From: a virus
Taxonomy: Duplodnaviria; Caudoviricetes
Virus record (IMG/VR): IMGVR_UViG_3300000101_000005
Length of the DNA: 64,000 nucleotides
Reading direction: 5' to 3' (one strand)
In this document: piece after piece, positions 1 through 64,000 of the stretch
Layout: each line of letters starts with the position of its first letter
How positions within the stretch are numbered: the stretch's first letter is position 1
Made by a program: the position numbers and the translations under genes
Notes under the pieces: model-generated
What the model was told of the DNA's origin: nothing
The model's database searches: none
The model's input: the letters and a program-made list of their open reading frames with translations, nothing else

Positions 1-2
1 GT

Positions 3-137
3 AGCCTGTTTGAAATACAAAGTAAACCAGACGAAATTTTTGTTAGTGGTGCCACTGTTGATGACATAGAGATTGTATCTTCTATCACGGCTGCCGAAAT
101 TGGTGCAGCAGGTAGTTCAATAGTGAGTGACACATAA
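3..137 (+). CDS. 3' end of an upstream gene, probably a baseplate wedge (gp6-like) subunit; partial
   Basis: Open frame from the window edge reads SLFEIQSKPDEIFVSGATVDDIEIVSSITAAEIGAAGSSIVSDT*. Its TAA (135-137) overlaps the next ATG (TAATG). The product call rests on position before the tail module and recalled similarity to jumbo-phage wedge C-termini. Confidence 0.45.
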   Translation, partial: SLFEIQSKPDEIFVSGATVDDIEIVSSITAAEIGAAGSSIVSDT

Positions 138-3100
138 TGGCTGATAACAAAAAGTTTCCTAACAGTGAAATACCTATTAGAAAAAGTAAAGACTTATTAC
201 CTACTGTCTTTCAAACACCAGCCAATGATAAATTTTTATCAGGTGTACTTGATCCACTAGTTCAACCAGGTGTTGTTGATAAAACTGTAGGTTACATTGG
301 TAAGCGTTACGGAAAAACATTTACTGGTAATGACGTTTATCTTGATACAGATCAAACACTAAGAAGTCGCTACCAACTTGAGCCAGCGGTTACTGTTGAA
401 GAAAACCGAGAAATTAAAAAGTTTAAAGATTATATTGATCTTAAAAGCATGATCGAATTTTTTGGTAATGCTAATGAGAGAGATGATAAAACTACAGAGC
501 AAGAACACTACAGTTGGAACCCGCCTATTGTATGGGACAAGTTTGTTAACTACAGAGAATATTATTGGATCCCTGGAGGCACACCGTCTATAGATGTATA
601 TGGACAAGCAGCAAATATCCAAAGCACATATAAAGTTGGAACAGGAATAAACAGTTGGCTAGTTACACCAGATAGCGTAACTAATAATCCTGACATTATT
701 TTATATAGAGGACAAGAATATAAGTTTGAAATTAATTCTCCTGAAGAAGGCTTCTATATTAGAAACAATTACGATACAGGTTCACTAGAATTTAATACTA
801 ATAAAGCATACTTTCCAGGCGAACTAGCAGTATTCAATAAGCAACTTTGGAAGTGTGTTAATGAAACTAGTCCATTAGACGGAAGTAGTATTACAATTGA
901 TTCACAGGATTGGAAATTAGTTTCAAATGATGCTGGCTTTGCATCACTACTATATAGAGACGGAGTAGAAGGTAACGGTACTAAAGTAGGAACAGTTACA
1001 TTTAAAGTTCCACAAAATTCTCCGGATATTTTATATTATCAAAGTGATGTTTCTCCTAACAGACTAGGTAGATTCATTATTTCAGATATTGACTCAAATA
1101 CTTTTATTAATGTTGATAAAGAAATTGTAGGTAAAAAAGATTATACAACAGCAGACGGACTTGAATTTACAAACGGATTAGTTGTAGAGTTTAGAGGACA
1201 AGTACAGCCGTCTAAATATGCAGAAGGACAGTGGTTAATTGAAGGTGTAGGAAACGAAATTACATTAATTAGATTTGCTGACTTAGTACCACCACCGTTA
1301 GATACAGATTCTCCTGACATACTATTTGACAATCAAGGATTTGATACACAGCCGTTTGACGATGCATCACAGTATCCTGGTAATAAAGATTACATTACAA
1401 TTTCTAGAAACAGCAAAGACTCAAACCCATGGTCTAGGTATAATAGATGGTTCCACAGAACTGTTTTAGAATCAGCTTTTAAACTTAGAAATCAAGACTT
1501 TGATTCATTAGAATCAGCAAGAGCTAAAAGACCTATTATTGAATTCCTTCCTGATATACAATTATATAATCATGGTGGAATTGCAAAACAAACAGTTGAC
1601 TATGTAGATACATTTACAGATGATGTATTTTCTAAAGTTGAAGGTTCACAGGGTTATAACATTGACGGTGAGTTTTTGTTTGAAGGCGCAAGAGTTCTAG
1701 TTATTGCAGATACAGACAGTCTTGCAAACAATAGAATTTATGAAGTAAAGTTTGTAAAACACAACAATACAACACAGATTAATTTAAAAGAAACTGCTGA
1801 TACACTATCAGCATTTAACGAAGGTGTATTAGTAAGACGAGGTACAGTTAACTCTGGTAAGATGTATCATTATGATGGTACAACTTGGAAACTTAGTCAA
1901 GAAAAAATTGCTACTAACCAAGCACCTAAATTTGAATTATATGATTCTACAGGTGTTGCATTCTCAAACGAAACTACATACCCTGTATCAAGTTTTGTTG
2001 GTAGCAACCTTTTAGGTTATAAGGTTGGCAGCGGAGTTGTAGATACAGAATTAGGATTTGCATTAACGTATGCAAACATTAATAATGTAGGCGACATTGT
2101 ATTTGATTGGAGTTTCGAAACAGAAAAATTTACTTACACATTGTTGCAAAAACAATATAGTAAAAATACCAACACAGGTTTTTATAAAATTAATGGAGTA
2201 TATGCTAACGGTTGGATAGCAACTGATAAAACTTACATACAACCAATTATTGATCAGTATACATTTAATACATCAGATTCGATAGGAATATTTAATACTG
2301 TTGAATGGGAAACACTTCCAAGCAATGCACTAATTAATTTTTATCTAAACGGTGAGTATATTAGTAACACATATACTAGAAGCGCAAATCAATTTACGTT
2401 TGATAGAACGTTCAGTATAAATGATGTACTAACTGTAAAAGTAGTTGCAGCAGTTAAACCTGATCAAGGTTACTATCAGATACCAGCAGGTTTAGAAAAA
2501 AATCCTCTCAACGAACAGTTAAAAACATTCACACTAGGACAGGCAACTGACCATTTAAAATCATCTCTTGAATTTGATAGGAGAGTTATAGGATCTGTTC
2601 CAGGAGTTTCAAACCTAAGAGATGTAGACGGTTATCAGAAACACTCAACAAGATTCATGAAGCACTCAGGCTTCGCAGCAGTTTCTACGTTACTAGTTAA
2701 TGACAAAGATGTTAACATTGTAAAGTCTCTTAGATATGCTAAGTCTGCATACACAATTTTTAAACAAAACATTATTAAGAAAGCAATCGAAGTTGAATTC
2801 AATGAAAACACTTCAGACTTTTTAGATAATATTATAGAAAATATTACAAAAACTAAAACTATTGAGAGTCCTTTTGCAGACTCAGATATGATAGGTGCTG
2901 GAGCATTTACTAAAACTGATTATGTTGTTGATGATCCAGGTATTAAGAATTTTACACTTAATGAAAACTTTGACTTAACAACATTAAGTAGAAAAGCAGC
3001 ATATGTTTACCTTAACGATGTACAACTTATTGTTGGAAAAGATTACGAAGTTAACGGTGCATTAGGCTTTATTACAATTAAAGGAACTCTTGTACCAGGT

Positions 3101-6100
3101 GATAGACTTGAAATAAGAGAGTATGTGTCAACAGCATTTAGTCATGTACCACCGACTCCTAGCTCATTAGGTCTTTATCCTAAGTACGAGCCTACAAAAT
3201 ATTTAGATGATACTTATAGAGTACCTAAAGATATAATACAAGGACATGATGGTAGTAAAACTACAGCATATGGTGATTACAGAGATGACCTACTTTTAGA
3301 ATTTGAAAAACGTGTTTTTAATAACATTAAACAAGAATATGACCCTGCAATTTTTGATGTACAGAAAGCGTTAGGTGGATATTACGGTAACAGTACATTT
3401 ACAAAAGAAGAACTAGATAATGTAATTAACCAAGAGTTTCTATCTTGGGTACAGAATACTAACCTAGGTTATACAACAAATGATTATTTTGTAGATACAG
3501 AACCATTTACATATACATATTCTAATATGACTGATCCTACAGGCAAAGAAAACTTGCCTGGATACTGGAGAGGAGTTTACAAATACTTCTACGATACTGA
3601 TAGGCCCCATACACACCCTTGGGAGATGTTAGGCTTTAGTATTAAACCTAGTTGGTTCGATACAGAATATGGTGTCGCTCCTTATACAAACGGTAACTTA
3701 GTATTGTGGGAAGATATTGCTCAAGGTAAAATTGCTCAAGGTACACGAGCAGGCATATATCCAAGATACGCTAGAACAACTATTTTAAATCATATCCCTT
3801 GTGACTGTGATGGTAAACTTGTTGATCCTTTAACATCAGGTCTTGCTGGAAACTTTCAGCTTGTTAATAACAGAGGACCATTTAAGTTAGGTGATGATAG
3901 TCCGGTTGAGAATGCATGGAAAACTAGTTCAGAATATCCTTTTGCAATAACAACAGCATTAGCATTATTAAAACCATTTGATTATTTGGTACTAAACTTT
4001 GATAGATCTGTAACTAAAAGAAACATTATTAATCAATTAGTAAACGTAACGTCGGACACATTTTTAAAGCCAACAGACTTAAAATTTCCTGTAGCAGGAA
4101 CAACACAAGTTGCAGGACTTGCAATGTACATTGCTTCTTATATTAAGTCTAAGGGTGCTTCTGTTGCTGAAGCACAAAAGAACATTGATAATATCAATGT
4201 TAGACTAAGTTCAAGAGTAAGCGGGTTTGTTGATAAACAACAGCAGAAGTATTTGCTTGATAGTAAAAATCCAAGTTCAGCAAGTGCAAGTGTGTTTATT
4301 CCACCGGAAAATTACGACATTATCTTTAATGTAAGTTCGCCAATTAGCTCAGTAACTTATAGTGGTATTATCTTTGAGAAAACTACGCAAGGTTGGGTAG
4401 TTAATGGGTACGATGATATTAATCCGTACTTTAACACATTCGAAACATTCCCACAACAAAAAGATCCTGTTATATCAGTTGCAGGAACTTCAGAACCTTT
4501 TGCAACATGGGAACAAGAAAAAAGATTTAATAACGGCGGCATTATTCAGTATAGAGGAACATTCTATAGAGCAACAGCTACATTTACTTCTGGAGAAACA
4601 TTTGATAAAAGTAACTTAGTACAGTTGCCTGACTTGCCAGTTGCGAATGCTGTTACTGCTCAACAACGTAGAAACTTCAATAGTTTTAAAGTTAAGAAAG
4701 TTAGTTACGGAACAGAGTTTAATAAAGTACAAGACGTAGTTGATTTCTTGTTAGGATATCAAGCACACTTAAAAAGCCTAGGTTTTGACTTTGCAAACTA
4801 CGATGGTACTAATCAAGTAGTACAAGATTTTGTAACAGCATCAAAAGAATTTATGTATTGGACAGTTCATAACTGGGCAGTAGGTTCTGTATTATCAGTT
4901 AGTCCGGGTGCATCAAACATGGACGTTAAACTAGCAGTTGGGGTTGCTGATAACTTGCTAGATAGTTTTTATGACTACAGTGTTTTAAAAGCAGACGGGT
5001 CAGCAATAGATCCTAAGTTTATAAATGTTTCAAGATCTTTCCAAAATATTTCAATTAGCACAACAAATACAACTGAAGGTATCTACTTACTAAAACTAAA
5101 TTATGTTTTAAAAGAACACGTTGTTGTGTTCGACGATAAAACAGTTTTTAATGATACTATCTTTGACAAAGCAACAGGTTATAGACAAGAAAGAATTAAA
5201 GCTCAAGGATTCAGAACAACAGATTGGGACGGTGATTATACTAGCCCAGGGTTCTTATTTGATAATGTATCATTTGACACTTGGACACCTTACTACGATT
5301 ATAAGTTAGGCGACATTGTATCCTACAGAGCATACAAATATACTGCAAAAGGTAACCACACTAGTGAAGAAGAGTTTAATGATAATAATTGGACACAGCT
5401 AGATTCAACACCTGAGAAACAACTTGTTCCTAACTTCGATTATAGAATTAATCAAATTGAAGATTACTTTGATGTAGCGTCTGAAGGATTAGGAAAGAGC
5501 CAAAGAGATCTTGCAAGACATACTGTAGGGTATCAAAGCAGAACATATTTAGAAAACTTATCTGAAGATCCAACAACACAATTTAAATTGTATCAAGGAT
5601 TTATTAGAGAAAAAGGTACGCCTAATGCAATTACTAAATTGTTTACAAAACTAGGTGACAATACTTCTACTGCGGCTGTTGACTTAAATGAGGAGTGGGG
5701 TTTTAGATTAGGACGGATAGGAGGTGTTGATCAGTCAGAAAGACTTGAAATTAGATTAGACACTGACAAGTTTAAATTAAATCCTCAACCAGTATTAGTT
5801 GAAGCATCAGCACAAGATAAAGTCGATAGATATTATAGAGTTGATTCTACTAACTTTGAATTTGGTCCTACACCATTTACAACAGCAATCAATCCTGTTA
5901 GTTATGACTCTACTCCTGTTCTAACAGCAGGGTATGTAGCAGTAGGACAAACAGATGCTACAGTTACAAACAGAGATGAAATATTAAATCTTGCAATTAC
6001 TACTATTAGCGATAACGATCATATATGGGTTACATTCGATGGACCTTCGTGGACTGTGCTTAGAGCTAATACAGTTTACGATTTAAAAATTACAAACGTA

Positions 6101-9100
6101 CAAAGTAACGATAACAATGAAGTAATATTTACATTTGAGAAAGCACACTTATTAGCTGTTGATGATATATTTGGTATTAAAACAATAGCTGGACTAAATC
6201 AGTTTTGGAAAGTAAAAGCAGTAACAACTAATACAGTTACAGTACAGCATACATTAAAGTATGATGCAGATCAAGGATTTGAACCTAGTACAGGTGCTTA
6301 CCCAATGCTATTAACTGAAGCACGTTTTAGTACTTACGATAACGTTGATGTAGAAAAGTTAGCATTACTAACCGACGGATCAAAGCTATTTGTAGACTCT
6401 AACGTTAACTCACGTTGGGAAGTTGTTGAAAAGAAAAAACAGTTTACAGGTAAGAAAATTATTGACTTTGGTATCATTGATCCAACAAGTGTTGGTAAAA
6501 AAACAGTTTACAGTGATACACTTAAACAAGTTATAGTTGGCATACCTGATGTAGCAAGGGTAGGAGTTTATATTCAAGGTGCAACTGGTCTATCGTCTAA
6601 GCAATTGCTTGAACCACCAACATGGTTAACAACAGATGTTACAGGATCGTTTGGTCTTGAACTGGCATTAAGCCCAGATAGCAATTGGTTGATGGTTGGC
6701 GCACATACAGCAAGTGGCATTCCTAATAGATACAAAGGACCGTTTGATGTAAATGCAAACTACCTAGTCAACGATATTGTTTTATACTCAGGAAGACTTT
6801 ATAAAGCACAAGATAATATTAACGGTGACGGTAGTACTATCGACGTGTATAGTAACGAATGGGTTGAAGTACAGAAAATTAAAGCTGAACAAGATGGTTC
6901 AAATGCAGGAGACTTTGAGACAGGGGTAATATTCATTTACCAATACCAAGCTCAACAGTGGAACTTGTTTGACATACAGGTAAGTCCAAGAACTACACAA
7001 AATGAAAGATTTGGTCAGAAGATTGCAGTTAGTCAAGCAAGTAGTACAGGACCTTATTACATGTCAGTATCAGCACCTGGCTCACAAGATGCAAAAGGTC
7101 GTGTGTATCTTTACACATATGATACAACAGATGGCTGGCACTTAGACTATAATAAAAATTATAAAGGCATTTATGCTGCTGATGATTCTACTTTCTATCC
7201 TAAGGACTCAATTGTATTTTCAAATGGTGATATGTGGAAAGCATTGGTTGATAATGTTGCAGACGGAAGCTCATTAACAACTGGATCAAATGATTGGGTA
7301 CTAATGGACGAAGTAACAACAGGTGCTTCGCTTCCAATATCAATTGCGACTAACGATGATGGCTCAACACTTGATGCTGGGCTACTTGATGATCAACAAC
7401 TTACTGAATTAATTAAAGAAGACGATCGCTTTGGTACTTCTATAGCAATGAACTATGACGGAACAATACTAGCAGTAGGCGCACCTAACAGTGACAGTCA
7501 GTACTTTTCAAACTATAAAGGCCACTGGAGACCTAACTACGAATATGCACAAGGAGATACAGTCAAGTATCAGGGCGGGTATCATCAGTTACAAAACCTA
7601 GGACCAAGTGCAGTAGGTGCAGATAGTACAATTAGAAGTTATAACGAAGCTCCAGATGCTGGTGAACCTTGGGTTAACGTAGGTGACAGTACTAGTGTTG
7701 CTTCAGGCAAAGTTTACATTTATAAAAAGAACACTGCTGGAGTTTATAGATTACTACAACAAATAAACGCAGATGCTTTACCATACCTAAGTGATCTTGA
7801 TCCAAGCGAAGTTATTAGTTCAGGTGATAAGTTTGGATATGCAATTGGCTTAGACTATTCAGGTAATACATTAGTTGTAACTAGTCCATTAGCAGACAAG
7901 AACTTCCAGAATCAAGGTAGTGCTTACGTATTCAAATATGATACTGACTCAACAGAATTTGCTTACAGGCTAAAACAAAAATTAACAAGTTATTCAGATT
8001 ATCCAAATGAAATGTTTGGTCAAGATATTTCAATATCAAGCGGCACGGAAATAATTGCAATTGGTGCAACTAACTCTCCGTATGTATTGCAAACTAGATT
8101 TGATGCTTCACAAACATTATACGATAGTAATAGAACTACGTTTAGAGACTATGATGGCTTTGCTGGTGCAGTATATGTATTTGAGAAAAAAGGTACAAAT
8201 GAGAAATTCTTCTTATCAGAAAAAATTGACGAAGCACTATCTTTAAATGAATCATTCGGATTTAGTTTATATGCTACAAGAAATGCTATTGTAGTTGGAT
8301 CACCTAACTTTATATCACCTGCATCATCAGGTGTTGATATTTTATTTACAGGAGCCAAAACAGGTACAGTTAGATTATTTGAAAAAACTGAAGGACAAAA
8401 TTCACTAAACATTATTGGCTCACAACCACAGACAGTTGACATTGATAAGTTTAAACGTATTTCATTATACGATACAGAAGATGATACAAAACTTCTTGAT
8501 TTAGAAATCTTTGATCCTGCTAAAATGAAACTGTTAGCAGAAGCAGAAAGAGAGCTTTCGTATAAAGTACCATATGATCCTGCAATATATTCAAATGGTA
8601 CAGCAGAAGGCGCAGTAGTTGACGATTCAATTTGCTGGAAAACTAGAAATGTAGGTAAACTATGGTGGGATATTTCAACTGCTAAATGGTACGACTATGA
8701 GCAAGGCTTAGTATCATATAGAGTAGGTGCTTGGGGTGCATTGGCTCCTGGAGCATCAATTGATATTTACGAATGGGTAGAGTCTAAGTTATTACCATCG
8801 GAGTGGGCAACAATTGCAGATACTAACGAAGGATTACCGTTAGGCATATCAGGGCAACCTTTGTATGCAGACGATAGTGCTTATAGTATAAAAGCAGAAT
8901 TTAATCCTAACACAGGATTGCAAACAGAAGTTTATTATTACTATTGGGTAAAAAATAAAGTTACTGTACCAGAAGGTATTGCTGATAGATCTATTTCAGC
9001 AGGTGACGTGTTTAACTTAATTAATGATCCTTCAGCGTTAGGACAAACCTACGCAGCGTTTATTGATAAAGATAAGTTTTTATTATTCAATTATAAATCA

Positions 9101-12100
9101 ACAGTAGCAGACAGTTCAGCTGTTCTTAATATTGAATACTTTACACAGCAAGAAAATCAAAATCAGATACACCAAGAGTATCAACTTCTTACTGAAGGTG
9201 TTGCAGATAGCTTACCAACAACTTCATTAGAAAATAAATGGATTGATAGTTTAATTGGTTACGATGTACAAGGTAATAGAATACCTGATACTAATTTGCC
9301 AGCAAAACAGCGATACGGTATTAGTTACAGACCAAGACAAAGTATGTTTGTTGATAGAAAGACTTTATTAAAAACTTTAATCACAAACGTTAATGCAATT
9401 ATGCACAAAGAACCATTTGCTGATTCATTAGACTTTACAACATTGAACTCAGTTGATACTAAACCAAGTTCTTTGTTAAATTTATACGACACAACAGTTG
9501 ATACTTACACTGAGTTACTTGAAGTTGGTACATCTAGAACTAAGCAGTGTTCATTACGTGCAAATATTATCGATAATGAAATTAACTCTATTGATATATT
9601 AAGTGCAGGGTTTGGATACAAGATACCTCCTACTATTGAATTTGAAGGTGACGGAACAGGTGCAGAAGCAGTTACTACAATTGACAACCAAGGTAGAGTT
9701 AATAGTGTAACAATTACTAATAGTGGTAAACTTTATACCTATGTTGCTACTAAGCCAAGACAGTTTAGTGTGCTTGTTGAAAGTGATTCAACAGCTGAAA
9801 ACTTCTGGAGCATTTATGCTTGGGACGATACAAGACAATCATGGTACAGAAGTAGATCACAAGCATATAACACACCATCATACTGGTCATATGCTGACTG
9901 GTGGGACAACGATTTTGGTCCTACGTCAAGGATTATATCAGAAATTATCAGTGTTTACGAAGAGCCAACTATAAATGTTGAAATTGGTGATTTGATTAGA
10001 ATCAAAGAATACGGTTCAGGCGGATGGGCAGTGTTTAAGAAAACTGCTAACGTTTCTAATGGTGCTATGAACAATTACGATTTGATTGGTAGAGAGCTAG
10101 GAACTATACAATTTTCAACAACGTTATATGACACAGCACTAAGTGGTGTTGGATTTGATAACGTAGATTCATATGATATTGACTTTTATGATAAAGAAGT
10201 TTCAAATGAACTTAGATTTATTTTACAAGCATTGAAAGAAGATATTTTAATTGGAAATTATGCAGTTGAATGGAATAACTTATTCTTTACATCTATTAGA
10301 TATGTTTTCAAAGAACAAACATACGTTGACTGGGCATTTAAAACTAGTTTCTTAAATGCAACACACAATGTTGGCACATTAAAACAAAAAACTAATTATA
10401 GAAATGATAGTCTTGAAAGCTACTTAGAATACATCAATGAGGTTAAGCCTTATAGTACAACTGTAAGAGAGTATATTAGTAAGTATAATAACTTAGATAC
10501 TGCAAATTCTGCAGTCGCAGACTTTGATTTACCTCCTTATTACTCAGAAGAGAAAGGTAAAATTGTTCCTGTTGAAGGCGCAGACAACATACTATCAACA
10601 TATCCTTATAAATTCTGGAACGATAATAAAGGATATCAAATTACAGAGATTAGTGTTGCAAGTAAAGGTGCAGATTATACAGTAGCACCTAAGGTATCAA
10701 TTACAGGTGGTAATGGAACTGGAGCAAAAGCAACAGCATACGTTTCAAACGGTAAAGTTACAGGAATTACACTAACTGAACACGGTACAGGATACACATC
10801 AACACCAACAGTTTCGCTTATAGGCGGAAACGGAACATCACCGTCACTTGCAAGAGCAGTTGCAGTACTAGGTAACGGTAAAACACGTTCTATGAGTGTT
10901 AATATGAAGTTTGATAGGATTTCTAAAACAGGTATCTACAGTAACTTTACACAAACTGAGTCATTTACTGCTACAGGGTCAACGGCTGTGTTTAATTTAA
11001 CATATCCGCCAACTAGAGACAAAGCAAAAATATCAATTATTAATAATGGCCAAGTAGTTCTTAATAACGAATACACTATATCGTTGTTTACTTTAGAAAC
11101 AGATGTGTACAAACAGTTAAGAGGTAAGATTACATTTGTAATTCCACCAGCTCAGAACGATATTGTTACAATTACATATGAAAAGAATGATGAAATCTTA
11201 GATAGTGTAAGTAGAATTACAAAATACTATAATCCTTCATCAGGTATGGTAGGTAAAGAGCTTGATCAGTTAATGACAGGTATCGACTTTGGTGGTGTTC
11301 AAGTACAAGGTACTACATTTGATGTTACAGGTGGCTGGGACGCACTTCCTTGGTTTACAGACAGTTGGGATAGTGTCGAAGCAGCAGCAGATTACTACTA
11401 TGTTGCAGATGGAAGTACAATTGGTGTAACACTTCCTTATATTCCTACAGACGGACAAGTTATTAACGTTTACTTAAAACGTGCAGGTATTGTTGTACCT
11501 GACGATATTCTTAATTTACAAACTGAAGAAGGCGTTGATGCTCCACCAACACTTAGAATTGATGATCCTAATTATACAGACGCTTGGGATAGTTCGATAG
11601 CAACCAATCCTCATGCACAAATGCCAACATTTATAGGTGACGGCAGCACAAAAGTTGTAGAAGTAGGCGCATATGTTTCAACAAATCCAGGAGATATCTT
11701 AATTTTCCGTCCTGCAGAAAGCGATGGTGCTGTAACTATTAATGATAATAACTTGCTAGATACAAAATTATCAGGTGGTACTTTATCAGCAATGGGTGGT
11801 GCTTATGCAACCGCAACAGGAACACGAGCAGAAGACATTTCAATAGACGGCGGCGAATATACTAGCCCAGACCAAGTTCCTGCAACAGAAGAAAACGTAC
11901 CCGGACAGGTTTTAGACAGTTTAAGTATTAAAGTATTCCATTCAAATCAAAATGCAACAGGTGCTCCTATTAAGTCTAATGTTAGAATAGGTGACGGATC
12001 AACATTAACATATCCTATAGGACAAAAAATTATTGAAAACAAGTCAGTGATAGTATATGTTGACGGCTTAAAAGTTGAACCAGCAACATATACAGTTAGT

Positions 12101-13918
12101 GTTACTAACAGTACTATTGAATTTTCAAGTGTACCAGCACAAAACTCTAAAATTGAAATAGTTTCAATTGGAATAGGTGGTGTATCAATACTTGATTACC
12201 AAGAATTTATTGCAGACGGTGATACTACATTATTCTTAACCAATGCAAATTACGCTGACACTTCAAATATATTTGTATCAGTTAACGGTGTTCAGTCTGA
12301 CACTGGCTTTATATCTAGCACAGACTTATTGCCTGACACACCAAATAGAACATTGGTACAATTTGGTATAAAACCTGATAGACTAGCAGTAATTAGAATA
12401 GTTGCATTTAGTGCAGCAACAGATGTTGATAGTTCATTACAATCTCTAATTAGAGTTAACCAACAAGAGTTTACATATGACGGTAGCACTAAGAGCTATG
12501 ACTTAGATACATTTGTACAATTAAGTAGAGATAGTGCATTAGCATCAACTATTGTTGAAGTAAACAATAAAAAACTAAAAAGTGTTGATACTGTTTACAA
12601 TATCTACGATGGTGTAACTAAAAAGTTTGTAATAGGAGTTGATCCTATTGTATCATCAGGTTCTATTGTTCCTAACAATATTAAAGTTTTTATTAATAAC
12701 GAATTAAAAACATTCATTACAGATTACGTTTATAATGGTACAACAAAAGAGCTTGAGGTTACTGCGGAAAATTTGACGGTCGGTGATGTTATTAAGATTG
12801 AAAATAACCTAGGAGCAGAATACTCTGTAATTGGTAACAACATTGTTATTAACGATTCAACAGCACTAACATTAGGAGATACTATTGATGTTACTTGGTT
12901 TAGTGAATATCCGTCCATGGATATTGTTAGCGATCTATATACAGGTGGTAAAGCATTTTATCCTATAGCATTTAAACCATTGGGTGTAAGTTACACTTGG
13001 GTTTATAGAAACAAAAATAAACTAATACAAGACGTTGATTATAGACTAGATGTTGAAAGAGGTGTTATATATATTGAAGGATCTAATAAAGAAACAGATG
13101 TTTTTGAAATTATAGCGTTTGGTTCTAATGTATTTGCACTACCAAGTGCTTATCAACTTAGCAAAGACATGTTAAACATTAATAGATACTCTAGATATGC
13201 TATCACTGATAGTTTAGTATTAGCAAAAGAATTAACTTACTATGACGAAACTATTACACTTAAAGACGCTTCTTCACTGTTTGATCCTGTTGCAAGTAAC
13301 AATGTACCAGGCATTATTGAAATCGACGGTGAGAAAATTGAATACATAACCAAAAGTGGTAATGTACTAAGCAACTTGAGAAGAGGTACACAAGGTACAG
13401 CAATTAAGACTTTAAGCTCAGTAGGAGAATATGTGGTTGATATAAGTACGGATCAAACTATTCCGTACAAAGATACACATTCAAGAACAGATTTTGTTAG
13501 TGATGGAAGTAGCCAGTTAATTGGTCCTCTTCCTTTTACTCCTAAGCTAAGTACTGTTACAGATTGGTATCAAGGTACTATTCCAGCAATTTATGGAAGA
13601 TGTGACTCGATTGAAGTATTTGTTGGAGGTAAGCGATTACGCAAAACATACATAGATCAGTATAACGAAACTATAGGTTCAACTAGCCCGGCGGGCGATG
13701 AGAAGGTTGAAGCTGAATTTAGTGTTGACGGATCGTCAGCATATATTAGACTAACAAATGTGCCTGCGGCAGGTACACGAATTAGTATTATAAAACAACA
13801 AGGACAAGTATGGTACGATAGAGGCCAAAATACTGCTACATCAGGCGTTACACTGCTTAAAAACAGTACTCCAATTAGTCAGTTCATTGCTGCCAATACA
13901 TCGAAGTTACCTGAATAA
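137..13918 (+). CDS. Giant (4593 aa) virion structural protein, probably baseplate wedge/tail-associated; multi-domain
   Basis: Uninterrupted 13.8-kb ORF. It has FG-GAP-like beta-propeller blades (FGQKIAVS, FGTSIAMNYDGTILAVGAP, FGYAIGLDYSGNTLVVTSP, FGQDISIS, FGFSLYAT) and about six CBM5/12-like aromatic modules (e.g. WTPYYDYKLGDIVSYRAYKY, WRPNYEYAQGDTVKYQG). It also has ITxxGxGYTxxPxV-type repeats seen in T4-like structural proteins and C-terminal beta-sandwich repeats. It lies between a wedge-like gene and fibre genes. Confidence 0.7.
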   Translation: MADNKKFPNSEIPIRKSKDLLPTVFQTPANDKFLSGVLDPLVQPGVVDKTVGYIGKRYGKTFTGNDVYLDTDQTLRSRYQLEPAVTVEENREIKKFKDYIDLKSMIEFFGNANERDDKTTEQEHYSWNPPIVWDKFVNYREYYWIPGGTPSIDVYGQAANIQSTYKVGTGINSWLVTPDSVTNNPDIILYRGQEYKFEINSPEEGFYIRNNYDTGSLEFNTNKAYFPGELAVFNKQLWKCVNETSPLDGSSITIDSQDWKLVSNDAGFASLLYRDGVEGNGTKVGTVTFKVPQNSPDILYYQSDVSPNRLGRFIISDIDSNTFINVDKEIVGKKDYTTADGLEFTNGLVVEFRGQVQPSKYAEGQWLIEGVGNEITLIRFADLVPPPLDTDSPDILFDNQGFDTQPFDDASQYPGNKDYITISRNSKDSNPWSRYNRWFHRTVLESAFKLRNQDFDSLESARAKRPIIEFLPDIQLYNHGGIAKQTVDYVDTFTDDVFSKVEGSQGYNIDGEFLFEGARVLVIADTDSLANNRIYEVKFVKHNNTTQINLKETADTLSAFNEGVLVRRGTVNSGKMYHYDGTTWKLSQEKIATNQAPKFELYDSTGVAFSNETTYPVSSFVGSNLLGYKVGSGVVDTELGFALTYANINNVGDIVFDWSFETEKFTYTLLQKQYSKNTNTGFYKINGVYANGWIATDKTYIQPIIDQYTFNTSDSIGIFNTVEWETLPSNALINFYLNGEYISNTYTRSANQFTFDRTFSINDVLTVKVVAAVKPDQGYYQIPAGLEKNPLNEQLKTFTLGQATDHLKSSLEFDRRVIGSVPGVSNLRDVDGYQKHSTRFMKHSGFAAVSTLLVNDKDVNIVKSLRYAKSAYTIFKQNIIKKAIEVEFNENTSDFLDNIIENITKTKTIESPFADSDMIGAGAFTKTDYVVDDPGIKNFTLNENFDLTTLSRKAAYVYLNDVQLIVGKDYEVNGALGFITIKGTLVPGDRLEIREYVSTAFSHVPPTPSSLGLYPKYEPTKYLDDTYRVPKDIIQGHDGSKTTAYGDYRDDLLLEFEKRVFNNIKQEYDPAIFDVQKALGGYYGNSTFTKEELDNVINQEFLSWVQNTNLGYTTNDYFVDTEPFTYTYSNMTDPTGKENLPGYWRGVYKYFYDTDRPHTHPWEMLGFSIKPSWFDTEYGVAPYTNGNLVLWEDIAQGKIAQGTRAGIYPRYARTTILNHIPCDCDGKLVDPLTSGLAGNFQLVNNRGPFKLGDDSPVENAWKTSSEYPFAITTALALLKPFDYLVLNFDRSVTKRNIINQLVNVTSDTFLKPTDLKFPVAGTTQVAGLAMYIASYIKSKGASVAEAQKNIDNINVRLSSRVSGFVDKQQQKYLLDSKNPSSASASVFIPPENYDIIFNVSSPISSVTYSGIIFEKTTQGWVVNGYDDINPYFNTFETFPQQKDPVISVAGTSEPFATWEQEKRFNNGGIIQYRGTFYRATATFTSGETFDKSNLVQLPDLPVANAVTAQQRRNFNSFKVKKVSYGTEFNKVQDVVDFLLGYQAHLKSLGFDFANYDGTNQVVQDFVTASKEFMYWTVHNWAVGSVLSVSPGASNMDVKLAVGVADNLLDSFYDYSVLKADGSAIDPKFINVSRSFQNISISTTNTTEGIYLLKLNYVLKEHVVVFDDKTVFNDTIFDKATGYRQERIKAQGFRTTDWDGDYTSPGFLFDNVSFDTWTPYYDYKLGDIVSYRAYKYTAKGNHTSEEEFNDNNWTQLDSTPEKQLVPNFDYRINQIEDYFDVASEGLGKSQRDLARHTVGYQSRTYLENLSEDPTTQFKLYQGFIREKGTPNAITKLFTKLGDNTSTAAVDLNEEWGFRLGRIGGVDQSERLEIRLDTDKFKLNPQPVLVEASAQDKVDRYYRVDSTNFEFGPTPFTTAINPVSYDSTPVLTAGYVAVGQTDATVTNRDEILNLAITTISDNDHIWVTFDGPSWTVLRANTVYDLKITNVQSNDNNEVIFTFEKAHLLAVDDIFGIKTIAGLNQFWKVKAVTTNTVTVQHTLKYDADQGFEPSTGAYPMLLTEARFSTYDNVDVEKLALLTDGSKLFVDSNVNSRWEVVEKKKQFTGKKIIDFGIIDPTSVGKKTVYSDTLKQVIVGIPDVARVGVYIQGATGLSSKQLLEPPTWLTTDVTGSFGLELALSPDSNWLMVGAHTASGIPNRYKGPFDVNANYLVNDIVLYSGRLYKAQDNINGDGSTIDVYSNEWVEVQKIKAEQDGSNAGDFETGVIFIYQYQAQQWNLFDIQVSPRTTQNERFGQKIAVSQASSTGPYYMSVSAPGSQDAKGRVYLYTYDTTDGWHLDYNKNYKGIYAADDSTFYPKDSIVFSNGDMWKALVDNVADGSSLTTGSNDWVLMDEVTTGASLPISIATNDDGSTLDAGLLDDQQLTELIKEDDRFGTSIAMNYDGTILAVGAPNSDSQYFSNYKGHWRPNYEYAQGDTVKYQGGYHQLQNLGPSAVGADSTIRSYNEAPDAGEPWVNVGDSTSVASGKVYIYKKNTAGVYRLLQQINADALPYLSDLDPSEVISSGDKFGYAIGLDYSGNTLVVTSPLADKNFQNQGSAYVFKYDTDSTEFAYRLKQKLTSYSDYPNEMFGQDISISSGTEIIAIGATNSPYVLQTRFDASQTLYDSNRTTFRDYDGFAGAVYVFEKKGTNEKFFLSEKIDEALSLNESFGFSLYATRNAIVVGSPNFISPASSGVDILFTGAKTGTVRLFEKTEGQNSLNIIGSQPQTVDIDKFKRISLYDTEDDTKLLDLEIFDPAKMKLLAEAERELSYKVPYDPAIYSNGTAEGAVVDDSICWKTRNVGKLWWDISTAKWYDYEQGLVSYRVGAWGALAPGASIDIYEWVESKLLPSEWATIADTNEGLPLGISGQPLYADDSAYSIKAEFNPNTGLQTEVYYYYWVKNKVTVPEGIADRSISAGDVFNLINDPSALGQTYAAFIDKDKFLLFNYKSTVADSSAVLNIEYFTQQENQNQIHQEYQLLTEGVADSLPTTSLENKWIDSLIGYDVQGNRIPDTNLPAKQRYGISYRPRQSMFVDRKTLLKTLITNVNAIMHKEPFADSLDFTTLNSVDTKPSSLLNLYDTTVDTYTELLEVGTSRTKQCSLRANIIDNEINSIDILSAGFGYKIPPTIEFEGDGTGAEAVTTIDNQGRVNSVTITNSGKLYTYVATKPRQFSVLVESDSTAENFWSIYAWDDTRQSWYRSRSQAYNTPSYWSYADWWDNDFGPTSRIISEIISVYEEPTINVEIGDLIRIKEYGSGGWAVFKKTANVSNGAMNNYDLIGRELGTIQFSTTLYDTALSGVGFDNVDSYDIDFYDKEVSNELRFILQALKEDILIGNYAVEWNNLFFTSIRYVFKEQTYVDWAFKTSFLNATHNVGTLKQKTNYRNDSLESYLEYINEVKPYSTTVREYISKYNNLDTANSAVADFDLPPYYSEEKGKIVPVEGADNILSTYPYKFWNDNKGYQITEISVASKGADYTVAPKVSITGGNGTGAKATAYVSNGKVTGITLTEHGTGYTSTPTVSLIGGNGTSPSLARAVAVLGNGKTRSMSVNMKFDRISKTGIYSNFTQTESFTATGSTAVFNLTYPPTRDKAKISIINNGQVVLNNEYTISLFTLETDVYKQLRGKITFVIPPAQNDIVTITYEKNDEILDSVSRITKYYNPSSGMVGKELDQLMTGIDFGGVQVQGTTFDVTGGWDALPWFTDSWDSVEAAADYYYVADGSTIGVTLPYIPTDGQVINVYLKRAGIVVPDDILNLQTEEGVDAPPTLRIDDPNYTDAWDSSIATNPHAQMPTFIGDGSTKVVEVGAYVSTNPGDILIFRPAESDGAVTINDNNLLDTKLSGGTLSAMGGAYATATGTRAEDISIDGGEYTSPDQVPATEENVPGQVLDSLSIKVFHSNQNATGAPIKSNVRIGDGSTLTYPIGQKIIENKSVIVYVDGLKVEPATYTVSVTNSTIEFSSVPAQNSKIEIVSIGIGGVSILDYQEFIADGDTTLFLTNANYADTSNIFVSVNGVQSDTGFISSTDLLPDTPNRTLVQFGIKPDRLAVIRIVAFSAATDVDSSLQSLIRVNQQEFTYDGSTKSYDLDTFVQLSRDSALASTIVEVNNKKLKSVDTVYNIYDGVTKKFVIGVDPIVSSGSIVPNNIKVFINNELKTFITDYVYNGTTKELEVTAENLTVGDVIKIENNLGAEYSVIGNNIVINDSTALTLGDTIDVTWFSEYPSMDIVSDLYTGGKAFYPIAFKPLGVSYTWVYRNKNKLIQDVDYRLDVERGVIYIEGSNKETDVFEIIAFGSNVFALPSAYQLSKDMLNINRYSRYAITDSLVLAKELTYYDETITLKDASSLFDPVASNNVPGIIEIDGEKIEYITKSGNVLSNLRRGTQGTAIKTLSSVGEYVVDISTDQTIPYKDTHSRTDFVSDGSSQLIGPLPFTPKLSTVTDWYQGTIPAIYGRCDSIEVFVGGKRLRKTYIDQYNETIGSTSPAGDEKVEAEFSVDGSSAYIRLTNVPAAGTRISIIKQQGQVWYDRGQNTATSGVTLLKNSTPISQFIAANTSKLPE

Positions 13919-13921
13919 ATA
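13915..13921 (+). promoter_or_regulatory. T4-like late promoter motif ATAAATA
   Basis: ATAAATA at the giant gene's stop, just upstream of the next ORF. The same motif recurs in five or six other intergenic gaps. It resembles the T4 gp55-dependent TATAAATA. Confidence 0.55.
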
Positions 13922-13925
13922 CACT

Positions 13926-14588
13926 ATGAAACTGGAAGATAAAAATATGTCAAACAAAGAAAACAAAACGCCAAAAGCACCTGGATTGAATGAAACCGGC
14001 GGGTTCCATTTTGAAGGGCATATTAAGATTTTTGATCCTGAAACTGGCGAAGTTTTTCAGGATAAACGTAATGCAATACACTATGAAAACATGAGTGTTG
14101 CAATAGTTAACAGTCTTTCAAATCAAGGGGAAGGTACAGTTTACCAAATGGCGTTTGGTAGCGGTGGTACTACAGTTGACCCTACAGGATTAATTACATA
14201 CTTAACACCTAACACAGTTGGTTCAAACTCCAGTTTATATAACCAAACATATGTTAAAGTTATTGATCAAAGCTCTATTGCAAACGCTGATCCAGTACGT
14301 AACAAAATGGAAGTTAGACACGTTAGTGGTGCAACCTACAGTGACATTGTAATTACATGTACACTTGATTATGGTGAGCCAGACGATCAACAAGCATTTG
14401 ATAATAGTGTTAACATGGACAGTAACTTTGTTTTTGACGAGCTTGGGCTTAAATGGTATAATGCTACAGGCACAGGCAAACTTTTAACACACGTGGTTTT
14501 CCACCCTGTACAAAAGTCTTTGAACAGACTCTTACAAGTTGATTATACAATCAGAGTACAGAGTTTAACAGGCTTTACGGAGGTTTAA
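13926..14588 (+). CDS. Baseplate/tail-fibre attachment structural protein
   Basis: The C-terminal FDELGL...LLTHVVFHPVQKSLNRLLQVDYTIRV resembles phage tail-collar/baseplate fibre-anchoring domains. The start is ATG 13926 or ATG 13947; the track start at 13887 overlaps the previous gene. Confidence 0.55.
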   Translation: MKLEDKNMSNKENKTPKAPGLNETGGFHFEGHIKIFDPETGEVFQDKRNAIHYENMSVAIVNSLSNQGEGTVYQMAFGSGGTTVDPTGLITYLTPNTVGSNSSLYNQTYVKVIDQSSIANADPVRNKMEVRHVSGATYSDIVITCTLDYGEPDDQQAFDNSVNMDSNFVFDELGLKWYNATGTGKLLTHVVFHPVQKSLNRLLQVDYTIRVQSLTGFTEV

Positions 14589-14591
14589 TAA

Positions 14592-16733
14592 ATGCCATAT
14601 ATTGTAAATTTTACAGATAGCGAAAATAAAACTCCAATCACAGTGTTTGATAATACATCAAGCCAAGATACAAGTTTAACATTTCCAGGACGTAACGTTA
14701 CTGGATACGGACAAATTATTGCTGAAAACTTTTTATCTGTATTAGAAAACTTTGCAAGTGCAAATGCACCTGTAAATCCAGTTGAAGGACAACTTTGGTA
14801 TGACACACAAAATGGTGTGTTACAGTTGTTTGACAACACAGCATGGAAAGCAGCATCAAACATTCAAAAGAGTGTTACAGAGCCTAGTGTTGAAAATTCT
14901 AAAGTTGGTGAACTTTGGGTTGATACTACAAACCAACAGTTAAGAATTTACACAGGTACAAGATGGTTACTAGTTGGACCAGCAGAAAGTTCAATTGACG
15001 GATTACGTTATGGACCAGCAGTAGAAAACATTGCTGACTCAGACAACCAAACAAAAAGTATTTTAATTTTATATATTGCAGACCAACCGGTTGGAATTGT
15101 TTCTAAAGATTCATTTACACCTAAAGTTAATATCAAAGGCTTTGCAACAATCAAAGCAGGACTTAATGTTGCAACACCAGCAAACGATACTGAAAAAACA
15201 GAATTTGCTTCTATATTCTTAGGAGGCGAACTACCTAAACTTATTGGTACTGCTAAAAATGCAGATGCACTTAACGTTGGCGGAGTTGAAGTATCAGCAG
15301 GTAAGTTTTTAAGAAGTGATATTCTTAACACAACTGATCAAGGTATTAATGTAAGAAACAACGCAGGTTTAACAATTGGTGTTGACGGAAACTTCCAAGT
15401 AACAACATCATCTACCGCTGCAAAACTTTACAATTCATCAGCAGGTAGTTCAGTAGATTTACAAGTTAACAGAAATGGTATTCCAACTACAGTACTTAGA
15501 GTACTTGATAATAAAGTTGGTATTAACATTGCAGCACCAGATGAAGCACTTGATGTTGACGGTAACATTGGTTTAACTGGCGCACTAAAGATTTCAAGTA
15601 CAGCTGAAACAACTAACTTATCAACAGGTAGTATTGTTACAACAGGTGGCGCAGCAATTACTAAAAATTTATTAATTGGCGGCTCAGCAAATATTACTGG
15701 AACTATTACATCATCAACTGCAAAACCTCAAACAAATGATACATATGATTTAGGTGAGGCAACAACACGTTGGAAAACAGTTTATGCTAAATCAATTCAA
15801 GCAGATGAAATTGTTGGTACAATTAACGGTAACATTACAGGTAATGCAAACACTGCAACTAACTTAAAAACTGTTACAAGTTTTGCACTAACAGGCGATG
15901 TTGTTTCACCAGCAATACAGTTTGACGGACAGGTAGGTAGTGCAACTAAGACATTTGCTACTACATTGACTGCTAACATTGTTAAAAGTAGATCAGAACC
16001 TGCACCAAACCAATCAGACAAAAACGATTTTGTACTAGTATATAGAGCTTCAGCTGAAGCAGGCGGAGCAACAGGACTTCTTAAAGAAACACGTGATACA
16101 TTTGTAGGTGACTTAGGAATTCCACTAGGCGGTATTATGCCATATGCAGGTACAAATCCTCCAACAGGATTTTTATTTTGTGATGGTGGTGAAGTTGAAA
16201 GATCTAAGTTTCCAGAGTTGTTTGATATTATAGGAACAACATATAACGGTTCAGCAGCACTTAACGGAACAGGAACATTTAGAATACCAGATTTACGTGG
16301 TAGATTTGCATTAGGCAGACACAACATGGATAACAACATTAATGTACCAAACTCAGTTGGTGGATTTGTTGATAATGGCGGCGGCGAACCAAGCCCAGCA
16401 AGAGTTGAAGGTACAGAAGCTCAAACACTTGCAGGAGCAGCAGGCGCAAGTGCGGTAGCGTTAACATTAGGTAACCTACCAGATCACGAACACGATATGA
16501 CAGCAAATGGAATTCAATATTCTGCTGTTAGAGTTGATAGTGCTATTAACAGTCCAGGTACAACAGGTTTAGGACCTACAGCACCAGGACAAGCACAGTA
16601 CTTACAACAGTCAGGCGGTATTAAGAAACCAAGTACAGACTTTACGTTAGGGTCATTAGTTGGTATTATGAATCCTTTCTTGACAATTAACTATATTATA
16701 CGTTCGGGTCCACCAGCGTTTACAACAACGTAG
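14592..16733 (+). CDS. Tail fibre/baseplate protein with phage tail collar domain
   Basis: Clear collar motif GGIMPYAGTNPPTGFLFCDG...FPELFDIIGTTY...FRIPDLRGRF, and a C-terminal MNPFLTINYIIR. It shares the N-terminal GxNxxGxGxxxxENFxxxLENFA module with three downstream paralogs. Confidence 0.8.
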   Translation: MPYIVNFTDSENKTPITVFDNTSSQDTSLTFPGRNVTGYGQIIAENFLSVLENFASANAPVNPVEGQLWYDTQNGVLQLFDNTAWKAASNIQKSVTEPSVENSKVGELWVDTTNQQLRIYTGTRWLLVGPAESSIDGLRYGPAVENIADSDNQTKSILILYIADQPVGIVSKDSFTPKVNIKGFATIKAGLNVATPANDTEKTEFASIFLGGELPKLIGTAKNADALNVGGVEVSAGKFLRSDILNTTDQGINVRNNAGLTIGVDGNFQVTTSSTAAKLYNSSAGSSVDLQVNRNGIPTTVLRVLDNKVGINIAAPDEALDVDGNIGLTGALKISSTAETTNLSTGSIVTTGGAAITKNLLIGGSANITGTITSSTAKPQTNDTYDLGEATTRWKTVYAKSIQADEIVGTINGNITGNANTATNLKTVTSFALTGDVVSPAIQFDGQVGSATKTFATTLTANIVKSRSEPAPNQSDKNDFVLVYRASAEAGGATGLLKETRDTFVGDLGIPLGGIMPYAGTNPPTGFLFCDGGEVERSKFPELFDIIGTTYNGSAALNGTGTFRIPDLRGRFALGRHNMDNNINVPNSVGGFVDNGGGEPSPARVEGTEAQTLAGAAGASAVALTLGNLPDHEHDMTANGIQYSAVRVDSAINSPGTTGLGPTAPGQAQYLQQSGGIKKPSTDFTLGSLVGIMNPFLTINYIIRSGPPAFTTT

Positions 16734-16746
16734 GATGAGATATTAA

Positions 16747-18615
16747 ATGGCATATCAAATTAATAAAACAGATGGTACAATAGTTTCAACAGTAGCCGAT
16801 GGTCAAATTGATAATATCTCTACTGACATTACACTAATTGGTAAAAACTATAGCGGATTTGGTGAAGTACTTAATGAAAACTTTATTAAGATACTTGAAA
16901 ATTTTGCAAATGTAACGGCACCAACTGCTCCAATTAAAGGGCAGATTTGGTTTGACAGCACAGAATCAAAACTTAAAGTTTACAGCGGAACAGCGTTTGT
17001 TCCTGTGAGTTCTGCAACAATTGCTAACTCACAACCAACAACACTTGGTGTTGGTGATCTTTGGTTTAATGACACTGCTAAACAGTTATACTTCTTTGAT
17101 GGTACTAGCACTATATTGTTAGGCCCTGCATATTCAGATGCACAAGGAACTAGTGGACTTATTGTAACAAGCGTACTTGATACACTAAACCAAACTCGTG
17201 TTATTACATCATTATTTAACAACGGTATTTTGTTAGGTATATTTGCTAAAGATACATTTACACCTAAAAATGCTATTCCAGGATTTAGTGGAGACATTGG
17301 TCCAGGATTTAATCAAGGTACATTGTCAGGCATTAAGTTTGACGTAACTTGTACAAATTCAGAGAAACTAGCAAATGTTGATTCTACAAACTATGTTAGA
17401 AAAGATACTGCTAACTCATTAACTAATACACTTAGAATTGAAAGTGATCTAGGACTTGCTATTGGTTCTGCTTCGCAGGCTAACTTGTCAGTTGATAATG
17501 GTAACGTTAAGTTATCAAATGCTGCTGACAATAAACTTTTAATTTTAGATGTTAGAAAAGGTATTTCACAGGAAATTGCAGTTAAGGTTACTCCTGCTAC
17601 AAGACAAATTGATTTATATGAAGGTGCAACAGACAGTTTAGTTAAAACTGGTGGTAGCATGGAACTAGCAGGCGACCTTACTATTAGAGGTAACCTTATT
17701 ATTAATGATGGCGATCTTGCTACAATTAAACAAACAGAATTAGTTGTTGAGGACAAATATATTGTTCTTGCTCAAACAGGTGATAGTGGTTCTAACTCAG
17801 ACGAAATTGCAGATGGCGGTGGACTTGTAATTAAAGGTACTACTGATAAAGCAATTTTATATAGTAAAGATGGGTTAGGTGCAACAGCAGAGTATCCTGC
17901 ACTTGCTTCACAAGCATTTACGAGTTCAGAACACGTTAACCTAGCAACAGGTAAAGAATTTAAGATTAACGGTATAACAGTATTAAGCGGAACATCTTTA
18001 GGTACAGGTATTACTAGTATTCCAGGTGTTACAGCCTTTGGTGCTCAGAACGTTGTTAATATTGGACCTGGCTTACCTCCAGTAGCACAATTAAGAATTG
18101 AGAATCAGAAAATTTCAACTCTTGCTAATAACGATGATATACAATTAGAAGCACACGGCACAGGTAATATTGCTCTAATAGGAACACCAAAAATTACAGG
18201 ACTAGCTGATCCTACAACTGCACAAGATGCTGCAACAAAAGAATATGTTGACGATATTGCACAAACAAGATCATTAGCATTTAGCATGGACTTATCAGAT
18301 GGTAAGCCAAACAGTTACATTGCATCAGAAATTTTAGCCAAGTTGGCTCCGCCAGCTGAATATAGATCAGGTACTTTTGCAAGAATACTTGTAACATTGT
18401 TAAGTAACTCAACAATTAACTTTAACTTAGCACCTGAAATTAGCATAACAACGAATACATTTAATACACCGTCAGGAACAGCACCAGCTGTTACAGCAGT
18501 AAACGGAACAATTGCATCTATACCAGCAGCTGGTATTACAACATCTAGAATTATTAAAGTATTCCAGTTGTTGTCAGGTAATTGGACACACGTTTCAGAT
18601 GAGGTATTACCATAA
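16747..18615 (+). CDS. Tail fibre/baseplate structural protein (paralog family)
   Basis: N-terminus MAYQINKTDGT...GKNYSGFGEVLNENFIKILENFAN...PIKGQIWFD, plus a KITGLADPTTAQDAATKEYVD fibre motif. Confidence 0.7.
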   Translation: MAYQINKTDGTIVSTVADGQIDNISTDITLIGKNYSGFGEVLNENFIKILENFANVTAPTAPIKGQIWFDSTESKLKVYSGTAFVPVSSATIANSQPTTLGVGDLWFNDTAKQLYFFDGTSTILLGPAYSDAQGTSGLIVTSVLDTLNQTRVITSLFNNGILLGIFAKDTFTPKNAIPGFSGDIGPGFNQGTLSGIKFDVTCTNSEKLANVDSTNYVRKDTANSLTNTLRIESDLGLAIGSASQANLSVDNGNVKLSNAADNKLLILDVRKGISQEIAVKVTPATRQIDLYEGATDSLVKTGGSMELAGDLTIRGNLIINDGDLATIKQTELVVEDKYIVLAQTGDSGSNSDEIADGGGLVIKGTTDKAILYSKDGLGATAEYPALASQAFTSSEHVNLATGKEFKINGITVLSGTSLGTGITSIPGVTAFGAQNVVNIGPGLPPVAQLRIENQKISTLANNDDIQLEAHGTGNIALIGTPKITGLADPTTAQDAATKEYVDDIAQTRSLAFSMDLSDGKPNSYIASEILAKLAPPAEYRSGTFARILVTLLSNSTINFNLAPEISITTNTFNTPSGTAPAVTAVNGTIASIPAAGITTSRIIKVFQLLSGNWTHVSDEVLP

Positions 18616-18636
18616 GATGAAAATAGGAGCGTATAA

Positions 18637-20868
18637 ATGGCTTATGTAATTAACAAAACTGACGGGACTCAACTTGTAGTATTACAAGATGCAGCAGTTG
18701 ACTCGACCACTAGTTTATCTTTTGTTGGTAGAAATTATGTTGGCTACGGTGAAATTCAAAACGAAAACTTTTTATTCTTATTAGAAAATTTTGCAAACAT
18801 CTCTGCACCAATAACTCCTATTAAAGGTCAAGTTTGGTTTGACACAACATTAAGTATATTAAAAATCTATGATGGTGCAAATTGGGTAGAAACAGGCTCT
18901 GCAAACGTAAGTGCTACTGCTCCAGTGACACCAGCAATTGGAACGTTTTGGTTAAAGAACGCATCGTCCGCAGCAGCGCCAGCAGATCCTTCCTTACATG
19001 TTTTTGATGGAACTAATTGGATTAAGATTGGTCCTGAAACAGCAGACGGTTACTTGCCAACTAGAGCAACAACAACAACATTACTAGCAACTAACGGAAC
19101 AACATATCCAGTAATTGAACTTAAAGTAAATGGTATCACAATAGGTATTATTGCTTCGAATGCTTTTACAATTGATCCAACTAATCCAGTAAGTGGATTT
19201 TCAGATCTAGTTACAGGTATTAATTTAAATGCAATGGCAACAGTAAAAGGTTCGTTACAAGGTGTTGCAGATAAAGCAACAAGACTTGAATCACCTATAT
19301 TAGTTAACGGTGTTGCATTTGACGGATCAGCTAACCTTACAGTTACAGCACAAACACCTTACAGTTTAGTTGCAGGAAATTATATAACAGGAACAGACTT
19401 TGATGGTGGAAATGCTACTACATGGGCAGTTGATGCTACACATTTAAATCAAATAGGTAAAGTTGTTGCAAGAGATACAACAGGTAATTTTGTTGCAAAT
19501 GAAATCACTTCAGACTTAGTTGGTGATGTTACAGGTAACATTACAGGTACAACAGGTGCGTTTACAGGAACTGTAACAGCAGCAAACTTTATTGGTGCAA
19601 CATTAAGCGGAACAGCTTCCGCAGCACAAAGATTATTAAGTCCTAGAAATATTAACGGGGTTGGGTTTGATGGAACAGCAGACATTACAGTTACAGCAGA
19701 TGCTAACACACTAACAGGTACAAACTTACACAACACTGTTACTACATCAGCACTTACAAGTGTAGGAACACTTATATCACTAGGTGTTACAGGTAACATT
19801 ACAGTTGCTTCAAACTTAACTATTGATGGTACAATTAACGCTACAGAAATAAAAGCAGCTAATCAAATTAGTTTAGCAGCATCAGAAGGTGTAGATTATC
19901 AACTTGATTTATTTGGACCTACTAGATCTCCAAGTTCACAAGCAGGGCTTTTGCCAAGTGCAGATATAACAATTGACCTTGGTTCAGGATCATTAAGATA
20001 TAAGAATACATACTCACAAAATTTTTACGGTGACTTGACAGGTGCGGTTACAGGTAATGCTACAACAGCAACCACAGCAACTAACATTGCAGGTGGAGCA
20101 GGTGGAACAATGCCTTATCAAACTGCTTCAGGTTCAACAGCACACATTCCATCAGGTACAGCAGGTAAGTTCTTAAAGTCAACAGGACCTAGTCAGCCAG
20201 TATGGGATACAATAGCATTTTCAAACTTAACACCAGGAAACTACTTAACTGGTTTAGTTTATGACGGTATTACAAATACAACATTTAATGTTGATGCAAC
20301 TAACTTGCCTACAGCAAACAAAGTTGTTGCTAGAGATGCAAGTGGTAATTTCAGCGCAAATGTTATTCAAGCAGACCTAAATGGTACCGCAGCTTTTGCA
20401 ACCACAGCATCCACAGCAACTACGGCAGTTAATGCAACACAGGCTGCAAATGCTACTAATGCAGACAATGCATCGTACAGTGTAACTAGAGCAAATTCAG
20501 ATAGTTCAACTTATATTGCTACTACAGCGTTTGTACAAAATGTTGTTTCAAATGCAAATACAAGACAACTTGTTATTAGCTCACCGGCACCAAATACAAG
20601 TTCACCAGATGCACAGTATATTGATTTAATTGAAGCATATCTTCCTGCAAGTCAAGCAAGTGGACTGAACTTTGAATTGATAATTAATAACATATATGCA
20701 GGTTCAAGTTCTAGTTTTAGTGCTGGTAGATGGATTTTAGCGTACAGATGGGCTACTGCTAGTGTTAGTACTTCAACTACACTTTATAATAGTAATACTG
20801 GTTACAAGTTGACTTATAACTCAAACGGTAGTAATTGGAGTTACACTGGTACTTGGTCATATGTATAA
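18637..20868 (+). CDS. Tail fibre protein (paralog family), Thr/Ala/Gly-rich shaft
   Basis: Same N-terminal module. Repeated INGVxFDGxAxITV and VVARDxxGNFxAN motifs are typical of phage fibre shafts. Confidence 0.75.
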   Translation: MAYVINKTDGTQLVVLQDAAVDSTTSLSFVGRNYVGYGEIQNENFLFLLENFANISAPITPIKGQVWFDTTLSILKIYDGANWVETGSANVSATAPVTPAIGTFWLKNASSAAAPADPSLHVFDGTNWIKIGPETADGYLPTRATTTTLLATNGTTYPVIELKVNGITIGIIASNAFTIDPTNPVSGFSDLVTGINLNAMATVKGSLQGVADKATRLESPILVNGVAFDGSANLTVTAQTPYSLVAGNYITGTDFDGGNATTWAVDATHLNQIGKVVARDTTGNFVANEITSDLVGDVTGNITGTTGAFTGTVTAANFIGATLSGTASAAQRLLSPRNINGVGFDGTADITVTADANTLTGTNLHNTVTTSALTSVGTLISLGVTGNITVASNLTIDGTINATEIKAANQISLAASEGVDYQLDLFGPTRSPSSQAGLLPSADITIDLGSGSLRYKNTYSQNFYGDLTGAVTGNATTATTATNIAGGAGGTMPYQTASGSTAHIPSGTAGKFLKSTGPSQPVWDTIAFSNLTPGNYLTGLVYDGITNTTFNVDATNLPTANKVVARDASGNFSANVIQADLNGTAAFATTASTATTAVNATQAANATNADNASYSVTRANSDSSTYIATTAFVQNVVSNANTRQLVISSPAPNTSSPDAQYIDLIEAYLPASQASGLNFELIINNIYAGSSSSFSAGRWILAYRWATASVSTSTTLYNSNTGYKLTYNSNGSNWSYTGTWSYV

Positions 20869-21362
20869 TGACAGTAAAGTTAGTATCGGACTATTGTAAG
20901 AATGTTGATGAGATAGTAAAGTTAGTAGAGGCAAACGAAGACAGTTTTTTTATTAGGCAGCCAGGAGAAGAATTTAATTTTGTAACTGCCTATGGTGAAA
21001 GTAAGTTAAAAAGTATGTTCCGTTGGAACATGCCAAAAGAATTAAAGGAGTTGATTACAGAATCAATTCCAGAAGAAGATAGAACTTGTGATAGTTTTTG
21101 TATTAACAAATATGATCCAGGTGATTATCTTAAAAGGCATAGAGATAGTGCAGGCGGGTATTGGAAGTTTAAACTAATATTTTTAAGAGCTGATGCTCCG
21201 CACTTTTGTTGGTACGATGAACAAGGCAAAGGAAATTTAGTAGACGAAGGACCTGGTATGTTAATAGATATGCCTGTGAATTTAGAACACGAAGTAACAG
21301 AAATTAAACAAAATGAAAGACCAAAAATAAGTCTTGCATTAAGTTGGGGAAGAACTAGATGA
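20868..21362 (+). CDS. 2OG-Fe(II) oxygenase-like protein
   Basis: INKYDPGDYLKRHRD (HxD) ... LEHEVT ... RPKISL gives an HxD...H...R facial-triad pattern. ATG at 20868 overlaps the fibre gene stop (TAATG). Confidence 0.65.
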   Translation: MTVKLVSDYCKNVDEIVKLVEANEDSFFIRQPGEEFNFVTAYGESKLKSMFRWNMPKELKELITESIPEEDRTCDSFCINKYDPGDYLKRHRDSAGGYWKFKLIFLRADAPHFCWYDEQGKGNLVDEGPGMLIDMPVNLEHEVTEIKQNERPKISLALSWGRTR

Positions 21363-21799
21363 AAAACATTATTATTTTTAGTACTGATAGATCAAAGGTG
21401 ATATCGTCTCAGGACTATAATAGCGAGTTTGCTGAAAGACTTACCGCGCAAGGCGTACCTCACAAAGTTATTGATTTAGATGACGCAAATGAATATTGGT
21501 GGGGAGATTATGCTAGTGGCGAAGTAAGATCTCTTAATGATATACCGTTAATTGAAGAAGTAGCGATTGACGAAGTAGTTAACAAGCAGATTCTTGTTAA
21601 GTATCCTGTACACAAGCAACTTAATATTATTGCAGAATGCTTAGAAAATGCTGGAATTCCGCTTACAGATGACTTTATTGCTATGCGTAACTACGTTAAG
21701 CAGAAAGTTGATAACCACAATACTGCTGTTCAAACGTACAAAGATCAACCAGGTGTATACAGTTTTTACCCTAAGCCGTTACCACCAGAAGACGAGTGA
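21359..21799 (+). CDS. Hypothetical protein, possibly a tail-fibre assembly/chaperone
   Basis: 146 aa, translationally coupled (ATGA). The KYPVHKQLNII segment and position resemble fibre assembly proteins; weak call. Confidence 0.4.
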   Translation: MKNIIIFSTDRSKVISSQDYNSEFAERLTAQGVPHKVIDLDDANEYWWGDYASGEVRSLNDIPLIEEVAIDEVVNKQILVKYPVHKQLNIIAECLENAGIPLTDDFIAMRNYVKQKVDNHNTAVQTYKDQPGVYSFYPKPLPPEDE

Positions 21800-21805
21800 A
21801 GGTAG

Positions 21806-21812
21806 ATAAATA
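21806..21812 (+). promoter_or_regulatory. T4-like late promoter motif ATAAATA
   Basis: Intergenic GATAAATAC, followed by an AGGAAG ribosome-binding site and ATG 21840. Confidence 0.6.
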
Positions 21813-21839
21813 CAACAGTAAACTAGGAAGAAAACACAC

Positions 21840-23603
21840 ATGGCATATCAAGTAGATAAATTTAACGGAACATTTTTAACGTCAGTAGAAGACGGAACTA
21901 TTGATACCACTACGGATATACGTTTCGTTGGTAAAAACTACGCAGGATACGGTGAAGTACAGAACGAAAACTTCTTACATTTACTAGAAAACTTTGCGAA
22001 TACTACTGCACCACCAAAAGCAGTCACTGGTCAAGTTTGGTTTGACAGTGCTAATAAGAAAATTAAGTTTTATGACGGCACACAATGGAAAACTACCAAC
22101 GGTGCTGAAGTAGCATCAGTTGCTCCTTCAGGATTAGGAGTAGGAGAATTTTGGTGGGATACATCAGCAAAACAATTATATGCATGGTCAGGCGGAGAGT
22201 TTGTCTTAGTAGGACCAGAAGCATCACCAGATCTTGGTGCTAGTGGAGCAGTTGCACAAGTTGTTAAAGACACAGGTAACACAAACCATTCAATTTTAAA
22301 AATTAATGCAGGTGGTAAAACAGTTGCAATTATTTCACAAACAGAATTTACACTAAACAGTTCACTTAACCCTATTGACGACTTTACGTTAGTTAAAAAG
22401 GGTATTACAATGGCTAAAGCCGATGCTAATGGTGTTACATCAGATAGTTATGTATACTGGGGAACATCATCTAACTCATTAAAGCTAGGCGGCATTGCTG
22501 CTGATCAATACTTACAAAAAGGAAGTATTACCTTCAACCAGGAAATTAACTTCCAAGATTCAGGTTATAAAGTAGGTGACCAAAGCGATTTTAGATTAAG
22601 AGTTGAAAACGATGACGAAATTGTTTTTGAAAGTGTTCTTGGTAACCCTATTAACTTTATTATTAATGACGGCGGATCAACAAGAAAGAATGTATTAGAT
22701 ATTACAGCAGCTGGAGTAGTTCCAGGTATTGACAGTTCGTTTACATTAGGCACAGCAACACTTGCTTGGTCAGAAGTACATGCTGATGCAATTACAGGGC
22801 CGTTAACAGGTAACGTAACAGGTAACGTAACAGGTAATACAAAAGGTAGCTTACTTGCTAACGATTCAACTGTTATGATTGACGGTGCTACTAAAAACAT
22901 TGGTTATGTAGGCGCAAATATTTACGGTACATTGTTTGGATCAGTTCAAGGTAACTTGACTGGTACAGCATCAGATGCAAGTGCATTGAATGGTATTACA
23001 CCATCTGTATCAGTTCCTGCTTCAGGAAACAGTATTGTTGTTAGAGATTCGTCAGGTGTAATTTTTGCTAATACATTTAACGGTACAGCAACGTTTGCAG
23101 ATAGAATTAAAATTGACGATACTGCAACAGACAGTGATCCTAATTATAAGACTGCTAAAACAACAGCATCAGCAAGTTCAATTGCTGCAAGAAATTCAAG
23201 CGGTGACTTAATTGCTAACTTATTCCAAGGTACAGCAACCGCAGCTAGATATGCTGACTTAGCAGAGAAATATTTAGCAGACAAAGAATATGAAGCTGGT
23301 ACAGTTGTATCAGTTGGCGGAAACGCAGAAGTTACTGCATGTAGTGAGGGCGATAGAGCGTTAGGTGTTGTTTCAGCACAACCTGCGTTTATGATGAATT
23401 CATGGTTAGAAGATGGAACATACATTGCACTTAAAGGTCGTGTACCAGTTAAAGTTATCGGCAGTATTGCTAAAGGAGATAGATTAGTTGCTGCTGCGGA
23501 AGGTTACGCTACAAAAGCTGACAGCCATGCAGACGTATTTGCAATTGCAATAGAAAGCAATTCAAACTCAGGAACAAAAATTATTGAAGCGGTAGTACTA
23601 TAA
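21840..23603 (+). CDS. Tail fibre protein (paralog family) with C-terminal intramolecular-chaperone-like (peptidase G2 type) domain
   Basis: Shared N-terminal module. The C-terminus ARYADLAEKY...GTVV...GVVSAQPAFMMN...IALKGRVPVKVIGSIAKGDRLV matches my recollection of autoproteolytic chaperone domains of phage fibres. Confidence 0.65.
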   Translation: MAYQVDKFNGTFLTSVEDGTIDTTTDIRFVGKNYAGYGEVQNENFLHLLENFANTTAPPKAVTGQVWFDSANKKIKFYDGTQWKTTNGAEVASVAPSGLGVGEFWWDTSAKQLYAWSGGEFVLVGPEASPDLGASGAVAQVVKDTGNTNHSILKINAGGKTVAIISQTEFTLNSSLNPIDDFTLVKKGITMAKADANGVTSDSYVYWGTSSNSLKLGGIAADQYLQKGSITFNQEINFQDSGYKVGDQSDFRLRVENDDEIVFESVLGNPINFIINDGGSTRKNVLDITAAGVVPGIDSSFTLGTATLAWSEVHADAITGPLTGNVTGNVTGNTKGSLLANDSTVMIDGATKNIGYVGANIYGTLFGSVQGNLTGTASDASALNGITPSVSVPASGNSIVVRDSSGVIFANTFNGTATFADRIKIDDTATDSDPNYKTAKTTASASSIAARNSSGDLIANLFQGTATAARYADLAEKYLADKEYEAGTVVSVGGNAEVTACSEGDRALGVVSAQPAFMMNSWLEDGTYIALKGRVPVKVIGSIAKGDRLVAAAEGYATKADSHADVFAIAIESNSNSGTKIIEAVVL

Positions 23604-24505
23604 TGGTAACAACAGGCACACAGATCCTATCAACAGACCTCAACAGCCTGAGAAACAAAATTTCTGACGTTATGGGTACCGGTGTTGGTACATTTGGATA
23701 TGGACAATCAGTTAACAGTTCAACAGTCATTGCTGGTCAAACAGTATTAAAGTCACACTTTGATGCAATTCGGTTTGACATTGTAAATGCTTATTTTCAT
23801 CAAAACGGAGTAGTACCAACAGCAACTATTGCTTCTATTGGAGATCCTATTACAGCATCATCAAGTGATCCTTTTAACGGATATAACACACTTGCTGACG
23901 AATGTAGAAATGAAAGATTTGATTGCGATGCCGGCTTACTAACAGCGGCAGTTAAAGATACAAAAAGCTATACATCTGCATGGGGTACAAGTGCAGAATA
24001 TGTAATAACTGTAACATTTAGTAATGCTAATGAAGCAAGATATTTTTGGAACTCTGGAAGTAGACTAAGATTTACTACAGGAAGAGGATTAGGATCAGCA
24101 ACAGCACAAAACGGTGCATGGACTAGTTTACTTTCAACTGTGGGTAGACAAGTAATCGGCGGAAGATTACCAGACGGGCTGAATAATATATACATGCTTA
24201 CAAATGTATACCAAGATTTATATAATTTATCTGCTAGTACGCCATATTCAGCAAACAATTACAAGATTCAAGGCAAGTGTGATGTGGCAAGTAACTCCGC
24301 AGGAACAGCCGCAGTATTTAACTTTAAGGTTTTATTGACTGACAGTTACGTTGATCCAGGTGCACCAGCGCCAGGCGATCAAGTTGACGGCACACTTAGT
24401 ATTGATGTAGAAGAATTAAAAGCTACAGGAACATTACAACCAAGTGGTGCTGCATTTTCTATTACGAGTCCATCGTATTCTGGAACCAGCATTAGTGCAA
24501 CATAG
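23603..24505 (+). CDS. Virion structural protein (paralog A)
   Basis: Ser/Thr/Gly-rich 300 aa. Shares ARYFWNSG, AQNGAWTSLL and PYSANNYKI with the next gene. Confidence 0.55.
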   Translation: MVTTGTQILSTDLNSLRNKISDVMGTGVGTFGYGQSVNSSTVIAGQTVLKSHFDAIRFDIVNAYFHQNGVVPTATIASIGDPITASSSDPFNGYNTLADECRNERFDCDAGLLTAAVKDTKSYTSAWGTSAEYVITVTFSNANEARYFWNSGSRLRFTTGRGLGSATAQNGAWTSLLSTVGRQVIGGRLPDGLNNIYMLTNVYQDLYNLSASTPYSANNYKIQGKCDVASNSAGTAAVFNFKVLLTDSYVDPGAPAPGDQVDGTLSIDVEELKATGTLQPSGAAFSITSPSYSGTSISAT

Positions 24506-24518
24506 ACACTTGTTGTAG

Positions 24519-24524
24519 TAAATA
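24519..24524 (+). promoter_or_regulatory. T4-like late promoter motif TAAATA
   Basis: Intergenic GTAAATAC upstream of an AAGGA ribosome-binding site and ATG 24544. Confidence 0.5.
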
Positions 24525-24543
24525 CTGCTGTTAAGGATATTAT

Positions 24544-25572
24544 ATGACGACCGTACACGCAACAATTAGTAGAAACGACTACAATGCATTATACACTCGC
24601 CTTGAGCAAGTGATGGGCCCTGCTGACGGCACAGTATTATATGGTTGGGGCCAAACAATGAATGCAGCAGGAGTTTCAGAAGGTCAAAAAGTGTCTGTAG
24701 AAGAATACGGTAGGTTAATTACAGACATGTATAATGCTTACAGGCATATATATGGTTCAAATCCTCCTACTAATTGGGGAAGTTGGCCTAATAACATTAG
24801 TGCTTCTCAAAAAATTAAAGCAAATACTCTTACTAATGACGGAACATACAATACACAGCCTTATAGAAGATGGAATGATTTAATTATTGCACTAGAGGCT
24901 GCAAAATATACCATACCACCTGCAGCGGTAGCATCATCTACAACACATAGTAATGCAGTATCGCCAACAGGTACATGGTCGACTTCTGCTCAAGTATTAG
25001 TTACTTTTACATGGTCATCAGCATTAGCCGCTAGACACTTTTTTAATAGTGGTGGACAAATTCAACTTACAAGTAGTTTCAGCAGTATTAGTGGTTCAGC
25101 CCAAGACGCTTCTTGGAGAAGTTTACTGCAAACAGCAAGTACACAGACATTTGGAGGACAACAACCAGCAGCAGGTGTTAATCCTAATGACAATGGAAAC
25201 TTTTATAGATGTACAAACGTTTATAGCACACCTTGGTATACAGCTATTGCTAGTAGTCCTTACAATGCAAACTATTATAGATTATATGCAAGAACACCTG
25301 GGGTATTAGATAACTCAAGTGGTAGTGCATATCAACTAGAAATGTCAGCAGTTTACAATGACGATCACGTTGGATTAGGCGGACCGTCAACATCAGGTAC
25401 TCCGCAACAAGGACCAGGTACTTATGGACCTGATACAGTAGGTCCCGGTTCACTTTATCTTCAAACTGTTACCAGAAAAGCAGTCGGTACCATCAATCTT
25501 TACCCCACAGGATCACAAGCATTCAATATTGAAACGCCATCGGTAACACCAGGCGGATTCGTACTCAATTAA
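24544..25572 (+). CDS. Virion structural protein (paralog B)
   Basis: Shares ARHFFNSGG, AQDASWRSLL and PYNANYYRL with the preceding gene. Confidence 0.55.
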   Translation: MTTVHATISRNDYNALYTRLEQVMGPADGTVLYGWGQTMNAAGVSEGQKVSVEEYGRLITDMYNAYRHIYGSNPPTNWGSWPNNISASQKIKANTLTNDGTYNTQPYRRWNDLIIALEAAKYTIPPAAVASSTTHSNAVSPTGTWSTSAQVLVTFTWSSALAARHFFNSGGQIQLTSSFSSISGSAQDASWRSLLQTASTQTFGGQQPAAGVNPNDNGNFYRCTNVYSTPWYTAIASSPYNANYYRLYARTPGVLDNSSGSAYQLEMSAVYNDDHVGLGGPSTSGTPQQGPGTYGPDTVGPGSLYLQTVTRKAVGTINLYPTGSQAFNIETPSVTPGGFVLN

Positions 25573-25595
25573 TTTCATAGCCCCCAGTACAGCGC

Positions 25596-25602
25596 ATAAA
25601 TA
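25596..25602 (+). promoter_or_regulatory. T4-like late promoter motif ATAAATA heading the glycosyltransferase block
   Basis: Intergenic CATAAATAT, then a GGAGG ribosome-binding site and ATG 25632. Confidence 0.6.
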
Positions 25603-25631
25603 TTAAGTGCTACTATAACTGTGGAGGACAT

Positions 25632-25982
25632 ATGGAAGAACAACTAAAAAAAGCCTTGGATTTTAGCAAGTACAGAGAAACTTTTGCTGTACAGCGTAAA
25701 ACTTTAAAGGAAAAAATTGATGCTAGATTAACATACGGTGTTAATGGCGGCATATTTAAGATCAATAGAGAACTAATTAACTTCGTTCAAATGCTACTTT
25801 CAGTAGATAGAACCGAAGGAGTAGTATTACTTGATGTTAATGATAATCCTATATTGATTGAAAATCTTGCAGATTTTAAAGATATCATACTTGATAGATA
25901 CACAACATCAACATTAGAATATTACGAAGAATACCAGAAGCTCAAAAAGAGCAGATCCGTAGAAAAACTTATAGAAGTATAA
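25632..25982 (+). CDS. Hypothetical protein
   Basis: 116 aa with a strong GGAGG ribosome-binding site; no recognisable motif. Confidence 0.6.
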   Translation: MEEQLKKALDFSKYRETFAVQRKTLKEKIDARLTYGVNGGIFKINRELINFVQMLLSVDRTEGVVLLDVNDNPILIENLADFKDIILDRYTTSTLEYYEEYQKLKKSRSVEKLIEV

Positions 25983-25983
25983 T

Positions 25984-26832
25984 ATGGATAAAGGAATCGT
26001 AATATTTGCACATAACAGTCGAAGTTTAGACTATTCTAAACTAGCATTGGTCGCAGGCGGCCTTGCTAAAAAGCATCTCGGCTATCCAGTTTCATTAATC
26101 ACAGATAAGTCAACTGTTGATTATATGGAAGAAATAGGTACTGCAGATAAAGCAAAAGAAATCTTTGACAGCCTTATTTTTGTAGAGCGTCCTCCAACAC
26201 AGCAATACAGAAATCTTCATGATGGAAATGATTTTGAAGCAGTACCTTTCGATAATTCAAACAGACCAAATGTTTGGGATATTACACCTTATGAAAGAAC
26301 ATTATTGTTAGATTGTGACTATCTAACATTTTCAGATACTTTAAACAGTTATTGGGATGTCGAACAAGACTTCTTAATCTCACATGAGTATAATGATATT
26401 ATGGGAACACGAGCAGGTTACCATGACAAGTATGTTTCGGATACTGGCGTTAAATTGCTTTGGGCTACAACAGTTATGTTTACCAAGAACGATCAAACAA
26501 AAGTACTTTTTGATTTAGTACAATACATACAAAAAAATTACAAGTTCTTTGCAGACACATACCGTTTTGATCCTAGACTATATAGGAACGATATTAGTTT
26601 TGCAATAGCTAATCATATACTAAATGGATTTCAAGAAGCAGGTACAGAATATAAATTACCGTCAGTGTTTTCTACAATAGATAGAGATATGTTAGTTGAT
26701 GTAAAAGGTAACACATTACAATTTTTATTAACCAATGAAGAACTAGTTGCTTCGTCATCAGGTAAAGATGTTCATGTAATGAATAAAAAAAGCATTGAAA
26801 GAAACTTTGACAAACTAATGGAGTTGATATGA
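25984..26832 (+). CDS. GT-A fold glycosyltransferase-like protein (GT8-like)
   Basis: TPYERTLLLDCDY (DxD), LWATTVMFTK, RNDISFAIA and VHVMNK fit a GT8-like layout. Confidence 0.6.
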   Translation: MDKGIVIFAHNSRSLDYSKLALVAGGLAKKHLGYPVSLITDKSTVDYMEEIGTADKAKEIFDSLIFVERPPTQQYRNLHDGNDFEAVPFDNSNRPNVWDITPYERTLLLDCDYLTFSDTLNSYWDVEQDFLISHEYNDIMGTRAGYHDKYVSDTGVKLLWATTVMFTKNDQTKVLFDLVQYIQKNYKFFADTYRFDPRLYRNDISFAIANHILNGFQEAGTEYKLPSVFSTIDRDMLVDVKGNTLQFLLTNEELVASSSGKDVHVMNKKSIERNFDKLMELI

Positions 26833-27668
26833 ACTTTGGATATCTAATTGTTGTTGCAACTTCTGAAGAATACAATTATGCACAAATGGCATATGCTCTT
26901 GCATTAAGTATTAAGAATACACAAAAAGAAGGTTACGATAAAGTTGCATTAGTAATTGATGATAAAACTCAAATAGAAAATTTTGAATCTACTTGGGTCT
27001 TTGATGAGATTATTGAATGGGACAAGAAAGGTTTTTGGGACGGCCGTTCTTATATGGACGAGCTAACACCGTGGGAACACACTGTATGTTTAGATGCAGA
27101 CATGTTGTTCTTTAGAGATTACAGTCATTGGATTGATTATTTTGTTGCAAATTCTGAACTGTATGTTGCTAACAAAGCATACACATATAGAGGAGAAGTA
27201 GTAACTAATGATTTTTATAGAAGAACATTTACTAAAAATGAATTACCAAACTTATATTCATTCTTTACATTCTTTAAAAAAGATAGTAAACTAGCAAATG
27301 ACTTCTTTAATTTACAGCGTTCTATAATGGACAATCCAAATGAATACACTAATTTGTTTTTAACAAAGCATACACCTAAAGTTATAGGAACTGATGAAGC
27401 ATTTGCAATAGCAGCAAAGATATTAGATATCACAGACGATATTGCATACCCGTTAGGATTTCCAAGAGTTGTACATATGAAAGGCGGTGTACAAAATTGG
27501 CCATGGCATGCTGATAAGTTTTCAGATCATGTAGGATATTACTTAAATGATAAAGGCAAATTAAAAATAGGTAGTTATCAACAAAACGACATTGTACATT
27601 ATGTTGAAAAAGATAAAATGAATTTAGAAACAATTAATGTACTGGAGGAAATAGCATGGAAGAAGTAG
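26829..27668 (+). CDS. GT-A fold glycosyltransferase-like protein (GT8-like), paralog
   Basis: TPWEHTVCLDADMLF (DxD), NLYSFFTFFKK, GTDEAFAIA and VVHMKG parallel the previous gene. Confidence 0.6.
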   Translation: MNFGYLIVVATSEEYNYAQMAYALALSIKNTQKEGYDKVALVIDDKTQIENFESTWVFDEIIEWDKKGFWDGRSYMDELTPWEHTVCLDADMLFFRDYSHWIDYFVANSELYVANKAYTYRGEVVTNDFYRRTFTKNELPNLYSFFTFFKKDSKLANDFFNLQRSIMDNPNEYTNLFLTKHTPKVIGTDEAFAIAAKILDITDDIAYPLGFPRVVHMKGGVQNWPWHADKFSDHVGYYLNDKGKLKIGSYQQNDIVHYVEKDKMNLETINVLEEIAWKK

Positions 27669-28306
27669 AAGAATTTATGCCCGACTTTGACGAGTGGCTT
27701 AAAAATTATGAAGAACCAGCACGTAGATTTGGTACAGCATTTGACCCAGATACAGGACAACTAATTTCAGTAGGTCCGTATTCGGCAATAGAAATGGATT
27801 ATAGCAAAAACGTTGTTGAGATTGACGAAGATCTTGCTATCAAAATTATTGACGGCGACATCCATATTAGTAAATGCTTTTTTGATACTCGTGAAGGTAA
27901 GTTTGAAATCACAGAAGAAAAAGTATTATCAAAAATTGATGACGTACTACATAGAATTATTGATAAGCGTTACTTAGATGAAGAAATAAAACCAGACATC
28001 TATCTTACATATAACTTAGCTGCCAGTAAACTTACAGTAGAACTAAGTGAAGAGTATGGTGGTACAAGAGTTTTAGAAAAACAGTGGCAACCAGCAACAC
28101 CAAGAAATGTATTTTGGGGAGGTGAAACAACTTTATCTTTTACAGTTGCTGATTATAATGATCCACACTTTCCGCAAAAAACTTTTGATGTTACACTTGA
28201 AGAGTTAGAAGGTAAGTCTGTAACAATTGACGATGTAGACATTACAGGAAAGTTTAGTGTGTTTACTCGTAGACTGTTTAAAAACTATGTACTAGAGGAG
28301 ATTTAA
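27656..28306 (+). CDS. Hypothetical protein
   Basis: 216 aa acidic protein, coupled within the operon; no motif recognised. Confidence 0.55.
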   Translation: MEEVEEFMPDFDEWLKNYEEPARRFGTAFDPDTGQLISVGPYSAIEMDYSKNVVEIDEDLAIKIIDGDIHISKCFFDTREGKFEITEEKVLSKIDDVLHRIIDKRYLDEEIKPDIYLTYNLAASKLTVELSEEYGGTRVLEKQWQPATPRNVFWGGETTLSFTVADYNDPHFPQKTFDVTLEELEGKSVTIDDVDITGKFSVFTRRLFKNYVLEEI

Positions 28307-29212
28307 ATGCGGGTGGCTGAATTTGACGTATTCTTTTTATCTTATGATGAACCTTTTGCTGATTTGCATTATGCAGATCTATGCAATAAGTTACCATGGG
28401 CTAAACGTGTACACGGTGTAAAAGGAAGTGATCATGCACATAAAGCATGTGCAGAACAATCTGAAACTGATTGGTTGCTTACAGTTGACGCAGACAACAT
28501 AGTATATCCTGAATATTTTAATCTTGACCTAGACATGTCAGAAGAAGAAATTAAAGTATATAGTTGGTGTGGTAAGAATACTGTTAACGGATTACGTTAT
28601 GGAAACGGCGGATTAAAGTTATGGTCTAAGGATCATTTACTTAATATGAAAACGCATGAAAATGCAGATAGCGAAAGAGCGCAAGTTGACTTTTGTTGGG
28701 AAACAGGTTATAGAAACTTTCCAGTAACATATAGCGATACAAAAGTAAATGGCAATCCATACCACGCATGGAGAGCAGGGTTTCGAGAAGGTGTTAAAAT
28801 GACATTATTTGATGGTCTAAAATTACCACCTATGGAAATTAAAGAAAGAATTTGGTGGCATAATATTCATAGACTTAGAATGTGGTCAACAGTTGGATCA
28901 CATGCAGAGAATGGTATAATGTCGATACTAGGGGCAAGGCAAGGAACACACATGACCAACTGCACAGATTGGGATCATATACAAGTTAGAGATTTTGAAA
29001 TGCTAGGCGAAATATGGAAAGAGAAAGCAGAACATCTTTCAAAAGATAGCGAAGCATGTATTGCTGAAATAAAACGTCTAGGAGACGAAATTAAATTAAA
29101 CTTAGGTCTTGATTGGGTTTGGCTAGAACCCGATGCAAGTAGATATACAATGGATCTATATGACGAAGCATTGAACCTAGGTCAAACCTACTATAGTAAA
29201 AAATATGTATGA
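28307..29212 (+). CDS. Glycosyltransferase-like protein (GT-A, DxD)
   Basis: FDVFFLSYDEP...VHGVKGSDHAHKACAE...WLLTVDADN, then YGNGGLKLW and AWRAGFREGVK. Confidence 0.55.
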   Translation: MRVAEFDVFFLSYDEPFADLHYADLCNKLPWAKRVHGVKGSDHAHKACAEQSETDWLLTVDADNIVYPEYFNLDLDMSEEEIKVYSWCGKNTVNGLRYGNGGLKLWSKDHLLNMKTHENADSERAQVDFCWETGYRNFPVTYSDTKVNGNPYHAWRAGFREGVKMTLFDGLKLPPMEIKERIWWHNIHRLRMWSTVGSHAENGIMSILGARQGTHMTNCTDWDHIQVRDFEMLGEIWKEKAEHLSKDSEACIAEIKRLGDEIKLNLGLDWVWLEPDASRYTMDLYDEALNLGQTYYSKKYV

Positions 29213-30842
29213 TATCTTTTTTATTAGTGATTCTAAGGTTAACGTAAGTTCTTGGAATATTTTCAAGGCACGTTTCCCACACGCACAGAAAATAGAAAAC
29301 TGTGAAAGCTATGAAATACTTAATAAAAAGACTCTTACAAAAAACTTTTGGGTAGTATGGGATTGCTTACACTTAACTCAAGACTTTGATTTTACATATA
29401 GACTTACTGAATGGGACAACCAATATATTCATGTATTTAAGAATGGCGAACACTATGATGGTGTATGCTTATTTCCTAAAAACTTAAACGTAACAAACAA
29501 AGAATGGAAGTATAGATTCTTTACAAATAAAAAAGAAATTGATATAGTAGCAAGTCAACCTAAGCCCTACGACATTGTTAAACTAGATAGTTATAACGGA
29601 CTTGTTACAGCACAAGAAATTGCACATTCAGACTTCTTACTATGTATACCTAATGATGTAGTTCCAACTGATATTCCACAATATCAAGTTCCTGCTTGGG
29701 ACAAAGATGTTGTTCATGTTTTTAAAAATAATAAAACTTATGATGGTATTTTTATTTGCCACAAAAATAATAAAATTGCTAAAAGAGAATTCGATTACAG
29801 ATTCTTTACAAATAAAAAAGAAATTGATATAGTAGCTAGTAATCCTAAGAAGTGGGAAGTATTTAATTTAGAAACGTTCGACGATTACAAACAAGCTCTA
29901 GAGAAAGCAACAGGAGATATGTTTTGGGGTGTATATTCTGATTTAAATATTAGTGATAATTTTAAATTTGATTATTATATTCCTAAGTATGATAGTTATC
30001 ATAGAAAACTTACTCACTGTTTTCAAAACAGCTACTGGTATGACGGAGTTACATTGTTTTCAAAAGAGCGTCCTGTAACAGAGCGTGAGTTTAAATCAAG
30101 ATTCTTTACTAATAAAAAAGATATAAAAATAAACAGTAGTGTACCAACGTCATATGATATTGCGTTTATAAGTTATAAAGAAAAAAATGCAGACAAACAC
30201 TTTAATGAACTACAAGACATTATAAGAACACAAGACCCTACTGTAAAATTACGCTGGATACGTGATGTTAAAGGAATACATCAAGCTCATATTGCAGCAG
30301 CAGAATTGTGTGATACAAATATGTTTTGGGTAGTTGACGGCGATGCAAAATTAATTAAACACTTCAAATTTAATTACCGTGTTCCATTTTGGGATCAAGA
30401 TATGGTGCATGTGTGGCGAAGTAAAAATGCAGTAAATGATTTAGAATATGGATATGGTGGTGTAAAATTACTACCAAGAAAAGCAGTTATAGGTATTACA
30501 GATTTTACTACTGATATGACTACTAGCCTATCTCCAAAGTTTAAAGCTATGAACGAAGTAAGTAACATTAGTGTGTTTGATACAGATGAATATAGTACAT
30601 GGAAAAGTGCATTTAGAGAATGTGTTAAACTAGCAAGTAGAGCTATTAATAGACAAGATAACATGGAAACTGATAAACGTTTAGATATTTGGTGTAAAGA
30701 AGCAAAAGGAACTTTTGCAGAGTATGCACTTAACGGAGCAAAAGCAGGTAGAGCTTACGGAGTTGCAAACAGTAACAAGCCAGATAACCTACGTAAAATA
30801 AATGACTTTGATTGGTTAAAGGAACAATTTAATGCACGATAA
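29205..30842 (+). CDS. Glycosyltransferase-like protein made of four tandem related modules
   Basis: Modules end in RFFTNKKEIDIVAS-type repeats. The final module has FWVVDGDA (DxD), YGYGGVKLL and TWKSAFRECVKL, homologous to the preceding gene. Confidence 0.55.
   Translation: MYDIFFISDSKVNVSSWNIFKARFPHAQKIENCESYEILNKKTLTKNFWVVWDCLHLTQDFDFTYRLTEWDNQYIHVFKNGEHYDGVCLFPKNLNVTNKEWKYRFFTNKKEIDIVASQPKPYDIVKLDSYNGLVTAQEIAHSDFLLCIPNDVVPTDIPQYQVPAWDKDVVHVFKNNKTYDGIFICHKNNKIAKREFDYRFFTNKKEIDIVASNPKKWEVFNLETFDDYKQALEKATGDMFWGVYSDLNISDNFKFDYYIPKYDSYHRKLTHCFQNSYWYDGVTLFSKERPVTEREFKSRFFTNKKDIKINSSVPTSYDIAFISYKEKNADKHFNELQDIIRTQDPTVKLRWIRDVKGIHQAHIAAAELCDTNMFWVVDGDAKLIKHFKFNYRVPFWDQDMVHVWRSKNAVNDLEYGYGGVKLLPRKAVIGITDFTTDMTTSLSPKFKAMNEVSNISVFDTDEYSTWKSAFRECVKLASRAINRQDNMETDKRLDIWCKEAKGTFAEYALNGAKAGRAYGVANSNKPDNLRKINDFDWLKEQFNAR
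29514..29836 (+). repeat. 38-bp perfect direct repeat inside a CDS (29514-29551 and 29799-29836), with a partial third copy near 30099-30120
   Basis: AGATTCTTTACAAATAAAAAAGAAATTGATATAGTAGC occurs twice, read directly from the sequence. Confidence 0.9.
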
Positions 30843-32199
30843 GGAAAGAATAGAAAAATTCATACCTATCATGGACGAACTAAGTCCTACATTCTGTTTG
30901 GCCAAATGGCATCATACAACACTATACTTAGGTACAGGAGAAACACACAGTTGTTATCACCCTGCTCCGCATAAAATACCATTGCATGAAATTGAAGCAG
31001 ACCCAAGTGCATTGCATAACACACAACAGAAAAAAGCAGAACGTCAAATGATGATAGACGGCAAGAAGCCTAGCGGTTGCGACTATTGTTGGAATGTCGA
31101 ATGTATGGGTAAAGATTACATTAGTGATCGTAAAGAACGTAATGCAAGTATATACACTCCAGAAAGATTTAACGCAATTAAACAAGAGCCAATGGCAAAT
31201 GTAAATCCGCAATATGTTGAAGTGTCATTTGGTAATGAATGTAACTTTAAGTGCGGATATTGTCACCCTAAACATTCTAGCAGTTATTATAAAGAAATTG
31301 AAAAGGAAGGTCCGTACACTATGGTTAAGAACCATAGGAATGATATTGACTGGTTTAAAATACACAAAGATGAAGAAACAAATCCATATGTTAAAGCATG
31401 GTGGAAGTGGTGGCCTGAGTTGCGTAAAACACTTACAATTTTACGTATTACTGGAGGCGAGCCGTTACTACAGCAAAGCACATGGAGAGTGTTCGACGAA
31501 CTTGAAAAGAATCCTTGCCCTAACTTAGAACTAAACATCAATACTAACTTAGGTGTAAAGCCTATCCTTATTGAACGATTCACTGACAAAGTAAACAATT
31601 TAGTTGAAAAGGGTTGTATCAAAGACTTTAAAATTTTTACTAGTATTGATACATGGGGACCACAAGCAGAGTATATTAGAACAGGATTAGATTTAGAGCT
31701 TTGGCAAAAGAACTTAGACATATACATGACTAAAACTAATATGCCTTTAACATTTATGGTCACGTTTAATATTTTAACTGTAACTAACTTTAGTACACTA
31801 TTGCAGAAGTTCTTAGACTGGCGCATAAAATATAATAGCGATAATCAAACTAAATGGCAGAGAATTAGATTTGATACTCCGTACCTAAAAGAACCTTTAC
31901 AGTATGATATGAATATTTTACCTAAAGATAAATTTATGCCATATATGAAAAAGCACTTGCAATTTATTATTGATAACATGGACGATCAGGATAAGCATAA
32001 ATTTAGCGAGTTAGAATACGAAAAGTTTAGACGTGTAGTAGACTATATGGAAAGAACACAGTACGATGTTAACAGATTGACAGAAGGTCGTAGAGATTTT
32101 TATCAATGGTTTACTGAATATGATAAACGCAGAAATGTTAACTTTACTAATACATTTCCTGATTTAGAGGACTTCTACTATGACTGTCAAGTCATCTAA
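30832..32199 (+). CDS. Radical SAM protein with N-terminal twitch/SPASM-like domain
   Basis: CNFKCGYC motif, ILRITGGEPLL, and N-terminal CLAKW...SCYH...CDYCW. Confidence 0.85.
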   Translation: MHDKERIEKFIPIMDELSPTFCLAKWHHTTLYLGTGETHSCYHPAPHKIPLHEIEADPSALHNTQQKKAERQMMIDGKKPSGCDYCWNVECMGKDYISDRKERNASIYTPERFNAIKQEPMANVNPQYVEVSFGNECNFKCGYCHPKHSSSYYKEIEKEGPYTMVKNHRNDIDWFKIHKDEETNPYVKAWWKWWPELRKTLTILRITGGEPLLQQSTWRVFDELEKNPCPNLELNINTNLGVKPILIERFTDKVNNLVEKGCIKDFKIFTSIDTWGPQAEYIRTGLDLELWQKNLDIYMTKTNMPLTFMVTFNILTVTNFSTLLQKFLDWRIKYNSDNQTKWQRIRFDTPYLKEPLQYDMNILPKDKFMPYMKKHLQFIIDNMDDQDKHKFSELEYEKFRRVVDYMERTQYDVNRLTEGRRDFYQWFTEYDKRRNVNFTNTFPDLEDFYYDCQVI

Positions 32200-33376
32200 A
32201 ACATTTTGTATATTGCCTTGGCTACACATGTATGTGAATCCAGACGGATCGGTATTACCTTGTTGTGTTGGTGAATGGGACAAACCCTTAGGTAATGTAA
32301 GACAGCATACAATTAAAGAAATTTGGAATGACAAACCTTACAAGCAAATACGTAAGAATATGCTTGAAGGTAAGCGTTGCGTAGAATGCCAAGCATGTTA
32401 TAATATAGAAGATGGCGGTGCAGAAAGCTCAAGAACACATGCTAACCGTAATCCATACTTTGGTGATACTACAGGGTTAATAGCACACACAGAAGATGAC
32501 GGAACGCTACCAGTAATGCATCTAAAACACTTTGATGTACGTTGGAGTAATATTTGTAACTTTAAATGTCGTAGTTGTAGTAGCACATACTCTAGCACAT
32601 GGGCGCAAGAAGATAATGCACAGGGTGAAAAGAAACCTATTTTTATTTTAGCAGATGGTAATGACAACGATAAGTTGTATAACCAGTTCCTTCCGCACTT
32701 TAAAGATATTGAAACATTCTACTTTGCAGGCGGCGAGCCTTTACTTACAGACAAACATTACGACATACTAGAACACCTTATTTCAATAGGTAAAACAAAC
32801 GTGAAGTTAGAGTATAATAGTAACTGTAGCGTGTTAAAATACAAGTCTAAGAGCGTCTTAGAGCTATGGAAACACTTCGATACTATACATATAGGCGCAA
32901 GTCTAGATCATTATGGTAGTAGAGCAGAATACATTAGATCAGGTACAGATTGGAATTTAGTTAAAAACAATATACAAAAGATAAAACAAGAATGTCCGCA
33001 CATTAAAATGCAAAGCAATACAGTTGTTAGCATTTTTAACTTATATACATTAACAGACTTTTTTGATTATGTGTTAAAAGAAGGCTTCTTTGATATTGAA
33101 GATTATTTCCCTCAGATGTATAACATACAATATCCAGAGTATTATACAGCATCGGTATTAGATGATTCATTTAAAACAGAAATTATTGAAAAGATACAAA
33201 GTAAGAATTATAATAAGCATATCGATAACATGTTGAAAGGTGTTGTAAGTTATATAAACAGTTCTAAGTTTAATGATAAAACAAGACAACAATTTAAAAA
33301 CCGTACACAACATTATGATATAATTAGGAACGAAAATTTTGCAGAAACATTTCCTGAATTGAAAAGGTTAACTTAA
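32180..33376 (+). CDS. Radical SAM protein with N-terminal twitch/SPASM-like domain
   Basis: CILPWLHMYVNPDGSVLPCC...CVECQAC precedes CNFKCRSC and FAGGEPLL. Confidence 0.85.
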   Translation: MTVKSSKTFCILPWLHMYVNPDGSVLPCCVGEWDKPLGNVRQHTIKEIWNDKPYKQIRKNMLEGKRCVECQACYNIEDGGAESSRTHANRNPYFGDTTGLIAHTEDDGTLPVMHLKHFDVRWSNICNFKCRSCSSTYSSTWAQEDNAQGEKKPIFILADGNDNDKLYNQFLPHFKDIETFYFAGGEPLLTDKHYDILEHLISIGKTNVKLEYNSNCSVLKYKSKSVLELWKHFDTIHIGASLDHYGSRAEYIRSGTDWNLVKNNIQKIKQECPHIKMQSNTVVSIFNLYTLTDFFDYVLKEGFFDIEDYFPQMYNIQYPEYYTASVLDDSFKTEIIEKIQSKNYNKHIDNMLKGVVSYINSSKFNDKTRQQFKNRTQHYDIIRNENFAETFPELKRLT

Positions 33377-34614
33377 TGAACTTTTACTTTGATACTACAG
33401 ACGAATCAACAGAAAATTTAGCTCATCTTTCTACCACAGATCAAACTGATTGGTATCTAACATCTAAAGGAACTGTTGTTAAACAAACTTTACGCAGTAT
33501 GAAAAAGCCTGTGCAAGAATTAGTAAACTGTCAAACTTCGCCTGGCATATATTATATTGATGTTAATGGTGATCCTTGTTGGTGGACAGGACTTAGCTCT
33601 GTACATAACGGACCAACAGATATTATAACTGCATTACCAAAGAATATTGTAAAACTAGTAAAGAAAAAAAGATTAAGACTTGTAATTGGTGCTGACAAAG
33701 AAGGCGGCCCTTTCATACACAGGTCGTTAGGTGACGGTTGGCAGCGTATACATGATGCTGCAATTGAAAGAGGACTACCACCAATGTCTGTTTATATTAT
33801 GCAAGGAAGCCAATTGGTAGAACAGCATTACGAAGATTGGTTAGAAAAAACAGGCAATGCACGTATGTTTGAAGTTGCATATTCAAATCACTTCTTAAAA
33901 ATATTTATGAATCAATCTATGCCTTACAAGCCGTTAATTAAAGCCGCAATGTACAACGAAGATAGTAAAGCATTTAATAGTTTAAATAGGGTGCATAGAC
34001 CGCATAGAGCTGCACACGTAACAGACTTAGGCATTAGTGGACTATTAGACAAAGGTACTGTTACATGTAACGAAGTTAAAGAAGGCGAAGACCTAAATGC
34101 AGAATACTTGATTGGTAAAGAGAATTACGCAAGACACAAAGAGTTTACGCCAAGATTTTTTGATGGAGACTGGAGCGTTACAAACGCTGCTAATAGTTTT
34201 AATGCAGAACTATATGCAAACACGTTACTAACAGTTGTAACTGAAACTATATTCTTTGACGACAGCGTATTTTTAACAGAAAAACTGTTTAAACCTATTA
34301 TGCTTGGACATCCTTTTATTACAATTGCATCAAGAGGAACACTTGCTGGGTTACGTTCATTAGGATTTAAAACAGACTTTAAATTATTTAGTAAGCCCTA
34401 CGACTTAATTGTAGATCCATTAGAACGTTTTAACACTGTACAACAAAATTTAAAAGAGTGGATCAGTCTTGATTTTAAAACTAAGCAAAGACGTTTACTA
34501 CATGCATATCCTGCTGTACAACATAACTTTGAACATGCAAGAACACAAGACTTTTATAAAGATGCAATAACTAATTGTATAAAATCGGCGGAGAAATACT
34601 TTGAAACAGTTTAA
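33376..34614 (+). CDS. Hypothetical protein with GT10/exostosin-like C-terminal glycosyltransferase motif
   Basis: VVTET...FLTEKLFKPIMLGHPFI...LRSLGF resembles the TEK nucleotide-sugar binding motif of GT10-like enzymes. Confidence 0.45.
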   Translation: MNFYFDTTDESTENLAHLSTTDQTDWYLTSKGTVVKQTLRSMKKPVQELVNCQTSPGIYYIDVNGDPCWWTGLSSVHNGPTDIITALPKNIVKLVKKKRLRLVIGADKEGGPFIHRSLGDGWQRIHDAAIERGLPPMSVYIMQGSQLVEQHYEDWLEKTGNARMFEVAYSNHFLKIFMNQSMPYKPLIKAAMYNEDSKAFNSLNRVHRPHRAAHVTDLGISGLLDKGTVTCNEVKEGEDLNAEYLIGKENYARHKEFTPRFFDGDWSVTNAANSFNAELYANTLLTVVTETIFFDDSVFLTEKLFKPIMLGHPFITIASRGTLAGLRSLGFKTDFKLFSKPYDLIVDPLERFNTVQQNLKEWISLDFKTKQRRLLHAYPAVQHNFEHARTQDFYKDAITNCIKSAEKYFETV

Positions 34615-35392
34615 CAAATATAAAAGATGTTTTACATTTGGTTGTAGTTTTACTAGATACAAATGGCCAACCTGGGCTGACATTATCAAACAAGAGATAC
34701 CGGAAACTATAAACTACGGAAAAGCCGGAGCAGGTAATCTTTATATTTCTAATCAATTAGTAGAAGCAAATTTAAGATATAATTTTAACAAAGATGATTT
34801 AGTTATTATTATGTGGAGTTCAGTTACACGTGAAGATAGATATAGGCACAAAAGTTGGATAACATCAGGAAATATTACAACACAAAATAATATCTCTGCT
34901 AAGTTTGTATACAATTGGTTTGATTATAGATTTTATCTAATGAGAGATCTAGGACTTATAGAATTAACAAGGCAGTACATGAAGAACGGCCTTGCTGATT
35001 TTCAAATGTGGAACATGGCATCTTTTGAGATTGACGATATGATCTCAAATAACCTAAGTGATGAAATGAAAGATACTAATTATGATGATATAAAACAGTT
35101 GTATGCTCCAACATTAGCAGCAATAAAACCAGATATACTTAGTACAGTGTTTGACGGTGTATGGCCACAAACACCAATACGTGGAATCAGCGGCAACGGT
35201 CAAACTGCTGATTATCACCCTACTCCTGCTCACCATTTAGAATACATTTCTAAATGCTTACCAAATCATGATATAACAGAAAAGATGAAACAATTTGTTG
35301 AACACACAAATCAAAAAGTATTAAAAGCAAGAAATTTTCATGACTTAGAAAAATGGTGGAACGAACAAGCTAACACACCGGGATGTTTATAA
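34601..35392 (+). CDS. SGNH/GDSL hydrolase-like protein
   Basis: FGCSFT near the N-terminus, NYGKAGAGN, and a C-terminal DYHP (DxxH-like). Confidence 0.5.
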   Translation: MKQFNKYKRCFTFGCSFTRYKWPTWADIIKQEIPETINYGKAGAGNLYISNQLVEANLRYNFNKDDLVIIMWSSVTREDRYRHKSWITSGNITTQNNISAKFVYNWFDYRFYLMRDLGLIELTRQYMKNGLADFQMWNMASFEIDDMISNNLSDEMKDTNYDDIKQLYAPTLAAIKPDILSTVFDGVWPQTPIRGISGNGQTADYHPTPAHHLEYISKCLPNHDITEKMKQFVEHTNQKVLKARNFHDLEKWWNEQANTPGCL

Positions 35393-36537
35393 TGGCCTGT
35401 TTAAACAACGATAATTTACCATATCTTATAACCTACGATGATAATAATCCTCAGAAAGTTACTATAGATACCAATCCTGCTGAACTAGGACGTATCAAAC
35501 TAAAACAAGATTACTATTTCATAATGTTTTCTGATGCAAGAAGTTTTAAATATTTTCCTTTAGATACGATTTTAGATCAAGAAACGATTCTTAAATTACA
35601 ACTTAAACAGATTTCATTAGTACTAGACAACTCGTTAGAGTTCTTTTATGACAGTTTAGATGCCATTTATAATAATATTATACAAAAATATGACATACCA
35701 ACAAGTCAAGTTGTGTTTTTATCTGGTGTACCTACTATGTACGAATACGCATTAAGTTATTGTAAGAAAAATAATGTAGAGCCTATTAAAATTATGTGGT
35801 TTACTTTATTTGAAAATACTGGCAAAGATACAATACTACAGCGTAGAAGTTTACCTACCATGGAAAAGAAACGCAAGTACTCTAAAAAATATCTTAATCT
35901 AAATAGACGCTGGCGTTTGCACAGACCGTTAATGGTCACACTACTTCATGATAGAGGATTACTAGATGATGGATATGTTAGCCTAGGACCGTCAGACGAT
36001 AATTTAGATTGGAAACATGTATGGAACCGATTGGAAACAAACCACGAAACCCATAAAGAGATTTCTCGTGTTTTAAAACGTTCTTCTGACGTACAACAGT
36101 TAACGCCAATGTATCTTGATGAAAAGGATCTTGTTACTAATAGAGCAGAACACCAACTATCAATACATAAGTACTATCAAGAAACATATTTTAGTGTAAT
36201 TAGTGAAACAACATTCTACGAGGACGTTCCGTTCCTAAGTGAAAAGATATTTAAATGTATTGGTATGGGGCATCCGTATGTGTTGATAGGTTCTCCAAAT
36301 ACATTGCAATATCTTAAAAAGTTAGGATACAGATCTTATCATCCTCATATAAATGAAGGATACGATAAGATTGAAGATCACGGAGATCGAGCAATAGCAA
36401 TTGTAGATGAAATTGAAAGATTGTGCAATTTAAAAGGTGCAGAATTTAGAGAATGGCATTCCAAAGTGCGTGAAATTGCACAATATAATTATAGGGTTTT
36501 ACAAGGTAGAAACCACTTAATAAAGCCTATGAATTAG
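35392..36537 (+). CDS. Hypothetical protein with GT10/exostosin-like motif (paralog of 33376-34614)
   Basis: LNLNRRWRLHR...VISETTFYEDVPFLSEKIFKCIGMGHPYV...LKKLGY. The ATG at 35392 overlaps the previous TAA. Confidence 0.45.
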   Translation: MACLNNDNLPYLITYDDNNPQKVTIDTNPAELGRIKLKQDYYFIMFSDARSFKYFPLDTILDQETILKLQLKQISLVLDNSLEFFYDSLDAIYNNIIQKYDIPTSQVVFLSGVPTMYEYALSYCKKNNVEPIKIMWFTLFENTGKDTILQRRSLPTMEKKRKYSKKYLNLNRRWRLHRPLMVTLLHDRGLLDDGYVSLGPSDDNLDWKHVWNRLETNHETHKEISRVLKRSSDVQQLTPMYLDEKDLVTNRAEHQLSIHKYYQETYFSVISETTFYEDVPFLSEKIFKCIGMGHPYVLIGSPNTLQYLKKLGYRSYHPHINEGYDKIEDHGDRAIAIVDEIERLCNLKGAEFREWHSKVREIAQYNYRVLQGRNHLIKPMN

Positions 36538-36543
36538 GTGTCT

Positions 36544-36633
36544 AAAACGCATTTTAAGCGTCATACAGCGTGGTTAACATGTATAAGCATTACTTGTGTA
36601 TCAGTGCAAAAAGCCAGGCTTAAACAGCGTTTT
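36544..36633. other. Intergenic multi-stem inverted-repeat element
   Basis: AAAACGC-AT-TTTAAGC (36544-36559) pairs with GCTTAAA-CA-GCGTTTT (36618-36633). It encloses ATAC/GTAT and GCATT/AGTGC sub-stems. Confidence 0.5.
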
Positions 36634-36645
36634 AAGGTTGAATTG

Positions 36646-36651
36646 TAAATA
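36646..36651 (+). promoter_or_regulatory. T4-like late promoter motif TAAATA
   Basis: GTAAATAG, then an AAAGGA ribosome-binding site and ATG 36680. Confidence 0.5.
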
Positions 36652-36679
36652 GTAATAACTATTCGAAAAGGACAGATTG

Positions 36680-37858
36680 ATGAAAATTGGATTTATTGGA
36701 CTTGGCAAATTGGGTATGCCCTGCGCAGAAGAAATTGCTAAAAAAGGACATGCTGTATTAGGATATGATGTAGATAAATCATTGAATAGCGACTATGTCA
36801 TTGTAGAAGAAACAATCAAAGAGGTAGCAGAAGTAGCAGATATCGTATTTGTTGCAGTACCTACTCCACATGATCCAAACTATGATGGTAAAGCACCAAC
36901 AGCACACTTAGAACCTAAAGACTTCCAATACGATATTGTTATTGACTGTTTAAAAGAAGCAAACAAGTATATGAACAAAAAGCAAATGCTTGTGCTTATT
37001 AGTACAGTTTTACCTGGTACAGTAAGACGTGAGTTTGTACCATTAATAACTAACACACGTTTTGTTTACAATCCTTATTTAATTGCCATGGGTACAGTTG
37101 CTTGGGATATGGTTAATCCTGAAATGGTAATGATTGGTACAGAAGATGGCAGCGAAACAGGCGATGCCAAAGAGCTTAGAGATTTTTACGATACATGTAT
37201 GGAAAATAATCCAAGATATGTAATTGGTACTTGGGACGAATGCGAATGTATCAAAGTATTTTATAATACATTTATTAGTACTAAAATTGGACTTGTAAAC
37301 ATGATACAAGACGTTGCTGAAAAGCAAGGTAACATAAACGTTGATGTAGTTACTACAGCACTTGCAGAAAGCACACAGCGTATTATGGGACCAAGTTATA
37401 TGAAAGCAGGAATGGGAGATGGCGGAAGTTGTCACCCAAGAGATAATATTGCACTTAGGTACATGGCAAAGAAACTAGATCTTGGTTATGATATATTTGA
37501 TGCAGTTATGAATGCTAGAGAAGTTCAAGCACGAAACGTTGCTGTAAAACTTTGTGATATTGCAAAAGAAAAAGAACTTCCTATTCTTATTAATGGCATT
37601 GCTTATAAACCAGGCGTACCTTACATTGATGGAAGTTATGCTTTACTAGTTGCACAGTATTGTACGGAGTATGGTTACACTCCTATGCAAGTTGATCCAT
37701 TAGTATTTGGTGCTGATCCAGGACCTTTCAGAGCGTGTGTCCTTTTAGCTCATCCAGAGCTTTATGTAGAACTATCAGATGATTCAGTTGTAGTTGACCC
37801 GTGGCGTTCTTACACATCGGATAAGCACGAAGTTATTCATTACGGAAATACAAGATAA
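36680..37858 (+). CDS. ugd: UDP-glucose/GDP-mannose dehydrogenase family protein (copy 1)
   Basis: KIGFIGLGKLG Rossmann motif, FVAVPTP, ISTVLPGT, YNPYLIAMG, catalytic GGSCHPRD and GIAYKPG. Confidence 0.85.
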   Translation: MKIGFIGLGKLGMPCAEEIAKKGHAVLGYDVDKSLNSDYVIVEETIKEVAEVADIVFVAVPTPHDPNYDGKAPTAHLEPKDFQYDIVIDCLKEANKYMNKKQMLVLISTVLPGTVRREFVPLITNTRFVYNPYLIAMGTVAWDMVNPEMVMIGTEDGSETGDAKELRDFYDTCMENNPRYVIGTWDECECIKVFYNTFISTKIGLVNMIQDVAEKQGNINVDVVTTALAESTQRIMGPSYMKAGMGDGGSCHPRDNIALRYMAKKLDLGYDIFDAVMNAREVQARNVAVKLCDIAKEKELPILINGIAYKPGVPYIDGSYALLVAQYCTEYGYTPMQVDPLVFGADPGPFRACVLLAHPELYVELSDDSVVVDPWRSYTSDKHEVIHYGNTR

Positions 37859-37889
37859 AAAAAGAGAGTTAGTATTTCTACTAACTCCC
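37857..37889 (-). terminator. Rho-independent terminator at the convergence of the two arms
   Basis: The minus strand reads GAGTTAGTA-GAAA-TACTAACTC followed by TC and a T run (9-bp stem, GNRA loop). Confidence 0.85.
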
Positions 37890-37902
37890 TAAGTGTGAGA
37901 AA

Positions 37903-38211
37903 CTACAATATCTGATCTGTTCGATCTTTTATTTCTTTCTTTAGAAGATCAACATTAATTTTAAAGTCTACTTTCTTAATAGTATCTTTATATTCATTCA
38001 TAGTTTGTAACATTTTTTTTGCTACACTATCAGGATCATCTGCTTCGAGATGTTCTTTAACATCAATCTCCCAAACTCTACCATCACTAAATTCTAAAAT
38101 CATTGCATCTAAATATGCAACAGGCATAGTGTTCATGTAGAGGTCGTCAAAAACCTCTGGCCATTCTTTAACCAGATGCTTTGGTGGTTTAAAGTAATGC
38201 TTACTAGGCAC
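37903..38211 (-). CDS. Hypothetical protein
   Basis: Probable GTG start at 38211 (VPSKHYFKPP...) overlapping the upstream stop. It ends just before the terminator. Confidence 0.55.
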   Translation of the reverse strand: MPSKHYFKPPKHLVKEWPEVFDDLYMNTMPVAYLDAMILEFSDGRVWEIDVKEHLEADDPDSVAKKMLQTMNEYKDTIKKVDFKINVDLLKKEIKDRTDQIL

Positions 38212-38824
38212 TCTCGGACACTTTTGCTTTAGAAGTCTTCTTCGTAGGAACAAGTTCTTCAGCTTGGCGTCTTAGTTGTGCTGCTTCTTTACTTAATCTA
38301 TCTGCTTGTGAGCGATAGGACTTAGCAAGATCGTCGTCACTTAACACACCTTCTGTTGGTGCAACTGCTTCAGTCACAGGCTGTGCCGGTGCTGGTGTAC
38401 TTGGGTTTGTAGCAGCTTCATCTGGTGCACCACTTACAAACTTGTGTAACTCATCAATGCTAACACCTTTCTGTTCAGCAATTAAAGCGTTAAGTTCGCT
38501 TAACTGTATCGCTGACTGTGATGAAGGTGTCATTGTTACATTTGATGTGTCAACTTTAATAAGTCTATTATCAGCCTGCATTGATTGTAACATTGGTCTT
38601 CCGTCTGGGAAAGAATTTCTAAACATGAACTCACCAAGTTCATATGCTTCTTGAGCTTGATCTGTTTCGATTAGTTTCATCAAACTATCGTGATAGATAT
38701 CAGGTAACGTTGCAGTTTGTAGTACTAGTGCCTGGTTTGATTCACCTGGAATAGTTCTAAATACTACAGCTACAGCATCGCCAGTGTTGGTCATTTTACC
38801 AACGTGTTTAATTTCCTTAGCCAT
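38204..38824 (-). CDS. Hypothetical protein
   Basis: 206 aa with a globular N-terminus, Pro/Ala linker and C-terminal coiled coil; coupled to its neighbours. Confidence 0.6.
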   Translation of the reverse strand: MAKEIKHVGKMTNTGDAVAVVFRTIPGESNQALVLQTATLPDIYHDSLMKLIETDQAQEAYELGEFMFRNSFPDGRPMLQSMQADNRLIKVDTSNVTMTPSSQSAIQLSELNALIAEQKGVSIDELHKFVSGAPDEAATNPSTPAPAQPVTEAVAPTEGVLSDDDLAKSYRSQADRLSKEAAQLRRQAEELVPTKKTSKAKVSESA

Positions 38825-39135
38825 TATTGCTGTCCTCCTTCAGGTGCCCCTGGTGCAGCAGCCTGTTGTTGTTTAACAACATGATCTAAAAATGCTGTTA
38901 GTTTGTTAAATGCTTTACCAACTGCTTCTAATTCAGTTGCTTTAAATGCACCTCTTTGTGTAGCAACTTCAATAATGCTTTTTACTGCATTAAGATCACT
39001 AATGTTAAGATCTGGTGCTGCTGGTTCCCCAGCTTCTGGTGCAGGTGCATTTTGATCTACACCTGGTGTAGGAACAGGACCACTTTGTGGCGCTGCTTCT
39101 GTAACCGTTTCCGGCGTCTTATTTTCTTCAGCCAT
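38824..39135 (-). CDS. Hypothetical small protein
   Basis: Pro/Ala-rich termini around a helical core (IIEVATQRGAFKATELEAVG); AGGAG ribosome-binding site. Confidence 0.6.
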   Translation of the reverse strand: MAEENKTPETVTEAAPQSGPVPTPGVDQNAPAPEAGEPAAPDLNISDLNAVKSIIEVATQRGAFKATELEAVGKAFNKLTAFLDHVVKQQQAAAPGAPEGGQQ

Positions 39136-39136
39136 T

Positions 39137-39406
39137 CTAGTTTCTCCTTAAGTATGGACAAGCTAACATAAAATATGTTAGTTCTTTTTCTTCTTCAAAG
39201 CCTACAAATGTAGCAGACTTAAACGTATTTTCTTTAGCAGCAGGATATGTATTAATACAATACCTACCACTAGTATTAGTTTTAACCCATTCGTAGAGTC
39301 TACGATCAAAGCGATCATTGCTTGACACTTGCAACCTTGCAAAGTGTGGAGGCATAGTTTTAAGTTCTCTCGAACGTAGTACGTCTAATGGATTAAGTTC
39401 TATCAT
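39137..39406 (-). CDS. Hypothetical protein
   Basis: About 90 aa, directly downstream of an ATAAATA motif; no Shine-Dalgarno sequence. Confidence 0.55.
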   Translation of the reverse strand: MIELNPLDVLRSRELKTMPPHFARLQVSSNDRFDRRLYEWVKTNTSGRYCINTYPAAKENTFKSATFVGFEEEKELTYFMLACPYLRRN

Positions 39407-39412
39407 CACTAA

Positions 39413-39419
39413 TATTTAT
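39413..39419 (-). promoter_or_regulatory. T4-like late promoter motif ATAAATA
   Basis: The minus strand reads TATAATAAATATTAGTGATG. Confidence 0.5.
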
Positions 39420-39440
39420 TATATGCTATGTTTATGAATG

Positions 39441-39839
39441 TTAATCTTGGTCCGCGGTTTCTTCAGAAAGTCTTTTGGACAATGCTTTATTATAGCCCAT
39501 TTTACTGATATCTCCACTAAACAAGTACAATTCAAAAGCAGACCTTTCTTTAAGTACAGTTATTGTTTTCTTAGTTATATAATACGGTGATTCGATAAAA
39601 TTGTCAAGCCATAAAAGCACTCTAGGTGTTATTTTAAATTCTTTTGGAAAGTCTACTTTGTAGGTTCTAATTTTTGCTATTTGTTCAATATACATTTTAG
39701 CTTCGTCCGTAAGACGTAGCCCGCCAACATCACGAATGTTATACCACCATAATGTTCTCTTATCTTTTATGTCGGGGGTGTCAAAAGGCTGATTAGCGGC
39801 TTTCAGAAATACCTTTGTATAATTGTCCTTTTGATCCAT
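39441..39839 (-). CDS. Hypothetical protein
   Basis: 132 aa in the operon; no motif recognised. Confidence 0.55.
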   Translation of the reverse strand: MDQKDNYTKVFLKAANQPFDTPDIKDKRTLWWYNIRDVGGLRLTDEAKMYIEQIAKIRTYKVDFPKEFKITPRVLLWLDNFIESPYYITKKTITVLKERSAFELYLFSGDISKMGYNKALSKRLSEETADQD

Positions 39840-39845
39840 GTGTCA

Positions 39846-40130
39846 TTACTCTTCTTTTGCTCCAGAAGTAAGCGTGTATACCGCAAACTCTTCAGTATTA
39901 AAAAGTGCATTTAGTTTCTTCGCTAAGTTTCTAGCGTGTCCAGGATTAGAAAACGATACTTTTTTATACTTCGGTCCGGGATAACTTGATACCATACTTC
40001 CGCTTTTTAAATTAAACGGCTTTCCCTTATAGAAGACCGCCCAAATTGCTTCGCTCTCTAATACTTGTTCTGTCTTATATGATTCTCGATTGACATGTTC
40101 GAGAAGCACTGTTGGTTTTGGTCTACTCAT
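39846..40130 (-). CDS. Hypothetical small basic protein
   Basis: 94 aa (SYPGPKYKKVSFSNPGHA); AAGGA ribosome-binding site with a late-promoter motif upstream. Confidence 0.6.
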   Translation of the reverse strand: MSRPKPTVLLEHVNRESYKTEQVLESEAIWAVFYKGKPFNLKSGSMVSSYPGPKYKKVSFSNPGHARNLAKKLNALFNTEEFAVYTLTSGAKEE

Positions 40131-40168
40131 TATACGTAATCCTTTTAATTAACTACGTATATATTTAT
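40131..40168 (-). promoter_or_regulatory. Late promoter motif ATAAATA (40168-40162) followed by an RBS-flanking hairpin (TATACGTA...TACGTATA)
   Basis: The minus strand reads ATAAATA-TATACGTAGTT-AATTAAAAG-GATTACGTATA-ATG: an 8-bp perfect inverted repeat, extendable with G-U pairs. Confidence 0.55.
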
Positions 40169-40174
40169 CCTTTT

Positions 40175-40423
40175 TTAGAACTGACCGCCTTCAAATTTCA
40201 CTTCAACTTGTTCACTGTTCTGCTTGATTTGCTTTAATTGTTCATCTATAGACGCTACAACAGTGCCTAGTTTAGATGTAAACAGCGATAGTTCTAATGT
40301 AAGTGACCGTGCTTCTTGTAGTGTTATTCTTACCTCGTTTTGCTGTGACTTTTCTGCAATTGCAATACGTTGTAGTATCTTTTCGATGGTAGGAAGTGAT
40401 TGCGGAAGGTTATTTGTTGACAT
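40175..40423 (-). CDS. Hypothetical coiled-coil protein
   Basis: 82 aa, overlapping the upstream gene's stop. Confidence 0.5.
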   Translation of the reverse strand: MSTNNLPQSLPTIEKILQRIAIAEKSQQNEVRITLQEARSLTLELSLFTSKLGTVVASIDEQLKQIKQNSEQVEVKFEGGQF

Positions 40424-40886
40424 TAGATAACACCTGTTTCATCTCTAAATCAGTCTTAAATGGTCCTTTATACGCATACCGTTGTAGTGTAATGAGCTTA
40501 GGACAGAACGATTTAACCCATCCTTTGTCGAATCTAATAACATAATAGCCTGAACAATATAAGCTCTTTGAGTCACGACTCTTTGTAAACAAAGGTAAAC
40601 GCTTCTGTATATCAAACATAGAGTTATGTGGCCTAGTGCTACATTTATATCCGTGTACTTCTTTAGGATCGGAATCATCTGCTTCTTTTACAATCTTAGC
40701 AACAAAAAAGTCTTTGCCGTAATCACTTAAAATACTTTTCTTATTATGATAGAACTTAACACCGTTTTCATTACTAAAAACAAACTTATCTTCGTTCTTT
40801 CTTAATGTACCAATTTTTTGACCTTGTTCTTCAACAATCCAAAACTTATCTTCTAAAACTGGCTTTGCTTTGAAATCAGTTGTCAT
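40410..40886 (-). CDS. Hypothetical protein
   Basis: 158 aa, coupled (ATGA) to rnh. Confidence 0.6.
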   Translation of the reverse strand: MTTDFKAKPVLEDKFWIVEEQGQKIGTLRKNEDKFVFSNENGVKFYHNKKSILSDYGKDFFVAKIVKEADDSDPKEVHGYKCSTRPHNSMFDIQKRLPLFTKSRDSKSLYCSGYYVIRFDKGWVKSFCPKLITLQRYAYKGPFKTDLEMKQVLSNVNK

Positions 40887-41869
40887 ACCATATACCTCGC
40901 ATTCAATGGTTCGGCGTATGCTTGTGCTTGATCTGATATTTTCTTTAAGTCGTATAAATTACAGAATTTCATAAGTCTTACACCAACCTGGCTAATATTT
41001 TTATTTTCATCAATTGACGTCTGTATAGTACCTGTAATTTTATCTCTTACTTCTTTAGGCTGTGCAGTTAAGTCAATTAATATCCTATTACGTTCGTAGT
41101 CGTCAAGTACACGATGTTCTTCACCGTTATGATCTACCCAACGTTGTAGCATTAAGTTATTCCAGTTGTAGCCTTTAAGGTCTTTATCCTCAAATGCTTC
41201 TAATAAACCAACCTTATTCTTAGTGCCTTTCTTACGTACACCTGGGTAAGCACTAAACACATTGTCACTAGTGTCACCACGCATACATTTTTCAAACAAC
41301 AACCATTGCGGATCAGGCGCAGCCTTAGCTTCTTTAGTTTTCTTATCAATTACAGGATTACCTTTCTTATCAAAGAAACCTTCATGTGTAGAAGTTACAT
41401 CTTGTACACCATTGTATAGTTTTACATTAGGTGCAATTAGTTGTTGAAAGTCTGTGTCTGTAGAAATAATAACATGATCTACATCAGGATGTGCTTGTAC
41501 CCAACCTGCAATTAAATCATCTGCTTCTAGCTCTCTGTGTTGCAATACAGTACAGTTAGTCTTATCTGATACAAAGTCTTTAAATGTATCAAATGCTTCC
41601 CAAAACACAGTATCTTCTTCTTGCTGTTTTTCTGTAAGTGCATCACGAGCAACTTGTCTATTACGTTTGTAAGGCTCATAATGGTCCTTACGCCAGCTAC
41701 GACCTTCTAAGCAGAATACAACATGTGTACCGTCAAAGTCTTGCCATGCTTTCTTAATACTGTTAAGTGTAATATGGAAAGCCATACCCAACTTAATATC
41801 AGCATCACCATTAATTACATGTCTTGCACGGAAGAATGTATTTGCTGTATCTACTAGAATGTGTGTCAT
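40883..41869 (-). CDS. rnh: T4-like RNase H / 5'-3' flap exonuclease
   Basis: HILVDTAN...FFRA, VVFCLEG, EADDLIA, IISTDTDFQQL, GDTSDNV and ERNRILIDL are the FEN/RNase H acidic motifs. Confidence 0.85.
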   Translation of the reverse strand: MTHILVDTANTFFRARHVINGDADIKLGMAFHITLNSIKKAWQDFDGTHVVFCLEGRSWRKDHYEPYKRNRQVARDALTEKQQEEDTVFWEAFDTFKDFVSDKTNCTVLQHRELEADDLIAGWVQAHPDVDHVIISTDTDFQQLIAPNVKLYNGVQDVTSTHEGFFDKKGNPVIDKKTKEAKAAPDPQWLLFEKCMRGDTSDNVFSAYPGVRKKGTKNKVGLLEAFEDKDLKGYNWNNLMLQRWVDHNGEEHRVLDDYERNRILIDLTAQPKEVRDKITGTIQTSIDENKNISQVGVRLMKFCNLYDLKKISDQAQAYAEPLNARYMV

Positions 41870-42249
41870 TATTTGTTATCTCTTTTTATTGTTTCAATAT
41901 CTACATTGCCTGTTGCCATTCCTTCTAATGGACCGCCGAAGTCACCGTCAACAACAACATTAGCACAAAGCTCACGGAACCAACGATCAATAATTTCTTC
42001 TTCTTTATCATTGTCAACTCCGTATCCTTCATTAATTAATTGTAACACGAAATGCCTATTCCAGTCAAGCTCAAAGAAACCATTTCGAACATTTTCTTTG
42101 TTAACGTGTGTTTGTATAACGCCTACCCACGGTTCTTTCTTTTTAGTCGCAAGTTCTTTTGGACTAAGTTGTTTATTCTTTTCTTGTTCTTTAGCTTCGT
42201 TAACTTCTTTAATTTTATCTAAGCCAAGCATTTTTGTTAAAAATGACAT
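41869..42249 (-). CDS. Hypothetical protein
   Basis: 126 aa, coupled to rnh (TAATG). Confidence 0.6.
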   Translation of the reverse strand: MSFLTKMLGLDKIKEVNEAKEQEKNKQLSPKELATKKKEPWVGVIQTHVNKENVRNGFFELDWNRHFVLQLINEGYGVDNDKEEEIIDRWFRELCANVVVDGDFGGPLEGMATGNVDIETIKRDNK

Positions 42250-42257
42250 ATATTCTC

Positions 42258-43181
42258 CTAAGTTCCGATAGCATTACCAAACAAGTATACATGTACTCTT
42301 GCCGCTACATTGTATCCTCTTTGAAACGCCATCTTTGCAACAGCACCTGCCGTTGCGGTTTGTTCTTCTTCTCTTGCTCCTACAGGCATTACCCAAATAG
42401 GATAGTCAACTCCAACATTTCTAAACTCTGCTATAGCAGAATCCATGTCATCCCATTCACGTTGCATACTACCTACCACAAACTTTAGTTGTCCTGTTTT
42501 ACTAAGTTCTCTGTATTCTGCAACTATCTCCGGCTTAATTGCTTTTTTTGCAAGTTCTCCTGAAGTACTAAAAAGTTTTGGAGATAAAGAGAAGAACAAT
42601 TCAATGTCTTTCTCGTTCTTCCAAAACTCAATAAATTCTGGTAATAATTTTTGTGTGCCATTTGTTTCAAATGTAATACTAGCAGGAATATTGTCCTGTC
42701 TTTTTAGTTCTTGTATAATACCTAAGAATCCTTTTTGACTTTGCTTCATCATAGGCTCACCGCCTGTAACACAGAAGTGCTGTCTTTGTTTTGAAACAGG
42801 GTGTAAGAATAACCCATCTGGGTTACTCTCATTTTTTAAAATATCGATAACTTTTTGTGCCAACACCTTAGGAGTTTCTTGCCCCATTAAGTGTTTGTAC
42901 TTCTTTGCCCATGTATAACTGCTATCACAGCCTTTATCCCATACAGGCAAGTCTTCTACCTTTTCTATCTTACTAACATCATAATCTTCAAATGGAAGTT
43001 CATACGTATCTGGATTAGTTGGATCAATTTGACCAAACCCATTACATTGTAAGTTACATAGAAAGAATCTAATCCAAGCAGTAGGAACTCCAGTGTAATT
43101 ACCTTCACCCTGAATAGAGTAAAAAATTTCACTGTAGTAATACTTTTTAGTATCTTCTTCTGTGACTATTGTATCATTCAT
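42258..43181 (-). CDS. queE: 7-carboxy-7-deazaguanine synthase (QueE-like radical SAM) with non-canonical cluster motif
   Basis: YSEIFYSIQGEG...GVPTAWIRF..CNLQC, CDSSYTW, CVTGGEPMM, FETNGT, SLSPKL and C-terminal RVHVYLFGN. The likely start is ATG 43181. Confidence 0.85.
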   Translation of the reverse strand: MNDTIVTEEDTKKYYYSEIFYSIQGEGNYTGVPTAWIRFFLCNLQCNGFGQIDPTNPDTYELPFEDYDVSKIEKVEDLPVWDKGCDSSYTWAKKYKHLMGQETPKVLAQKVIDILKNESNPDGLFLHPVSKQRQHFCVTGGEPMMKQSQKGFLGIIQELKRQDNIPASITFETNGTQKLLPEFIEFWKNEKDIELFFSLSPKLFSTSGELAKKAIKPEIVAEYRELSKTGQLKFVVGSMQREWDDMDSAIAEFRNVGVDYPIWVMPVGAREEEQTATAGAVAKMAFQRGYNVAARVHVYLFGNAIGT

Positions 43182-43187
43182 ATTACT

Positions 43188-43217
43188 ATTATACCTTCTT
43201 TCCACCAGGTTTGTCAA
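43188..43217 (-). promoter_or_regulatory. Sigma70-type promoter TTGACA-N18-TATAAT for queE
   Basis: Perfect hexamers on the minus strand; the -10 element ends 6 nt before the queE ATG. Confidence 0.75.
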
Positions 43218-43371
43218 CCTTTTTCAGTATATAGGAAGTGCCTGGCATACTCTCTTCCCAGACGAGATCATCACCAATATCCCAACCCATTTGATTAAGA
43301 AGATCCGTTGGAATCGGTAACGCTAACTCTTTCGTGTACGGATCTTCTTCAATTTTTACTTGCCAAATCAC
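43189..43371 (-). CDS. AbrB/MazE-like small DNA-binding protein
   Basis: ELALPIPTDLLNQMGWDIGDDLVW matches the swapped-hairpin IPxxxxxxLGxxxGDxL pattern; GTG start. Confidence 0.55.
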   Translation of the reverse strand: MIWQVKIEEDPYTKELALPIPTDLLNQMGWDIGDDLVWEESMPGTSYILKKVDKPGGKKV

Positions 43372-43577
43372 TAGCTGAAATGCTCGTTTAGCATCTCAAG
43401 TCTATCTGTTGCCGCAGCCATTTTATCCAATTCTTTTTGGATAGTTTCAACGATATCAGAATGTTCTCCAATACCAACTACTTGCTGCATATAGACTTCA
43501 ATATTTGCTTTGTGCACCGCAATGTCTGCTTCTGCGTGTTTACGGGCTGCACTAATCAAAGTTTCTCTCAATGTCAT
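43371..43577 (-). CDS. Hypothetical small helical protein
   Basis: 68 aa; AAGGA ribosome-binding site; coupled to neighbours. Confidence 0.55.
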   Translation of the reverse strand: MTLRETLISAARKHAEADIAVHKANIEVYMQQVVGIGEHSDIVETIQKELDKMAAATDRLEMLNEHFS

Positions 43578-43586
43578 AACCTTTCC

Positions 43587-43961
43587 TTAATATTTTTGTT
43601 TTGATGGGATGACGCCTCTGACGCCTCCTTTCGGATCTTCCATGTCCCCATTACGACGGAATATCAAATGTACATGTGGGTACATGACTGTCTGTCCTGC
43701 ACTTTCACCTACATTCAAACCTATGTTGTAGCCTGTGATATTAGTTTTTTCACTTGCTACATTATCATACCCCATAGTGACAGCAAAGTTAAAACACTTT
43801 AAAATGTTTTCTTGTGTTGCTTCTTTGGGTACAATTAATAAGTGTCCTTCAGTTACAGGATACTTATCACGAAAAACAGTGAAGTCACGAGTGTCAATCT
43901 CAATGTCTGTCCACGGTGCTCTTTGTTCTTCTATTGCTAATTGTAAAGTATCAGCTTTCAT
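43587..43961 (-). CDS. HIT family nucleotide hydrolase
   Basis: FRDKYPVTEGHLLIVPK...GYNIGLNVGESAGQTVMYPHVHLIFRR. Confidence 0.85.
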   Translation of the reverse strand: MKADTLQLAIEEQRAPWTDIEIDTRDFTVFRDKYPVTEGHLLIVPKEATQENILKCFNFAVTMGYDNVASEKTNITGYNIGLNVGESAGQTVMYPHVHLIFRRNGDMEDPKGGVRGVIPSKQKY

Positions 43962-44185
43962 TAAAAGCCTCTTCTAATTGCATTGTTAAATTGTTTTGGT
44001 CCAGGTGTAGTAAATTCAAAACCAAATGCGTTTCCTACAAATACTCTTCCATTCCATTTCATATGTATCTTATTGCTTGCCATAAAGATGTTTAAGAAAT
44101 CTTTAGGCTCAATACGGTCAACTTCTGCTTCAGCAACTTTACCGTTATCAGTACATGTAACTGTACATTTATCATCATAGCTCAT
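43961..44185 (-). CDS. Hypothetical protein
   Basis: About 74 aa from ATG 44185 with a GGGAG ribosome-binding site. Confidence 0.55.
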   Translation of the reverse strand: MSYDDKCTVTCTDNGKVAEAEVDRIEPKDFLNIFMASNKIHMKWNGRVFVGNAFGFEFTTPGPKQFNNAIRRGF

Positions 44186-44186
44186 A

Positions 44187-44753
44187 CTAACTCCCATAAT
44201 TTCCAACGTTTTCCCACGGATAAACTAACCAAACATCTTCTTCTGATTTGTTTATCTCGTGACATGTATAACTAACAGGTAATACAGTTTCACTTGCTAA
44301 GTTATCTGTTAGCGTAGCAATACGAACATTACTACCCCAAATTTGATTCCATAATGGACTATCTGGTAAACAGTTGCTTTGCCAATCTTTTGCAATCCAA
44401 TTAAATGTAGCACCAGTATCATTAATATCATCTACAATAAGAATTTTTTTACCTTCTGGTAAATTGTTAAACTGTCCCATCTCAGGAGCATAACCACCAT
44501 CTTCATCGTAGCCGTAAGCATCTTCAGCCATCCAGGAATTACTTTCAGGCCCGATATCGGAATCACGTAACCTAACATCTAGTGTGTGCATTTTAGTGTT
44601 TAAGTAATGGCTGAGCATTACTGCTGGGATTAACCCACCACGAGTAATACCTACAATATACTCAGGCCGCCAGTTGTCAGCATAAATTTGTCTAACAATC
44701 TCTAAGCAATATTGCTTTATGTCATTATGTGTTAAGTATCTTTTTTTAGTCAT
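44187..44753 (-). CDS. Type I phosphoribosyltransferase (purine salvage-like)
   Basis: IVGITRGGLIPAVMLSH, PRPP-binding loop ILIVDDINDTGATF, and a C-terminal WLVYPWE as in xanthine/guanine PRTs. Confidence 0.85.
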   Translation of the reverse strand: MTKKRYLTHNDIKQYCLEIVRQIYADNWRPEYIVGITRGGLIPAVMLSHYLNTKMHTLDVRLRDSDIGPESNSWMAEDAYGYDEDGGYAPEMGQFNNLPEGKKILIVDDINDTGATFNWIAKDWQSNCLPDSPLWNQIWGSNVRIATLTDNLASETVLPVSYTCHEINKSEEDVWLVYPWENVGNYGS

Positions 44754-44773
44754 TTTATAATCTCTTTTTATTC

Positions 44774-45235
44774 TTAAGAAAGTTTATATTCATAGTTGTC
44801 TGTTGTTAAGTTCTCTTGAAGTGTAAAAGCGCCATTTCTTAAATGGAATTTTTTTGCTATTGCTGTTTTTGGACTAAGTGTGACTAACCGGTTGACTTTT
44901 GTTTGGCCTTGAAGGCTTCTTATTAAGTCTATTATTAAGTTTCGTCCTGCACCTATTTTTTTACTCCAAACTGTGTATGCTATTGCAATACTACCATGTT
45001 GTCCGTCTTGATGCGCTGCTTGACTTAAATAGTCTAGTTCTTCAACATTGGTTGGTATCGCATTGCAGTAAGCTACACATACCGCCGCTTTATACTCTCC
45101 GTCTAGAACTAGTGCCCAAATCTGACGTCCTTTTGCTAATCTAAAATCTAGCGTTAACTCAGGACGTACTGGATCATCTTCGGTGTTTAGTTGAAGTTTC
45201 TTATAATTATCGAAAGTGATCTGCACTAGTTCCAT
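44774..45235 (-). CDS. Hypothetical protein, possibly GNAT-like fold
   Basis: YTVWSKKIGAGRNLI and AKKFHLRNGA loosely resemble GNAT motifs A and B. Confidence 0.35.
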   Translation of the reverse strand: MELVQITFDNYKKLQLNTEDDPVRPELTLDFRLAKGRQIWALVLDGEYKAAVCVAYCNAIPTNVEELDYLSQAAHQDGQHGSIAIAYTVWSKKIGAGRNLIIDLIRSLQGQTKVNRLVTLSPKTAIAKKFHLRNGAFTLQENLTTDNYEYKLS

Positions 45236-45249
45236 CTTTAACGCTTCCT

Positions 45250-48200
45250 TTAGAATTTCCAGTTGAGCTTAACGCCTAAGCTCGTCTGATCGTTGTTTTT
45301 TGTACCTGCAACATTTAAGCGATGCTCGCCATAGCCAGCCATGCTAAACCGATCATCTACTTTATATTGTACAAAAAGACCTAGGTCATGTTCAATAACT
45401 TTCGTACTGGCATCAGCACTACCTTCATTAAACTTTACTTGACCGTCGATAGTACGCCCTACGGGGACTTTGTAGTGCATATTACCGCTCATGATATTTA
45501 GCGGTTGGCTATAGCTGGCTCCCATCATCCAACCTTGAGCTGGTTTTACCCCGCCACCAACTGCAAAACTTCTGCTTATTAGACTGTCGTAACCTGTAAT
45601 TAGACTAAAGTCTTTACTAGCTTCAACATCCGTCATACCTAGCTGAAGGTTACCAAAGCCAAACACTTGATCTGAGAAGTTGTGTTTAACACTAAGGCTT
45701 GCATAGTTTGTTGTGTGATTCTCACCAACACCCATATACCCTTCTTGCACGTTATTAAGGAACTTTCCAGTTTCTTTAACAAAACCTAGTCCGAAGTCTA
45801 CTTTAGTATCTTCGTCCTTATGGATTGCATAACCTAACTTTGCTAGGTAATCACCACCCACATTAGAGTTTGTTTTAAGGCTACCAGTAAATCCCATAAT
45901 TTCAGGTATTGCTAGGTTAGCGTCAGTTGATGCTAGATTAGCATAAGCATCGTAGTTTCCTGCATTAGCATTAGCACCGCTAAATGCCATCATTTCTACG
46001 AAACTACCAGGGCGAGTGTCAACCGCTTGCGTATTGTCTAGATTAATTGAATAATCACGCTCAAAATCATCTAGCACCATTACATTACTTAATGCTGAAA
46101 ACGCTTGCTTGTTAATGTTACCAACAGCCGCTCCACCACTTAGATTAGCGATGTTGCTAATGCCACCACTTGTACGCCCACTGGTTGGAATACCAACTGC
46201 ACCTACAGGCTGTGTAGCATTATCCAAGTCCAACAATCCACTGCCGTGTACGCCTGAATCATAACCTGCAATTGTCTTATCAGCAGTAGTAGTAACCAAC
46301 TTTACAAGGTTCTCACCTTTCATGTGTGGCCACATTTGGTTAAGGATAGCCAATGCACCAGTAACCTGAGGGGCCGCCATGGACGTTCCACTCATGTCAA
46401 TTGTAGCATTTGCATCGCCTTTATTTGCACTACGGACACTCATGCCAGGAGCAAGAATATAGAAGTCCTTCATGCTAGCGGCATCTTTACAAACATTTGC
46501 TGATTCATCGTAAGTAGTACAAAGGTGTCCACCTTTAGCACCCTGAACAATTTGGTTGTTCTGATCCCAGTTTCCAACAACTAACATACGTCCGCCTAGG
46601 ATAAGATCACCATTCGCATCAGTAGCAGTTGCCATCTGTCCAGTACCAAAAACAACATCACTAGTTTGGTTACCAGCACTGTTAACAAGTACTTGTTCAG
46701 TGCCTAGTGCTGCCGCCCATAACGGGGCTTCATCGATAACACCGTTATAACCATACTGTCCATAAAAACTGTGGCTAGACTTAAAGTTTCCGCCACCCAA
46801 GTCAACAATACTGCTTCGCAATGCACTGTCTGAATTGTAGTTAGCACTTACGTTGTAAGCAATACTACCTTTATCAGCAGCCCAGCTTGCACCTTGACGA
46901 GCTCTGCCAAAGCTATAGCCGTTGCTGTCAGTAATCTTAACTACTGCAACATCAGCATCATATGCTACACCATGGATACCAGTGCCGTTCTTACGGCCGG
47001 CTGCAATGCCCATAACGTGTGATCCGTGTCCAACATTATCGTTCATGTTAGATGAATCGCCAGTTAAAGTATTGTAGACATGCTTTGCTTCCAAGTCATT
47101 ATGGCTAGTATTATAGCCAGTATCAGCAATGGTTACCAAACTACCTTTGCCAGTCCATCCACGGCTATATGCTACATCTGCCTTAATAATATCTTTAAAA
47201 ACAGTATAGCCTGCACCTTGTCCGTCCAAGAACTCAGCAGTCCTGTGGTTTACACCAACAGCGGCGGTTGTCTTAGTACCAAGATGTGCCATGTTAACAC
47301 CGGAAACATCGTCTTCTGCCTCTTCAGCAACTTCTTCTTCGGCAGATTCCTCAACGGCACCTACCATAGTAGAACTCATTACCTTTACCCACTCATCGTT
47401 AACTACTGTATCAGCAGTGTTAACAACTACCACTGTTTCTCCACGGATTAGTTCTTCTTTACCATCCGTCCATATTTTTTTAGTAACTGGAGTTGTTTTC
47501 GTTGTAGTGGTAGTGGTTACAGTTGCTACTGTTTTGTAATGTCTGGTAACTGTATTATAGTTATTACCATCTACAACAGCTGAAGTAGTCTTGTCTTCAT
47601 GAGTTGTTACAAAAACTGGATCAGATTCTGCAACTTCTGTAATTACTTCGTTAGTAACCGTCTCACTTGTAACAACATGTTCTGTAGTTGTTTCTACTAC
47701 TTCGTTGTCAGCAACTTCAACAATAACTTCATCTTCTGTAACTGCATCAACTTGATCAGTATCGTCATGTGTGTATACATGTCCGTCTGCATAAGTGTAT
47801 ACAGTAACCTTGGGATAGGTAGTTGTTGTTGTAATAGGAGTTGTTTTAGTAACAGTAGTCTTACGCAACGTTTTGTGCAAGATACTTGTGTCAGGCTGAA
47901 CTTCCTGTGTTGCACGATCTTCAAAAACACTTTCTGTCTTTGTTTCGCCACGGGCAACAACAACAGTTGCTTCATTTTGCAAATCAGTAGTATAACTGAT
48001 TGTTGAAGACATCTCTTCAGTACTAACCTGAGGAGCTGCATCAAAAGTCTGCTGGTTTACAACTTCACGAATTGCACCCTTGTCTTCTTTAGTACTGCCG
48101 TCACTAAAAACAGTAGTAGTAACGTTCTGTACCTTAAGGGTAAATGTACGATCATACTCCATGTTCTTTGTAGTAGTTTTCGTCCATGTTGCTGTACGTG

Positions 48201-48852
48201 TTAGGTTACTAACACTATCACCACCAGTAACAGTTTGCTCGCCATTTGCAATGTCAGTTGACTTGACACGCTCTTCGGAGTTAGTTGTTGCTGATGTTTC
48301 TACTGTTACTGAGCTAGTAGATGCACTTATAACTGTTGGAGTGGCGCCTTCAAAAATAGCAGCCTTCTGATCAGAAATTTTCTTGTCCAACGTTTCCTTC
48401 TTTGCGAGGAATTCAAAATCTTGGGTATCATAGCTGCCACCTTGGACAACCTTGTTTACTACAGGCCGTAGATCTTCTTTGAGAATCTTAACAACGGCTT
48501 CAGCTTCTCTCCACTCTTCGGTGGATAATTTAACTGCAAGTAGTTTTGGGTTCATGCTGGTCTTATATTCTTCCCAGCTATTAATAACGTTATCGATCTG
48601 GCTAACAACGTCGCCTGCCATTTTTACATCGGTAGCGTTAGGGTTAACTAATGCACTGATACTAGCACTGCTCTGTGCTACTGCAACCACTTGCTCCAAT
48701 TCGGAGATCTGGCTACTAATAGCCGCAAATGCGCTATTCGTTGTCAGTCCACTAGTAGCATTGCGTACAGCATTCGCACCATCGCCTGGATTACAAGCGG
48801 TTAGTGCAGACGTAGCCATAAGCAATCCTATAGTACTGCTTTTAAGTTTCAT
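45250..48852 (-). CDS. Lipoprotein subtilisin-like serine protease (S8) with Thr/Val-rich stalk repeats and autotransporter-like beta-barrel C-terminus
   Basis: Lipobox ...ATSALTA-C. Catalytic D (VTIADTG), H (GHGSHVMGIAAG), oxyanion N (NSAGN) and S (GTSMAAPQVTGA). G.GLLDL..A linker, alternating beta strands and a terminal LGVKLNWKF. Confidence 0.85.
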   Translation of the reverse strand: MKLKSSTIGLLMATSALTACNPGDGANAVRNATSGLTTNSAFAAISSQISELEQVVAVAQSSASISALVNPNATDVKMAGDVVSQIDNVINSWEEYKTSMNPKLLAVKLSTEEWREAEAVVKILKEDLRPVVNKVVQGGSYDTQDFEFLAKKETLDKKISDQKAAIFEGATPTVISASTSSVTVETSATTNSEERVKSTDIANGEQTVTGGDSVSNLTRTATWTKTTTKNMEYDRTFTLKVQNVTTTVFSDGSTKEDKGAIREVVNQQTFDAAPQVSTEEMSSTISYTTDLQNEATVVVARGETKTESVFEDRATQEVQPDTSILHKTLRKTTVTKTTPITTTTTYPKVTVYTYADGHVYTHDDTDQVDAVTEDEVIVEVADNEVVETTTEHVVTSETVTNEVITEVAESDPVFVTTHEDKTTSAVVDGNNYNTVTRHYKTVATVTTTTTTKTTPVTKKIWTDGKEELIRGETVVVVNTADTVVNDEWVKVMSSTMVGAVEESAEEEVAEEAEDDVSGVNMAHLGTKTTAAVGVNHRTAEFLDGQGAGYTVFKDIIKADVAYSRGWTGKGSLVTIADTGYNTSHNDLEAKHVYNTLTGDSSNMNDNVGHGSHVMGIAAGRKNGTGIHGVAYDADVAVVKITDSNGYSFGRARQGASWAADKGSIAYNVSANYNSDSALRSSIVDLGGGNFKSSHSFYGQYGYNGVIDEAPLWAAALGTEQVLVNSAGNQTSDVVFGTGQMATATDANGDLILGGRMLVVGNWDQNNQIVQGAKGGHLCTTYDESANVCKDAASMKDFYILAPGMSVRSANKGDANATIDMSGTSMAAPQVTGALAILNQMWPHMKGENLVKLVTTTADKTIAGYDSGVHGSGLLDLDNATQPVGAVGIPTSGRTSGGISNIANLSGGAAVGNINKQAFSALSNVMVLDDFERDYSINLDNTQAVDTRPGSFVEMMAFSGANANAGNYDAYANLASTDANLAIPEIMGFTGSLKTNSNVGGDYLAKLGYAIHKDEDTKVDFGLGFVKETGKFLNNVQEGYMGVGENHTTNYASLSVKHNFSDQVFGFGNLQLGMTDVEASKDFSLITGYDSLISRSFAVGGGVKPAQGWMMGASYSQPLNIMSGNMHYKVPVGRTIDGQVKFNEGSADASTKVIEHDLGLFVQYKVDDRFSMAGYGEHRLNVAGTKNNDQTSLGVKLNWKF

Positions 48853-48861
48853 ATTTACCTC

Positions 48862-48941
48862 TTACTCTATGTTTTAGTATGGTACACAGCTCATCTGTGC
48901 AAACCATACTCTTATGTTAACATAGAGTAAAGGATCGTCAA
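48862..48941 (-). promoter_or_regulatory. Putative sigma70 promoter (TTGACG-N16-TAACAT) overlapped by nested inverted repeats upstream of the protease gene
   Basis: 12-bp inverted repeat 48862-48873/48919-48930, inner 8-bp repeat 48876-48883/48903-48910, innermost CACAG/CTGTG. A GAGG ribosome-binding site follows immediately. Confidence 0.55.
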
Positions 48942-48954
48942 CCGTTCTTGAAAC

Positions 48955-49299
48955 TTATTTTTTGTTTAGTAGTTCCCAGGCTTTGTAATGTTCTTGTAGT
49001 TTGCTAAATTCTTCCCATTTAGCTTTTAGCTCTGGGTGTTCGTCACAAAGGTCGTTATCTACGATGTAAGTGTTTTTCTTAACTTGCACTGTGCCAATTG
49101 GATCGCCATTTACTCCCCAAGGGCGACTAGCAGCCCAGCCATCATCTGGCCATTCTGTGTGCATTTCAACACTGTCCAGTCTTTGGCGACCAACACTGTC
49201 CAGTCTTTGGCGACTCTGATAATCACTAAAGTCTCTAGCGTATATTGTTAAGCCGCCGTCTGGTGACTCGTAAATTTTAGGTTTTTTAGTATCTGCCAT
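48955..49299 (-). CDS. Hypothetical protein
   Basis: Likely start ATG 49299 (MADTKKPKIYESPDGG...), overlapping the PMM 3' end by about 52 nt. Confidence 0.5.
   Translation of the reverse strand: MADTKKPKIYESPDGGLTIYARDFSDYQSRQRLDSVGRQRLDSVEMHTEWPDDGWAASRPWGVNGDPIGTVQVKKNTYIVDNDLCDEHPELKAKWEEFSKLQEHYKAWELLNKK
49167..49214. repeat. Perfect 24-bp tandem duplication (in-frame, RQRLDSVG/E twice)
   Basis: CAACACTGTCCAGTCTTTGGCGAC at 49167-49190 and 49191-49214. Confidence 0.95.
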
Positions 49300-49961
49300 G
49301 TTTCTTCCCAGTTTTTTACGTGTGATACTTGACAAGTTTTTCTCTTTTTTATGCGACTAGCAATACTGTAGTCATTTCCACTGGGATCGCAACGATCACC
49401 AAAGAAGTGTATAGGATTGCCGCTAAAGTATTTAAGTACTTGGGATTTATCATTACCTTTAGGATACACGTCAATGCCTGTTTCTCCACCAACTTCTGCA
49501 GCTAAGTCATGAAACTTGCTTCTAATTAATACTGAAATACGTTGTCTTTCGTTATTTTCTTGATCCCATTTGTAATAGTTGGTTCTTTGGTCACCAACTG
49601 AGTTTCTCCCTACTATACTAAAATTAAGCATACCTGGCCTAACTTCAATATGGTTACCGTGTCTTTCTAAATATGGGCTATTGGATAAAGTTTGCTCTAA
49701 AAACTCTATTAATTCGTTACTGGGTTTCCAGCTATTTTTTGCTATATGCTTCCCTCGTAGATAAACATCACTGCCACTGCAATTAAAACAATAATGTGCC
49801 TGCTTAAACACATCCTCTCCTACTTGCTCTATAGTTTTTGGATAATCACTGCCTGTAACTAAACTAAAATTTGGCAATGTAAGAAAGAACTTTTTAAAGT
49901 CTGGATCCATCTGACCCCGGCTTGGGGTCAAAGTTCCGTCCACATCGAATAACAATATCAA
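49248..49961 (-). CDS. Eukaryotic-type phosphomannomutase (HAD subfamily IIB)
   Basis: LFDVDGTLTPSR, LVTGSDY, HIEVRPGMLNFSIVGR, GGETGIDVYPKGNDK and FFGDRCDPSGNDY match PMM1/2-type motifs; TTG start. Confidence 0.85.
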   Translation of the reverse strand: MILLFDVDGTLTPSRGQMDPDFKKFFLTLPNFSLVTGSDYPKTIEQVGEDVFKQAHYCFNCSGSDVYLRGKHIAKNSWKPSNELIEFLEQTLSNSPYLERHGNHIEVRPGMLNFSIVGRNSVGDQRTNYYKWDQENNERQRISVLIRSKFHDLAAEVGGETGIDVYPKGNDKSQVLKYFSGNPIHFFGDRCDPSGNDYSIASRIKKRKTCQVSHVKNWEETWQILKNLKFTSHQTAA

Positions 49962-50393
49962 TTACTTTTCCACTTCTGGTTGCATAGATTTTAGATATAC
50001 AATAGTTGCGGCACGTTTCTTTTCCTTTTTCTCACGGAAACTCATTCTTGTACCTTTAACCATCTTTTTACTCTTAGTAAGCCATTGGTCCATTAACTCA
50101 ACAGTCCATACAGGATTTTCTTCTGCCCATGCTCTAAACTTCTTACTATACTTGTAGTCTTCATTTTTAGCAGTGCCGCGGTTAAATATATTCCAGAGGT
50201 TTGGTCCCATCTTGTTTTTGCCATCTTCTGCAATGGTATGACAGGATACACACTTTTTAAATGATTTTTTATCTATTGGTATTAACCTAACCTCTGCCCA
50301 GGATGGTGTAACTATTAACGCTGTTATTACTAGTGTCCATATTATAACCTGTGTTGCTATTATTGCTGGTGTTGATAATAAAATTTTTAACAT
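49962..50393 (-). CDS. Class I cytochrome c (cytochrome c2-like) with N-terminal signal/membrane anchor
   Basis: Hydrophobic leader, heme motif CVSCH, KMGPNLWNIFNR, YSKKF and axial Met in KGTRMSF. AGGAG ribosome-binding site before ATG 50393. Confidence 0.85.
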   Translation of the reverse strand: MLKILLSTPAIIATQVIIWTLVITALIVTPSWAEVRLIPIDKKSFKKCVSCHTIAEDGKNKMGPNLWNIFNRGTAKNEDYKYSKKFRAWAEENPVWTVELMDQWLTKSKKMVKGTRMSFREKKEKKRAATIVYLKSMQPEVEK

Positions 50394-50406
50394 TGTTTTT
50401 CTCCTT

Positions 50407-51093
50407 CTACTTACATACGAATCCTTGCTGAAGTTTAATATTGTCCATAAACTCTTTTTTACAACCAGGATCGTTATGGAAACTACCACGCAAGATAGTT
50501 GTTTGTGTCAAACTACTAGTGGCCATGATGCCACGGTTCTCACAACATCCATGAGTTGCATGTATATAGACACCAACATTATCACTGCCTGTGGCTTGTT
50601 GAATCTCATTAGCAATAACCATGTTAAGTTCTTCTTGCAGCGTTCCACGTCTAGCACACCATTGTGCAATTCTTGTGTATTTACTTAGGCCAATAAGTGT
50701 ATCAGCAGCAATAATGCCAATGTATGCAACTCCACTTACAGGCTGATGATGGTGTGAACATACACTTTTTATCTCACTACGTACTACTAACATACCATCA
50801 TAGCTATCAGTAGTGTTAGGAAAGGCAGTTGCGTTGGGTCTGGGCAAGTACCTACCACTCATAATTTCGTTAATGTACATCTTAGCCAATCGTCTGCCAG
50901 TGTCCATGCTGTTTGGATCATTCTCTTTATCGATTACCAAACTATCTAACACTGCTTCAAACTTTGGTGTAAGTTCTTCAATAAGTAGATCTGTTTCTCC
51001 ATCCTGGATAAATTCACTAATGTTGTCACCAGCCCAGTAACGAGCGCCAGATTCTTGTATTCGTTCTCTAATAATTTCGGAAGTCTTTGTCAT
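50407..51093 (-). CDS. folE: GTP cyclohydrolase I
   Basis: DTGRRLAKMY, SVCSHHHQP, GLSKYTRIAQWCARR..LQEEL and ATHGCCENRG (Zn ligands C, H, C). Confidence 0.92.
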   Translation of the reverse strand: MTKTSEIIRERIQESGARYWAGDNISEFIQDGETDLLIEELTPKFEAVLDSLVIDKENDPNSMDTGRRLAKMYINEIMSGRYLPRPNATAFPNTTDSYDGMLVVRSEIKSVCSHHHQPVSGVAYIGIIAADTLIGLSKYTRIAQWCARRGTLQEELNMVIANEIQQATGSDNVGVYIHATHGCCENRGIMATSSLTQTTILRGSFHNDPGCKKEFMDNIKLQQGFVCK

Positions 51094-52056
51094 ATACTAT
51101 GTTCCTTTTCTTTCTCTGTATTTTTAATTAATTTATAAATTTCTTTAGCGTATAGCTTGTGAGTCTCTGGTCCTGGATGCTGGCCGTCTGATCCGAGGTC
51201 TAAAAATAATTCTGAACTTTCTCTTCCCCATAAATTGTGTAGCATAATTAGGTTTGTATTATTTAGATGATGTACAATATTCCTATTTAGAACAGACACA
51301 AGTATTAATTTAGCTTCTATTTTCTGGCAAAAGTTAATAACTTGGTAAACACTGGTTAAATTTTGATAATGTCTATTACTATTATCTAAATCATCTATGC
51401 TACATCCGTATAAATTTCCGGCTTTTACATGCTTAACACAGTTATCAGTATAAAAAGGATATCGATTATCACTTGTCATCCCCCATACTACTGTATCCCC
51501 TTTGCGTATATCAGATCTTAAAATCTGATCTGCTTGCCAGCATATTGATGACGCACTACAAGATAAAAAACTTACTGGTAAACCAAGAGAAGTTGCTAGT
51601 AATTGGCCATATCTCTCATTCTCGGTTACCCCTGTACCCTGGGTTATACTACATCCGCATGCCCATAACTGAGAGGAATCGGTTTTTCTGTTATCAACTA
51701 ACGCTAATATTGATTGACGATCTTTAGTAACATCAGGAGGCGTGTAATTTTTAACTTCGCATCTAAAACTAAAAACTTCTAAATAGTCTTCAGACCATTT
51801 TTTCATATCATTATGAGTCCATTTACCATCAGGCGGAGGAGCATAGACAATTTTATCAGCTTGCTGAAGTGTCAATCCTAGATTAAATATATTTCCGATG
51901 TCGGCTATACTAGTATAATAAGTTCCTGCGGATAAATTGCTAAAGTTATTGGCAGTTAATAACTGAGCATTTTCATCATATGAACGTGTTAAGTCACTAA
52001 GATAAAGACCAACATCACCTAGGTATATTGTAATTGTCATACACTATGTTCCTTTT
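51087..52056. repeat. 23-bp direct repeat (22/23 identical) at 51087-51109 and 52034-52056, bracketing one gene
   Basis: TTGTCATA(T/C)ACTATGTTCCTTTT; on the minus strand AAAAGGAACATAGT(A/G)TATGACAA, comprising an RBS and a start codon. Confidence 0.85.
51090..52040 (-). CDS. SGNH hydrolase-like domain protein with an N-terminal extension
   Basis: WACGCSITQG, NLSCSASSI-like block, VVWGMTSDNR and C-terminal DGQHPG. Confidence 0.5.
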   Translation of the reverse strand: MTITIYLGDVGLYLSDLTRSYDENAQLLTANNFSNLSAGTYYTSIADIGNIFNLGLTLQQADKIVYAPPPDGKWTHNDMKKWSEDYLEVFSFRCEVKNYTPPDVTKDRQSILALVDNRKTDSSQLWACGCSITQGTGVTENERYGQLLATSLGLPVSFLSCSASSICWQADQILRSDIRKGDTVVWGMTSDNRYPFYTDNCVKHVKAGNLYGCSIDDLDNSNRHYQNLTSVYQVINFCQKIEAKLILVSVLNRNIVHHLNNTNLIMLHNLWGRESSELFLDLGSDGQHPGPETHKLYAKEIYKLIKNTEKEKEHSI

Positions 52057-53114
52057 TTTAATAAATTGTTGATCATAATATTACTGCTTAAATACTCTCT
52101 CTTTAATCTTTCTTGTTGAGCAGTAAGTAAATCTTTATATGCTGAATAGCGTGTTAATCTGTCATCTATAAACCTAATTAGTTTATCTTTGTGCTTAATG
52201 TAACTTGGCATATCCTGCGTCCATTTACTTGGATATTTAAACTCGTCATGGTACATTTCTGTATAACTGCATCTGTCAGGAACAATAGGAATCGCTCCTG
52301 TAAGTACTGCTTCCATTACACTAATGCCTAAGTTCTCATGCAATGCACAACTAAAAATAGCTTTACTAGTACCCATTTTAGCATAGTAATTAGCTTTATC
52401 CAAATTCATTTTTTGAGTAATAACCATGTCAAAGTTATCTGATAAGTCTTCTGCCATTAAAGGTTGTTTGTCAGCATTATATCTGTGTGGCCACATAACA
52501 GTATCTTGTTTGGGAGTATCCTGATAAGCCACTAGATCTTTAACTATCAGTTCATGAGGCTGTCCACTCCTAATTGCTTTGTGATGGTATTTGACAGGAA
52601 TGTCTAAATTTTTTAAAAACATTGCACGATGGCTTTCACTAGCATAGTAATTGCAATCACTGCTATGGAACCAACTAGTCTCAACATGATTAGGCCAGGG
52701 CTTTTGCATCTTGTAACCCAAAATGTCACTGGGATCATAAGCACCAGCATGCCAAATACTATGGATTTCTACAGGAATCTCCAGCAAATCACTCATATAC
52801 TTAATTGGTGTAATAATAAAGTTCCATGCATCTGTAACCAAAAACTTGTCACCTGGTTTAATTTCTCCAGCAGTAAACATCTTACTTACAGCATATGATT
52901 GCCATGCTTTGTATACATTAGTTGCACCAAAGTTTAAAAACGCACCTTCTGTTGTAGACTCTGTAATAGTTTCTTCACCGTCAATAGTAGCTACACGGAA
53001 GTTAAGATTTTCCTGTGCGATGCGTTCTTCCAACATAGCAGGGATATTAGTGTACCACTGCTTTGTGTAACGCTGATCAATGGGCTCAATTGGGATAATA
53101 TAGATGGTGTTCAT
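52044..53114 (-). CDS. GT-B fold glycosyltransferase (GT4-like)
   Basis: C-terminal HENLGISVMEAVLTGAIPIVPD (E-x7-E motif), and N-terminal WHAGAYDP. Coupled (ATGA) to the tgt/dpdA gene. Confidence 0.75.
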   Translation of the reverse strand: MNTIYIIPIEPIDQRYTKQWYTNIPAMLEERIAQENLNFRVATIDGEETITESTTEGAFLNFGATNVYKAWQSYAVSKMFTAGEIKPGDKFLVTDAWNFIITPIKYMSDLLEIPVEIHSIWHAGAYDPSDILGYKMQKPWPNHVETSWFHSSDCNYYASESHRAMFLKNLDIPVKYHHKAIRSGQPHELIVKDLVAYQDTPKQDTVMWPHRYNADKQPLMAEDLSDNFDMVITQKMNLDKANYYAKMGTSKAIFSCALHENLGISVMEAVLTGAIPIVPDRCSYTEMYHDEFKYPSKWTQDMPSYIKHKDKLIRFIDDRLTRYSAYKDLLTAQQERLKREYLSSNIMINNLLKKGT

Positions 53115-54577
53115 CTTGCATCGTCCTCTTCCTGACTACTTTCAATGTCAGTGTTAGTTGTTGCATCATCTTCAAAGTTAAACAAACTATCAAACGTAGT
53201 TGAGTTTTCCAGCTTCTTCATACGGCTTAGTTTAGCAATTAGTTTTTCATGTTTAGCTAGTTCCGCATCAATAGCATCCATGCTCTGGCCATAATCTTTA
53301 GCAAATAGCTCATCACAGATCTGATTAAACTCCAAGTACTGACTGGGAACCCAGTGATGCATTCCGCTTGGTCTGGACATAAGCCTGTTTGCCATCTGTA
53401 CTGCATCAATATGCTTGTAAATATTATGTCCCATCATCAAGCAATATGCAAAACTATCCCAGCTAGTTCTACCTTCTTTGCCAATCTTGTTAAGCTCGCC
53501 TGGATCATACCAATTAATATCTTTCCAAGTGCAACGCTCACCAATTGGGCTATCGTCCCAGGGCCAGGGAGCATCTTTGCCATATGGTTCTTTTTCATCA
53601 ACCATTTTAACCATGTTATATCCCATGCGCTTTGTATCAAATACATTGTGCGTGTATACTTGGCCGTTAGCTGTAGCAATAAATGGACTAGCACAATCCA
53701 TGCTAATTGTAAGATCAGGATTAACATGTTTTCTAATAGCACGTTGCATTGCTGAGTACATGATGCCCTGATCCAATCTACCTGTACCCAGGAAGTGTAT
53801 CCACTCTGACTTTTGTAACAAGTCTAGTTCTTTAAGAAATAGTACACGCCTAAGACTGTGGTTTAAGTTTGTTTTTTGTACGCCACCAAATGCCCAGCCA
53901 TGTGTTTCACCTACAACAGGCAAACATACCTTTTCAAACCAATCATCCGCTTGTTCATATGTACTACCCTGACATACGTTTAAGAACTTTGTCTTATTCT
54001 GCCTGTGTTTAAAGAAGTAATTGTTATTAGCAATAGTTGCATCCCTAAACTCATTGTAGTTGTTTAGACCGCACTTGGGCTTGCCAGTTTCTTCGTTAAT
54101 AAAGTTAAGTCCGTTTGTAGGAATATCCAGTACCATGCTGTAGTCTGCTGTATTCTCCAACCAGTTTAATACCTTGCCACGTTGCTTGTCAGTAGCTGAA
54201 CACTGGCCTTCGGGCTCTAGCCAGTTACCCTGCCACACGCCTTTACTAATCTGGAAGCCGCCGCTGTCACCAATTAGTGTAGTCCATTCCTTGTCGCGAC
54301 CATGAATCATTCCTTCTTTAGCTGGCGCTTTTTGCATATCTAGTTCAGCATGACCTGCACTGTAAAGTACATGATCATATGTAAAGTATCCTTGGTTAGG
54401 GTTAAGGAAGTTTAACCCTTCAATACCATTTTCAAATTTCTTAGGGATACGGTCTGCTTCGACATAGTTACCAGTTGCTTGTTGCTTGCTAACGTAACTA
54501 CTATAAAACCCGCTTAGTGCTGGGGTAAAGATAGCGTAGTCATGATTCTTTTTGCTTAGATCGATCTTATTTGCCAT
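53111..54577 (-). CDS. TGT/DpdA-fold guanine transglycosylase (deazaguanine-inserting)
   Basis: IGDSGGFQI (catalytic Asp), MVLDIP, LNVCQG, GWAFGG, IHFLGTG and ISMDCASP appear in canonical TGT order, followed by LMMGHN. No CxCxxC zinc motif is visible. Confidence 0.8.
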   Translation of the reverse strand: MANKIDLSKKNHDYAIFTPALSGFYSSYVSKQQATGNYVEADRIPKKFENGIEGLNFLNPNQGYFTYDHVLYSAGHAELDMQKAPAKEGMIHGRDKEWTTLIGDSGGFQISKGVWQGNWLEPEGQCSATDKQRGKVLNWLENTADYSMVLDIPTNGLNFINEETGKPKCGLNNYNEFRDATIANNNYFFKHRQNKTKFLNVCQGSTYEQADDWFEKVCLPVVGETHGWAFGGVQKTNLNHSLRRVLFLKELDLLQKSEWIHFLGTGRLDQGIMYSAMQRAIRKHVNPDLTISMDCASPFIATANGQVYTHNVFDTKRMGYNMVKMVDEKEPYGKDAPWPWDDSPIGERCTWKDINWYDPGELNKIGKEGRTSWDSFAYCLMMGHNIYKHIDAVQMANRLMSRPSGMHHWVPSQYLEFNQICDELFAKDYGQSMDAIDAELAKHEKLIAKLSRMKKLENSTTFDSLFNFEDDATTNTDIESSQEEDDAR

Positions 54578-54606
54578 TAATGTGCCTCTAACTTTTATAT
54601 TGTTTT

Positions 54607-54635
54607 ATTATATGATTATTTAGACGATTAGTCAA
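54607..54635 (-). promoter_or_regulatory. Sigma70-type promoter TTGACT-N17-TATAAT for the tgt/dpdA-GT-folE unit
   Basis: Near-perfect consensus on the minus strand. The spacer also contains a TAAATA motif; an AGAGG ribosome-binding site follows. Confidence 0.75.
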
Positions 54636-55245
54636 CATTAATATTAATTTTGCTACAGTCTGGGTACTTGGATACAAATTGATCCATGGATTTAAGATTA
54701 GGCATTTCGTCAGGGCGACTTAGTAGCTCAATGCCTCGAGCGGCATCTTCTAATCTCATATTATAATGAAACCCTAGGTGCCAGGTCTTTTGGTTTTCCC
54801 AGGGGGAAATAAACAAGTGTCTTCCGTCATATGCCATGGCCTTAAGAACTTGGTAATCATAACCTCTATCCAAGAGTATTGCTCCACCATGACCAATCTC
54901 TAGTCGCTTTGTGTGTCCAAAACTTAAACACTGCATACGACCTCTAACATACATCTGTTCGTCAAATGCTCTAGCACTATCCCAGATGTTAGTTGGGGCA
55001 AGACGGTATTCATATTCCCAGGTTATCTCTGGATCATAATATACATCTAATCCTAGTTTGTGAACAACCATTGGCACACTAATGTAGGTATGACGAGGAA
55101 GATTAATTGGATTCTTCCATTTTTGGAATCGTAAACATAACTCTATTGCATGGGTGCAACTATCTGTAAGAACAACATATGGAGCACCAGTGTACTCACT
55201 TATAAGATTCTCAAATTTTGTTAACGTATCGTAACTTAACTTCAT
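54628..55245 (-). CDS. Short DegT/DnrJ/EryC1/StrS-family PLP aminotransferase
   Basis: VLTDSCTHAIELCL, PRHTYISV, IWDSA, LSFGHTK (PLP Lys), GGAILL and GFHYNM. Only 205 aa. Confidence 0.7.
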   Translation of the reverse strand: MKLSYDTLTKFENLISEYTGAPYVVLTDSCTHAIELCLRFQKWKNPINLPRHTYISVPMVVHKLGLDVYYDPEITWEYEYRLAPTNIWDSARAFDEQMYVRGRMQCLSFGHTKRLEIGHGGAILLDRGYDYQVLKAMAYDGRHLFISPWENQKTWHLGFHYNMRLEDAARGIELLSRPDEMPNLKSMDQFVSKYPDCSKININVD

Positions 55246-55775
55246 AGATAAAATCCACTTACTTGAAGGGTGTACTTGTCTTTCATGCCTGCATTGGCAC
55301 TAACGTGTAAATGATTATGGTCCCAGACATATCCTTCGCCAGCATTCCAATGTGTGCTATTGTGCCATACATCGTCGTCTTCGTATTGAATAAATTCTCC
55401 AACACTCCAGTCCTGTAGGTACATGTTTGCTCTTACTTTTAACCTAGCATCATCAGGAAACCGTTTGTTAATTTGAAAGAAAGTATCTCTATGTACTGGA
55501 ACAACATTACCCGGCGGCTGTAATATACTGCTTACAGTAATAACTTCCATGCCTAGTTGGTTTCCTAGGTCATCGTAGTCAACCTGTTCATTGGTCCACC
55601 ATAATTGTCTAATTAATGTGTTTCCCATGTCATACGTTTCTGGAAACCCGCCGAATCGTTCATGTATGTCTGTTAACTCGTGTACTTGATGAGAAATGCA
55701 ACTTCCAGAATGAACAGTATAATCTGCATTTATAAAAACATCTAGGTTATAATCTATCTTTGTTTTTTTAATCAT
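55242..55775 (-). CDS. 2OG-Fe(II) oxygenase-like protein
   Basis: PPGNVVPVHRD...WDHNHLHVSANAGMKDKYTLQVSG gives HxD...H...K. Confidence 0.7.
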   Translation of the reverse strand: MIKKTKIDYNLDVFINADYTVHSGSCISHQVHELTDIHERFGGFPETYDMGNTLIRQLWWTNEQVDYDDLGNQLGMEVITVSSILQPPGNVVPVHRDTFFQINKRFPDDARLKVRANMYLQDWSVGEFIQYEDDDVWHNSTHWNAGEGYVWDHNHLHVSANAGMKDKYTLQVSGFYL

Positions 55776-56329
55776 GGTCGGTGTCCTGTCAACTGGAGAG
55801 TATATCTATCTTCAATACCCATGTTGCCTGCCATATGTAAAGTGTTACTGTTCCAAAAGATGTAGTCGCCGGCTTTCCAGTTAGTAATTGGGTTCCCGTC
55901 TACTTCACTAATATGGCCACTTTTCCAATCTTCTAAAAATACAATTACTCTAAAGCAATCTTCTAGATCACAATCAAATATTTTTCTATATAACTCGTAT
56001 GTATCGCCGTGTGTTGGTAGGTAATGACAAGTTTGCATTTTATAATAGCTTGTGCCAACGTTAGTAACGTTAAATGTATCTTCAAACCATTTTATTATCT
56101 TTGCACTCCAAGAAGGTTGATGAGCTTTTGACATGTCATACAGTAGCCCGCCGTAATGATCTTTGTCTGGCCAGTATCCGTATTTCTTCCATTTAGTAAG
56201 ATCGTCAAGGTTATTAAATGGTTTATACTGGTAATTTAAATATTTGAATGATTCTTGAGTCCAAAAAGGTTCAATATGACCCCGTCCCCAGTTATCGTGT
56301 GTTTCCGTAATGGATGACTGTGTAATCAT
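55772..56329 (-). CDS. 2OG-Fe(II) oxygenase-like protein (paralog)
   Basis: YLPTHGD...IFWNSNTLHMAGNMGIEDRYTLQLTG. The likely start is ATG 56329, overlapping the ugd 3' end. Confidence 0.7.
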   Translation of the reverse strand: MITQSSITETHDNWGRGHIEPFWTQESFKYLNYQYKPFNNLDDLTKWKKYGYWPDKDHYGGLLYDMSKAHQPSWSAKIIKWFEDTFNVTNVGTSYYKMQTCHYLPTHGDTYELYRKIFDCDLEDCFRVIVFLEDWKSGHISEVDGNPITNWKAGDYIFWNSNTLHMAGNMGIEDRYTLQLTGHRP

Positions 56330-57509
56330 TGTTTTCCTTACTAAATTTACGCCATGGGTCAACAATAACACTGCCTGGCAATACTTCGCAATACATTTCA
56401 TCTGCGTAGTTTTGATTTGTATACTGATATGTAGTACTTGCGTTATGCGCTAAAAGAACTATAGCTTTATACGGGCCTGGATCTGGATGTGATAATGGAT
56501 CAATCATAATAGGATTAAATCCTTTTTCGTTTAAGTAGTGTGATACAAGTAAACTATAACTTCCATCTAGATATGGAACTCCAGGCTTATATGCGATCCC
56601 GTGCATTAGTACAGGCAAGTCATGTTCTTCTGCTAAATTTATTAAAAACTCAGCCATGTTCTTTGCTTGTTTTTCTCTGGCGTTCATAATACTGTCAAAC
56701 AAGTCATAACCAAGATCTAATTCTTCAGCCATCCAGCGTAGTGCAATATTGTCTCTTGGATGACACGCACCCCCATCACCCATGCCTGCTGTCATATATT
56801 GTGGACCCATAATACGCTTTGTACTTTTAGCAAGTGCATCTGTAACTATATCAACATTTATGTGGCCGATCTTTAGTGATACGTCTTGTATCATGTTTAC
56901 TAAACTGAGCTTGGCACTAATAAATGTATTATAAAATATCTTAATACTTTCGGCTTCTTCATATGTGCCAACAGCATATCGTGGATCATTTTCCATGATA
57001 GTTTTGTAAAAGTCTAACAGTTTTCTAGCATCACCAGTTTCGCTTCCATCATTAGTACCAATAATAACCATTTCAGGATTAACCATATCCCAGGCAATAC
57101 TTCCCATGGCAATTAAGTATGGATTGTATATAAACCTAGCGTTATTAATTAACGGAACAATTTCCCTACGGATAGTCCCTGGTAATACTGTACTAATTAA
57201 AACAATAAGAGTAGACTCATTGGCATAACTGTCTATCTCTGCTATGACTTTTTTAACCTGGGTATAGTCAAAATCTTTGTTTGGCAAGTGTGCAGTAGGC
57301 TTGCTTCCGTCGTAATCAGGATGATGTGGAGTCTGTATAGCTACGAATACAATATCCTGTCCTTCTACTGCTAATTTTATATCATCTACAACGTTAACTG
57401 AGCCACTGACTCTTTCAATGATATCGTAACCTGTAACTACGTAATCCTTGGCCATAGCTTCAGCACAGGTCAGGCCTAATTTGCCCAAGCCTATAAATCC
57501 AACTTTCAT
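56292..57509 (-). CDS. ugd: UDP-glucose/GDP-mannose dehydrogenase family protein (copy 2)
   Basis: KVGFIGLGKLG, FVAIQTP, YNPYLIAMG, GGACHPRD and GIAYKPG. Confidence 0.85.
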   Translation of the reverse strand: MKVGFIGLGKLGLTCAEAMAKDYVVTGYDIIERVSGSVNVVDDIKLAVEGQDIVFVAIQTPHHPDYDGSKPTAHLPNKDFDYTQVKKVIAEIDSYANESTLIVLISTVLPGTIRREIVPLINNARFIYNPYLIAMGSIAWDMVNPEMVIIGTNDGSETGDARKLLDFYKTIMENDPRYAVGTYEEAESIKIFYNTFISAKLSLVNMIQDVSLKIGHINVDIVTDALAKSTKRIMGPQYMTAGMGDGGACHPRDNIALRWMAEELDLGYDLFDSIMNAREKQAKNMAEFLINLAEEHDLPVLMHGIAYKPGVPYLDGSYSLLVSHYLNEKGFNPIMIDPLSHPDPGPYKAIVLLAHNASTTYQYTNQNYADEMYCEVLPGSVIVDPWRKFSKENNDYTVIHYGNTR

Positions 57510-57512
57510 ATA

Positions 57513-58346
57513 CTAACTTCCTTGTAACAATTCGTCTACGCCTTTATACACATCTTGCGTAGGTTTAAAACCTAATTCATTCTTTGCTTTACTAATATCC
57601 ATGGTGCCACGCTGGGGGTATTCAAAGTCATTTAACTCTATCTTAACTGATCCTGATCCGACCTTTTCGCATATATATTTGGCAACATTTTCCAGAGGCT
57701 GGCTTCTGCCATAGCTTATATTATAGACTCTGGAACTCATTACTGGAGCATCAAATCCCAAAATAATTCCTTGCACAACGTCGTCAACGTGTGTAAAATC
57801 TAAACTATTGTCATATCCTTTAACAATAAGCTCTTGATTGTTTTTAGCTAAATTAATAAACTTGGGCAGTACTCGAGATGGATCATCGTCTTGACCATAA
57901 ACTGCGGTAGGTCTAATAATAGTATAATTATCGTGTAATTCTTTTACAATACTTTCCCCGGCCAGCTTTAGTTGTCCGTATAAGTCCAGTGGAGCCCTGC
58001 TGTCGCTTTCACTAACACCAGATGATGAGCTCCAATTACCATAGACCATACTACTGCTAATATATGTAAAGTGGGATTCGTTGTAAAAACGCAGGCTATT
58101 CATTAACCCTGATGTCATAGTCTTAATTGCTTCAACAGGGTTACGTCTTACTGCTCTTAGGTTAGCCTCAGCGGCTAAGAAAACTACATTGCTGTATTTT
58201 ACATCAGTGATAAAACTATATTCGTTATTAATGTTTCTGTTTGATTTTTTGTCAATTACGTCTACAGAATGGCCTTGCTGTGTTAGTTTGGCTTTTAAAT
58301 GAGTTCCAATAAACCCTTCACCACCTATAAGTAATATAGTTTTCAT
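57513..58346 (-). CDS. NAD-dependent nucleotide-sugar epimerase/dehydratase (extended SDR)
   Basis: GGEGFIG, ISSSMVYG, YGQLK (YxxxK), IRPTAVYG and DFTHVDD. Confidence 0.88.
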   Translation of the reverse strand: MKTILLIGGEGFIGTHLKAKLTQQGHSVDVIDKKSNRNINNEYSFITDVKYSNVVFLAAEANLRAVRRNPVEAIKTMTSGLMNSLRFYNESHFTYISSSMVYGNWSSSSGVSESDSRAPLDLYGQLKLAGESIVKELHDNYTIIRPTAVYGQDDDPSRVLPKFINLAKNNQELIVKGYDNSLDFTHVDDVVQGIILGFDAPVMSSRVYNISYGRSQPLENVAKYICEKVGSGSVKIELNDFEYPQRGTMDISKAKNELGFKPTQDVYKGVDELLQGS

Positions 58347-58678
58347 GTTAACATATGCTCCGTGGTTGAGCCAAGGGATAGTAACAGTTTATGTTCTTCC
58401 TTGGCAAAGTGGAGAACAACAGTTGGATTGTCTAAGCCCTGTGAGCTAAAACCATCCCACCACCAGTCAACGTTGTAGATTAATCCGTGTTTTCCCAGCG
58501 AGTTGCTTATAGCACATAGTGCATCAACTGGTGTATACCCTGCGTTTAATGCGCCACCCTCACCTGGACGATGGTTTTTTCTACTGGTAAACATGTTTGC
58601 TGACACGCTGGCCTTAAATGGAAATTCTTCTAGATTATATACTGGTGTAAAACTTGCTGTTCTGTTGGAAAGTTTCAT
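58343..58678 (-). CDS. Hypothetical protein
   Basis: 111 aa, coupled to the epimerase gene. Confidence 0.5.
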   Translation of the reverse strand: MKLSNRTASFTPVYNLEEFPFKASVSANMFTSRKNHRPGEGGALNAGYTPVDALCAISNSLGKHGLIYNVDWWWDGFSSQGLDNPTVVLHFAKEEHKLLLSLGSTTEHMLT

Positions 58679-58681
58679 TAC

Positions 58682-58900
58682 TCATTGCCTATTTCCAAAG
58701 ATGTTTCGTCCATAAATTTTTGCATCACGCATCCAGTTATTACTGATACGTGTGCCTTCTTTGAGAAAGCGATACTGCTTGTATACTTCGCTTTCTTTAT
58801 TATACAAGTCTGCTTCGTTGTAAGGGTGTCCAAAGGTTTTACAGAATCTTAAAAAGTCTTGTAAGTCATCAAAAACTTTGGTAACTTCTGGGTTCTTCAT
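58682..58900 (-). CDS. Hypothetical protein
   Basis: 72 aa in the operon. Confidence 0.5.
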   Translation of the reverse strand: MKNPEVTKVFDDLQDFLRFCKTFGHPYNEADLYNKESEVYKQYRFLKEGTRISNNWMRDAKIYGRNIFGNRQ

Positions 58901-58904
58901 TTTT

Positions 58905-59363
58905 TTATGTGTCCTTGTTGTAGAATGTTAATGAACCGTTTTCACCATCTTCGCTTATTTCAATTTGAACGTCTCTGCTAGGATACCGTTCGTTAATTAT
59001 TAAGTATAACGCATCGCTAATCATTTCGCAACTTTTAAAATCAAGTTCTAGTGTATTATCTGAATAGAGTTTTTCAAGCCAACGTTTAAATTGGATAAAC
59101 TCAATATCGCGATCGTCATGGAATACTTCAATCCATACCTTAAAGTGAAAAATGTGTCGATGAACATAACCTAAAAAACTAACGTCATATTCATCACCAG
59201 TCGCTAAACGTGGATCGTCTAACGCTGCTGGGTATTTATGCAGGCCTTCTTTCCTAAATGTAACCCAGATCATTTTACTTGCTTTGTTAACACGTTCTTC
59301 CAGAGCTTTTTCACGCATATTGCGTAAGATAAACTCATCATGACTTTCTCTTTTTTGTACCAT
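58905..59363 (-). CDS. queD: QueD-like 6-carboxytetrahydropterin synthase (T-fold)
   Basis: FRKEGLHKY...LGYVHRHIFHFKVWIEV...EFIQFK...SCEMI...IEISEDGENG parallels the QueD/PTPS layout (F..H, HxH, E.IA, V.V.E). Confidence 0.65.
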   Translation of the reverse strand: MVQKRESHDEFILRNMREKALEERVNKASKMIWVTFRKEGLHKYPAALDDPRLATGDEYDVSFLGYVHRHIFHFKVWIEVFHDDRDIEFIQFKRWLEKLYSDNTLELDFKSCEMISDALYLIINERYPSRDVQIEISEDGENGSLTFYNKDT

Positions 59364-59374
59364 AACTGTATCCT

Positions 59375-59665
59375 TTAGTGTACTGTAGTTGAGTCGACTG
59401 CGATATCATCTAGATTATATGCTGGAACATCTTTAGCTGTATCTGTAATAGCTTCTACCATTAGCAAAAAATCTTCCTCAGATAAGCAAGTTTTGTATAA
59501 ACGCATCGCTTGTGCTAGTAGTACACCGGCCAAGTTTAATGGTTTTTCACCGTTGTTCATTAACTTAACAGATATTGCAAACACTCTCTGATATAAGTCA
59601 TCAATCTCTTCTGGACTAAGATCAATAATATCATCTAATTCGTCCATCATTTCTAGTTCTCCCAA
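59375..59665 (-). CDS. Hypothetical acidic helical protein
   Basis: 96 aa; no motif recognised. Confidence 0.5.
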   Translation of the reverse strand: MGELEMMDELDDIIDLSPEEIDDLYQRVFAISVKLMNNGEKPLNLAGVLLAQAMRLYKTCLSEEDFLLMVEAITDTAKDVPAYNLDDIAVDSTTVH

Positions 59666-60234
59666 ACTCGGGCGTAATAACCCTTTCCTGTGGTGTCTCC
59701 ACCATCGTTATCTAATTCTTCACCGTTATATGATAATAGATCTAACATTGTTCCATCTGGAGTGTCTGTTAGACAAAACTCTAGCTTAGAAAGATCTATT
59801 GGCTCGTTTGTTACAAGTTCGTATTGACCAAAGTTACCTTTTTCAGCACTTGAACCGGAAAACACATATTCAGCATTTTCAGCACATTCTTCTTCATCTA
59901 CGTGTGTAATAATTGCATCTTGTTCTTCTTCAAAATCATCCCAGGACTGGCCTATTATCTGATTGCCATCTTCGTCCTCTATATCAATATACGCTCCACC
60001 AGCATCTGCACCCCAGTGGTGTAGCAAATCATCAAGCTCATTCCAGTGACCAAGGAACCTTTTGTCAGCATCGTCAAAGACAGGATTTTCATCAGTGTCA
60101 TCCCAGGGATCATCAAACGCATGAGCAATAATGTCTTCTTCTTCTAAATCTTTCCAAAAGTCATATTGCTCTTTAGTTAATGTGCCATGGACCTGTTCTG
60201 ATCCATATCCAGATATTGATATACTGTATTTCAT
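59653..60234 (-). CDS. Hypothetical highly acidic protein
   Basis: 193 aa, very Asp/Glu-rich; GGAG ribosome-binding site. Confidence 0.55.
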   Translation of the reverse strand: MKYSISISGYGSEQVHGTLTKEQYDFWKDLEEEDIIAHAFDDPWDDTDENPVFDDADKRFLGHWNELDDLLHHWGADAGGAYIDIEDEDGNQIIGQSWDDFEEEQDAIITHVDEEECAENAEYVFSGSSAEKGNFGQYELVTNEPIDLSKLEFCLTDTPDGTMLDLLSYNGEELDNDGGDTTGKGYYARVWEN

Positions 60235-60238
60235 ATTA

Positions 60239-60445
60239 TTACTCCATAAAATTAAATGATTGTTGACGCTCTAAGAATGTAATTTCATCTTTTACTGATA
60301 GCTTTTTCTTTTTAAGATCATGAATCTTAAACTCAATGTCAGCTTCGGTGCTTATAATTTTTTCTAATTCAGTAACAGCGTTGTCTAGCCTCTGGTGCTG
60401 GTCGTGTAAATTAGCTATTCTTCTATTAGTACTATCAGTTTTCAT
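60239..60445 (-). CDS. Small coiled-coil protein, DUF465/YdcH-like
   Basis: LHDQHQRLDNAV...IHDLKKKKLSVKDEI matches the DUF465 pattern (H..LD..I...LKK.KL.LKD.I). Confidence 0.7.
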   Translation of the reverse strand: MKTDSTNRRIANLHDQHQRLDNAVTELEKIISTEADIEFKIHDLKKKKLSVKDEITFLERQQSFNFME

Positions 60446-60458
60446 TATATAGCTCCTA

Positions 60459-61337
60459 TTATAATTTTACTTTAGAATTTACTACTGTTTGAGCACCCAT
60501 GTCTAGTTTGTGGGCACACATATTACAACAACTCTGCGGTCCTTTTTGTTCGTTAAACCATTCGTCTATTATAACATCCTGACTGTATAAATTCAACCTT
60601 TTGTAGTTATTAAACCAGTCTTTCCACGTATTTTTTTCGTTAAGACCTAAACTGTCGCCATTTATAAGCAATCCTGCCACTGCTGGGCACTTGTATAAGT
60701 TACCTTCAAACATATTAACAAACGTTCTGCATCCACAAACATTCCAACTAGAATGAAAATCATTGCTAAAATAGTTGTAATTAGGCTTACTTTCTTCTGC
60801 TGTATTTTTATAAAAACTCCACCATACAGTTTCATTAAAACTTTCTGTAAGTTGTATGTGACATTCGTCTGAGTTTATCCAACCTCGCTGTTCTCCGTAC
60901 CCATTTTGTACTGGGCCGTTTTCGTTTGTCCAGGGCTGAAACTTACCTGTTGCTAGTGCCTGATTAATAAAATTCCATACTTTAGATCCGTACTCAGGCA
61001 TGTGCTGACTTATATTAAAACTAACATTGTAGGTATCTATCCAGGATAGATGTTCTTCTGAAAGTCGTAATCCATTAGTTTGTATCACTAGATTGCTGTC
61101 CGGCCAATATTGCCTGCAACCATCTAACCACATTTCTAAGTCAGGATTAAGCAAGGGCTCACCGCCAAACATATTAATATATGCTGGTTGTATCTTTGAA
61201 CTCCAAAACTCTAAGTAATCATTATTGTATCTAGTTACACCTTTTACAAGTTTACTATCACTGAATGTTTGGCATCCAGCACAACTTAGGTTACAAGTTT
61301 GCACAATAAACATGTCTAGATTGGGGATGTCTATCAT
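60459..61337 (-). CDS. Radical SAM protein
   Basis: CNLSCAGC, MFGGEPLLNP, IQTNGL and C-terminal C...YKCP...CCNMC (SPASM/twitch-like). Confidence 0.82.
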   Translation of the reverse strand: MIDIPNLDMFIVQTCNLSCAGCQTFSDSKLVKGVTRYNNDYLEFWSSKIQPAYINMFGGEPLLNPDLEMWLDGCRQYWPDSNLVIQTNGLRLSEEHLSWIDTYNVSFNISQHMPEYGSKVWNFINQALATGKFQPWTNENGPVQNGYGEQRGWINSDECHIQLTESFNETVWWSFYKNTAEESKPNYNYFSNDFHSSWNVCGCRTFVNMFEGNLYKCPAVAGLLINGDSLGLNEKNTWKDWFNNYKRLNLYSQDVIIDEWFNEQKGPQSCCNMCAHKLDMGAQTVVNSKVKL

Positions 61338-61912
61338 AGTTCTTTAGTAAGCTCTATGTCAGGTTGGATAAATTTTTTTACTTCGTCATTATTCTTACAT
61401 GAATTGTAAGATAAATCAATTAAATGTTTGGTAAAATTACTAACTTTATATGTTGTATCAGGAATAGGAATGTCGGACAACTGCTGAAAGTATTGTGCCA
61501 TATTGTCAATACTAACTAAAGTTACATAAGAAAATATTGATAACCAATCACTTTGTAACCTGATGTGCTGATCTTCTGTCCAGTTGTTTAGCCAATCTTC
61601 TTTAAGTATACTCTCTATCATCTCAGTAAGTGCACCGTCACTTAAACGTTCGACGGCACTTTCCATGACAAAGTACTCATGCGGCTTGTTAAAGGCGTTG
61701 TTGCCAGTCCACATTTTTATCATTTTTTCTGTAAATCCGTGTGCGAATCTGGGAAGTGGATCTCGTACTACACTAAATGTTGGAAGACTGCTATTAATAT
61801 TGTCTTCTTCAGTTTCTGTCCAACCAATAGTCCTGCACCATTGTTCAAGACTATTACTAGCACAACATCGTAGTATTGCTATATTAAATGTGCCGCCGTT
61901 AAATACCAGCAT
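61334..61912 (-). CDS. Sulfotransferase-family-like protein
   Basis: FSVVRDPLPRF (3'-phosphate-binding-like) and DQHIRLQ. The 5'-PSB loop is degenerate (ILRCCASNSL). Confidence 0.45.
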   Translation of the reverse strand: MLVFNGGTFNIAILRCCASNSLEQWCRTIGWTETEEDNINSSLPTFSVVRDPLPRFAHGFTEKMIKMWTGNNAFNKPHEYFVMESAVERLSDGALTEMIESILKEDWLNNWTEDQHIRLQSDWLSIFSYVTLVSIDNMAQYFQQLSDIPIPDTTYKVSNFTKHLIDLSYNSCKNNDEVKKFIQPDIELTKEL

Positions 61913-62507
61913 TAACAAACTCGCTTATAAAAGAGTTGTAATAATCTAAGTTCCCTTGATGACTAAGATGAAATTTATCATCGTCTAACATTCCGTTATC
62001 ATGTGCCCACTTATTCATAGGCGGGCTTTGAAATAAGGAATTATCTAAATCTTGTAATGTTAAGTACAAAGACCGTGCGCCACTGTCTTGTACTATTTTT
62101 TTAACCTGGTTAATCCATGCCAGGGTTTCCATCCTTTGGCCGTGCTCGCTGTAATACTCACGCATTAGTGGAGCCAAATATCTTTTACCTACCGGATTAT
62201 TATTCCACGCACCACGTGGTCCTGCTGTACACCATGCTATACAATTTTTAAGTTCCCGTTGTCTAATACTGGGAACGTCTTGTAGTGTTTGGTTGAACGC
62301 ACTATTCTTGTCTAATACGAGATCAATGCGTTCAACCTCACTAAATTGAACTATAATACTATCTTTACTACTTAATGGTATCTGGTCTACACAAGCATAT
62401 ATGTATTTGTTACCAGCACCTGGCTCGCTGTAATTTATATGATCGTACTTTACAAACTTAGGCCAGTAGTAATCGGCACTATAACTACATCCAACTATGT
62501 ATAGCAT
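61899..62507 (-). CDS. SGNH hydrolase-like protein
   Basis: VGCSYS, NYSEPGAGNKYI, IIVQFS..ER and C-terminal DKFHL. Confidence 0.5.
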   Translation of the reverse strand: MLYIVGCSYSADYYWPKFVKYDHINYSEPGAGNKYIYACVDQIPLSSKDSIIVQFSEVERIDLVLDKNSAFNQTLQDVPSIRQRELKNCIAWCTAGPRGAWNNNPVGKRYLAPLMREYYSEHGQRMETLAWINQVKKIVQDSGARSLYLTLQDLDNSLFQSPPMNKWAHDNGMLDDDKFHLSHQGNLDYYNSFISEFVNAGI

Positions 62508-62518
62508 AAATTGCTACT

Positions 62519-63121
62519 TTACTTCTTTTCTCCGAGAGCACCATTAATGTACTTCAGTAGAACACCATATGCTGGAAGGAATACAATTAGTCCGACTGCA
62601 ATTTTTAACAAGGTTTGTGATCCTGCGATCGCAACCCAGTTAGCCGCCATATACTCGTCTGCTGAGTTATTAAATGCAACAGCAAAGAATGTATATGTGT
62701 CAATGACGTTTGCAACAACAGTTGACAATGCAGGTGCTAACCACCACGCATTCATACGCTCACGAATGTATTGGAATACATATACATCAAGCAATGTGCC
62801 TACTGCATATGCTGTGGCACTAGCAAAACCAATACGCAATGCTACACTTTCTGGAGCACCTTCTGCAAGTACAACAGCAATACTGCCAATAATTGCTAAC
62901 GGATATGCCGCCGCAATCGTTGCTCTAGCAATTTGTTTTCCTAACATCCTAACAGTTAAGTCAGTTGCTAATACTACTAGCGGGAATGTAAATGCCGCCC
63001 ATGTTAGTTTAACACCAAAAATTTCTACCGGAATAGAAACTAAAGCATTAGAGATTACAATGACTACCACATGCAATAGTGCAAGTTTCACCATCATTTT
63101 TTTATCGATATTCTTAAACAT
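62519..63121 (-). CDS. yhhQ: Queuosine-precursor (preQ0/preQ1) transporter, YhhQ/VUT family
   Basis: Multi-TM protein with ISNALVS, AFTFPLVVLATDLTVRMLG, RIGFASATAY..G.LLDVYVF and STVVANVIDT..FF.VAF. Confidence 0.8.
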   Translation of the reverse strand: MFKNIDKKMMVKLALLHVVVIVISNALVSIPVEIFGVKLTWAAFTFPLVVLATDLTVRMLGKQIARATIAAAYPLAIIGSIAVVLAEGAPESVALRIGFASATAYAVGTLLDVYVFQYIRERMNAWWLAPALSTVVANVIDTYTFFAVAFNNSADEYMAANWVAIAGSQTLLKIAVGLIVFLPAYGVLLKYINGALGEKK

Positions 63122-63129
63122 ATATTTTC

Positions 63130-63861
63130 CTATTTTGTTTGTGCAGGCAACAAATAATCATAAACTGCTAATCCGCTGTCTACCGTAATTTGCGTTACGC
63201 CGTCATCACTGATCTTGTAAGTGCTATCACCACTAAGGCTTAAAATCTTACTTACTTGATCCACTGGCCATGCCCATGCCTTGGATAATGATCCGCCAAC
63301 ATCATGCTGGAATACAAACTCACCAGCGTGTGTACTTGCATCACCAAACGCAAACTTAAGATCTTTGCCTTCCGACTTAGCAATAAAAACACCTTGTTCG
63401 CTGTTAGCTGATACCATCATCTTTAAACGTGCGATACTGGCCACAGTAGGCACAAAGTCAACACCCCATTTAACTGAACGCATTTGTACAGTTTTAAGTT
63501 GATCATTAACAATGTCACTACTCATGAAACGGTAATCGTTTTGGAAGTCTCCAGATTTGTTTTCGAAGTGTAGTCCAACTGGCACAGTTTCGCCATTGCG
63601 ATCCTGTAAATTGATGCTAACTACAGCATCTTCTGCGTACTCTGGGATACGCAAAATCACACCTAGTTTATCCAAGTTAGGCATACCAAACGTGCCCATA
63701 AATTCAGCTACAGGGTTGTGGAACTTTCCTTTGAGAATAACACTTCTGTCTTCTGCAAGTCCTTCAATACTAGTAGTAGTATCATCTCCTGTAACTTTAA
63801 CTAAGTCAATAAACCCTAGATTGTGCGTATGTTGCACAATATCAAGTAAAAAATCTTTCAT
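63130..63861 (-). CDS. Probable DNA polymerase sliding clamp (gp45-like)
   Basis: 243 aa with a two-domain beta/alpha pattern resembling jumbo-phage clamps (GTFGMPNLDKL, KISDDGVTQITVDSGLAVYDYLLPA); own strong promoter. Confidence 0.55.
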   Translation of the reverse strand: MKDFLLDIVQHTHNLGFIDLVKVTGDDTTTSIEGLAEDRSVILKGKFHNPVAEFMGTFGMPNLDKLGVILRIPEYAEDAVVSINLQDRNGETVPVGLHFENKSGDFQNDYRFMSSDIVNDQLKTVQMRSVKWGVDFVPTVASIARLKMMVSANSEQGVFIAKSEGKDLKFAFGDASTHAGEFVFQHDVGGSLSKAWAWPVDQVSKILSLSGDSTYKISDDGVTQITVDSGLAVYDYLLPAQTK

Positions 63862-63892
63862 AAAATAGTCCTTTTTGTATAAGTGTTATGTG

Positions 63893-63923
63893 TAATTTTA
63901 CAAGGTAAAATTAGGTTAGTCAA
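63893..63923 (-). promoter_or_regulatory. Sigma70-type promoter TTGACT-N17-TAAAAT with an overlapping 9-bp palindrome
   Basis: -35 at 63923-63918 and -10 at 63900-63895. TAATTTTAC-AAG-GTAAAATTA spans 63893-63913. Confidence 0.65.
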
Positions 63924-64000
63924 TAACTTTTATTGGCTGGATATGTGTTTTTCTATACTAGAAATCATAAACTGGTACTTAGGATCAAGGTTAGCTTTAA

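Follow-up and report, generated by a model that had tools for sequence, protein, structure and literature searches.

A run of genes with the look of a glycan pathway, lying directly 3' of the tail-fibre genes of a marine jumbo phage, raises the question of whether it builds a glycan and, if so, on which acceptor. The source is an abundant, uncultured phage of roughly 350 kb, and the window referred to below is the whole 64,000-nt stretch of its DNA that was analysed. Protein folds and family models indicate that the block is very probably a glycan-building module. The explanation we favour, tentatively, is that it encodes a late, cytoplasmic glycan-assembly pathway whose acceptor is made by the phage itself, probably virion proteins; the choice of a virion target is the least secure step of this explanation and the confidence placed in the whole reflects it.

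Organisation and late-type control

The block comprises twelve + strand genes, A to L, at 25632-37858. Genes A to K form an unbroken chain from 25632 to 36537, in which every junction is either an overlap of 1-20 nt or a gap of 0-1 nt, and a gap of 139 nt then separates K from L (36677-37858). An ATAAATA motif (25596-25602, + strand), resembling a late promoter, lies 30 nt upstream of the A start and heads the first eleven genes, and a second such motif, TAAATA (36646-36651, + strand), lies 26-29 nt upstream of the L start. Genes A-K are one tightly coupled transcription unit behind a T4-late-like NTAAATA motif, and L is a second unit with its own motif. L and the first - strand gene converge on a terminator-like site, a 12-bp hairpin at 37863-37890, which probably closes the unit. 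The tightly coupled, same-strand run after the structural genes that an earlier note had described from this DNA is therefore borne out in coordinates, strand and gene chain.

The preceding + strand region (14592-25572) encodes four fibre paralogues, two small genes and two paralogous proteins of 300-342 aa, as judged from PHROG tail-fibre matches and paralogy. The four fibre proteins have in common a 90-aa N-terminal domain, which recurs widely among jumbo phages of the RaK2, PA5oct and Atu_ph07 kind. Several genes of this region also carry their own TAAATA, with motifs at 21807 and 24519.

These motifs, which the earlier note had pointed out, are present and are not randomly distributed. The window has seven copies of ATAAATA against 32 expected and none of TATAAATA against 9.5 expected. 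Where the genes are on the + strand, TAAATA occurs ten times on that strand, and five of these copies are either 20-30 nt upstream of a gene start or at the end of the giant gene. The position of TAAATA is kept in diverged relatives, upstream of A in 31 of 32 distinct upstream regions, upstream of L in 29 of 33 distinct relatives, and upstream of genes of the fibre region in 9/10 and 15/18 distinct upstream regions. No TAAATA precedes the internal genes G (0/47) or I (0/28) in relatives. Matches to a T4 gp55-like late sigma factor were found on the contigs of three of four island-carrying relatives and in the Ralstonia jumbo phage RsoM2USA (E 2e-7 to 4e-6), and the island shows no excess of sigma-70 sites (57 against 64 expected). 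The claim of late-type control is thus supported by the conserved motif and the sigma genes of relatives, which together suggest that the A-L block is expressed late.

Six predicted glycosyltransferases

The block holds four predicted GT-A-type transferases (B and C, GT8-like; E and F, GT2-like) and two predicted GT-B enzymes (I and K). B (25984-26832, + strand), a candidate DxD glycosyltransferase, has invariant D110, D112, D203 and H264, and when a profile of a diverse set of its homologues was compared with the PDB the only matches were glycogenins (E 0.0018), with the DxD in register. In some relatives, CBM5/12 repeats are inserted in B-type proteins. C (26829-27668, + strand) is a paralogue of B, as seen by hhalign of the two families (probability 98%, E 2e-13), and the DxD and His are invariant throughout both. 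The pair called GT8-like in the earlier note corresponds to these two genes; the paralogy and the weak but specific glycogenin match are in favour of that label, whereas the Pfam GT8 threshold is not reached by either, and the assignment of B and C to GT8 stays weak.

E (28307-29212, + strand) has an invariant D61-x-D63 and a predicted GT-A fold of GT2-like type (AlphaFold model, pLDDT 77). The top Foldseek match in the PDB is the capsid-glycosylating glycosyltransferase of chlorovirus PBCV-1, the GT-A domain of A64R (2p6w; E 1e-4), followed by GT2 enzymes, and searches of AFDB and BFVD also returned GT-A matches. However, identity to A64R is about 16%, the TM-score is low (0.29-0.39) and VIA (Z scores 9-11) ranks nucleotidyltransferases and GT2 synthases equally high, so the match shows fold class only. 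F (29205-30842, + strand) combines three tandem degenerate repeats that have lost the DxD (residues 1-318) with an E-like GT-A domain in which D-G-D is intact (residues 319-545; BLASTP against E, E 3e-14). The repeats score z 18-24 against each other and z 6-10 against the C-terminal domain, with none of 300 shuffles as high. The two DxD GT-like genes recognised previously are therefore E and the C-terminal domain of F, with the GT-A fold confirmed by model and fold search.

I (33376-34614, + strand) is modelled with a GT-B fold (pLDDT 92, pTM 0.90), and K (35383-36537, + strand) is its paralogue (BLASTP, 33% identity, E 1e-20), the joint alignment keeping R205, R211, E302 and K303. VIA places the I model at Z 11-13.6 to many GT-B families, with FUT9 at 12.0, T4 alpha- and beta-glucosyltransferase at 11.5-12.1, and ties that take in T4 beta-glucosyltransferase, a DNA enzyme, and protein O-glycosyltransferases alike. 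Among the fold matches in the Atlas are other phage proteins in which the I/K-type fold is joined to an NDP-sugar epimerase/GDP-mannose-dehydratase domain or to a methyltransferase domain. For this pair, labelled GT10-like in the earlier note, the GT-B fold stands but GT10 is not singled out among GT-B families; structure prediction, which that note had proposed for the GT-like genes, gives GT-A for E and GT-B for I without favouring GT10. As a class, glycosyltransferase folds do not separate protein, lipid, DNA and sugar acceptors.

Sugar-nucleotide and candidate tailoring enzymes

G (30832-32199, + strand) and H (32180-33376, + strand) are the two twitch radical SAM genes that had been noted, and both exceed the NF033640 cut-off of 170 bits (313 and 391 bits, respectively). 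Each has an N-terminal twitch domain; G carries a CNFKCGYC motif and is 37% identical to RsoM2USA gp349, and H is 25% identical to G, with Pfam SPASM at residues 10-73 and Radical_SAM at residues 123-274. The closest solved relatives of their core are viperin, BtrN and MoaA, and a glycan context was not seen for the bacterial homologues of G and H. L (36677-37858, + strand) is a nucleotide-sugar (UDP-glucose-type) 6-dehydrogenase by Pfam (PF00984 and PF03721, 66 bits each) and by its GGSCHPRD active-site stretch, in keeping with the UDP-sugar dehydrogenase previously proposed behind its own TAAATA, although TIGR03026, at 163 bits, falls under the NCBIfam curated cut-off of 189.8.

The remaining three genes are less readily classified. 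J (34601-35392, + strand; TTG start) was proposed to be SGNH-like. Its invariant residues (G14-C15-S16, G43, G45-N46 and D204-x-H206) fit and there are weak leads to the DUF6071 and GDSL families, but no model gives a significant match and a PDB profile search returned none, so that J is a weak SGNH hydrolase candidate on motifs and leads. A (25632-25982, + strand), the first gene of the operon, encodes a 116-aa protein conserved in relatives (36% identity to RsoM2USA gp354) that has no match in Pfam, PHROG or NCBIfam. D (27656-28306, + strand) encodes a 216-aa acidic protein with no match in Pfam, PHROG, NCBIfam or a PDB profile search, the C-terminal 57 residues of which align with RsoM2USA gp351 (probability 76%, E 2e-5). 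A and D had been passed over in the earlier note.

That the solved relatives nearest to the radical SAM enzymes make small molecules, and that A and D have no recognisable family, would fit a block whose product is soluble (for example a rare kind of nucleotide sugar, an analogue of a nucleotide, or a glycoconjugate set free at lysis) or whose target is a host protein or a phage protein outside the virion, its link to the fibres being one of position only. Six transferases in one coupled operon point instead to an oligosaccharide on a defined acceptor, and placement in the structural module, kept in two distant lineages, would go unexplained; we regard this as the least probable of the alternatives.

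DNA as a possible acceptor

It is only slightly less improbable that the target is the phage's own DNA before packaging, which the block would glycosylate or, where a base is already modified, decorate further. DNA modification is the best-known role of phage glycosyltransferases of either fold, the I model matches the T4 DNA enzymes as given above, and the G/H core is similar to two enzymes with nucleotide substrates, viperin and MoaA. The genome also has a base-modification module, a separate - strand set of DNA-modification-type genes with its own epimerase, radical SAM gene and a dehydrogenase (56292-57509) 60.5% identical to L. The same module, however, means that a DNA role already has candidates, since it possesses its own transferase and sugar genes, and the island transferases have no BLASTP similarity to any - strand ORF of the window. 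T4 DNA glucosylation uses one or two transferases, a number exceeded by the six found here with their tailoring enzymes. While the GT-B fold is common to both systems, the T4 enzymes are encoded by single early genes and act on hydroxymethylcytosine DNA, whereas the window has a twelve-gene operon in the structural module, with a late-type motif, a position after the fibre genes and no early-type promoter.

Conservation and the case for a virion acceptor

Across 80 examined IMG/VR loci, with identities of 25-100%, the order of fibre genes, A to L and strand switch is kept. J and one GT-B gene are nevertheless on the opposite strand in some relatives, where homologues of the window's - strand genes 54628-56401 adjoin L; the late operon therefore does not always include the 3' part, which intermingles with the other sugar module. 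RsoM2USA has a shorter version, with the core A, B, C, D, E, G and F' after a fibre-like gene, and a GDP-mannose-dehydratase-like gene adjoins the sheath gene near the block. The proposed linkage of block and fibre genes thus holds both among the IMG/VR relatives sampled and in a cultured phage that is very distantly related. Co-occurrence with the fibre N-terminal domain is not strict, as among 96 phage records with this domain only RsoM2USA has the block.

Bacterial loci for surface polysaccharides typically encode GT8 and GT2 enzymes, UDP-sugar dehydrogenases and SGNH esterases. The resemblance raises the possibility, which we consider unlikely though the strongest of the rivals, that late in infection the enzymes alter the glycans of the host envelope, whether LPS, capsule or another surface polysaccharide, as peripheral transferases on host lipid-linked intermediates, keeping progeny off debris or blocking superinfection. 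Soluble transferases can act at the inner membrane face, and large marine cyanophages have many such genes, read by their authors as cell-surface modification (PMC12801897). Against this, the twelve proteins contain no membrane segment (no hydrophobic 19-residue segment reaches 1.6), genes for a flippase, a polymerase or an initiating phosphotransferase are absent from the block, late expression would allow little time for envelope rebuilding, and the genes are inside the structural module and not among host-takeover genes. Furthermore, marine phages and the Ralstonia phage have the core in common at 35-47% identity; the surface glycans of such unrelated hosts should be unrelated, which argues for a phage-encoded rather than a host-specific acceptor.

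In the pathway with a phage-encoded acceptor, L would supply a uronic-acid sugar nucleotide and G and H would modify either a nucleotide sugar or the glycan as it grows, a role suggested by the action of their nearest solved relatives on nucleotides or sugar-like small molecules. The six transferases would attach sugars in succession, J may add or remove an acyl group, and A and D may be accessory proteins. The acceptor would most likely be a virion protein, for instance a fibre or one of the neighbouring pair of 300-342-aa proteins, and progeny particles would leave the cell bearing a multi-sugar glycan.

Relation to known systems

The earlier view that such systems are barely described for bacteriophages was only partly right. 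To our knowledge, mycobacteriophage glycosylation systems have neither radical SAM enzymes nor sugar-nucleotide genes. Mycobacteriophages are reported to glycosylate their virion proteins with phage glycosyltransferases encoded beside structural genes (Freeman et al., 2023, Cell Host Microbe, as described in PMC12619734), an arrangement like that of the window, where the target is one that we infer. Glycan ('LPS') gene clusters of the large T4-like cyanophages P-SSM2, S-SCSM1 and S-SCSM2R, whose role is unsettled (PMC12801897), likewise belong to marine myoviruses and combine many glycosyltransferases and NDP-sugar enzymes with a radical SAM gene, but descriptions of them do not present a late operon joined to fibre genes. 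In tblastn searches of 50,697 phage records with E and G, neither mycobacteriophage nor cyanophage cluster genes appeared as homologues, and RsoM2USA was the only match. PBCV-1 offers the parallel of a virus-encoded, cytoplasmic, multi-transferase pathway (A64R-type) that places a complex glycan on a virion protein, although in a eukaryotic virus. Closest is RsoM2USA itself (MG752970; PMC8504454), in which genes 348-355 and 358 include homologues of A, B, C, D (C-terminal part), E, G and the GT-A domain of F in the same order as in the window, but H, I, J, K and L are lacking; all the block genes that it does have are annotated as hypothetical proteins.

Organisation of the gene block

The twelve + strand genes of the block, A to L (25632-37858), place a set of transferase genes inside the structural module of the phage, an arrangement common to the window, its IMG/VR relatives and RsoM2USA (MG752970), a cultured Ralstonia jumbo phage that is a distant relative with a shorter version of the block. 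To the 5' side of the block lie a gene for a 4593-aa structural protein and four fibre paralogues with a common 90-aa N-terminal domain, followed by two small genes and then by genes for two paralogous proteins of 300-342 aa. All junctions from A to K are overlaps of 1-20 nt or gaps of 0-1 nt, K and L are separated by a 139-nt gap, and a 12-bp hairpin (37863-37890) stands between L and the convergent - strand genes. The G+C content of the block (0.33-0.35) is slightly below that of the preceding fibre genes (0.37-0.39).

Putative late-type promoter elements

It had been claimed in the earlier note that an ATAAATA motif heads the run and that the dehydrogenase gene L has a TAAATA motif of its own. 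Both sites are present, ATAAATA 30 nt 5' of A (25632-25982) and TAAATA 26-29 nt 5' of L (36677-37858), and both are conserved: among the distinct sequences of diverged relatives, TAAATA stands 5' of A in 31/32 and 5' of L in 29/33. The hexamer also precedes two fibre-region genes in these relatives (9/10 and 15/18) but not the internal genes G (0/47) and I (0/28); its position is constant while the flanks vary. The T4 late sigma recognises the element TATAAATA. Exact copies of TATAAATA are absent from the window against 9.5 expected, and the shorter NTAAATA shows a strong preference for sites 5' of gene starts, with conservation among relatives. Of the + strand TAAATA sites in the + strand gene region, half lie either 20-30 nt 5' of a start codon or where the giant gene ends. 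Elsewhere in the window the motif is strongly avoided, with ATAAATA found 7 times where 32 copies are expected, a four-fold depletion. The absence of TATAAATA and the depletion of ATAAATA are consistent with stray late promoters being selected against. The block shows no enrichment of sigma-70-like sites. A query with T4 gp55 gave weak, repeated matches (27-39% identity, E 2e-7 to 4e-6) on the contigs of three of four island-carrying relatives and in RsoM2USA. Given the placement and conservation of the motif and these gp55-like matches in relatives, a T4-like late promoter is a reasonable reading of the element from sequence. RNA libraries contribute short, low-depth contigs from parts of the block; these may include DNA carry-over and carry no information on strand, start or timing.

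Two further repeated sequences lie close to these motifs. Upstream of the TAAATA of L, at 36540-36645, a sequence like AAACCAGGTTTAAA-N-GCGTTT is repeated in many diverged relatives, and TGCTACTATAA recurs between the motif and the ribosome-binding site of A in the window and in relatives. Both may be regulatory or leader elements.

Candidate glycosyltransferases

Pfam, PHROGs and NCBIfam scans were uninformative for A-F, I, J and K, and PDB profile searches with the families of C, E, I/K, J and D returned nothing significant. The model of E (28307-29212; pLDDT 77) has the nucleotide-diphospho-sugar transferase (GT-A) fold. Its Foldseek matches in PDB, AFDB and BFVD are GT-A enzymes at probability 1.00; the best PDB match is the PBCV-1 glycosyltransferase of the major capsid protein, with GT2 enzymes next. 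In VIA, where Z values were 9-11, nucleotidyltransferases of the same fold class ranked equally high. Because E has a DxD motif (D61 and D63, invariant in 17 sequences) and is missing the glycine-rich loop of nucleotidyltransferases, we read the modelled protein as a transferase, not a nucleotidyltransferase. Its partner F (29205-30842) ends in an E-like domain with the corresponding sequence VDGDA. The pair of DxD transferase-like genes proposed earlier is thus borne out by both fold and motif, with no Pfam GT2 model matching E or the C-terminal domain of F at E <=0.01. The first 318 residues of F (29205-30158) are three tandem repeats of about 95-115 residues each, degenerate partial versions of its own GT-A domain that derive from the middle of that domain and have lost the DxD. 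They are similar only to that C-terminal domain, and hhalign of the E family against them found nothing. The F proteins of relatives are shorter, at about 350 aa, and repeat number seems to be variable among relatives.

The paralogous genes B (25984-26832) and C (26829-27668) had been called GT8-like and stay candidates for that family. A profile of 46 diverse B/C-type homologues matched only glycogenins (GT8) in PDB, weakly (E 0.0018; the alignment spans about 100 residues and the DxD motifs coincide), but the Pfam GT8 family was not reached: PF01501 gave a weak match in one of 22 B-family members (E 0.086). With hhalign, B, C and E scored 0.4-5% probability against bacterial GT8 proteins (B and C 2-5%), a reference of only two sequences that is too thin to decide. 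Pfam searches of every B-family and J-family member gave scattered weak matches only, a word-indexed search with the B family found unannotated close relatives only, and an exhaustive B/C profile search held no annotated distant relative among its 150 best matches. In some relatives the B-type protein is longer: P0158 (739 aa) and P0142 (546 aa) have, inserted behind residue 65, two to four repeats of about 100 residues each; these match the carbohydrate-binding family CBM5/12 (Pfam CBM_5_12; 30.2 bits summed in P0158, cut-off 26.2).

A further pair, I (33376-34614) and its paralogue K (35383-36537), belongs to the other major transferase fold. The model of I (pLDDT 92) has a GT-B fold, with VIA Z values of 11-13.6 to many GT-B enzymes. 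The GT-B fold is therefore well founded, but the GT10 family to which the pair had been likened is not singled out: GT10 fucosyltransferases (FUT9, Z 12.0; FUT13, Z 11.7; H. pylori FucT, Z 11.4) tie with GT4 enzymes, the protein O-glycosyltransferases Gtf3 and GtfC, a transferase of phage HY126 and the T4 beta-glucosyltransferase. Pfam PF00852 (GT10) matched neither protein, an Atlas feature search reached GT10 clusters at 0.78-0.79 only, and an E-T...L-T-E-K stretch in I and K resembles, by eye, the FucT motif. Atlas also showed that proteins of this fold in other phages are fused to NDP-sugar epimerase/GDP-mannose-dehydratase or methyltransferase domains.

J (34601-35392) had been described as SGNH-like. 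It has invariant residues in SGNH order, namely G14-C15-S16, G43/G45-N46 and D204-x-H206, with GCS replacing GDS and DxH replacing DxxH, but no SGNH/GDSL model of Pfam or NCBIfam matched it at E <=0.01; weak leads within its family are Lipase_GDSL_3 (1/31 members, E 0.3) and DUF6071 (2/31, E 0.07). No family was found for A or for D (27656-28306).

Radical SAM enzymes and the sugar dehydrogenase

The assignment of G (30832-32199) and H (32180-33376) as twitch radical SAM genes is secure. Both match NCBIfam NF033640 (N-terminal twitch radical SAM) over their full length, at 313.2 and 391.2 bits, well above the curated cut-off of 170 bits. The SAM-cluster motif CxxxCxxC (C126, C130, C133) is invariant, as are C10, C70 and C73 of a Cys-rich auxiliary-cluster domain on its N-terminal side, where Pfam SPASM matches residues 10-73 of H. 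Among solved structures, the closest are viperin (to the core, E 1e-7), BtrN (to the twitch domain, E 1e-5) and MoaA. The substrates of viperin, BtrN and MoaA are nucleotides or sugar-like small molecules, not peptides.

Bacterial homologues of G and H come mostly from Bdellovibrionota, Flavobacteriales and Alphaproteobacteria, where they often form arrays of 3-5 copies. The arrays occur mostly in predatory Bdellovibrionota, four contigs of which (L082:9914-17545, L095:10001-17334, L133 and L135) carry 3-5 twitch radical SAM paralogues within about 8 kb. Neighbouring genes encode an MFS transporter, PhoX and a cytochrome oxidase subunit, which give no hint of function, and no island-type transferases were found near these homologues.

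L, previously termed a UDP-sugar dehydrogenase, exceeds the Pfam gathering scores for PF03721 (65.9 bits, cut-off 27) and PF00984 (66.2 bits, cut-off 25.4) but falls short of NCBIfam TIGR03026 (163.4 bits, cut-off 189.8). It is nearest to UDP-glucose 6-dehydrogenases, and by its sequence is classed as a divergent nucleotide-sugar dehydrogenase. At three loci of relatives (L040:18749-21058, L044:18030-20371 and L052:18587-20925), homologues of two small genes of the window directly adjoin L. In the window itself these genes (54628-55245 and 55772-56401, - strand; no PDB match) adjoin not L but a dehydrogenase paralogue at 56292-57509. The dehydrogenase and the small genes look like a cassette moving between two sugar modules.

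Distribution among phages

A search with H alone as query returned 183 IMG/VR stretches, from which 80 loci were kept. Synteny beside the tail genes is confirmed by these loci: the order of fibre genes, A to L and strand switch is conserved in them at 25-100% identity. The 5' part of the block, A to H, is fixed and the 3' part is variable; J and one GT-B gene have the opposite orientation in some lineages, and in others extra genes, including homologues of the - strand genes at 54628-56401, lie between K and L. Marine metagenomes from at least six studies contain near-identical DNA. From a CheckV completeness of 28% for 98 kb, the genomes of the island-carrying relatives would be about 350 kb. 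The block is conserved, abundant and fairly complex, and the B/C family alone exceeds 1,500 clusters at 50% identity (1,564). Among its components, one radical SAM subfamily, two transferase families that have no Pfam model and two conserved proteins of unassigned fold are as yet uncharacterised.

A megablast search of 50,697 phage records with the island found no match, and RsoM2USA alone among these records had homologues. In that phage gp354-348 correspond, in the same order and after a fibre-like gene, to A, B, C, D (C-terminal part), E, G and the GT-A domain of F, and a GDP-mannose-dehydratase-like gene adjoins the sheath gene (PMC8504454). The moraphages, an aquatic jumbo-phage lineage, are reported to have four core glycosyltransferase groups (PMC12619734). 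A 2.2-kb contig in a Crocinitomicaceae MAG (L154) carries homologues of E, F and G (54-75% identity). It probably derives from a phage and came into the bin of a Flavobacteriales genome; as a hint of the host it is faint at best.

A possible pathway and its acceptor

Collectively, the identified parts amount to a cytoplasmic pathway in which L, G, H and perhaps J make or tailor sugar nucleotides, and B, C, E, F, I and K transfer several sugars to an acceptor that would be phage-encoded, most simply a virion protein. Glycosylation of the virion by the block is the most plausible reading, if short of probable. A phage-encoded acceptor is favoured on four grounds. Late-type control and placement in the structural module are common to two very distant lineages. 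The enzymes have been retained in phages of hosts that must differ in their surface glycans. The block is without export or membrane machinery, no membrane segment being found in any of the proteins A to L. Finally, DNA modification seems to be served by a separate - strand module, the sugar genes of which are confirmed; it has its own dehydrogenase (60.5% identity to L) together with an epimerase and a radical SAM gene. Three points temper the case for a virion target: the fold class of the transferases is uninformative on the acceptor, the N-terminal domain of the fibres is present in 96 phage records that, RsoM2USA excepted, are without the block, and genes are exchanged between the two sugar modules among relatives. 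We consider remodelling of the host envelope unlikely and DNA as the target distinctly improbable; other products are the least probable of these alternatives.

Virion glycosylation can be put in a fuller form, which we advance more tentatively: a widespread marine jumbo-phage clade, and RsoM2USA in reduced form, may have a dedicated late pathway in which the two N-terminal-twitch radical SAM enzymes would make an unusual sugar, and the six transferases would assemble a glycan of several sugars on tail fibres or on further proteins of the virion. To our knowledge, glycans of phage particles are known from few systems only. In known phage systems the glycans shield the virion from antibodies. 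In its working the block would be like the virion glycosylation systems of mycobacteriophages and chloroviruses, and it has similarities with the glycan gene clusters of large cyanophages, which are themselves unexplained. What sets it apart from all of these is its gene families, its two radical SAM enzymes and its organisation as one late-type operon joined to the fibre genes. If the proposal is true, virion glycosylation would be a common, evolvable trait of abundant ocean phages, and variation in the 3' genes would make the glycan differ from lineage to lineage. As RsoM2USA is cultured and carries the core genes, self-glycosylation of fibres by large phages, and the sugars involved, can be tested directly.

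Hydroxylysine glycosylation of the mimivirus kind was also considered and is unsupported, because the fibre proteins are without collagen-like repeats. A separate observation concerns the two paralogous proteins encoded just 5' of the island (23603-25572), which have a conserved Ser/Thr-rich C-terminal tail with a consensus of roughly F-x-I-x-S/T-P-S/T-x-S/T-x-S-x-I-S. This tail persists in relatives with as little as 30% identity and could be a structural strand or an acceptor site.

Follow-up and report, generated by a model that had tools for sequence, protein, structure and literature searches.

We found that a stretch of 64,000 nucleotides (the window) from a large, uncultured marine phage encodes a subtilisin-like protease with a predicted outer-membrane beta-barrel of its own. 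The best explanation, which we hold to be on balance probable, is an accessory, early-expressed and surface-exposed envelope protease that remodels the surface of the infected cell. The gene (45250..48852, minus strand) starts with ATG and encodes a protein of 1200 aa, P0001, before its stop codon. The parts of the protein are arranged in the order of lipobox, helical region, Thr-rich repeats, Peptidase_S8 domain, a linker of about 95 aa and barrel; all features located below lie on the minus strand.

The N-terminus of P0001 (MKLKSSTIGLLMATSALTA, then C20) consists of a basic n-region (MKLKSS), a hydrophobic h-region (TIGLLMATSA) and L-T-A-C, which agrees with an SPase II signal, in which the two regions are followed by the lipobox pattern [LVI][ASTVI][GAS]C. 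The signal peptide occupies aa 1-20 (48793..48852), the +2 residue is Asn, not Asp, and the lipobox Cys is invariant across 22 close homologues. Distant phage copies and the copies from SAR116 bacteria carry a lipobox as well; in the L030 copy it was not found. We infer from these residues that P0001 is probably lipidated at Cys20. A conserved region follows (aa 36-190; 48283..48747), for which no match to a known family was found; judged by its sequence only, it probably forms four helices of about 25 aa split by Pro/Gly, and a hydrophobic periodicity of 100 degrees, a crude indicator of helix, runs through aa ~81-140.

The next part is a Thr/Val-rich acidic module (aa 196-520; 47293..48267) with 21.5% Thr, a net charge of -33 and an acidic run (aa 500-518) at its end. 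It contains three [FYW]xDG motifs at aa 249 (FSDG), 354 (YADG) and 461 (WTDG), spaced by 105 and 107 and each preceded by a Thr-rich strand, and shuffling aa 191-520 20,000 times never produced three such motifs. The repeats show only through this spacing and through weak profile-profile similarity to each other (E 5e-4 to 0.017); self-BLAST of aa 1-560 did not detect them. An ESM Atlas feature search with the N-terminal part gave no match, a homologue search with aa 21-530 returned nothing but fragments of P0001's own family, and no similarity to the module was found in all other ORFs of the window, tail fibres included. The initial annotation had proposed the lipobox, the N-terminal helical region and three Thr/Val repeats of about 100 aa, and all of them stand, the helical region with the crude support of its periodicity. 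It had also displayed the protease on a rod-like stalk, which the domain order does not support in that form. A stalk raising the protease off the barrel was rejected because the module is N-terminal to the protease and only about 95 residues join S8 to the barrel. The module can instead serve for binding or tether the protein to its lipid anchor.

The Peptidase_S8 domain (aa 561-880; 46213..47172) matches Pfam PF00082 with 95.5 bits (cut-off 21.8). The catalytic residues D577 (DTG), H609 (HGSH) and S824 (GTSMAAP) and the oxyanion residue N728 (AGN) are invariant in 58 sequences, and P0001 is apparently an active subtilisin protease. There are only three Cys in the 1200 aa, namely the lipobox Cys and the invariant pair C778/C788, 10 residues apart; autotransporter passengers tolerate such a pattern of few Cys in short-range pairs. 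The AlphaFold2 model with the S8 domain has a pLDDT of 86.7 and a VIA Z of 35.2 to thermitase, and the Foldseek and VIA matches of the 671-aa model are dominated by subtilisins. The domain also superposes on two solved passengers of subtilase autotransporters, Ssp from Serratia marcescens (PDB 8e7f; VIA Z 34.6, 299 residues aligned) and fusolisin (PDB 8axg; VIA Z 23.3). Because the score with Ssp is tied with that of free subtilases such as thermitase, the superposition is evidence of the S8 fold but not of any autotransporter-specific trait. In a protein search, P0001 had matches to its S8 domain only, with 25-35% identity.

Behind the protease, the linker motif TxPVGAxGIPTxGR (aa 880-893; 46174..46215), with seven invariant positions, is a low-confidence stretch of the model between protease and barrel and is probably flexible. 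It is followed by a conserved pre-barrel segment (aa 906-977; 45922..46137; VMVLDxFERD, DTR) of short strands and helices, which may plug the barrel or thread through it. The barrel itself (aa 978-1200; 45253..45921; 12-14 strands) ends in KLNWKF. The model is all-beta at aa 978-1198, where block pLDDT exceeds 85 for the most part and DSSP assigns 14 strands; the first hairpin is short, and 9 of the 14 strands show strong in/out hydrophobic alternation. A barrel-only model (pLDDT 82, pTM 0.79) shows only short helices ahead of the barrel and lacks a long pore helix. It turned out that the best 50 VIA structural matches of the barrel model are all outer-membrane barrels (50 of 50; Z 9.2-13.1), with OmpG and V. 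cholerae OmpT at 13.1, EspP at 11.2, NalP at 10.7, BrkA at 10.5, Hbp at 10.4 and AIDA-I at 10.0. The C-terminal F/Y/W, an aromatic beta-signal for BAM, is kept in at least 90% of 58 aligned sequences. We infer that the barrel is inserted in the outer membrane.

The intact S8 triad and the barrel-like C-terminus ending in Phe had been expected from the start, and both are confirmed by these results. The assignment of P0001 to the NalP/SphB1-type autotransporters holds in part: it does have the lipobox, the intact subtilase and a C-terminal outer-membrane barrel, but it lacks a PF03797 match and its model has 14 DSSP strands, where the classical type Va barrel has 12 and an alpha-helical linker inside the pore, and autotransporter barrels (Z 10.0-11.2) score at or below the level of ordinary porins (13.1). 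PF03797, the autotransporter barrel family, matched neither aa 880-1200 at E<=10 nor any of 52 relatives. The NCBIfam EprS model scored 51.6 bits against a cut-off of 1700, and sequence similarity to the NalP/SphB1 group is confined to S8. PF04966 (OprB) did not match aa 880-1200 of P0001 at E<=10 either, while it was matched by 2 of 52 distant relatives, and the barrel profile had no match among PDB sequences at E<=10. The closest named shape look-alikes of the barrel are OprB-type porins (TM 0.58-0.61), including a cluster of SLH-bearing “iron uptake porins”; the solved OprB structure (4gf4) has a VIA Z of 9.2. Besides unnamed clusters, an ESM Atlas feature search with the barrel part gave clusters of OprB and of autotransporters, whose score of 0.86 counts as a lead only. 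Kinship of the modelled barrel to OprB from shape likeness is a lead and not a family membership. The barrel is an undescribed family different from the NalP/SphB1 barrels.

This barrel family comprises 2037 clusters at 50% identity, whose automatic Atlas labels are mostly Pseudomonadota; Pfam contains no dedicated model for it, and a characterised member was not found. Whereas the classical autotransporter barrel is promiscuous, the P0001-type barrel is almost exclusively paired with S8. The two occur together in 51 of 52 distant relatives, and in 80 viral loci detected with the barrel profile S8 is present in all ORFs that are not truncated at the start of the locus. A phage barrel with a non-S8 passenger, suggested by an Atlas shape match to a viral FG-GAP cluster (TM 0.65), stays a lead only, all complete ORFs in the 80 viral loci having S8. 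The linker and the pre-barrel segment are conserved alongside the barrel in all relatives and can be likened to the “translocation unit” of autotransporters. Ankyrin repeats, which are not typical of surface passengers, are found in 19 of the 52 distant relatives. Modules of extracellular type occur in some relatives, either Calx-beta, in 20% of one cluster, or a repeat resembling the adenovirus shaft.

Bacterial members exist in free-living SAR116 (Ca. Puniceispirillum), where chromosomal homologues are located amid housekeeping genes, near panB, panC, ggt and gcvP, and branch outside the phage clades in the tree. Two SAR116 genomes, possibly incomplete, have one copy each by the barrel profile, and PF03797 was not found in them. 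These proteins (e.g. SAR116 gene L028:7623-9779) share lipobox, S8, invariant linker and barrel with P0001, and the module is 38-40% identical. They are 700-750 aa long with a short N-terminal region only, while the phage copies have 350-900 aa of Thr-rich repeats in addition. These N-terminal modules of the phage copies are lineage-specific and under purifying selection (64% mean column identity).

Upstream of the gene there is a sigma-70-type promoter (48914..48941), made of TTGACG, a spacer of 16 nt and TAACAT with a TG extension. TTGAC and TGnTAnnAT, that is the -35 and the extended -10, are conserved in five to six loci, with a variable spacer. A putative hairpin at the predicted mRNA 5' end (ATGGT-TT-GCACAG / CTGTGT-ACCAT; 48879..48907), read from the letters alone, is also present in loci L001, L005 and L007, and a strong Shine-Dalgarno sequence (AAGAGG; 48858..48863) lies 5 nt before the ATG. 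No T4-type late box was found upstream of the gene and no terminator after it. The conserved promoter points to transcription by the host polymerase early in infection. Most of the gene is spanned, with at least 99% identity, by contigs of two metatranscriptome libraries, in which DNA carry-over is possible and strand, 5' end and expression level are not readable.

The gene sits in a 7-deazaguanine module, is flanked by QueE, FolE and PRTase genes and lies on the strand opposite to the tail-fibre block of the same window. A gene of 153 aa, GNAT/MCD-like (44774..45235), begins 15 nt downstream and is probably co-transcribed with the protease gene. It travels with the protease gene across loci, and so does a gene of 126 aa just upstream (48955..49335), for which no family match was found. 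PADLOC models, which cover known anti-phage defence systems, had no match to P0001 or to either small neighbour. Identical synteny was found on 17 other contigs, and viral contigs carrying the gene reach 306 kb. Near-identical DNA occurs in sequencing runs of 14 studies. The DNA-run contigs compared with the gene cross neither of its junctions intact. A second jumbo-phage lineage has the gene too, and generally it recurs in several marine jumbo-phage lineages, patchily within them; none of 61 related loci spanning the same FolE-PRTase slot contains it. Its GC is 0.40-0.43, the highest in the window, against 0.33-0.39 elsewhere. Because of its conserved own promoter, its absence from these 61 loci and its deviant GC, it is an accessory, moron-like phage gene. 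In the initial annotation it was a phage gene. The conserved synteny on many independent viral contigs marks it as phage-borne and not as host contamination, and its location outside the structural module, behind an early-type promoter, makes it an unlikely part of the virion; that it is an unusual cargo for a lytic-type phage is not supported in those words, since it recurs in several lineages. Comparison of 20 kb of the DNA with cultured phages gave no match, and the literature on phage autotransporters or subtilases, on jumbo phages and SAR116, and on Peptidase_S8 as an auxiliary gene contained no description of this family that we could find.

For a surface protease, we propose that the precursor would be exported by Sec and then lipidated at Cys20, and that the barrel of 12-14 strands would be put into the host outer membrane through the terminal-Phe beta-signal. 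Through the conserved unit of S8, invariant linker, pre-barrel segment and barrel, the active subtilase would stay attached to the outer membrane. The passenger, made up of the helical domain, the three Thr-rich repeats and S8, would most likely stand on the cell surface in a type-V-like manner, held by the barrel at one end and by the lipid anchor at the other, with the Thr-rich module as a tether or a target-binding part. Its most likely role would be a receptor-destroying one, in which it cuts proteins on the surface or in the outer membrane of the infected cell, and such remodelling would block superinfection and re-adsorption of progeny. We counted the NalP/SphB1-like architecture, the Cys-poor passenger and the extracellular-type modules of relatives for this reading, and the absent PF03797, the 14 DSSP strands, the OprB look-alikes, the strict S8 coupling and the ankyrin repeats against it. 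Our guess is that the passenger probably faces the surface, a periplasmic orientation being plausible but not probable; as for the substrate, surface remodelling and nutrient scavenging are guessed to be equally tentative.

Several of these points fit a periplasm-facing tethered protease, a reading that we consider possible but rather doubtful. The barrel would then only anchor the protein in the outer membrane, with the lipid in the inner leaflet of that membrane, and S8 would cut envelope proteins in the periplasm, e.g. receptor plugs, tethers between membrane and peptidoglycan, or the ejection proteins that incoming phages bring. The SLH-bearing OprB porins, which are among the nearest look-alikes in shape and whose family model is found in the two relatives mentioned above, have their N-terminal SLH domains in the periplasm. 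The number of modelled strands, the missing pore helix and the ankyrin repeats point the same way, and the strict coupling suggests an anchor co-evolving with the protease instead of a general translocator. Besides, the longest VIA alignments are to the plugged barrels FadL and TodX (224 residues from model residue 66), whose plug enters from the periplasm; however, autotransporter barrels too align well ahead of strand 1 (EspP from model residue 40, AIDA-I from 28). The combination of lipobox, S8 and C-terminal barrel has precedents characterised only in the surface-exposed NalP and SphB1, and the Cys-poor passenger with one short-range pair and the usually extracellular modules of relatives also argue for the surface. 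An active unregulated subtilase in the periplasm early in infection would put at risk the host cell, which the phage needs. We also entertain, as a doubtful but not far-fetched idea, that S8, invariant linker, plug and a barrel of about 14 strands form an undescribed self-anchoring or self-exporting outer-membrane protease system distinct from type V, which would be widespread in marine Pseudomonadota, taken up by several jumbo-phage lineages and fused to fibre-like targeting modules as an early receptor-destroying enzyme.

The protease could instead, from the same envelope location, digest dissolved or particulate external protein, so that peptides and amino acids feed a nitrogen-limited infected cell, as a nutrient-scavenging auxiliary gene with a host-derived function; we regard this as rather improbable. 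The chromosomal SAR116 homologues outside the phage clades, the large family labelled mostly Pseudomonadota and the early-type promoter would suit it, a cell-attached protease is suited to dilute seawater, and cyanophages boost a host-derived function with pstS. But the phage-only N-terminal modules under purifying selection point to a specific target and not to bulk protein, the scanned neighbours showed no gene for a transporter of peptides or amino acids, and the distribution among close relatives is patchy. That P0001 is a virion component, or bacterial DNA misjoined to a phage contig, is highly improbable. The PHROGs “protease” family phrog_3677 matches aa 395-881, and the high GC and the homologues in bacterial MAGs could be read in this way, but the lipobox and the beta-signal mark a host-envelope protein, and strand, DNA-modification neighbours and sigma-70-type promoter set the gene apart from the tail-fibre block. 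Misassembly is unlikely because the same gene order is found on many independent contigs from different studies. As for the “MAG” matches, L025 has the phage gene order and L024 retains the phage neighbour o44774, and both are probably phage contigs binned into MAGs.

If the idea of an undescribed self-anchoring or self-exporting system is right, P0001 would be a first in two ways, as superinfection exclusion by a protease and as a phage-encoded protein equipped with a beta-barrel. A phage enzyme with its own outer-membrane barrel, apparently early, would be a new viral way of rewriting the host surface, with possible effects on who infects abundant marine bacteria, on the escape of progeny from cell debris and on the nitrogen supply of infected cells. 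Depending on its topology, the barrel family would either widen the concept of type V secretion or represent a new class of proteases tethered to the outer membrane.

Among known systems, NalP of Neisseria meningitidis and SphB1 of Bordetella pertussis are lipidated subtilisin-like type Va autotransporters of Group 15 that process surface proteins, and subtilisin-like autotransporters consist of an N-terminal protease of ~400 aa, a beta-helix stalk of ~200 aa and then the barrel (PMC9289746). P0001 does not follow this domain order. It shares with NalP and SphB1 the lipobox signal peptide, the S8 protease and the C-terminal outer-membrane barrel in one polypeptide, and the expected job, to process further surface proteins from an anchored position on the cell, is the same. 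In contrast to them, its barrel, modelled with ~14 strands and no long pore helix, has no PF03797 match, there is no beta-helix stalk between protease and barrel, a 540-aa module precedes the protease, and it is phage-encoded. Some OprB porins, including the cyanobacterial SLH-OprB ones, have an N-terminal SLH domain ahead of a C-terminal barrel, similar to the layout of P0001, but P0001 lacks the PF04966 match and aligns to 4gf4 at the modest Z given above. OprB barrels are larger and are channels, and to our knowledge a protease is not found on any of them. Phages direct several proteins of their own to the host envelope, among them T4 Imm and Sp, lambda Lom and Bor, and T5 Llp (PDB 8a60, with FhuA), an early outer-membrane lipoprotein which blocks the phage's own receptor. 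Like P0001, they are phage-encoded, non-structural host-envelope proteins, but they are small and non-enzymatic, and among the phage superinfection-exclusion proteins described, neither a protease nor a protein with a beta-barrel of its own is known to us.

P0001, the predicted lipoprotein subtilase, is the 1200-aa product of a single ORF with an ATG start (45250-48852, minus strand). Its sole Pfam match is Peptidase_S8 (aa 568-860, 95.5 bits), which falls within an S8 domain of about aa 561-880. Four residues in canonical motifs (D577, H609, N728 and S824) turned out to be invariant in 58 sequences, and so is the Cys pair C778/C788; the whole protein has three cysteines. We built an AlphaFold2 model of aa 530-1200 from the 58-sequence alignment (mean pLDDT 86.7), in which the subtilase domain scores VIA Z 35.2 against thermitase and 34.6 against 8e7f, the passenger of the Ssp autotransporter.

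The N-terminus, MKLKSSTIGLLMATSALTA followed by C20, has the textbook form of a signal peptide for lipoproteins, and its lipobox Cys is invariant in the 22 close homologues. Distant phage and bacterial copies also have a lipobox, often followed by poly-Gly. The conserved region at aa 36-190 has helical hydrophobic periodicity, and the acidic Thr/Val-rich module after it (aa 196-520; 21.5% Thr, net charge -33) contains three hairpin motifs, FSDG249, YADG354 and WTDG461, spaced by 105 and 107 residues. When this region was shuffled 20,000 times, three [FYW]xDG motifs never arose, while in profile-profile comparison the repeats resemble one another only weakly (E 5e-4 to 0.017) and the number of such units differs among relatives. 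The intact triad (D577, H609, S824), the lipobox and the three ~100-aa repeats of the initial annotation are thus borne out, and its N-terminal helical region agrees with the predicted periodicity. Its “stalk” has to be given up, because the Thr-rich module sits on the lipid-anchor side of the protease and not on its barrel side; judging by the domain order, tether or targeting module would be the more fitting name. Within the close clade this module is conserved about as strongly as the catalytic module (mean column identity 64% vs 46%, taken from different sequence sets), and it is exchanged wholesale from clade to clade. Such retention within clades and swapping between them fits a specific, lineage-dependent target.

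The C-terminal third begins with a conserved linker motif, TxPVGAxGIPTxGR (aa 880-893), with seven invariant positions within a low-confidence stretch of the model, and continues with a predicted small alpha/beta pre-barrel segment (aa 906-977) and a predicted all-beta domain (aa 978-1198). When aa 880-1200 were modelled separately (pLDDT 82, pTM 0.79, 14 DSSP strands) and searched against 48,161 PDB representatives, all of the 50 best structural matches were outer-membrane barrels. The highest scores belong to V. cholerae OmpT and OmpG (Z 13.1), CymA (12.6) and FapF (12.4), and the autotransporter translocators score below them (EspP 11.2, NalP 10.7, BrkA 10.5, Hbp 10.4, AIDA-I 10.0). Foldseek concurs on a barrel, with OmpT at 3.7e-4 and NalP (1uyn) at 1e-3 on rank 9. 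Besides, 9 of the 14 strands have strong in/out hydrophobic alternation in the family alignment, and the terminal residue is aromatic in at least 90% of the 58 aligned sequences. According to the model, the C-terminus is therefore an outer-membrane beta-barrel, and the concern that it might not be one falls away.

Which type of barrel it is was approached by profile and by shape. PF03797 did not match the P0001 barrel at E<=10, the barrel family profile had no match among PDB sequences, and among 52 distant relatives PF03797 was found in none and OprB in 2. The nearest named clusters by shape in the ESM Atlas are OprB-type porins (TM 0.58-0.61). Because PF03797 is absent, the PDB profile is unmatched and the nearest shape is OprB-type, the barrel has no recognisable autotransporter identity. 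Another ESM Atlas cluster, annotated as 100% viral and about 774 aa long, has FG-GAP repeats and is similar in shape to the linker-plus-barrel model (TM 0.65, residues 6-321), which would mean the same barrel carrying a non-protease passenger; no FG-GAP plus barrel protein was recovered among viral contigs.

At E<=1e-3 the linker plus barrel profile matched 2037 clusters (50% identity), and at E<=1e-10 it matched 957; in the full-length proteins listed, the matched part lies at the C-terminus or close to it. Peptidase_S8 is present in 51 of the 52 distant full-length members, 19 of which also contain ankyrin repeats, and in the 80 viral loci obtained with the profile every ORF uncut by the locus start has S8. 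This coupling indicates that S8 domain, linker and barrel form one conserved unit (the module), and only the N-terminal extension varies in the family. A chromosomal, single-copy homologue exists in genomes of the marine bacteria SAR116 (Ca. Puniceispirillum), among panB, panC, ggt, gcvP and a DEAD-box helicase gene. It bears a lipobox and poly-Gly, and a search of these genomes for PF03797 proteins found none. In a FastTree tree of the module, the synteny-verified phage copies form three well-supported clades and a second phage lineage a fourth; the copies from SAR116 lie outside these four clades, in a tree whose rooting is weak.

The cluster holding P0001 sits on a 217-kb contig, and the window has tail-fibre genes on its plus strand, preceded by a single ORF of 4593 aa (137-13918, plus strand). 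The protease gene is surrounded by QueE-like, FolE, PRTase, HIT, PMM and 5'-3' exonuclease genes, and 17 other contigs, including viral ones of 136 and 307 kb, share the order FolE ... protease ... PRTase ... QueE ... exonuclease, even where identity of the protease falls to 41%. In a second group, also of large viral contigs, a homologue of 1160-1230 aa has a quite different neighbourhood (Lon/ClpB-like ATPase, DnaJ, peptide deformylase, M15 peptidase, cytidyltransferase). Near-identical DNA occurs in sequencing runs from 14 studies, mostly marine. From the synteny, the second viral lineage and the 14 studies, the protease gene is a phage gene, as initially proposed, and not host contamination. 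In two loci of the second lineage, L035 (1-19492) and L013, Cu/Zn superoxide dismutase and staphylococcal-type nuclease genes are also nearby. The second-lineage proteases have about 50 extra residues past the barrel and hence no aromatic C-terminal residue.

When relatives were fetched through the neighbouring PRTase gene and not through the protease, none of the 61 loci spanning both FolE and PRTase had the protease gene. In the closest of these FolE directly adjoins PRTase, and others have 2-9 kb of different cargo between the two. The FolE-PRTase interval (44753-50407 in the window; compared across L037-L115, the PRTase-fetched loci) is a variable cargo hot spot, ranging in relatives from adjacency to unrelated genes over about 8.9 kb. 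This distribution and the differing cargo show that the protease gene is cargo of a variable slot rather than a core gene. Its GC content (0.40-0.43) is the maximum of the window, the rest being 0.33-0.39. The FolE/PRTase order is inverted in some relatives.

The slot also holds a gene for a membrane-anchored c-type cytochrome (49962-50489, minus strand; 175 aa) with an N-terminal hydrophobic segment and a CVSCH haem motif (PF00034, 34.5 bits vs a cut-off of 21.3), an unusual cargo for a phage, of which the related locus L007 has a 92% identical copy. The same inserted block includes a eukaryotic-type phosphomannomutase (49248-49961, minus strand; PF03332, E 7e-33). Directly upstream of the protease gene, a 126-aa ORF (48955-49335, minus strand) without family match is confined to protease-bearing loci (L001, L004-L007, L011, L021-L023). 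The gene 15 nt downstream (44774-45235, minus strand) encodes a 153-aa protein with a GNAT-like motif and no signal peptide, and PF05292 (malonyl-CoA decarboxylase) occurs in a few of its homologues. The gene was found in 14 protease-bearing loci, where it is arranged in two different ways, and in none of the 79 new protease-lacking loci fetched through PRTase. This family is very abundant (7992 matches among 8000 candidates), so the linkage may reflect lineage rather than function.

The protease promoter reads TTGACG-16-TAACAT with a TG extension, and AAGAGG lies 5 nt 5' of the ATG. TTGAC and TGnTAnnAT are kept across the window and five related loci while the spacer sequence varies, a pattern that is good evidence of a promoter in use. 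Upstream of the gene there is no T4-type late box. These elements fit a gene transcribed early by the host polymerase, and they argue against a virion protein. Just past the -10, at the predicted mRNA 5' end, lies a putative 11-bp hairpin (ATGGT-TT-GCACAG / CTGTGT-ACCAT; 48879-48907, minus strand), shared with L001, L005 and L007, which might stabilise or regulate the protease transcript.

We propose, with fair confidence, that the P0001 precursor would be exported by Sec and then lipidated at Cys20, that barrel insertion would depend on BAM, and that an active subtilase would be kept at the infected cell's outer membrane; this envelope protease is probably present from early infection. The passenger is somewhat more likely than not to be surface-exposed, because the combination of lipobox, S8 and C-terminal barrel has been characterised only in NalP and SphB1, which act at the cell surface (PMC9289746). 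The Cys-poor passenger with one short-range Cys pair, the linker co-conserved with the barrel, which recalls a translocation unit, and relatives with usually extracellular modules (Calx-beta, shaft-like repeats) also count for this orientation. A passenger facing the periplasm is a less probable arrangement; the features that would point to it are the OprB-like barrel shape, a model with 14 strands and no long pore helix, relatives that bear ankyrin repeats, and the strict coupling of S8 to barrel. As for the role of P0001, we weakly favour remodelling of host surface proteins, through receptor destruction, superinfection exclusion and shielding of progeny from re-adsorption, with nutrient scavenging as the main rival.

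Our literature searches did not turn up any phage-encoded subtilase that has a barrel. The points examined here are the accessory distribution (0 of 61), the cross-locus promoter conservation, the coupling of S8 and barrel, which is near-exclusive, the OprB-like shape and the domain order. The assignment to NalP/SphB1-type autotransporters holds for the lipobox, the S8 domain and the C-terminal barrel, and it fails on two features by which that family is defined, namely a PF03797 barrel and the order protease, stalk, barrel. The likeness suggests that P0001 may work as a lipidated surface subtilase of the NalP/SphB1 type.

Follow-up and report, generated by a model that had tools for sequence, protein, structure and literature searches.

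A deazaguanine gene module with a linked glycosyltransferase in a large marine phage: a candidate route to a sugar-bearing purine in DNA

Known deazaguanine systems and layout of the locus

The system of Cellulophaga phage phiST comprises FolE, QueD, QueE, DpdL (a predicted decarboxylase of 7-carboxy-7-deazaguanine, CDG), and DpdA3, and it makes plain dDG, at 100%, with DpdL and no glycosyltransferase (GT) (Cui, Hutinet et al., NAR 2023, PMC10516641); the basic pathway can thus do without a sugar. The cluster of Acidovorax phage ACP17 (QueD, FolE, DpdA, GT, DpdL, and QueE) was used in the same study, where dDG was not obtained from ACP17 dpdL and dpdA without the GT, and missing enzymes were suspected (PMC10516641). 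In the Pseudomonas jumbo phage PA5oct, genes EST35_0316 to EST35_0322 code in one run for a long TGT-like protein, a GT, DpdL, a phosphoribosyltransferase (PRTase)-like protein, and QueE, all annotated as hypothetical except QueE. Modified G is indicated in PA5oct by enzyme digests, its DNA resisting five G-containing restriction enzymes and being attacked by modified-G-sensing nucleases (PMC12191111).

We analyzed a stretch of phage DNA of 64,000 nucleotides (the window; IMGVR_UViG_3300000101_000005), in which genes for FolE, a 488-aa TGT-fold protein, a GT-B glycosyltransferase, NDP-sugar enzymes, YhhQ, and QueE all lie on the minus strand (Table 1). The phage carrying them is large and marine. 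All genes named in an earlier, sequence-only reading were confirmed at or near the positions it gave; queE was indeed downstream, but 7 kb from the rest of the module and outside the span that had been described. Genes at 59375-62507 (59.4-62.5 kb) were rare or absent among related loci and do not travel with the module; a radical SAM gene in this interval is not QueE.

The single promoter of that reading corresponds to a TTGACT-17-TATAAT site in the sole 50-nt intergenic gap. It agrees with the sigma-70 consensus at 11/12 positions and is the top match within 15 kb, but it is a consensus match only; its spacer also contains TAAATA, and such sites showed no excess over the whole region. The variable slot between the GT gene and folE is filled by an inserted 316-aa gene with no HMM match and no homologue in any of 166 related loci, for which language-model/Atlas features gave the only leads (0.91-0.93, to DUF6071/GDSL).

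Table 1. Features of the module and its surroundings in the window
Feature	Position	Strand	Basis or remark
Sliding clamp (gp45/PCNA-like)	63130..63861	-	First gene upstream of module; homology and Atlas features
YhhQ-type queuosine-precursor (7-deazaguanine base) transporter	62519..63121	-	PF02592, TIGR00697, PRK11212
Radical SAM gene, not QueE	60459-61337		Within 59375-62507, where genes are rare or absent in related loci
DpdL homologue, QueD-like T-fold, predicted CDG decarboxylase	58905..59363	-	Homology and motif
72-aa protein (p72)	58682..58900	-	Recurrent between dpdL and GT; no family match
111-aa protein (p111)	58343..58678	-	Recurs between dpdL and GT in some loci
NDP-sugar epimerase/dehydratase/decarboxylase (extended SDR)	57513..58346	-	PF01370, E 1e-28
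NDP-sugar 6-dehydrogenase, Ugd-like	56292..57509	-	PF00984 and PF03721
Cupin/2OG-Fe(II) oxygenase-like protein 1	55772..56401, likely start 56329	-	Atlas features, HxD...H
Cupin/2OG-Fe(II) oxygenase-like protein 2	55242..55775	-	Paralogue of protein 1, HxD...H
Short DegT/ArnB-like PLP enzyme, 205 aa	54628..55245	-	PF01041, E 2.8e-14
Sigma-70-like promoter match	54607..54635	-	Consensus match only
TGT-fold, DpdA-like transglycosylase, 488 aa	53111..54577	-	Fold, motifs, TIGR00449
GT-B (GT4-like) glycosyltransferase	52044..53114	-	Predicted fold, motifs, co-occurrence
Lineage-specific inserted gene, 316 aa, possibly SGNH/DUF6071-like	51090..52040	-	Atlas features only
GTP cyclohydrolase I (FolE)	50407..51093	-	PF01227, E 2e-36
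Phosphomannomutase (PMM, HAD-IIB), occasional companion	49248..49961	-	PF03332, E 7e-33
6-oxopurine phosphoribosyltransferase-like protein	44187..44753	-	PF00156, E 3e-12
HIT-family nucleotide hydrolase/transferase	43587..43961	-	PF01230, E 9e-10
QueE (7-carboxy-7-deazaguanine synthase)	42258..43217	-	Homology to PA5oct QueE

Genes for the base and their linkage to the glycosyltransferase

FolE matched NF006824 (E 4.7e-40) and was 38% identical to phiST FolE, and QueE showed 36% identity (E 4e-56) to the annotated PA5oct QueE and matches to five QueE NCBIfam models, all below cut-off (best E 5.8e-12). The gene previously taken as queD-like proved to code for a DpdL homologue, with 31% identity (E 1e-15) to phiST DpdL CGPG_00067 and 54% identity (E 5e-48) to the ACP17 gene adjoining the ACP17 GT, and with the DpdL motif LxxxHRHxF (Cui 2023) retained as LGYVHRHIF. 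The locus thus resembles that of phiST in FolE, QueE, a DpdL homologue with this motif, a distant TGT-fold enzyme, adjoining replication genes, and QueC not being seen; it differs in that phiST has QueD, of which no homologue was found in the window, and has no GT, 72-aa protein, or sugar genes. As had been noted from the sequence, no QueC or QueF family was present, here in Pfam scans of minus-strand ORFs (at least 100 aa at 38-44 kb; at least 60 aa at 44-64 kb). The presence of DpdL, with QueC not seen, favors 7-deazaguanine (or CDG) over preQ0 or preQ1 as the product. FolE, QueD (from a phage gene elsewhere or the host), and QueE would form CDG, which the DpdL homologue would convert to 7-deazaguanine, following the published prediction.

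YhhQ (PF02592, E 2.2e-24; TIGR00697, 115 bits with a cut-off of 51; PRK11212, E 6.7e-57), which could import such bases, lay within the module in 11/55 DpdL-selected loci. The PRTase-like protein gave weak XPRT and HGPRT matches and has homologues in 88/166 related loci, including phiST and PA5oct (there beside QueE), and HIT-family homologues occurred in 57 related loci.

The sequence-only reading had proposed looking for this GT beside dpdA/tgt across phage genomes. IMG/VR loci picked solely by the GT were counted if flanked by 6 kb or more on each side (35 loci): DpdL was found in 34/35, a TGT-like protein in 32/35, QueE in 32/35, and FolE in 31/35, and conversely the GT in 55/55 DpdL-selected loci. 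These counts are not independent events, since the linked loci may have a common origin along with the replication module. Where the long TGT type was missing from a GT locus, the ACP17/X1 type was carried instead. GT homologues (24-42% identity) also lay beside TGT-like, QueE, and FolE genes in PA5oct, ACP17, Phosso, BCSR5, and X1, so that the GT-TGT-QueE pairing recurs in five cultured phage groups (Pseudomonas, Acidovorax, Sinorhizobium, Burkholderia, and Xanthomonas). These results support placing the GT in the deazaguanine module, as a gene co-inherited with those for DpdL and the transglycosylase.

Ugd, epimerase, aminotransferase, and 2OG-oxygenase genes are frequent in marine phages. 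The GT and sugar genes might accordingly be ordinary host-envelope or virion glycan auxiliaries, with the deazaguanine neighborhood no more than inherited gene order; PMM, cytochrome c, and subtilase genes near the module (Pfam; PMM homologues in 4 related loci) and the glycan and small-molecule GT4 enzymes among the structural neighbors of the GT are in line with this. It is nevertheless improbable, because the GT-DpdL linkage holds despite rearranged gene orders, persists in Burkholderia and Xanthomonas phages at 24-26% GT identity, and includes loci where other sugar genes are absent.

FolE and a PTPS-like T-fold protein also begin pterin pathways, and the tetrahydrobiopterin alpha-glucosyltransferase 5zer was among the structural matches of the GT (Z 21.1), as would suit a DNA-unrelated pterin glycoside similar to cyanobacterial biopterin glucoside. 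However, 5zer came only 19th in a list of generic GT4 matches, the motif in the T-fold protein is that of DpdL and not that of PTPS/QueD, and QueE and the TGT-fold enzyme co-travel with the set, which leaves such a product hardly credible.

The transglycosylase and its likely target

The transglycosylase matched TIGR00449 (E 7.6e-6), and its predicted model (pLDDT 85.6) matched TGT in Foldseek (E 5e-9) and gave VIA Z scores of 18.7 to ArcTGT, 17.2 to TGT, and 16.8 to DpdA 7ui4, the next TIM barrel scoring 11.4. In its family GDSGGFQ (D104) and FDCASP (D294) are invariant and CxCxxC is not conserved. It is 39% identical to PA5oct EST35_0316. The ACP17 DpdA, linked by iterative search and hhalign (92.7%), is shorter (424 aa), and phiST DpdA3, with only 259 aa, aligned marginally (hhalign probability 60%).

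The tail of the protein carries TFDSLF, compared with TFDDLF at the end of the polymerase of locus L003; this F-x-x-L-F peptide matches the C-termini of cognate DNA polymerases and occurs in 35/44 members of the TGT-like family versus 3/55 GTs, and a polymerase-like peptide also ends the ACP17 DpdA. The adjacent clamp gene, which had no Pfam match, has as homologues the annotated sliding-clamp gene of Phosso (E 3e-33) and PA5oct EST35_0314, upstream of the PA5oct run; its Atlas features pointed to a PCNA-N-named viral cluster (0.98) and to gp45-slide_C clusters (0.93-0.95), and homologues were present in 133/166 related loci. Published digests point to modified G in PA5oct, a phage that shares this gene pair (PMC12191111). 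The polymerase-type tail peptide, the adjacent clamp gene, and the restriction-resistant G sites of PA5oct together make DNA, rather than tRNA, the likely target, where the sequence-only reading had left both open. The peptide would hold the transglycosylase at the sliding clamp, and the enzyme, with both catalytic aspartate motifs kept, would swap G for the deazapurine in newly made DNA.

A tRNA target would imply a glycosylated queuosine-like wobble base, like those of the eukaryotic QTMAN/QTGAL enzymes. The transglycosylase scores equally high against tRNA enzymes and DpdA, and a structural comparison of the GT with Swiss-Prot placed tRNA-queuosine alpha-mannosyltransferase first (E 7.5e-11); QTMAN (GTDC1) is likewise a GT-B enzyme glycosylating a 7-deazaguanine derivative within nucleic acid. 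Its lead over other GT4 enzymes was negligible, though, with 15% identity and a lower TM-score, no GT member matched the QTMAN N-terminal family (Pfam), and its acceptor, the cyclopentenediol of queuosine, could not be made by the pathway here. The window contains no tRNA gene, as already noted, and no Rfam match. Together with the clamp peptide and the modified DNA of PA5oct, this renders action on tRNA very improbable.

The glycosyltransferase, its sugar genes, and small companions

The GT gene start overlaps the stop of the upstream transglycosylase gene by 4 nt. The predicted model (pLDDT 95.8) gave VIA Z scores of 27.0 to 6kih and 25.8 to BshA, and E260-x7-E268 (EX7E), R211, and K216 are conserved. 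The protein is 36% identical to PA5oct EST35_0317 and 30% (E 8e-39) to the ACP17 GT, which lies in the order GT-DpdL. T4-type alpha-GT and beta-GT act on 5-hydroxymethylcytosine, and the enzyme here would likewise be a phage GT-B decorating an already non-canonical base. Although alpha-GT scored Z 18.7, the GT matches dozens of GT4 enzymes at least as well, its presumed acceptor is a purine analogue without hydroxymethyl, and its genomic link is with deazapurine genes instead of dCMP hydroxymethylase.

We consider it about an even chance (0.5) that this replication-linked module replaces G in phage DNA by a 7-deazaguanine and that the GT, in all likelihood, adds a sugar to the base, moving it from an NDP-sugar to the deazapurine before or after insertion. 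Since 7-deazaguanine has no hydroxyl group, N2, C7/C8, or the CDG carboxyl are candidate acceptor atoms. If so, phage DNA would contain a predicted sugar-bearing purine, made with a changeable set of sugar genes. The coupling of deazaguanine insertion to glycosylation first proposed from the sequence is thus partly upheld, in the placement of the GT, the sugar genes, and DNA as likely target, but not by complex prediction of the transglycosylase with the GT, which gave no support; no gene fusions of the GT with a partner were found.

It is less likely, though worth serious attention, that the DNA carries a plain known base (dDG or dCDG) and the GT acts elsewhere: on one of the module's proteins (for example the clamp, the transglycosylase, or the basic 72-aa protein), on a short-lived intermediate, or on a different DNA base. 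That would accord with the complete dDG of phiST, with a deazaguanine lacking an obvious O-nucleophile, with a GT family that is acidic (median pI 5.7) and rarely has the clamp peptide, and with the small conserved protein usually found between dpdL and the GT gene. However, the GT is tied most closely to DpdL, an enzyme acting on the free base, variable donor-sugar genes are more in keeping with a diversifying DNA mark than with housekeeping protein glycosylation, and the scanned window genes included none for pyrimidine modification.

For glycosylation of the deazapurine, the dehydrogenase, SDR, short DegT-like enzyme, and cupins may remodel the donor, plausibly to a uronic, pentose, or amino sugar. 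Over its full length the SDR matched PDB sequences of UDP-glucuronate decarboxylase, UDP-glucose 4-epimerase, and dTDP-glucose 4,6-dehydratase, and the Ugd-like dehydrogenase matched TIGR03026 (E 8e-44, below cut-off). The presumed PLP aminotransferase is DegT-like and keeps the SFxxxK...GGA lysine motif, but it is a conserved half-length form (family 192-207 aa), with PF01041 covering its N-terminal part only and no PDB sequence match. Cupin protein 1 resembled viral clusters, partly PF05118, in Atlas features (0.98), and in phmmer protein 2 matched the same L003 ORF as protein 1 (E 5.9e-13). Sugar genes lay directly beside the GT, in changing combinations, in 57 loci; some loci had the GT without any other sugar gene, and neither the ACP17 cluster nor the EST35_0316 to EST35_0322 stretch contains them. 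This supports a role for the sugar genes as variable accessories to the GT.

Neither p72 nor p111 matched a known family. The p72 family (median pI 9.3) combines a helical N-part, which is conserved, with a tail that is basic. Its members were found in 45/80 loci selected by the GT, mostly arranged as DpdL-p72-GT, and the order DpdL-p111-GT occurred in about 10 loci.

Gene content of the module

ORF calling placed every gene from ~38 kb to the end of the window on the minus strand, and family scans and comparisons of these genes recovered the gene content named in the sequence-only reading, with some reassignments. The gene labelled there as queD-like codes for a homologue of DpdL, a QueD-like T-fold protein predicted to be a 7-carboxy-7-deazaguanine (CDG) decarboxylase: it carries LGYVHRHIF, with LxxxHRHxF replacing CxxxHGH, it matches DpdL of Cellulophaga phage phiST with an E value of 1e-15, and its residues L64, H68, H70 and F72 are invariant across 13 members, including those of phiST and Acidovorax phage ACP17. 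The decarboxylase activity is itself a prediction in the main text of Cui et al. (2023; PMC10516641), and unproven there too. No QueD homologue was found within the 64-kb window, and the 111-aa ORF was rejected as a DpdL candidate. The YhhQ transporter scored 115 bits against TIGR00697 (cut-off 50.95). The queE gene lies outside the span 50407-63121; its 319-aa product matched five QueE NCBIfam models, every one under cut-off, and shares 36% identity with the QueE annotated in Pseudomonas jumbo phage PA5oct and 21% with that of phiST. Within the window no tRNA genes and no Rfam matches were detected, the core genes had no match in PHROGs, and the window DNA had none in the phage records searched.

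Features of the window, with coordinates, strand and basis of assignment
Feature	Coordinates	Strand	Basis
Sliding clamp	63130-63861	-	Phosso phage annotation, language-model features; no Pfam match
YhhQ transporter	62519-63121	-	TIGR00697 above cut-off
Six genes, rare or absent at related loci, including the radical SAM gene listed below and one for a DUF465 protein	59375-62507	-
194-aa protein	61334-61918	-	Weak sulfotransferase match
Radical SAM protein	60459-61337	-	Generic rSAM/SPASM matches
DpdL homologue	58905-59363	-	Homology and motif
72-aa protein with basic tail	58682-58900	-
111-aa protein	58343-58678	-
Extended SDR	57513-58346	-	Family scan
NDP-sugar dehydrogenase	56292-57509	-	Family scan
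Two paralogous cupins, HxD...H kept	55772-56401; 55242-55775	-
DegT-like protein, conserved half-length form, lysine motif kept	54628-55245	-
50-nt gap, spanned by the region's best sigma-70-like match (54635-54607)	54578-54627	-	Consensus match
488-aa transglycosylase	53111-54577	-	Fold and motifs
Glycosyltransferase (GT), 4-nt overlap with transglycosylase gene	52044-53114	-	Fold and motifs
316-aa lineage-specific gene	51090-52040	-
FolE	50407-51093	-	Family scan
Cytochrome c	49962-50489	-	PF00034 E 5e-8; CycA-like
Phosphomannomutase	49248-49961	-	Family scan
1200-aa subtilase	45250-48852	-	Family scan
Purine phosphoribosyltransferase-like protein	44187-44753	-	Family scan
HIT protein	43587-43961	-	Family scan
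QueE	42258-43217	-	Homology to annotated QueE of PA5oct, QueE models
126-aa protein	41869-42249	-
4593-aa single ORF	137-13918	+

The radical SAM gene upstream of dpdL was rejected as a QueE candidate, being present at 1 of 80 loci and showing no similarity to PA5oct QueE; its best matches were to SPASM-type and viperin-like models, far under cut-off. The 194-aa gene overlaps it by 4 nt, and the pair is nearly absent from related loci. Just upstream of queE lie the genes for the phosphoribosyltransferase-like protein (6-oxopurine type) and the HIT protein. Of 166 related loci, 88 have a homologue of the former and 57 of the latter, PA5oct (beside QueE) and phiST included; the two products might salvage guanine displaced in the exchange reaction, or form a nucleotide of the deazapurine. 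The 126-aa gene, between queE and a 5'-3' exonuclease gene, has homologues in 67 related loci, PA5oct and phage Phosso among them. At the other end of the window, the 4593-aa ORF precedes a plus-strand, probably structural, gene block.

Association of the glycosyltransferase with deazaguanine genes

Eighty IMG/VR loci were taken solely for similarity to GT (38-77% identity), the probe being a narrow GT alignment, and profiles as well as the proteins of the window served as queries against their ORFs. Flanks of 6 kb or more on either side were available in 35 of them; among these, DpdL was found in 34, the long TGT-like transglycosylase in 32, QueE in 32 and FolE in 31; several GT loci without the long type contain an ACP17/X1-type TGT instead. 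Typically no more than 320 nt separate the end of dpdL from the start of GT, and the 72-aa gene lies in that interval. When 80 loci were selected for DpdL, all 55 with sufficient room contained both GT and a TGT-like gene. Co-occurrence of this GT clade with dpdA/tgt, proposed as a check in the sequence-only reading, thus held in both directions. Among cultured phages GT was found only beside deazaguanine genes, namely in PA5oct and ten relatives, Phosso, Burkholderia phage BCSR5, ACP17 (gene run DpdA-GT-DpdL-QueE) and, at 24-26% identity, Xanthomonas phages X1 and BUDD. Fusions of GT to the 72-aa protein, DpdL or a TGT-like domain were seen in none of 150 GT cluster representatives. The co-occurrence indicated that GT is probably a functional part of the deazaguanine module. 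The module is abundant: each of two probes matched at least 590 IMG/VR contigs, and over 7000 metagenomic proteins, about 515 aa in length, proved related to the transglycosylase.

Of the systems described so far, the nearest is the DpdL/DpdA3 pathway of phiST, which, according to the main text of Cui et al. (2023; PMC10516641), makes plain 7-deazaguanine in DNA (dDG). phiST has DpdL without GT, whereas the window module contains a long transglycosylase with a polymerase-like clamp peptide, GT, the 72-aa protein and a sugar cassette. The same main text reports that no dDG was detected when ACP17 dpdL and dpdA were expressed with the GT between them left out, and that missing enzymes were suspected; absence of GT may also account for this failed rebuild of the DpdL pathway in E. 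coli. No paper linking a GT to deazaguanine DNA modification was retrieved in a literature search that covered the main text of Cui et al. but neither its supplementary tables nor the 2024 MMBR review.

Predicted activities of the transglycosylase and the glycosyltransferase

The model of the transglycosylase (pLDDT 85.6), built on 44 relatives, matched Zymomonas mobilis TGT in Foldseek (E 5e-9), and exhaustive alignment gave VIA Z scores of 18.7 for ArcTGT, 18.2 for QTRT2, 17.2 for TGT, 16.8 for DpdA (7ui4) and 13.9 for Cap10, the next TIM barrel reaching 11.4 only, well under the TGT group. GDSGGFQ (D104) and FDCASP (D294) are invariant in the 44 family members, and we take these aspartates to be the D102 and D280 of TGT, from motif likeness and not from a residue-level superposition. 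The protein had no match in Pfam or PHROGs and scored 25 bits against TIGR00449 (cut-off 47.6), and the invariant and near-invariant columns of the 44 members contain no Cys cluster corresponding to the CxCxxC...H zinc site. By these sequence features it does not qualify as a canonical bacterial tRNA TGT (PF01702). A sequence search of solved structures with its profile returned nothing. Comparison with phiST DpdA3 (CGPG_00065) gave an hhalign probability of 59.8% over 90 columns, which is marginal alignability, and a BLASTP E value of 4e-4 over 112 residues; jackhmmer seeded with DpdA3 found nothing in the loci set. Profile comparison and iterative search did link the transglycosylase to ACP17 DpdA, for which the main text of Cui et al. 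(2023; PMC10516641) gives no subfamily. Based on its predicted fold, the invariant motifs and the tie to ACP17 DpdA, we class the protein within the TGT superfamily as DpdA-like, short of a proven DpdA3.

The GT model (pLDDT 95.8) showed a GT-B/GT4 fold with two Rossmann-like domains, with VIA Z scores of 27.0 against sucrose-phosphate synthase (6kih; 317 residues aligned), 25.8 against BshA and 18.7 against T4 alpha-GT. The family comprises 1084 cluster representatives at E <1e-3, and PF00534 was matched in 34 of 55 diverse members. Across these 55, E268 is invariant, E260 nearly so, and R211 and K216 are near-invariant; we take E260-x7-E268 to be the EX7E motif of retaining GT4-like enzymes and R211/K216 the pair binding the donor diphosphate. 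Since both are kept across the family, the enzyme is probably active. Its best Swiss-Prot structural match was QTMAN, the tRNA-queuosine mannosyltransferase, with an E value only 2-fold better than that of generic GT4 enzymes, a negligible margin, and a lower TM-score. The N-terminal family of QTMAN was absent from the Pfam matches of the 55 members; by domain content and proximity GT does not qualify as a QTMAN, and the likeness is a lead only.

Target of the transglycosylase and the putative sugar

The disordered tail of the transglycosylase contains ...TTFDSLFNF..., and the same kind of peptide was found on both the DNA polymerase and the transglycosylase in several cognate pairs when C-termini and tails were compared. 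In L003, an 81%-identical TARA relative, the polymerase ends in ...NTFDDLFSFE and the transglycosylase tail has ...NAFDSLFEF...; the corresponding peptides are ...HFDSLFGW and ...SFNSLFDV... in PA5oct, and ...SLDDLFE and ...TLDELFE (at the C-terminus of both proteins) in ACP17. The Phosso polymerase ends in ...TFNDLFTF. T4-type polymerases bind the gp45 clamp through such a C-terminal peptide. It occurs in 35 of 44 transglycosylase family members, compared with 3 of 55 GTs and 0 of 13 DpdLs. A clamp gene adjoins the module in the window, and 133 of 166 related loci also have one; in PA5oct the homologue bears the annotation of a structural protein detected in virions by mass spectrometry. Published digests indicate modified G in PA5oct DNA (PMC12191111). 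The peptide, the adjacent clamp gene and the modified G point, indirectly, to DNA over tRNA as the target of the transglycosylase.

The proposal that deazaguanine insertion is coupled to glycosylation was thus upheld in part. Replacement of G in DNA by a 7-deazaguanine appears likely, and the chance that the final DNA base bears a sugar is somewhat short of even. The most far-reaching reading, to which we assign a probability of 0.42, is that phages of this large group, including the cultured PA5oct and ACP17, would carry a sugar-bearing 7-deazaguanine in DNA, an undescribed class of base; the clamp-tethered transglycosylase would install the base at the replication fork, and the sugar would vary by lineage as genes next to GT rewrite the NDP-sugar donor, being in the window a pentose or amino sugar derived from a uronic acid. 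To our knowledge, eight 7-deazaguanine derivatives occur in phage DNA, none with a sugar, and the sugars so far known on DNA bases are on pyrimidines and, in Mu, on an adenine derivative. A glycosylated deazapurine, if real, would matter for restriction, CRISPR and type IV defence, for efforts to sequence and clone such phages, and for phages used in therapy, PA5oct among them. Since the gene pair is also present in cultured phages, the idea is directly testable chemically.

The main obstacle to a sugar on the base is chemical: since 7-deazaguanine lacks a hydroxyl, attachment would have to be at N2, for which the preQ0 N-glycosides huimycin and dapiramicin offer a parallel, at the electron-rich C7 or C8, or at the carboxyl of CDG. 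Adjacency to dpdL, an acidic pI and the lack of a clamp peptide favour GT acting on the free base; the overlap of its gene with that of the transglycosylase favours action on DNA. The overall charge of GT is uninformative as a pointer to DNA binding, and complex prediction with the transglycosylase gave a score of 0.00, which lends no support and is not evidence against binding.

Genes for Ugd-like, SDR, short DegT and cupin proteins occurred in changing combinations in 57 loci, mostly directly after GT and before folE, in orders such as GT-Ugd-FolE, GT-DegT-FolE, GT-SDR-FolE and GT-SDR-Ugd-cupin-DegT-FolE. A variable cassette on a constant GT is what one would expect if the donor sugar had diversified. 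The window has the fullest set, located between the DpdL/72-aa pair and the transglycosylase/GT pair, and its variable GT-folE slot is occupied by the 316-aa gene, which is unique to it. A dehydrogenase, a decarboxylase-type SDR and an aminotransferase recall the UDP-Ara4N route, the SDR subfamily here being unassignable. Sequence searches of solved structures gave no match for the short DegT or the cupin. The phage-encoded c-type cytochrome gene lies between folE and the phosphomannomutase gene, and since its listed GTG start gives an 83-nt overlap with folE, the real start may lie later. A 957-aa counterpart of the subtilase occupies the equivalent position in related TARA contigs (L003). 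Downstream of folE, where the window has the cytochrome c and phosphomannomutase genes, L003 contains a member of the DAHP/KDO8P-synthase family and a PsiE-like gene (L003:13720-14520), another sign of a variable stretch after folE.
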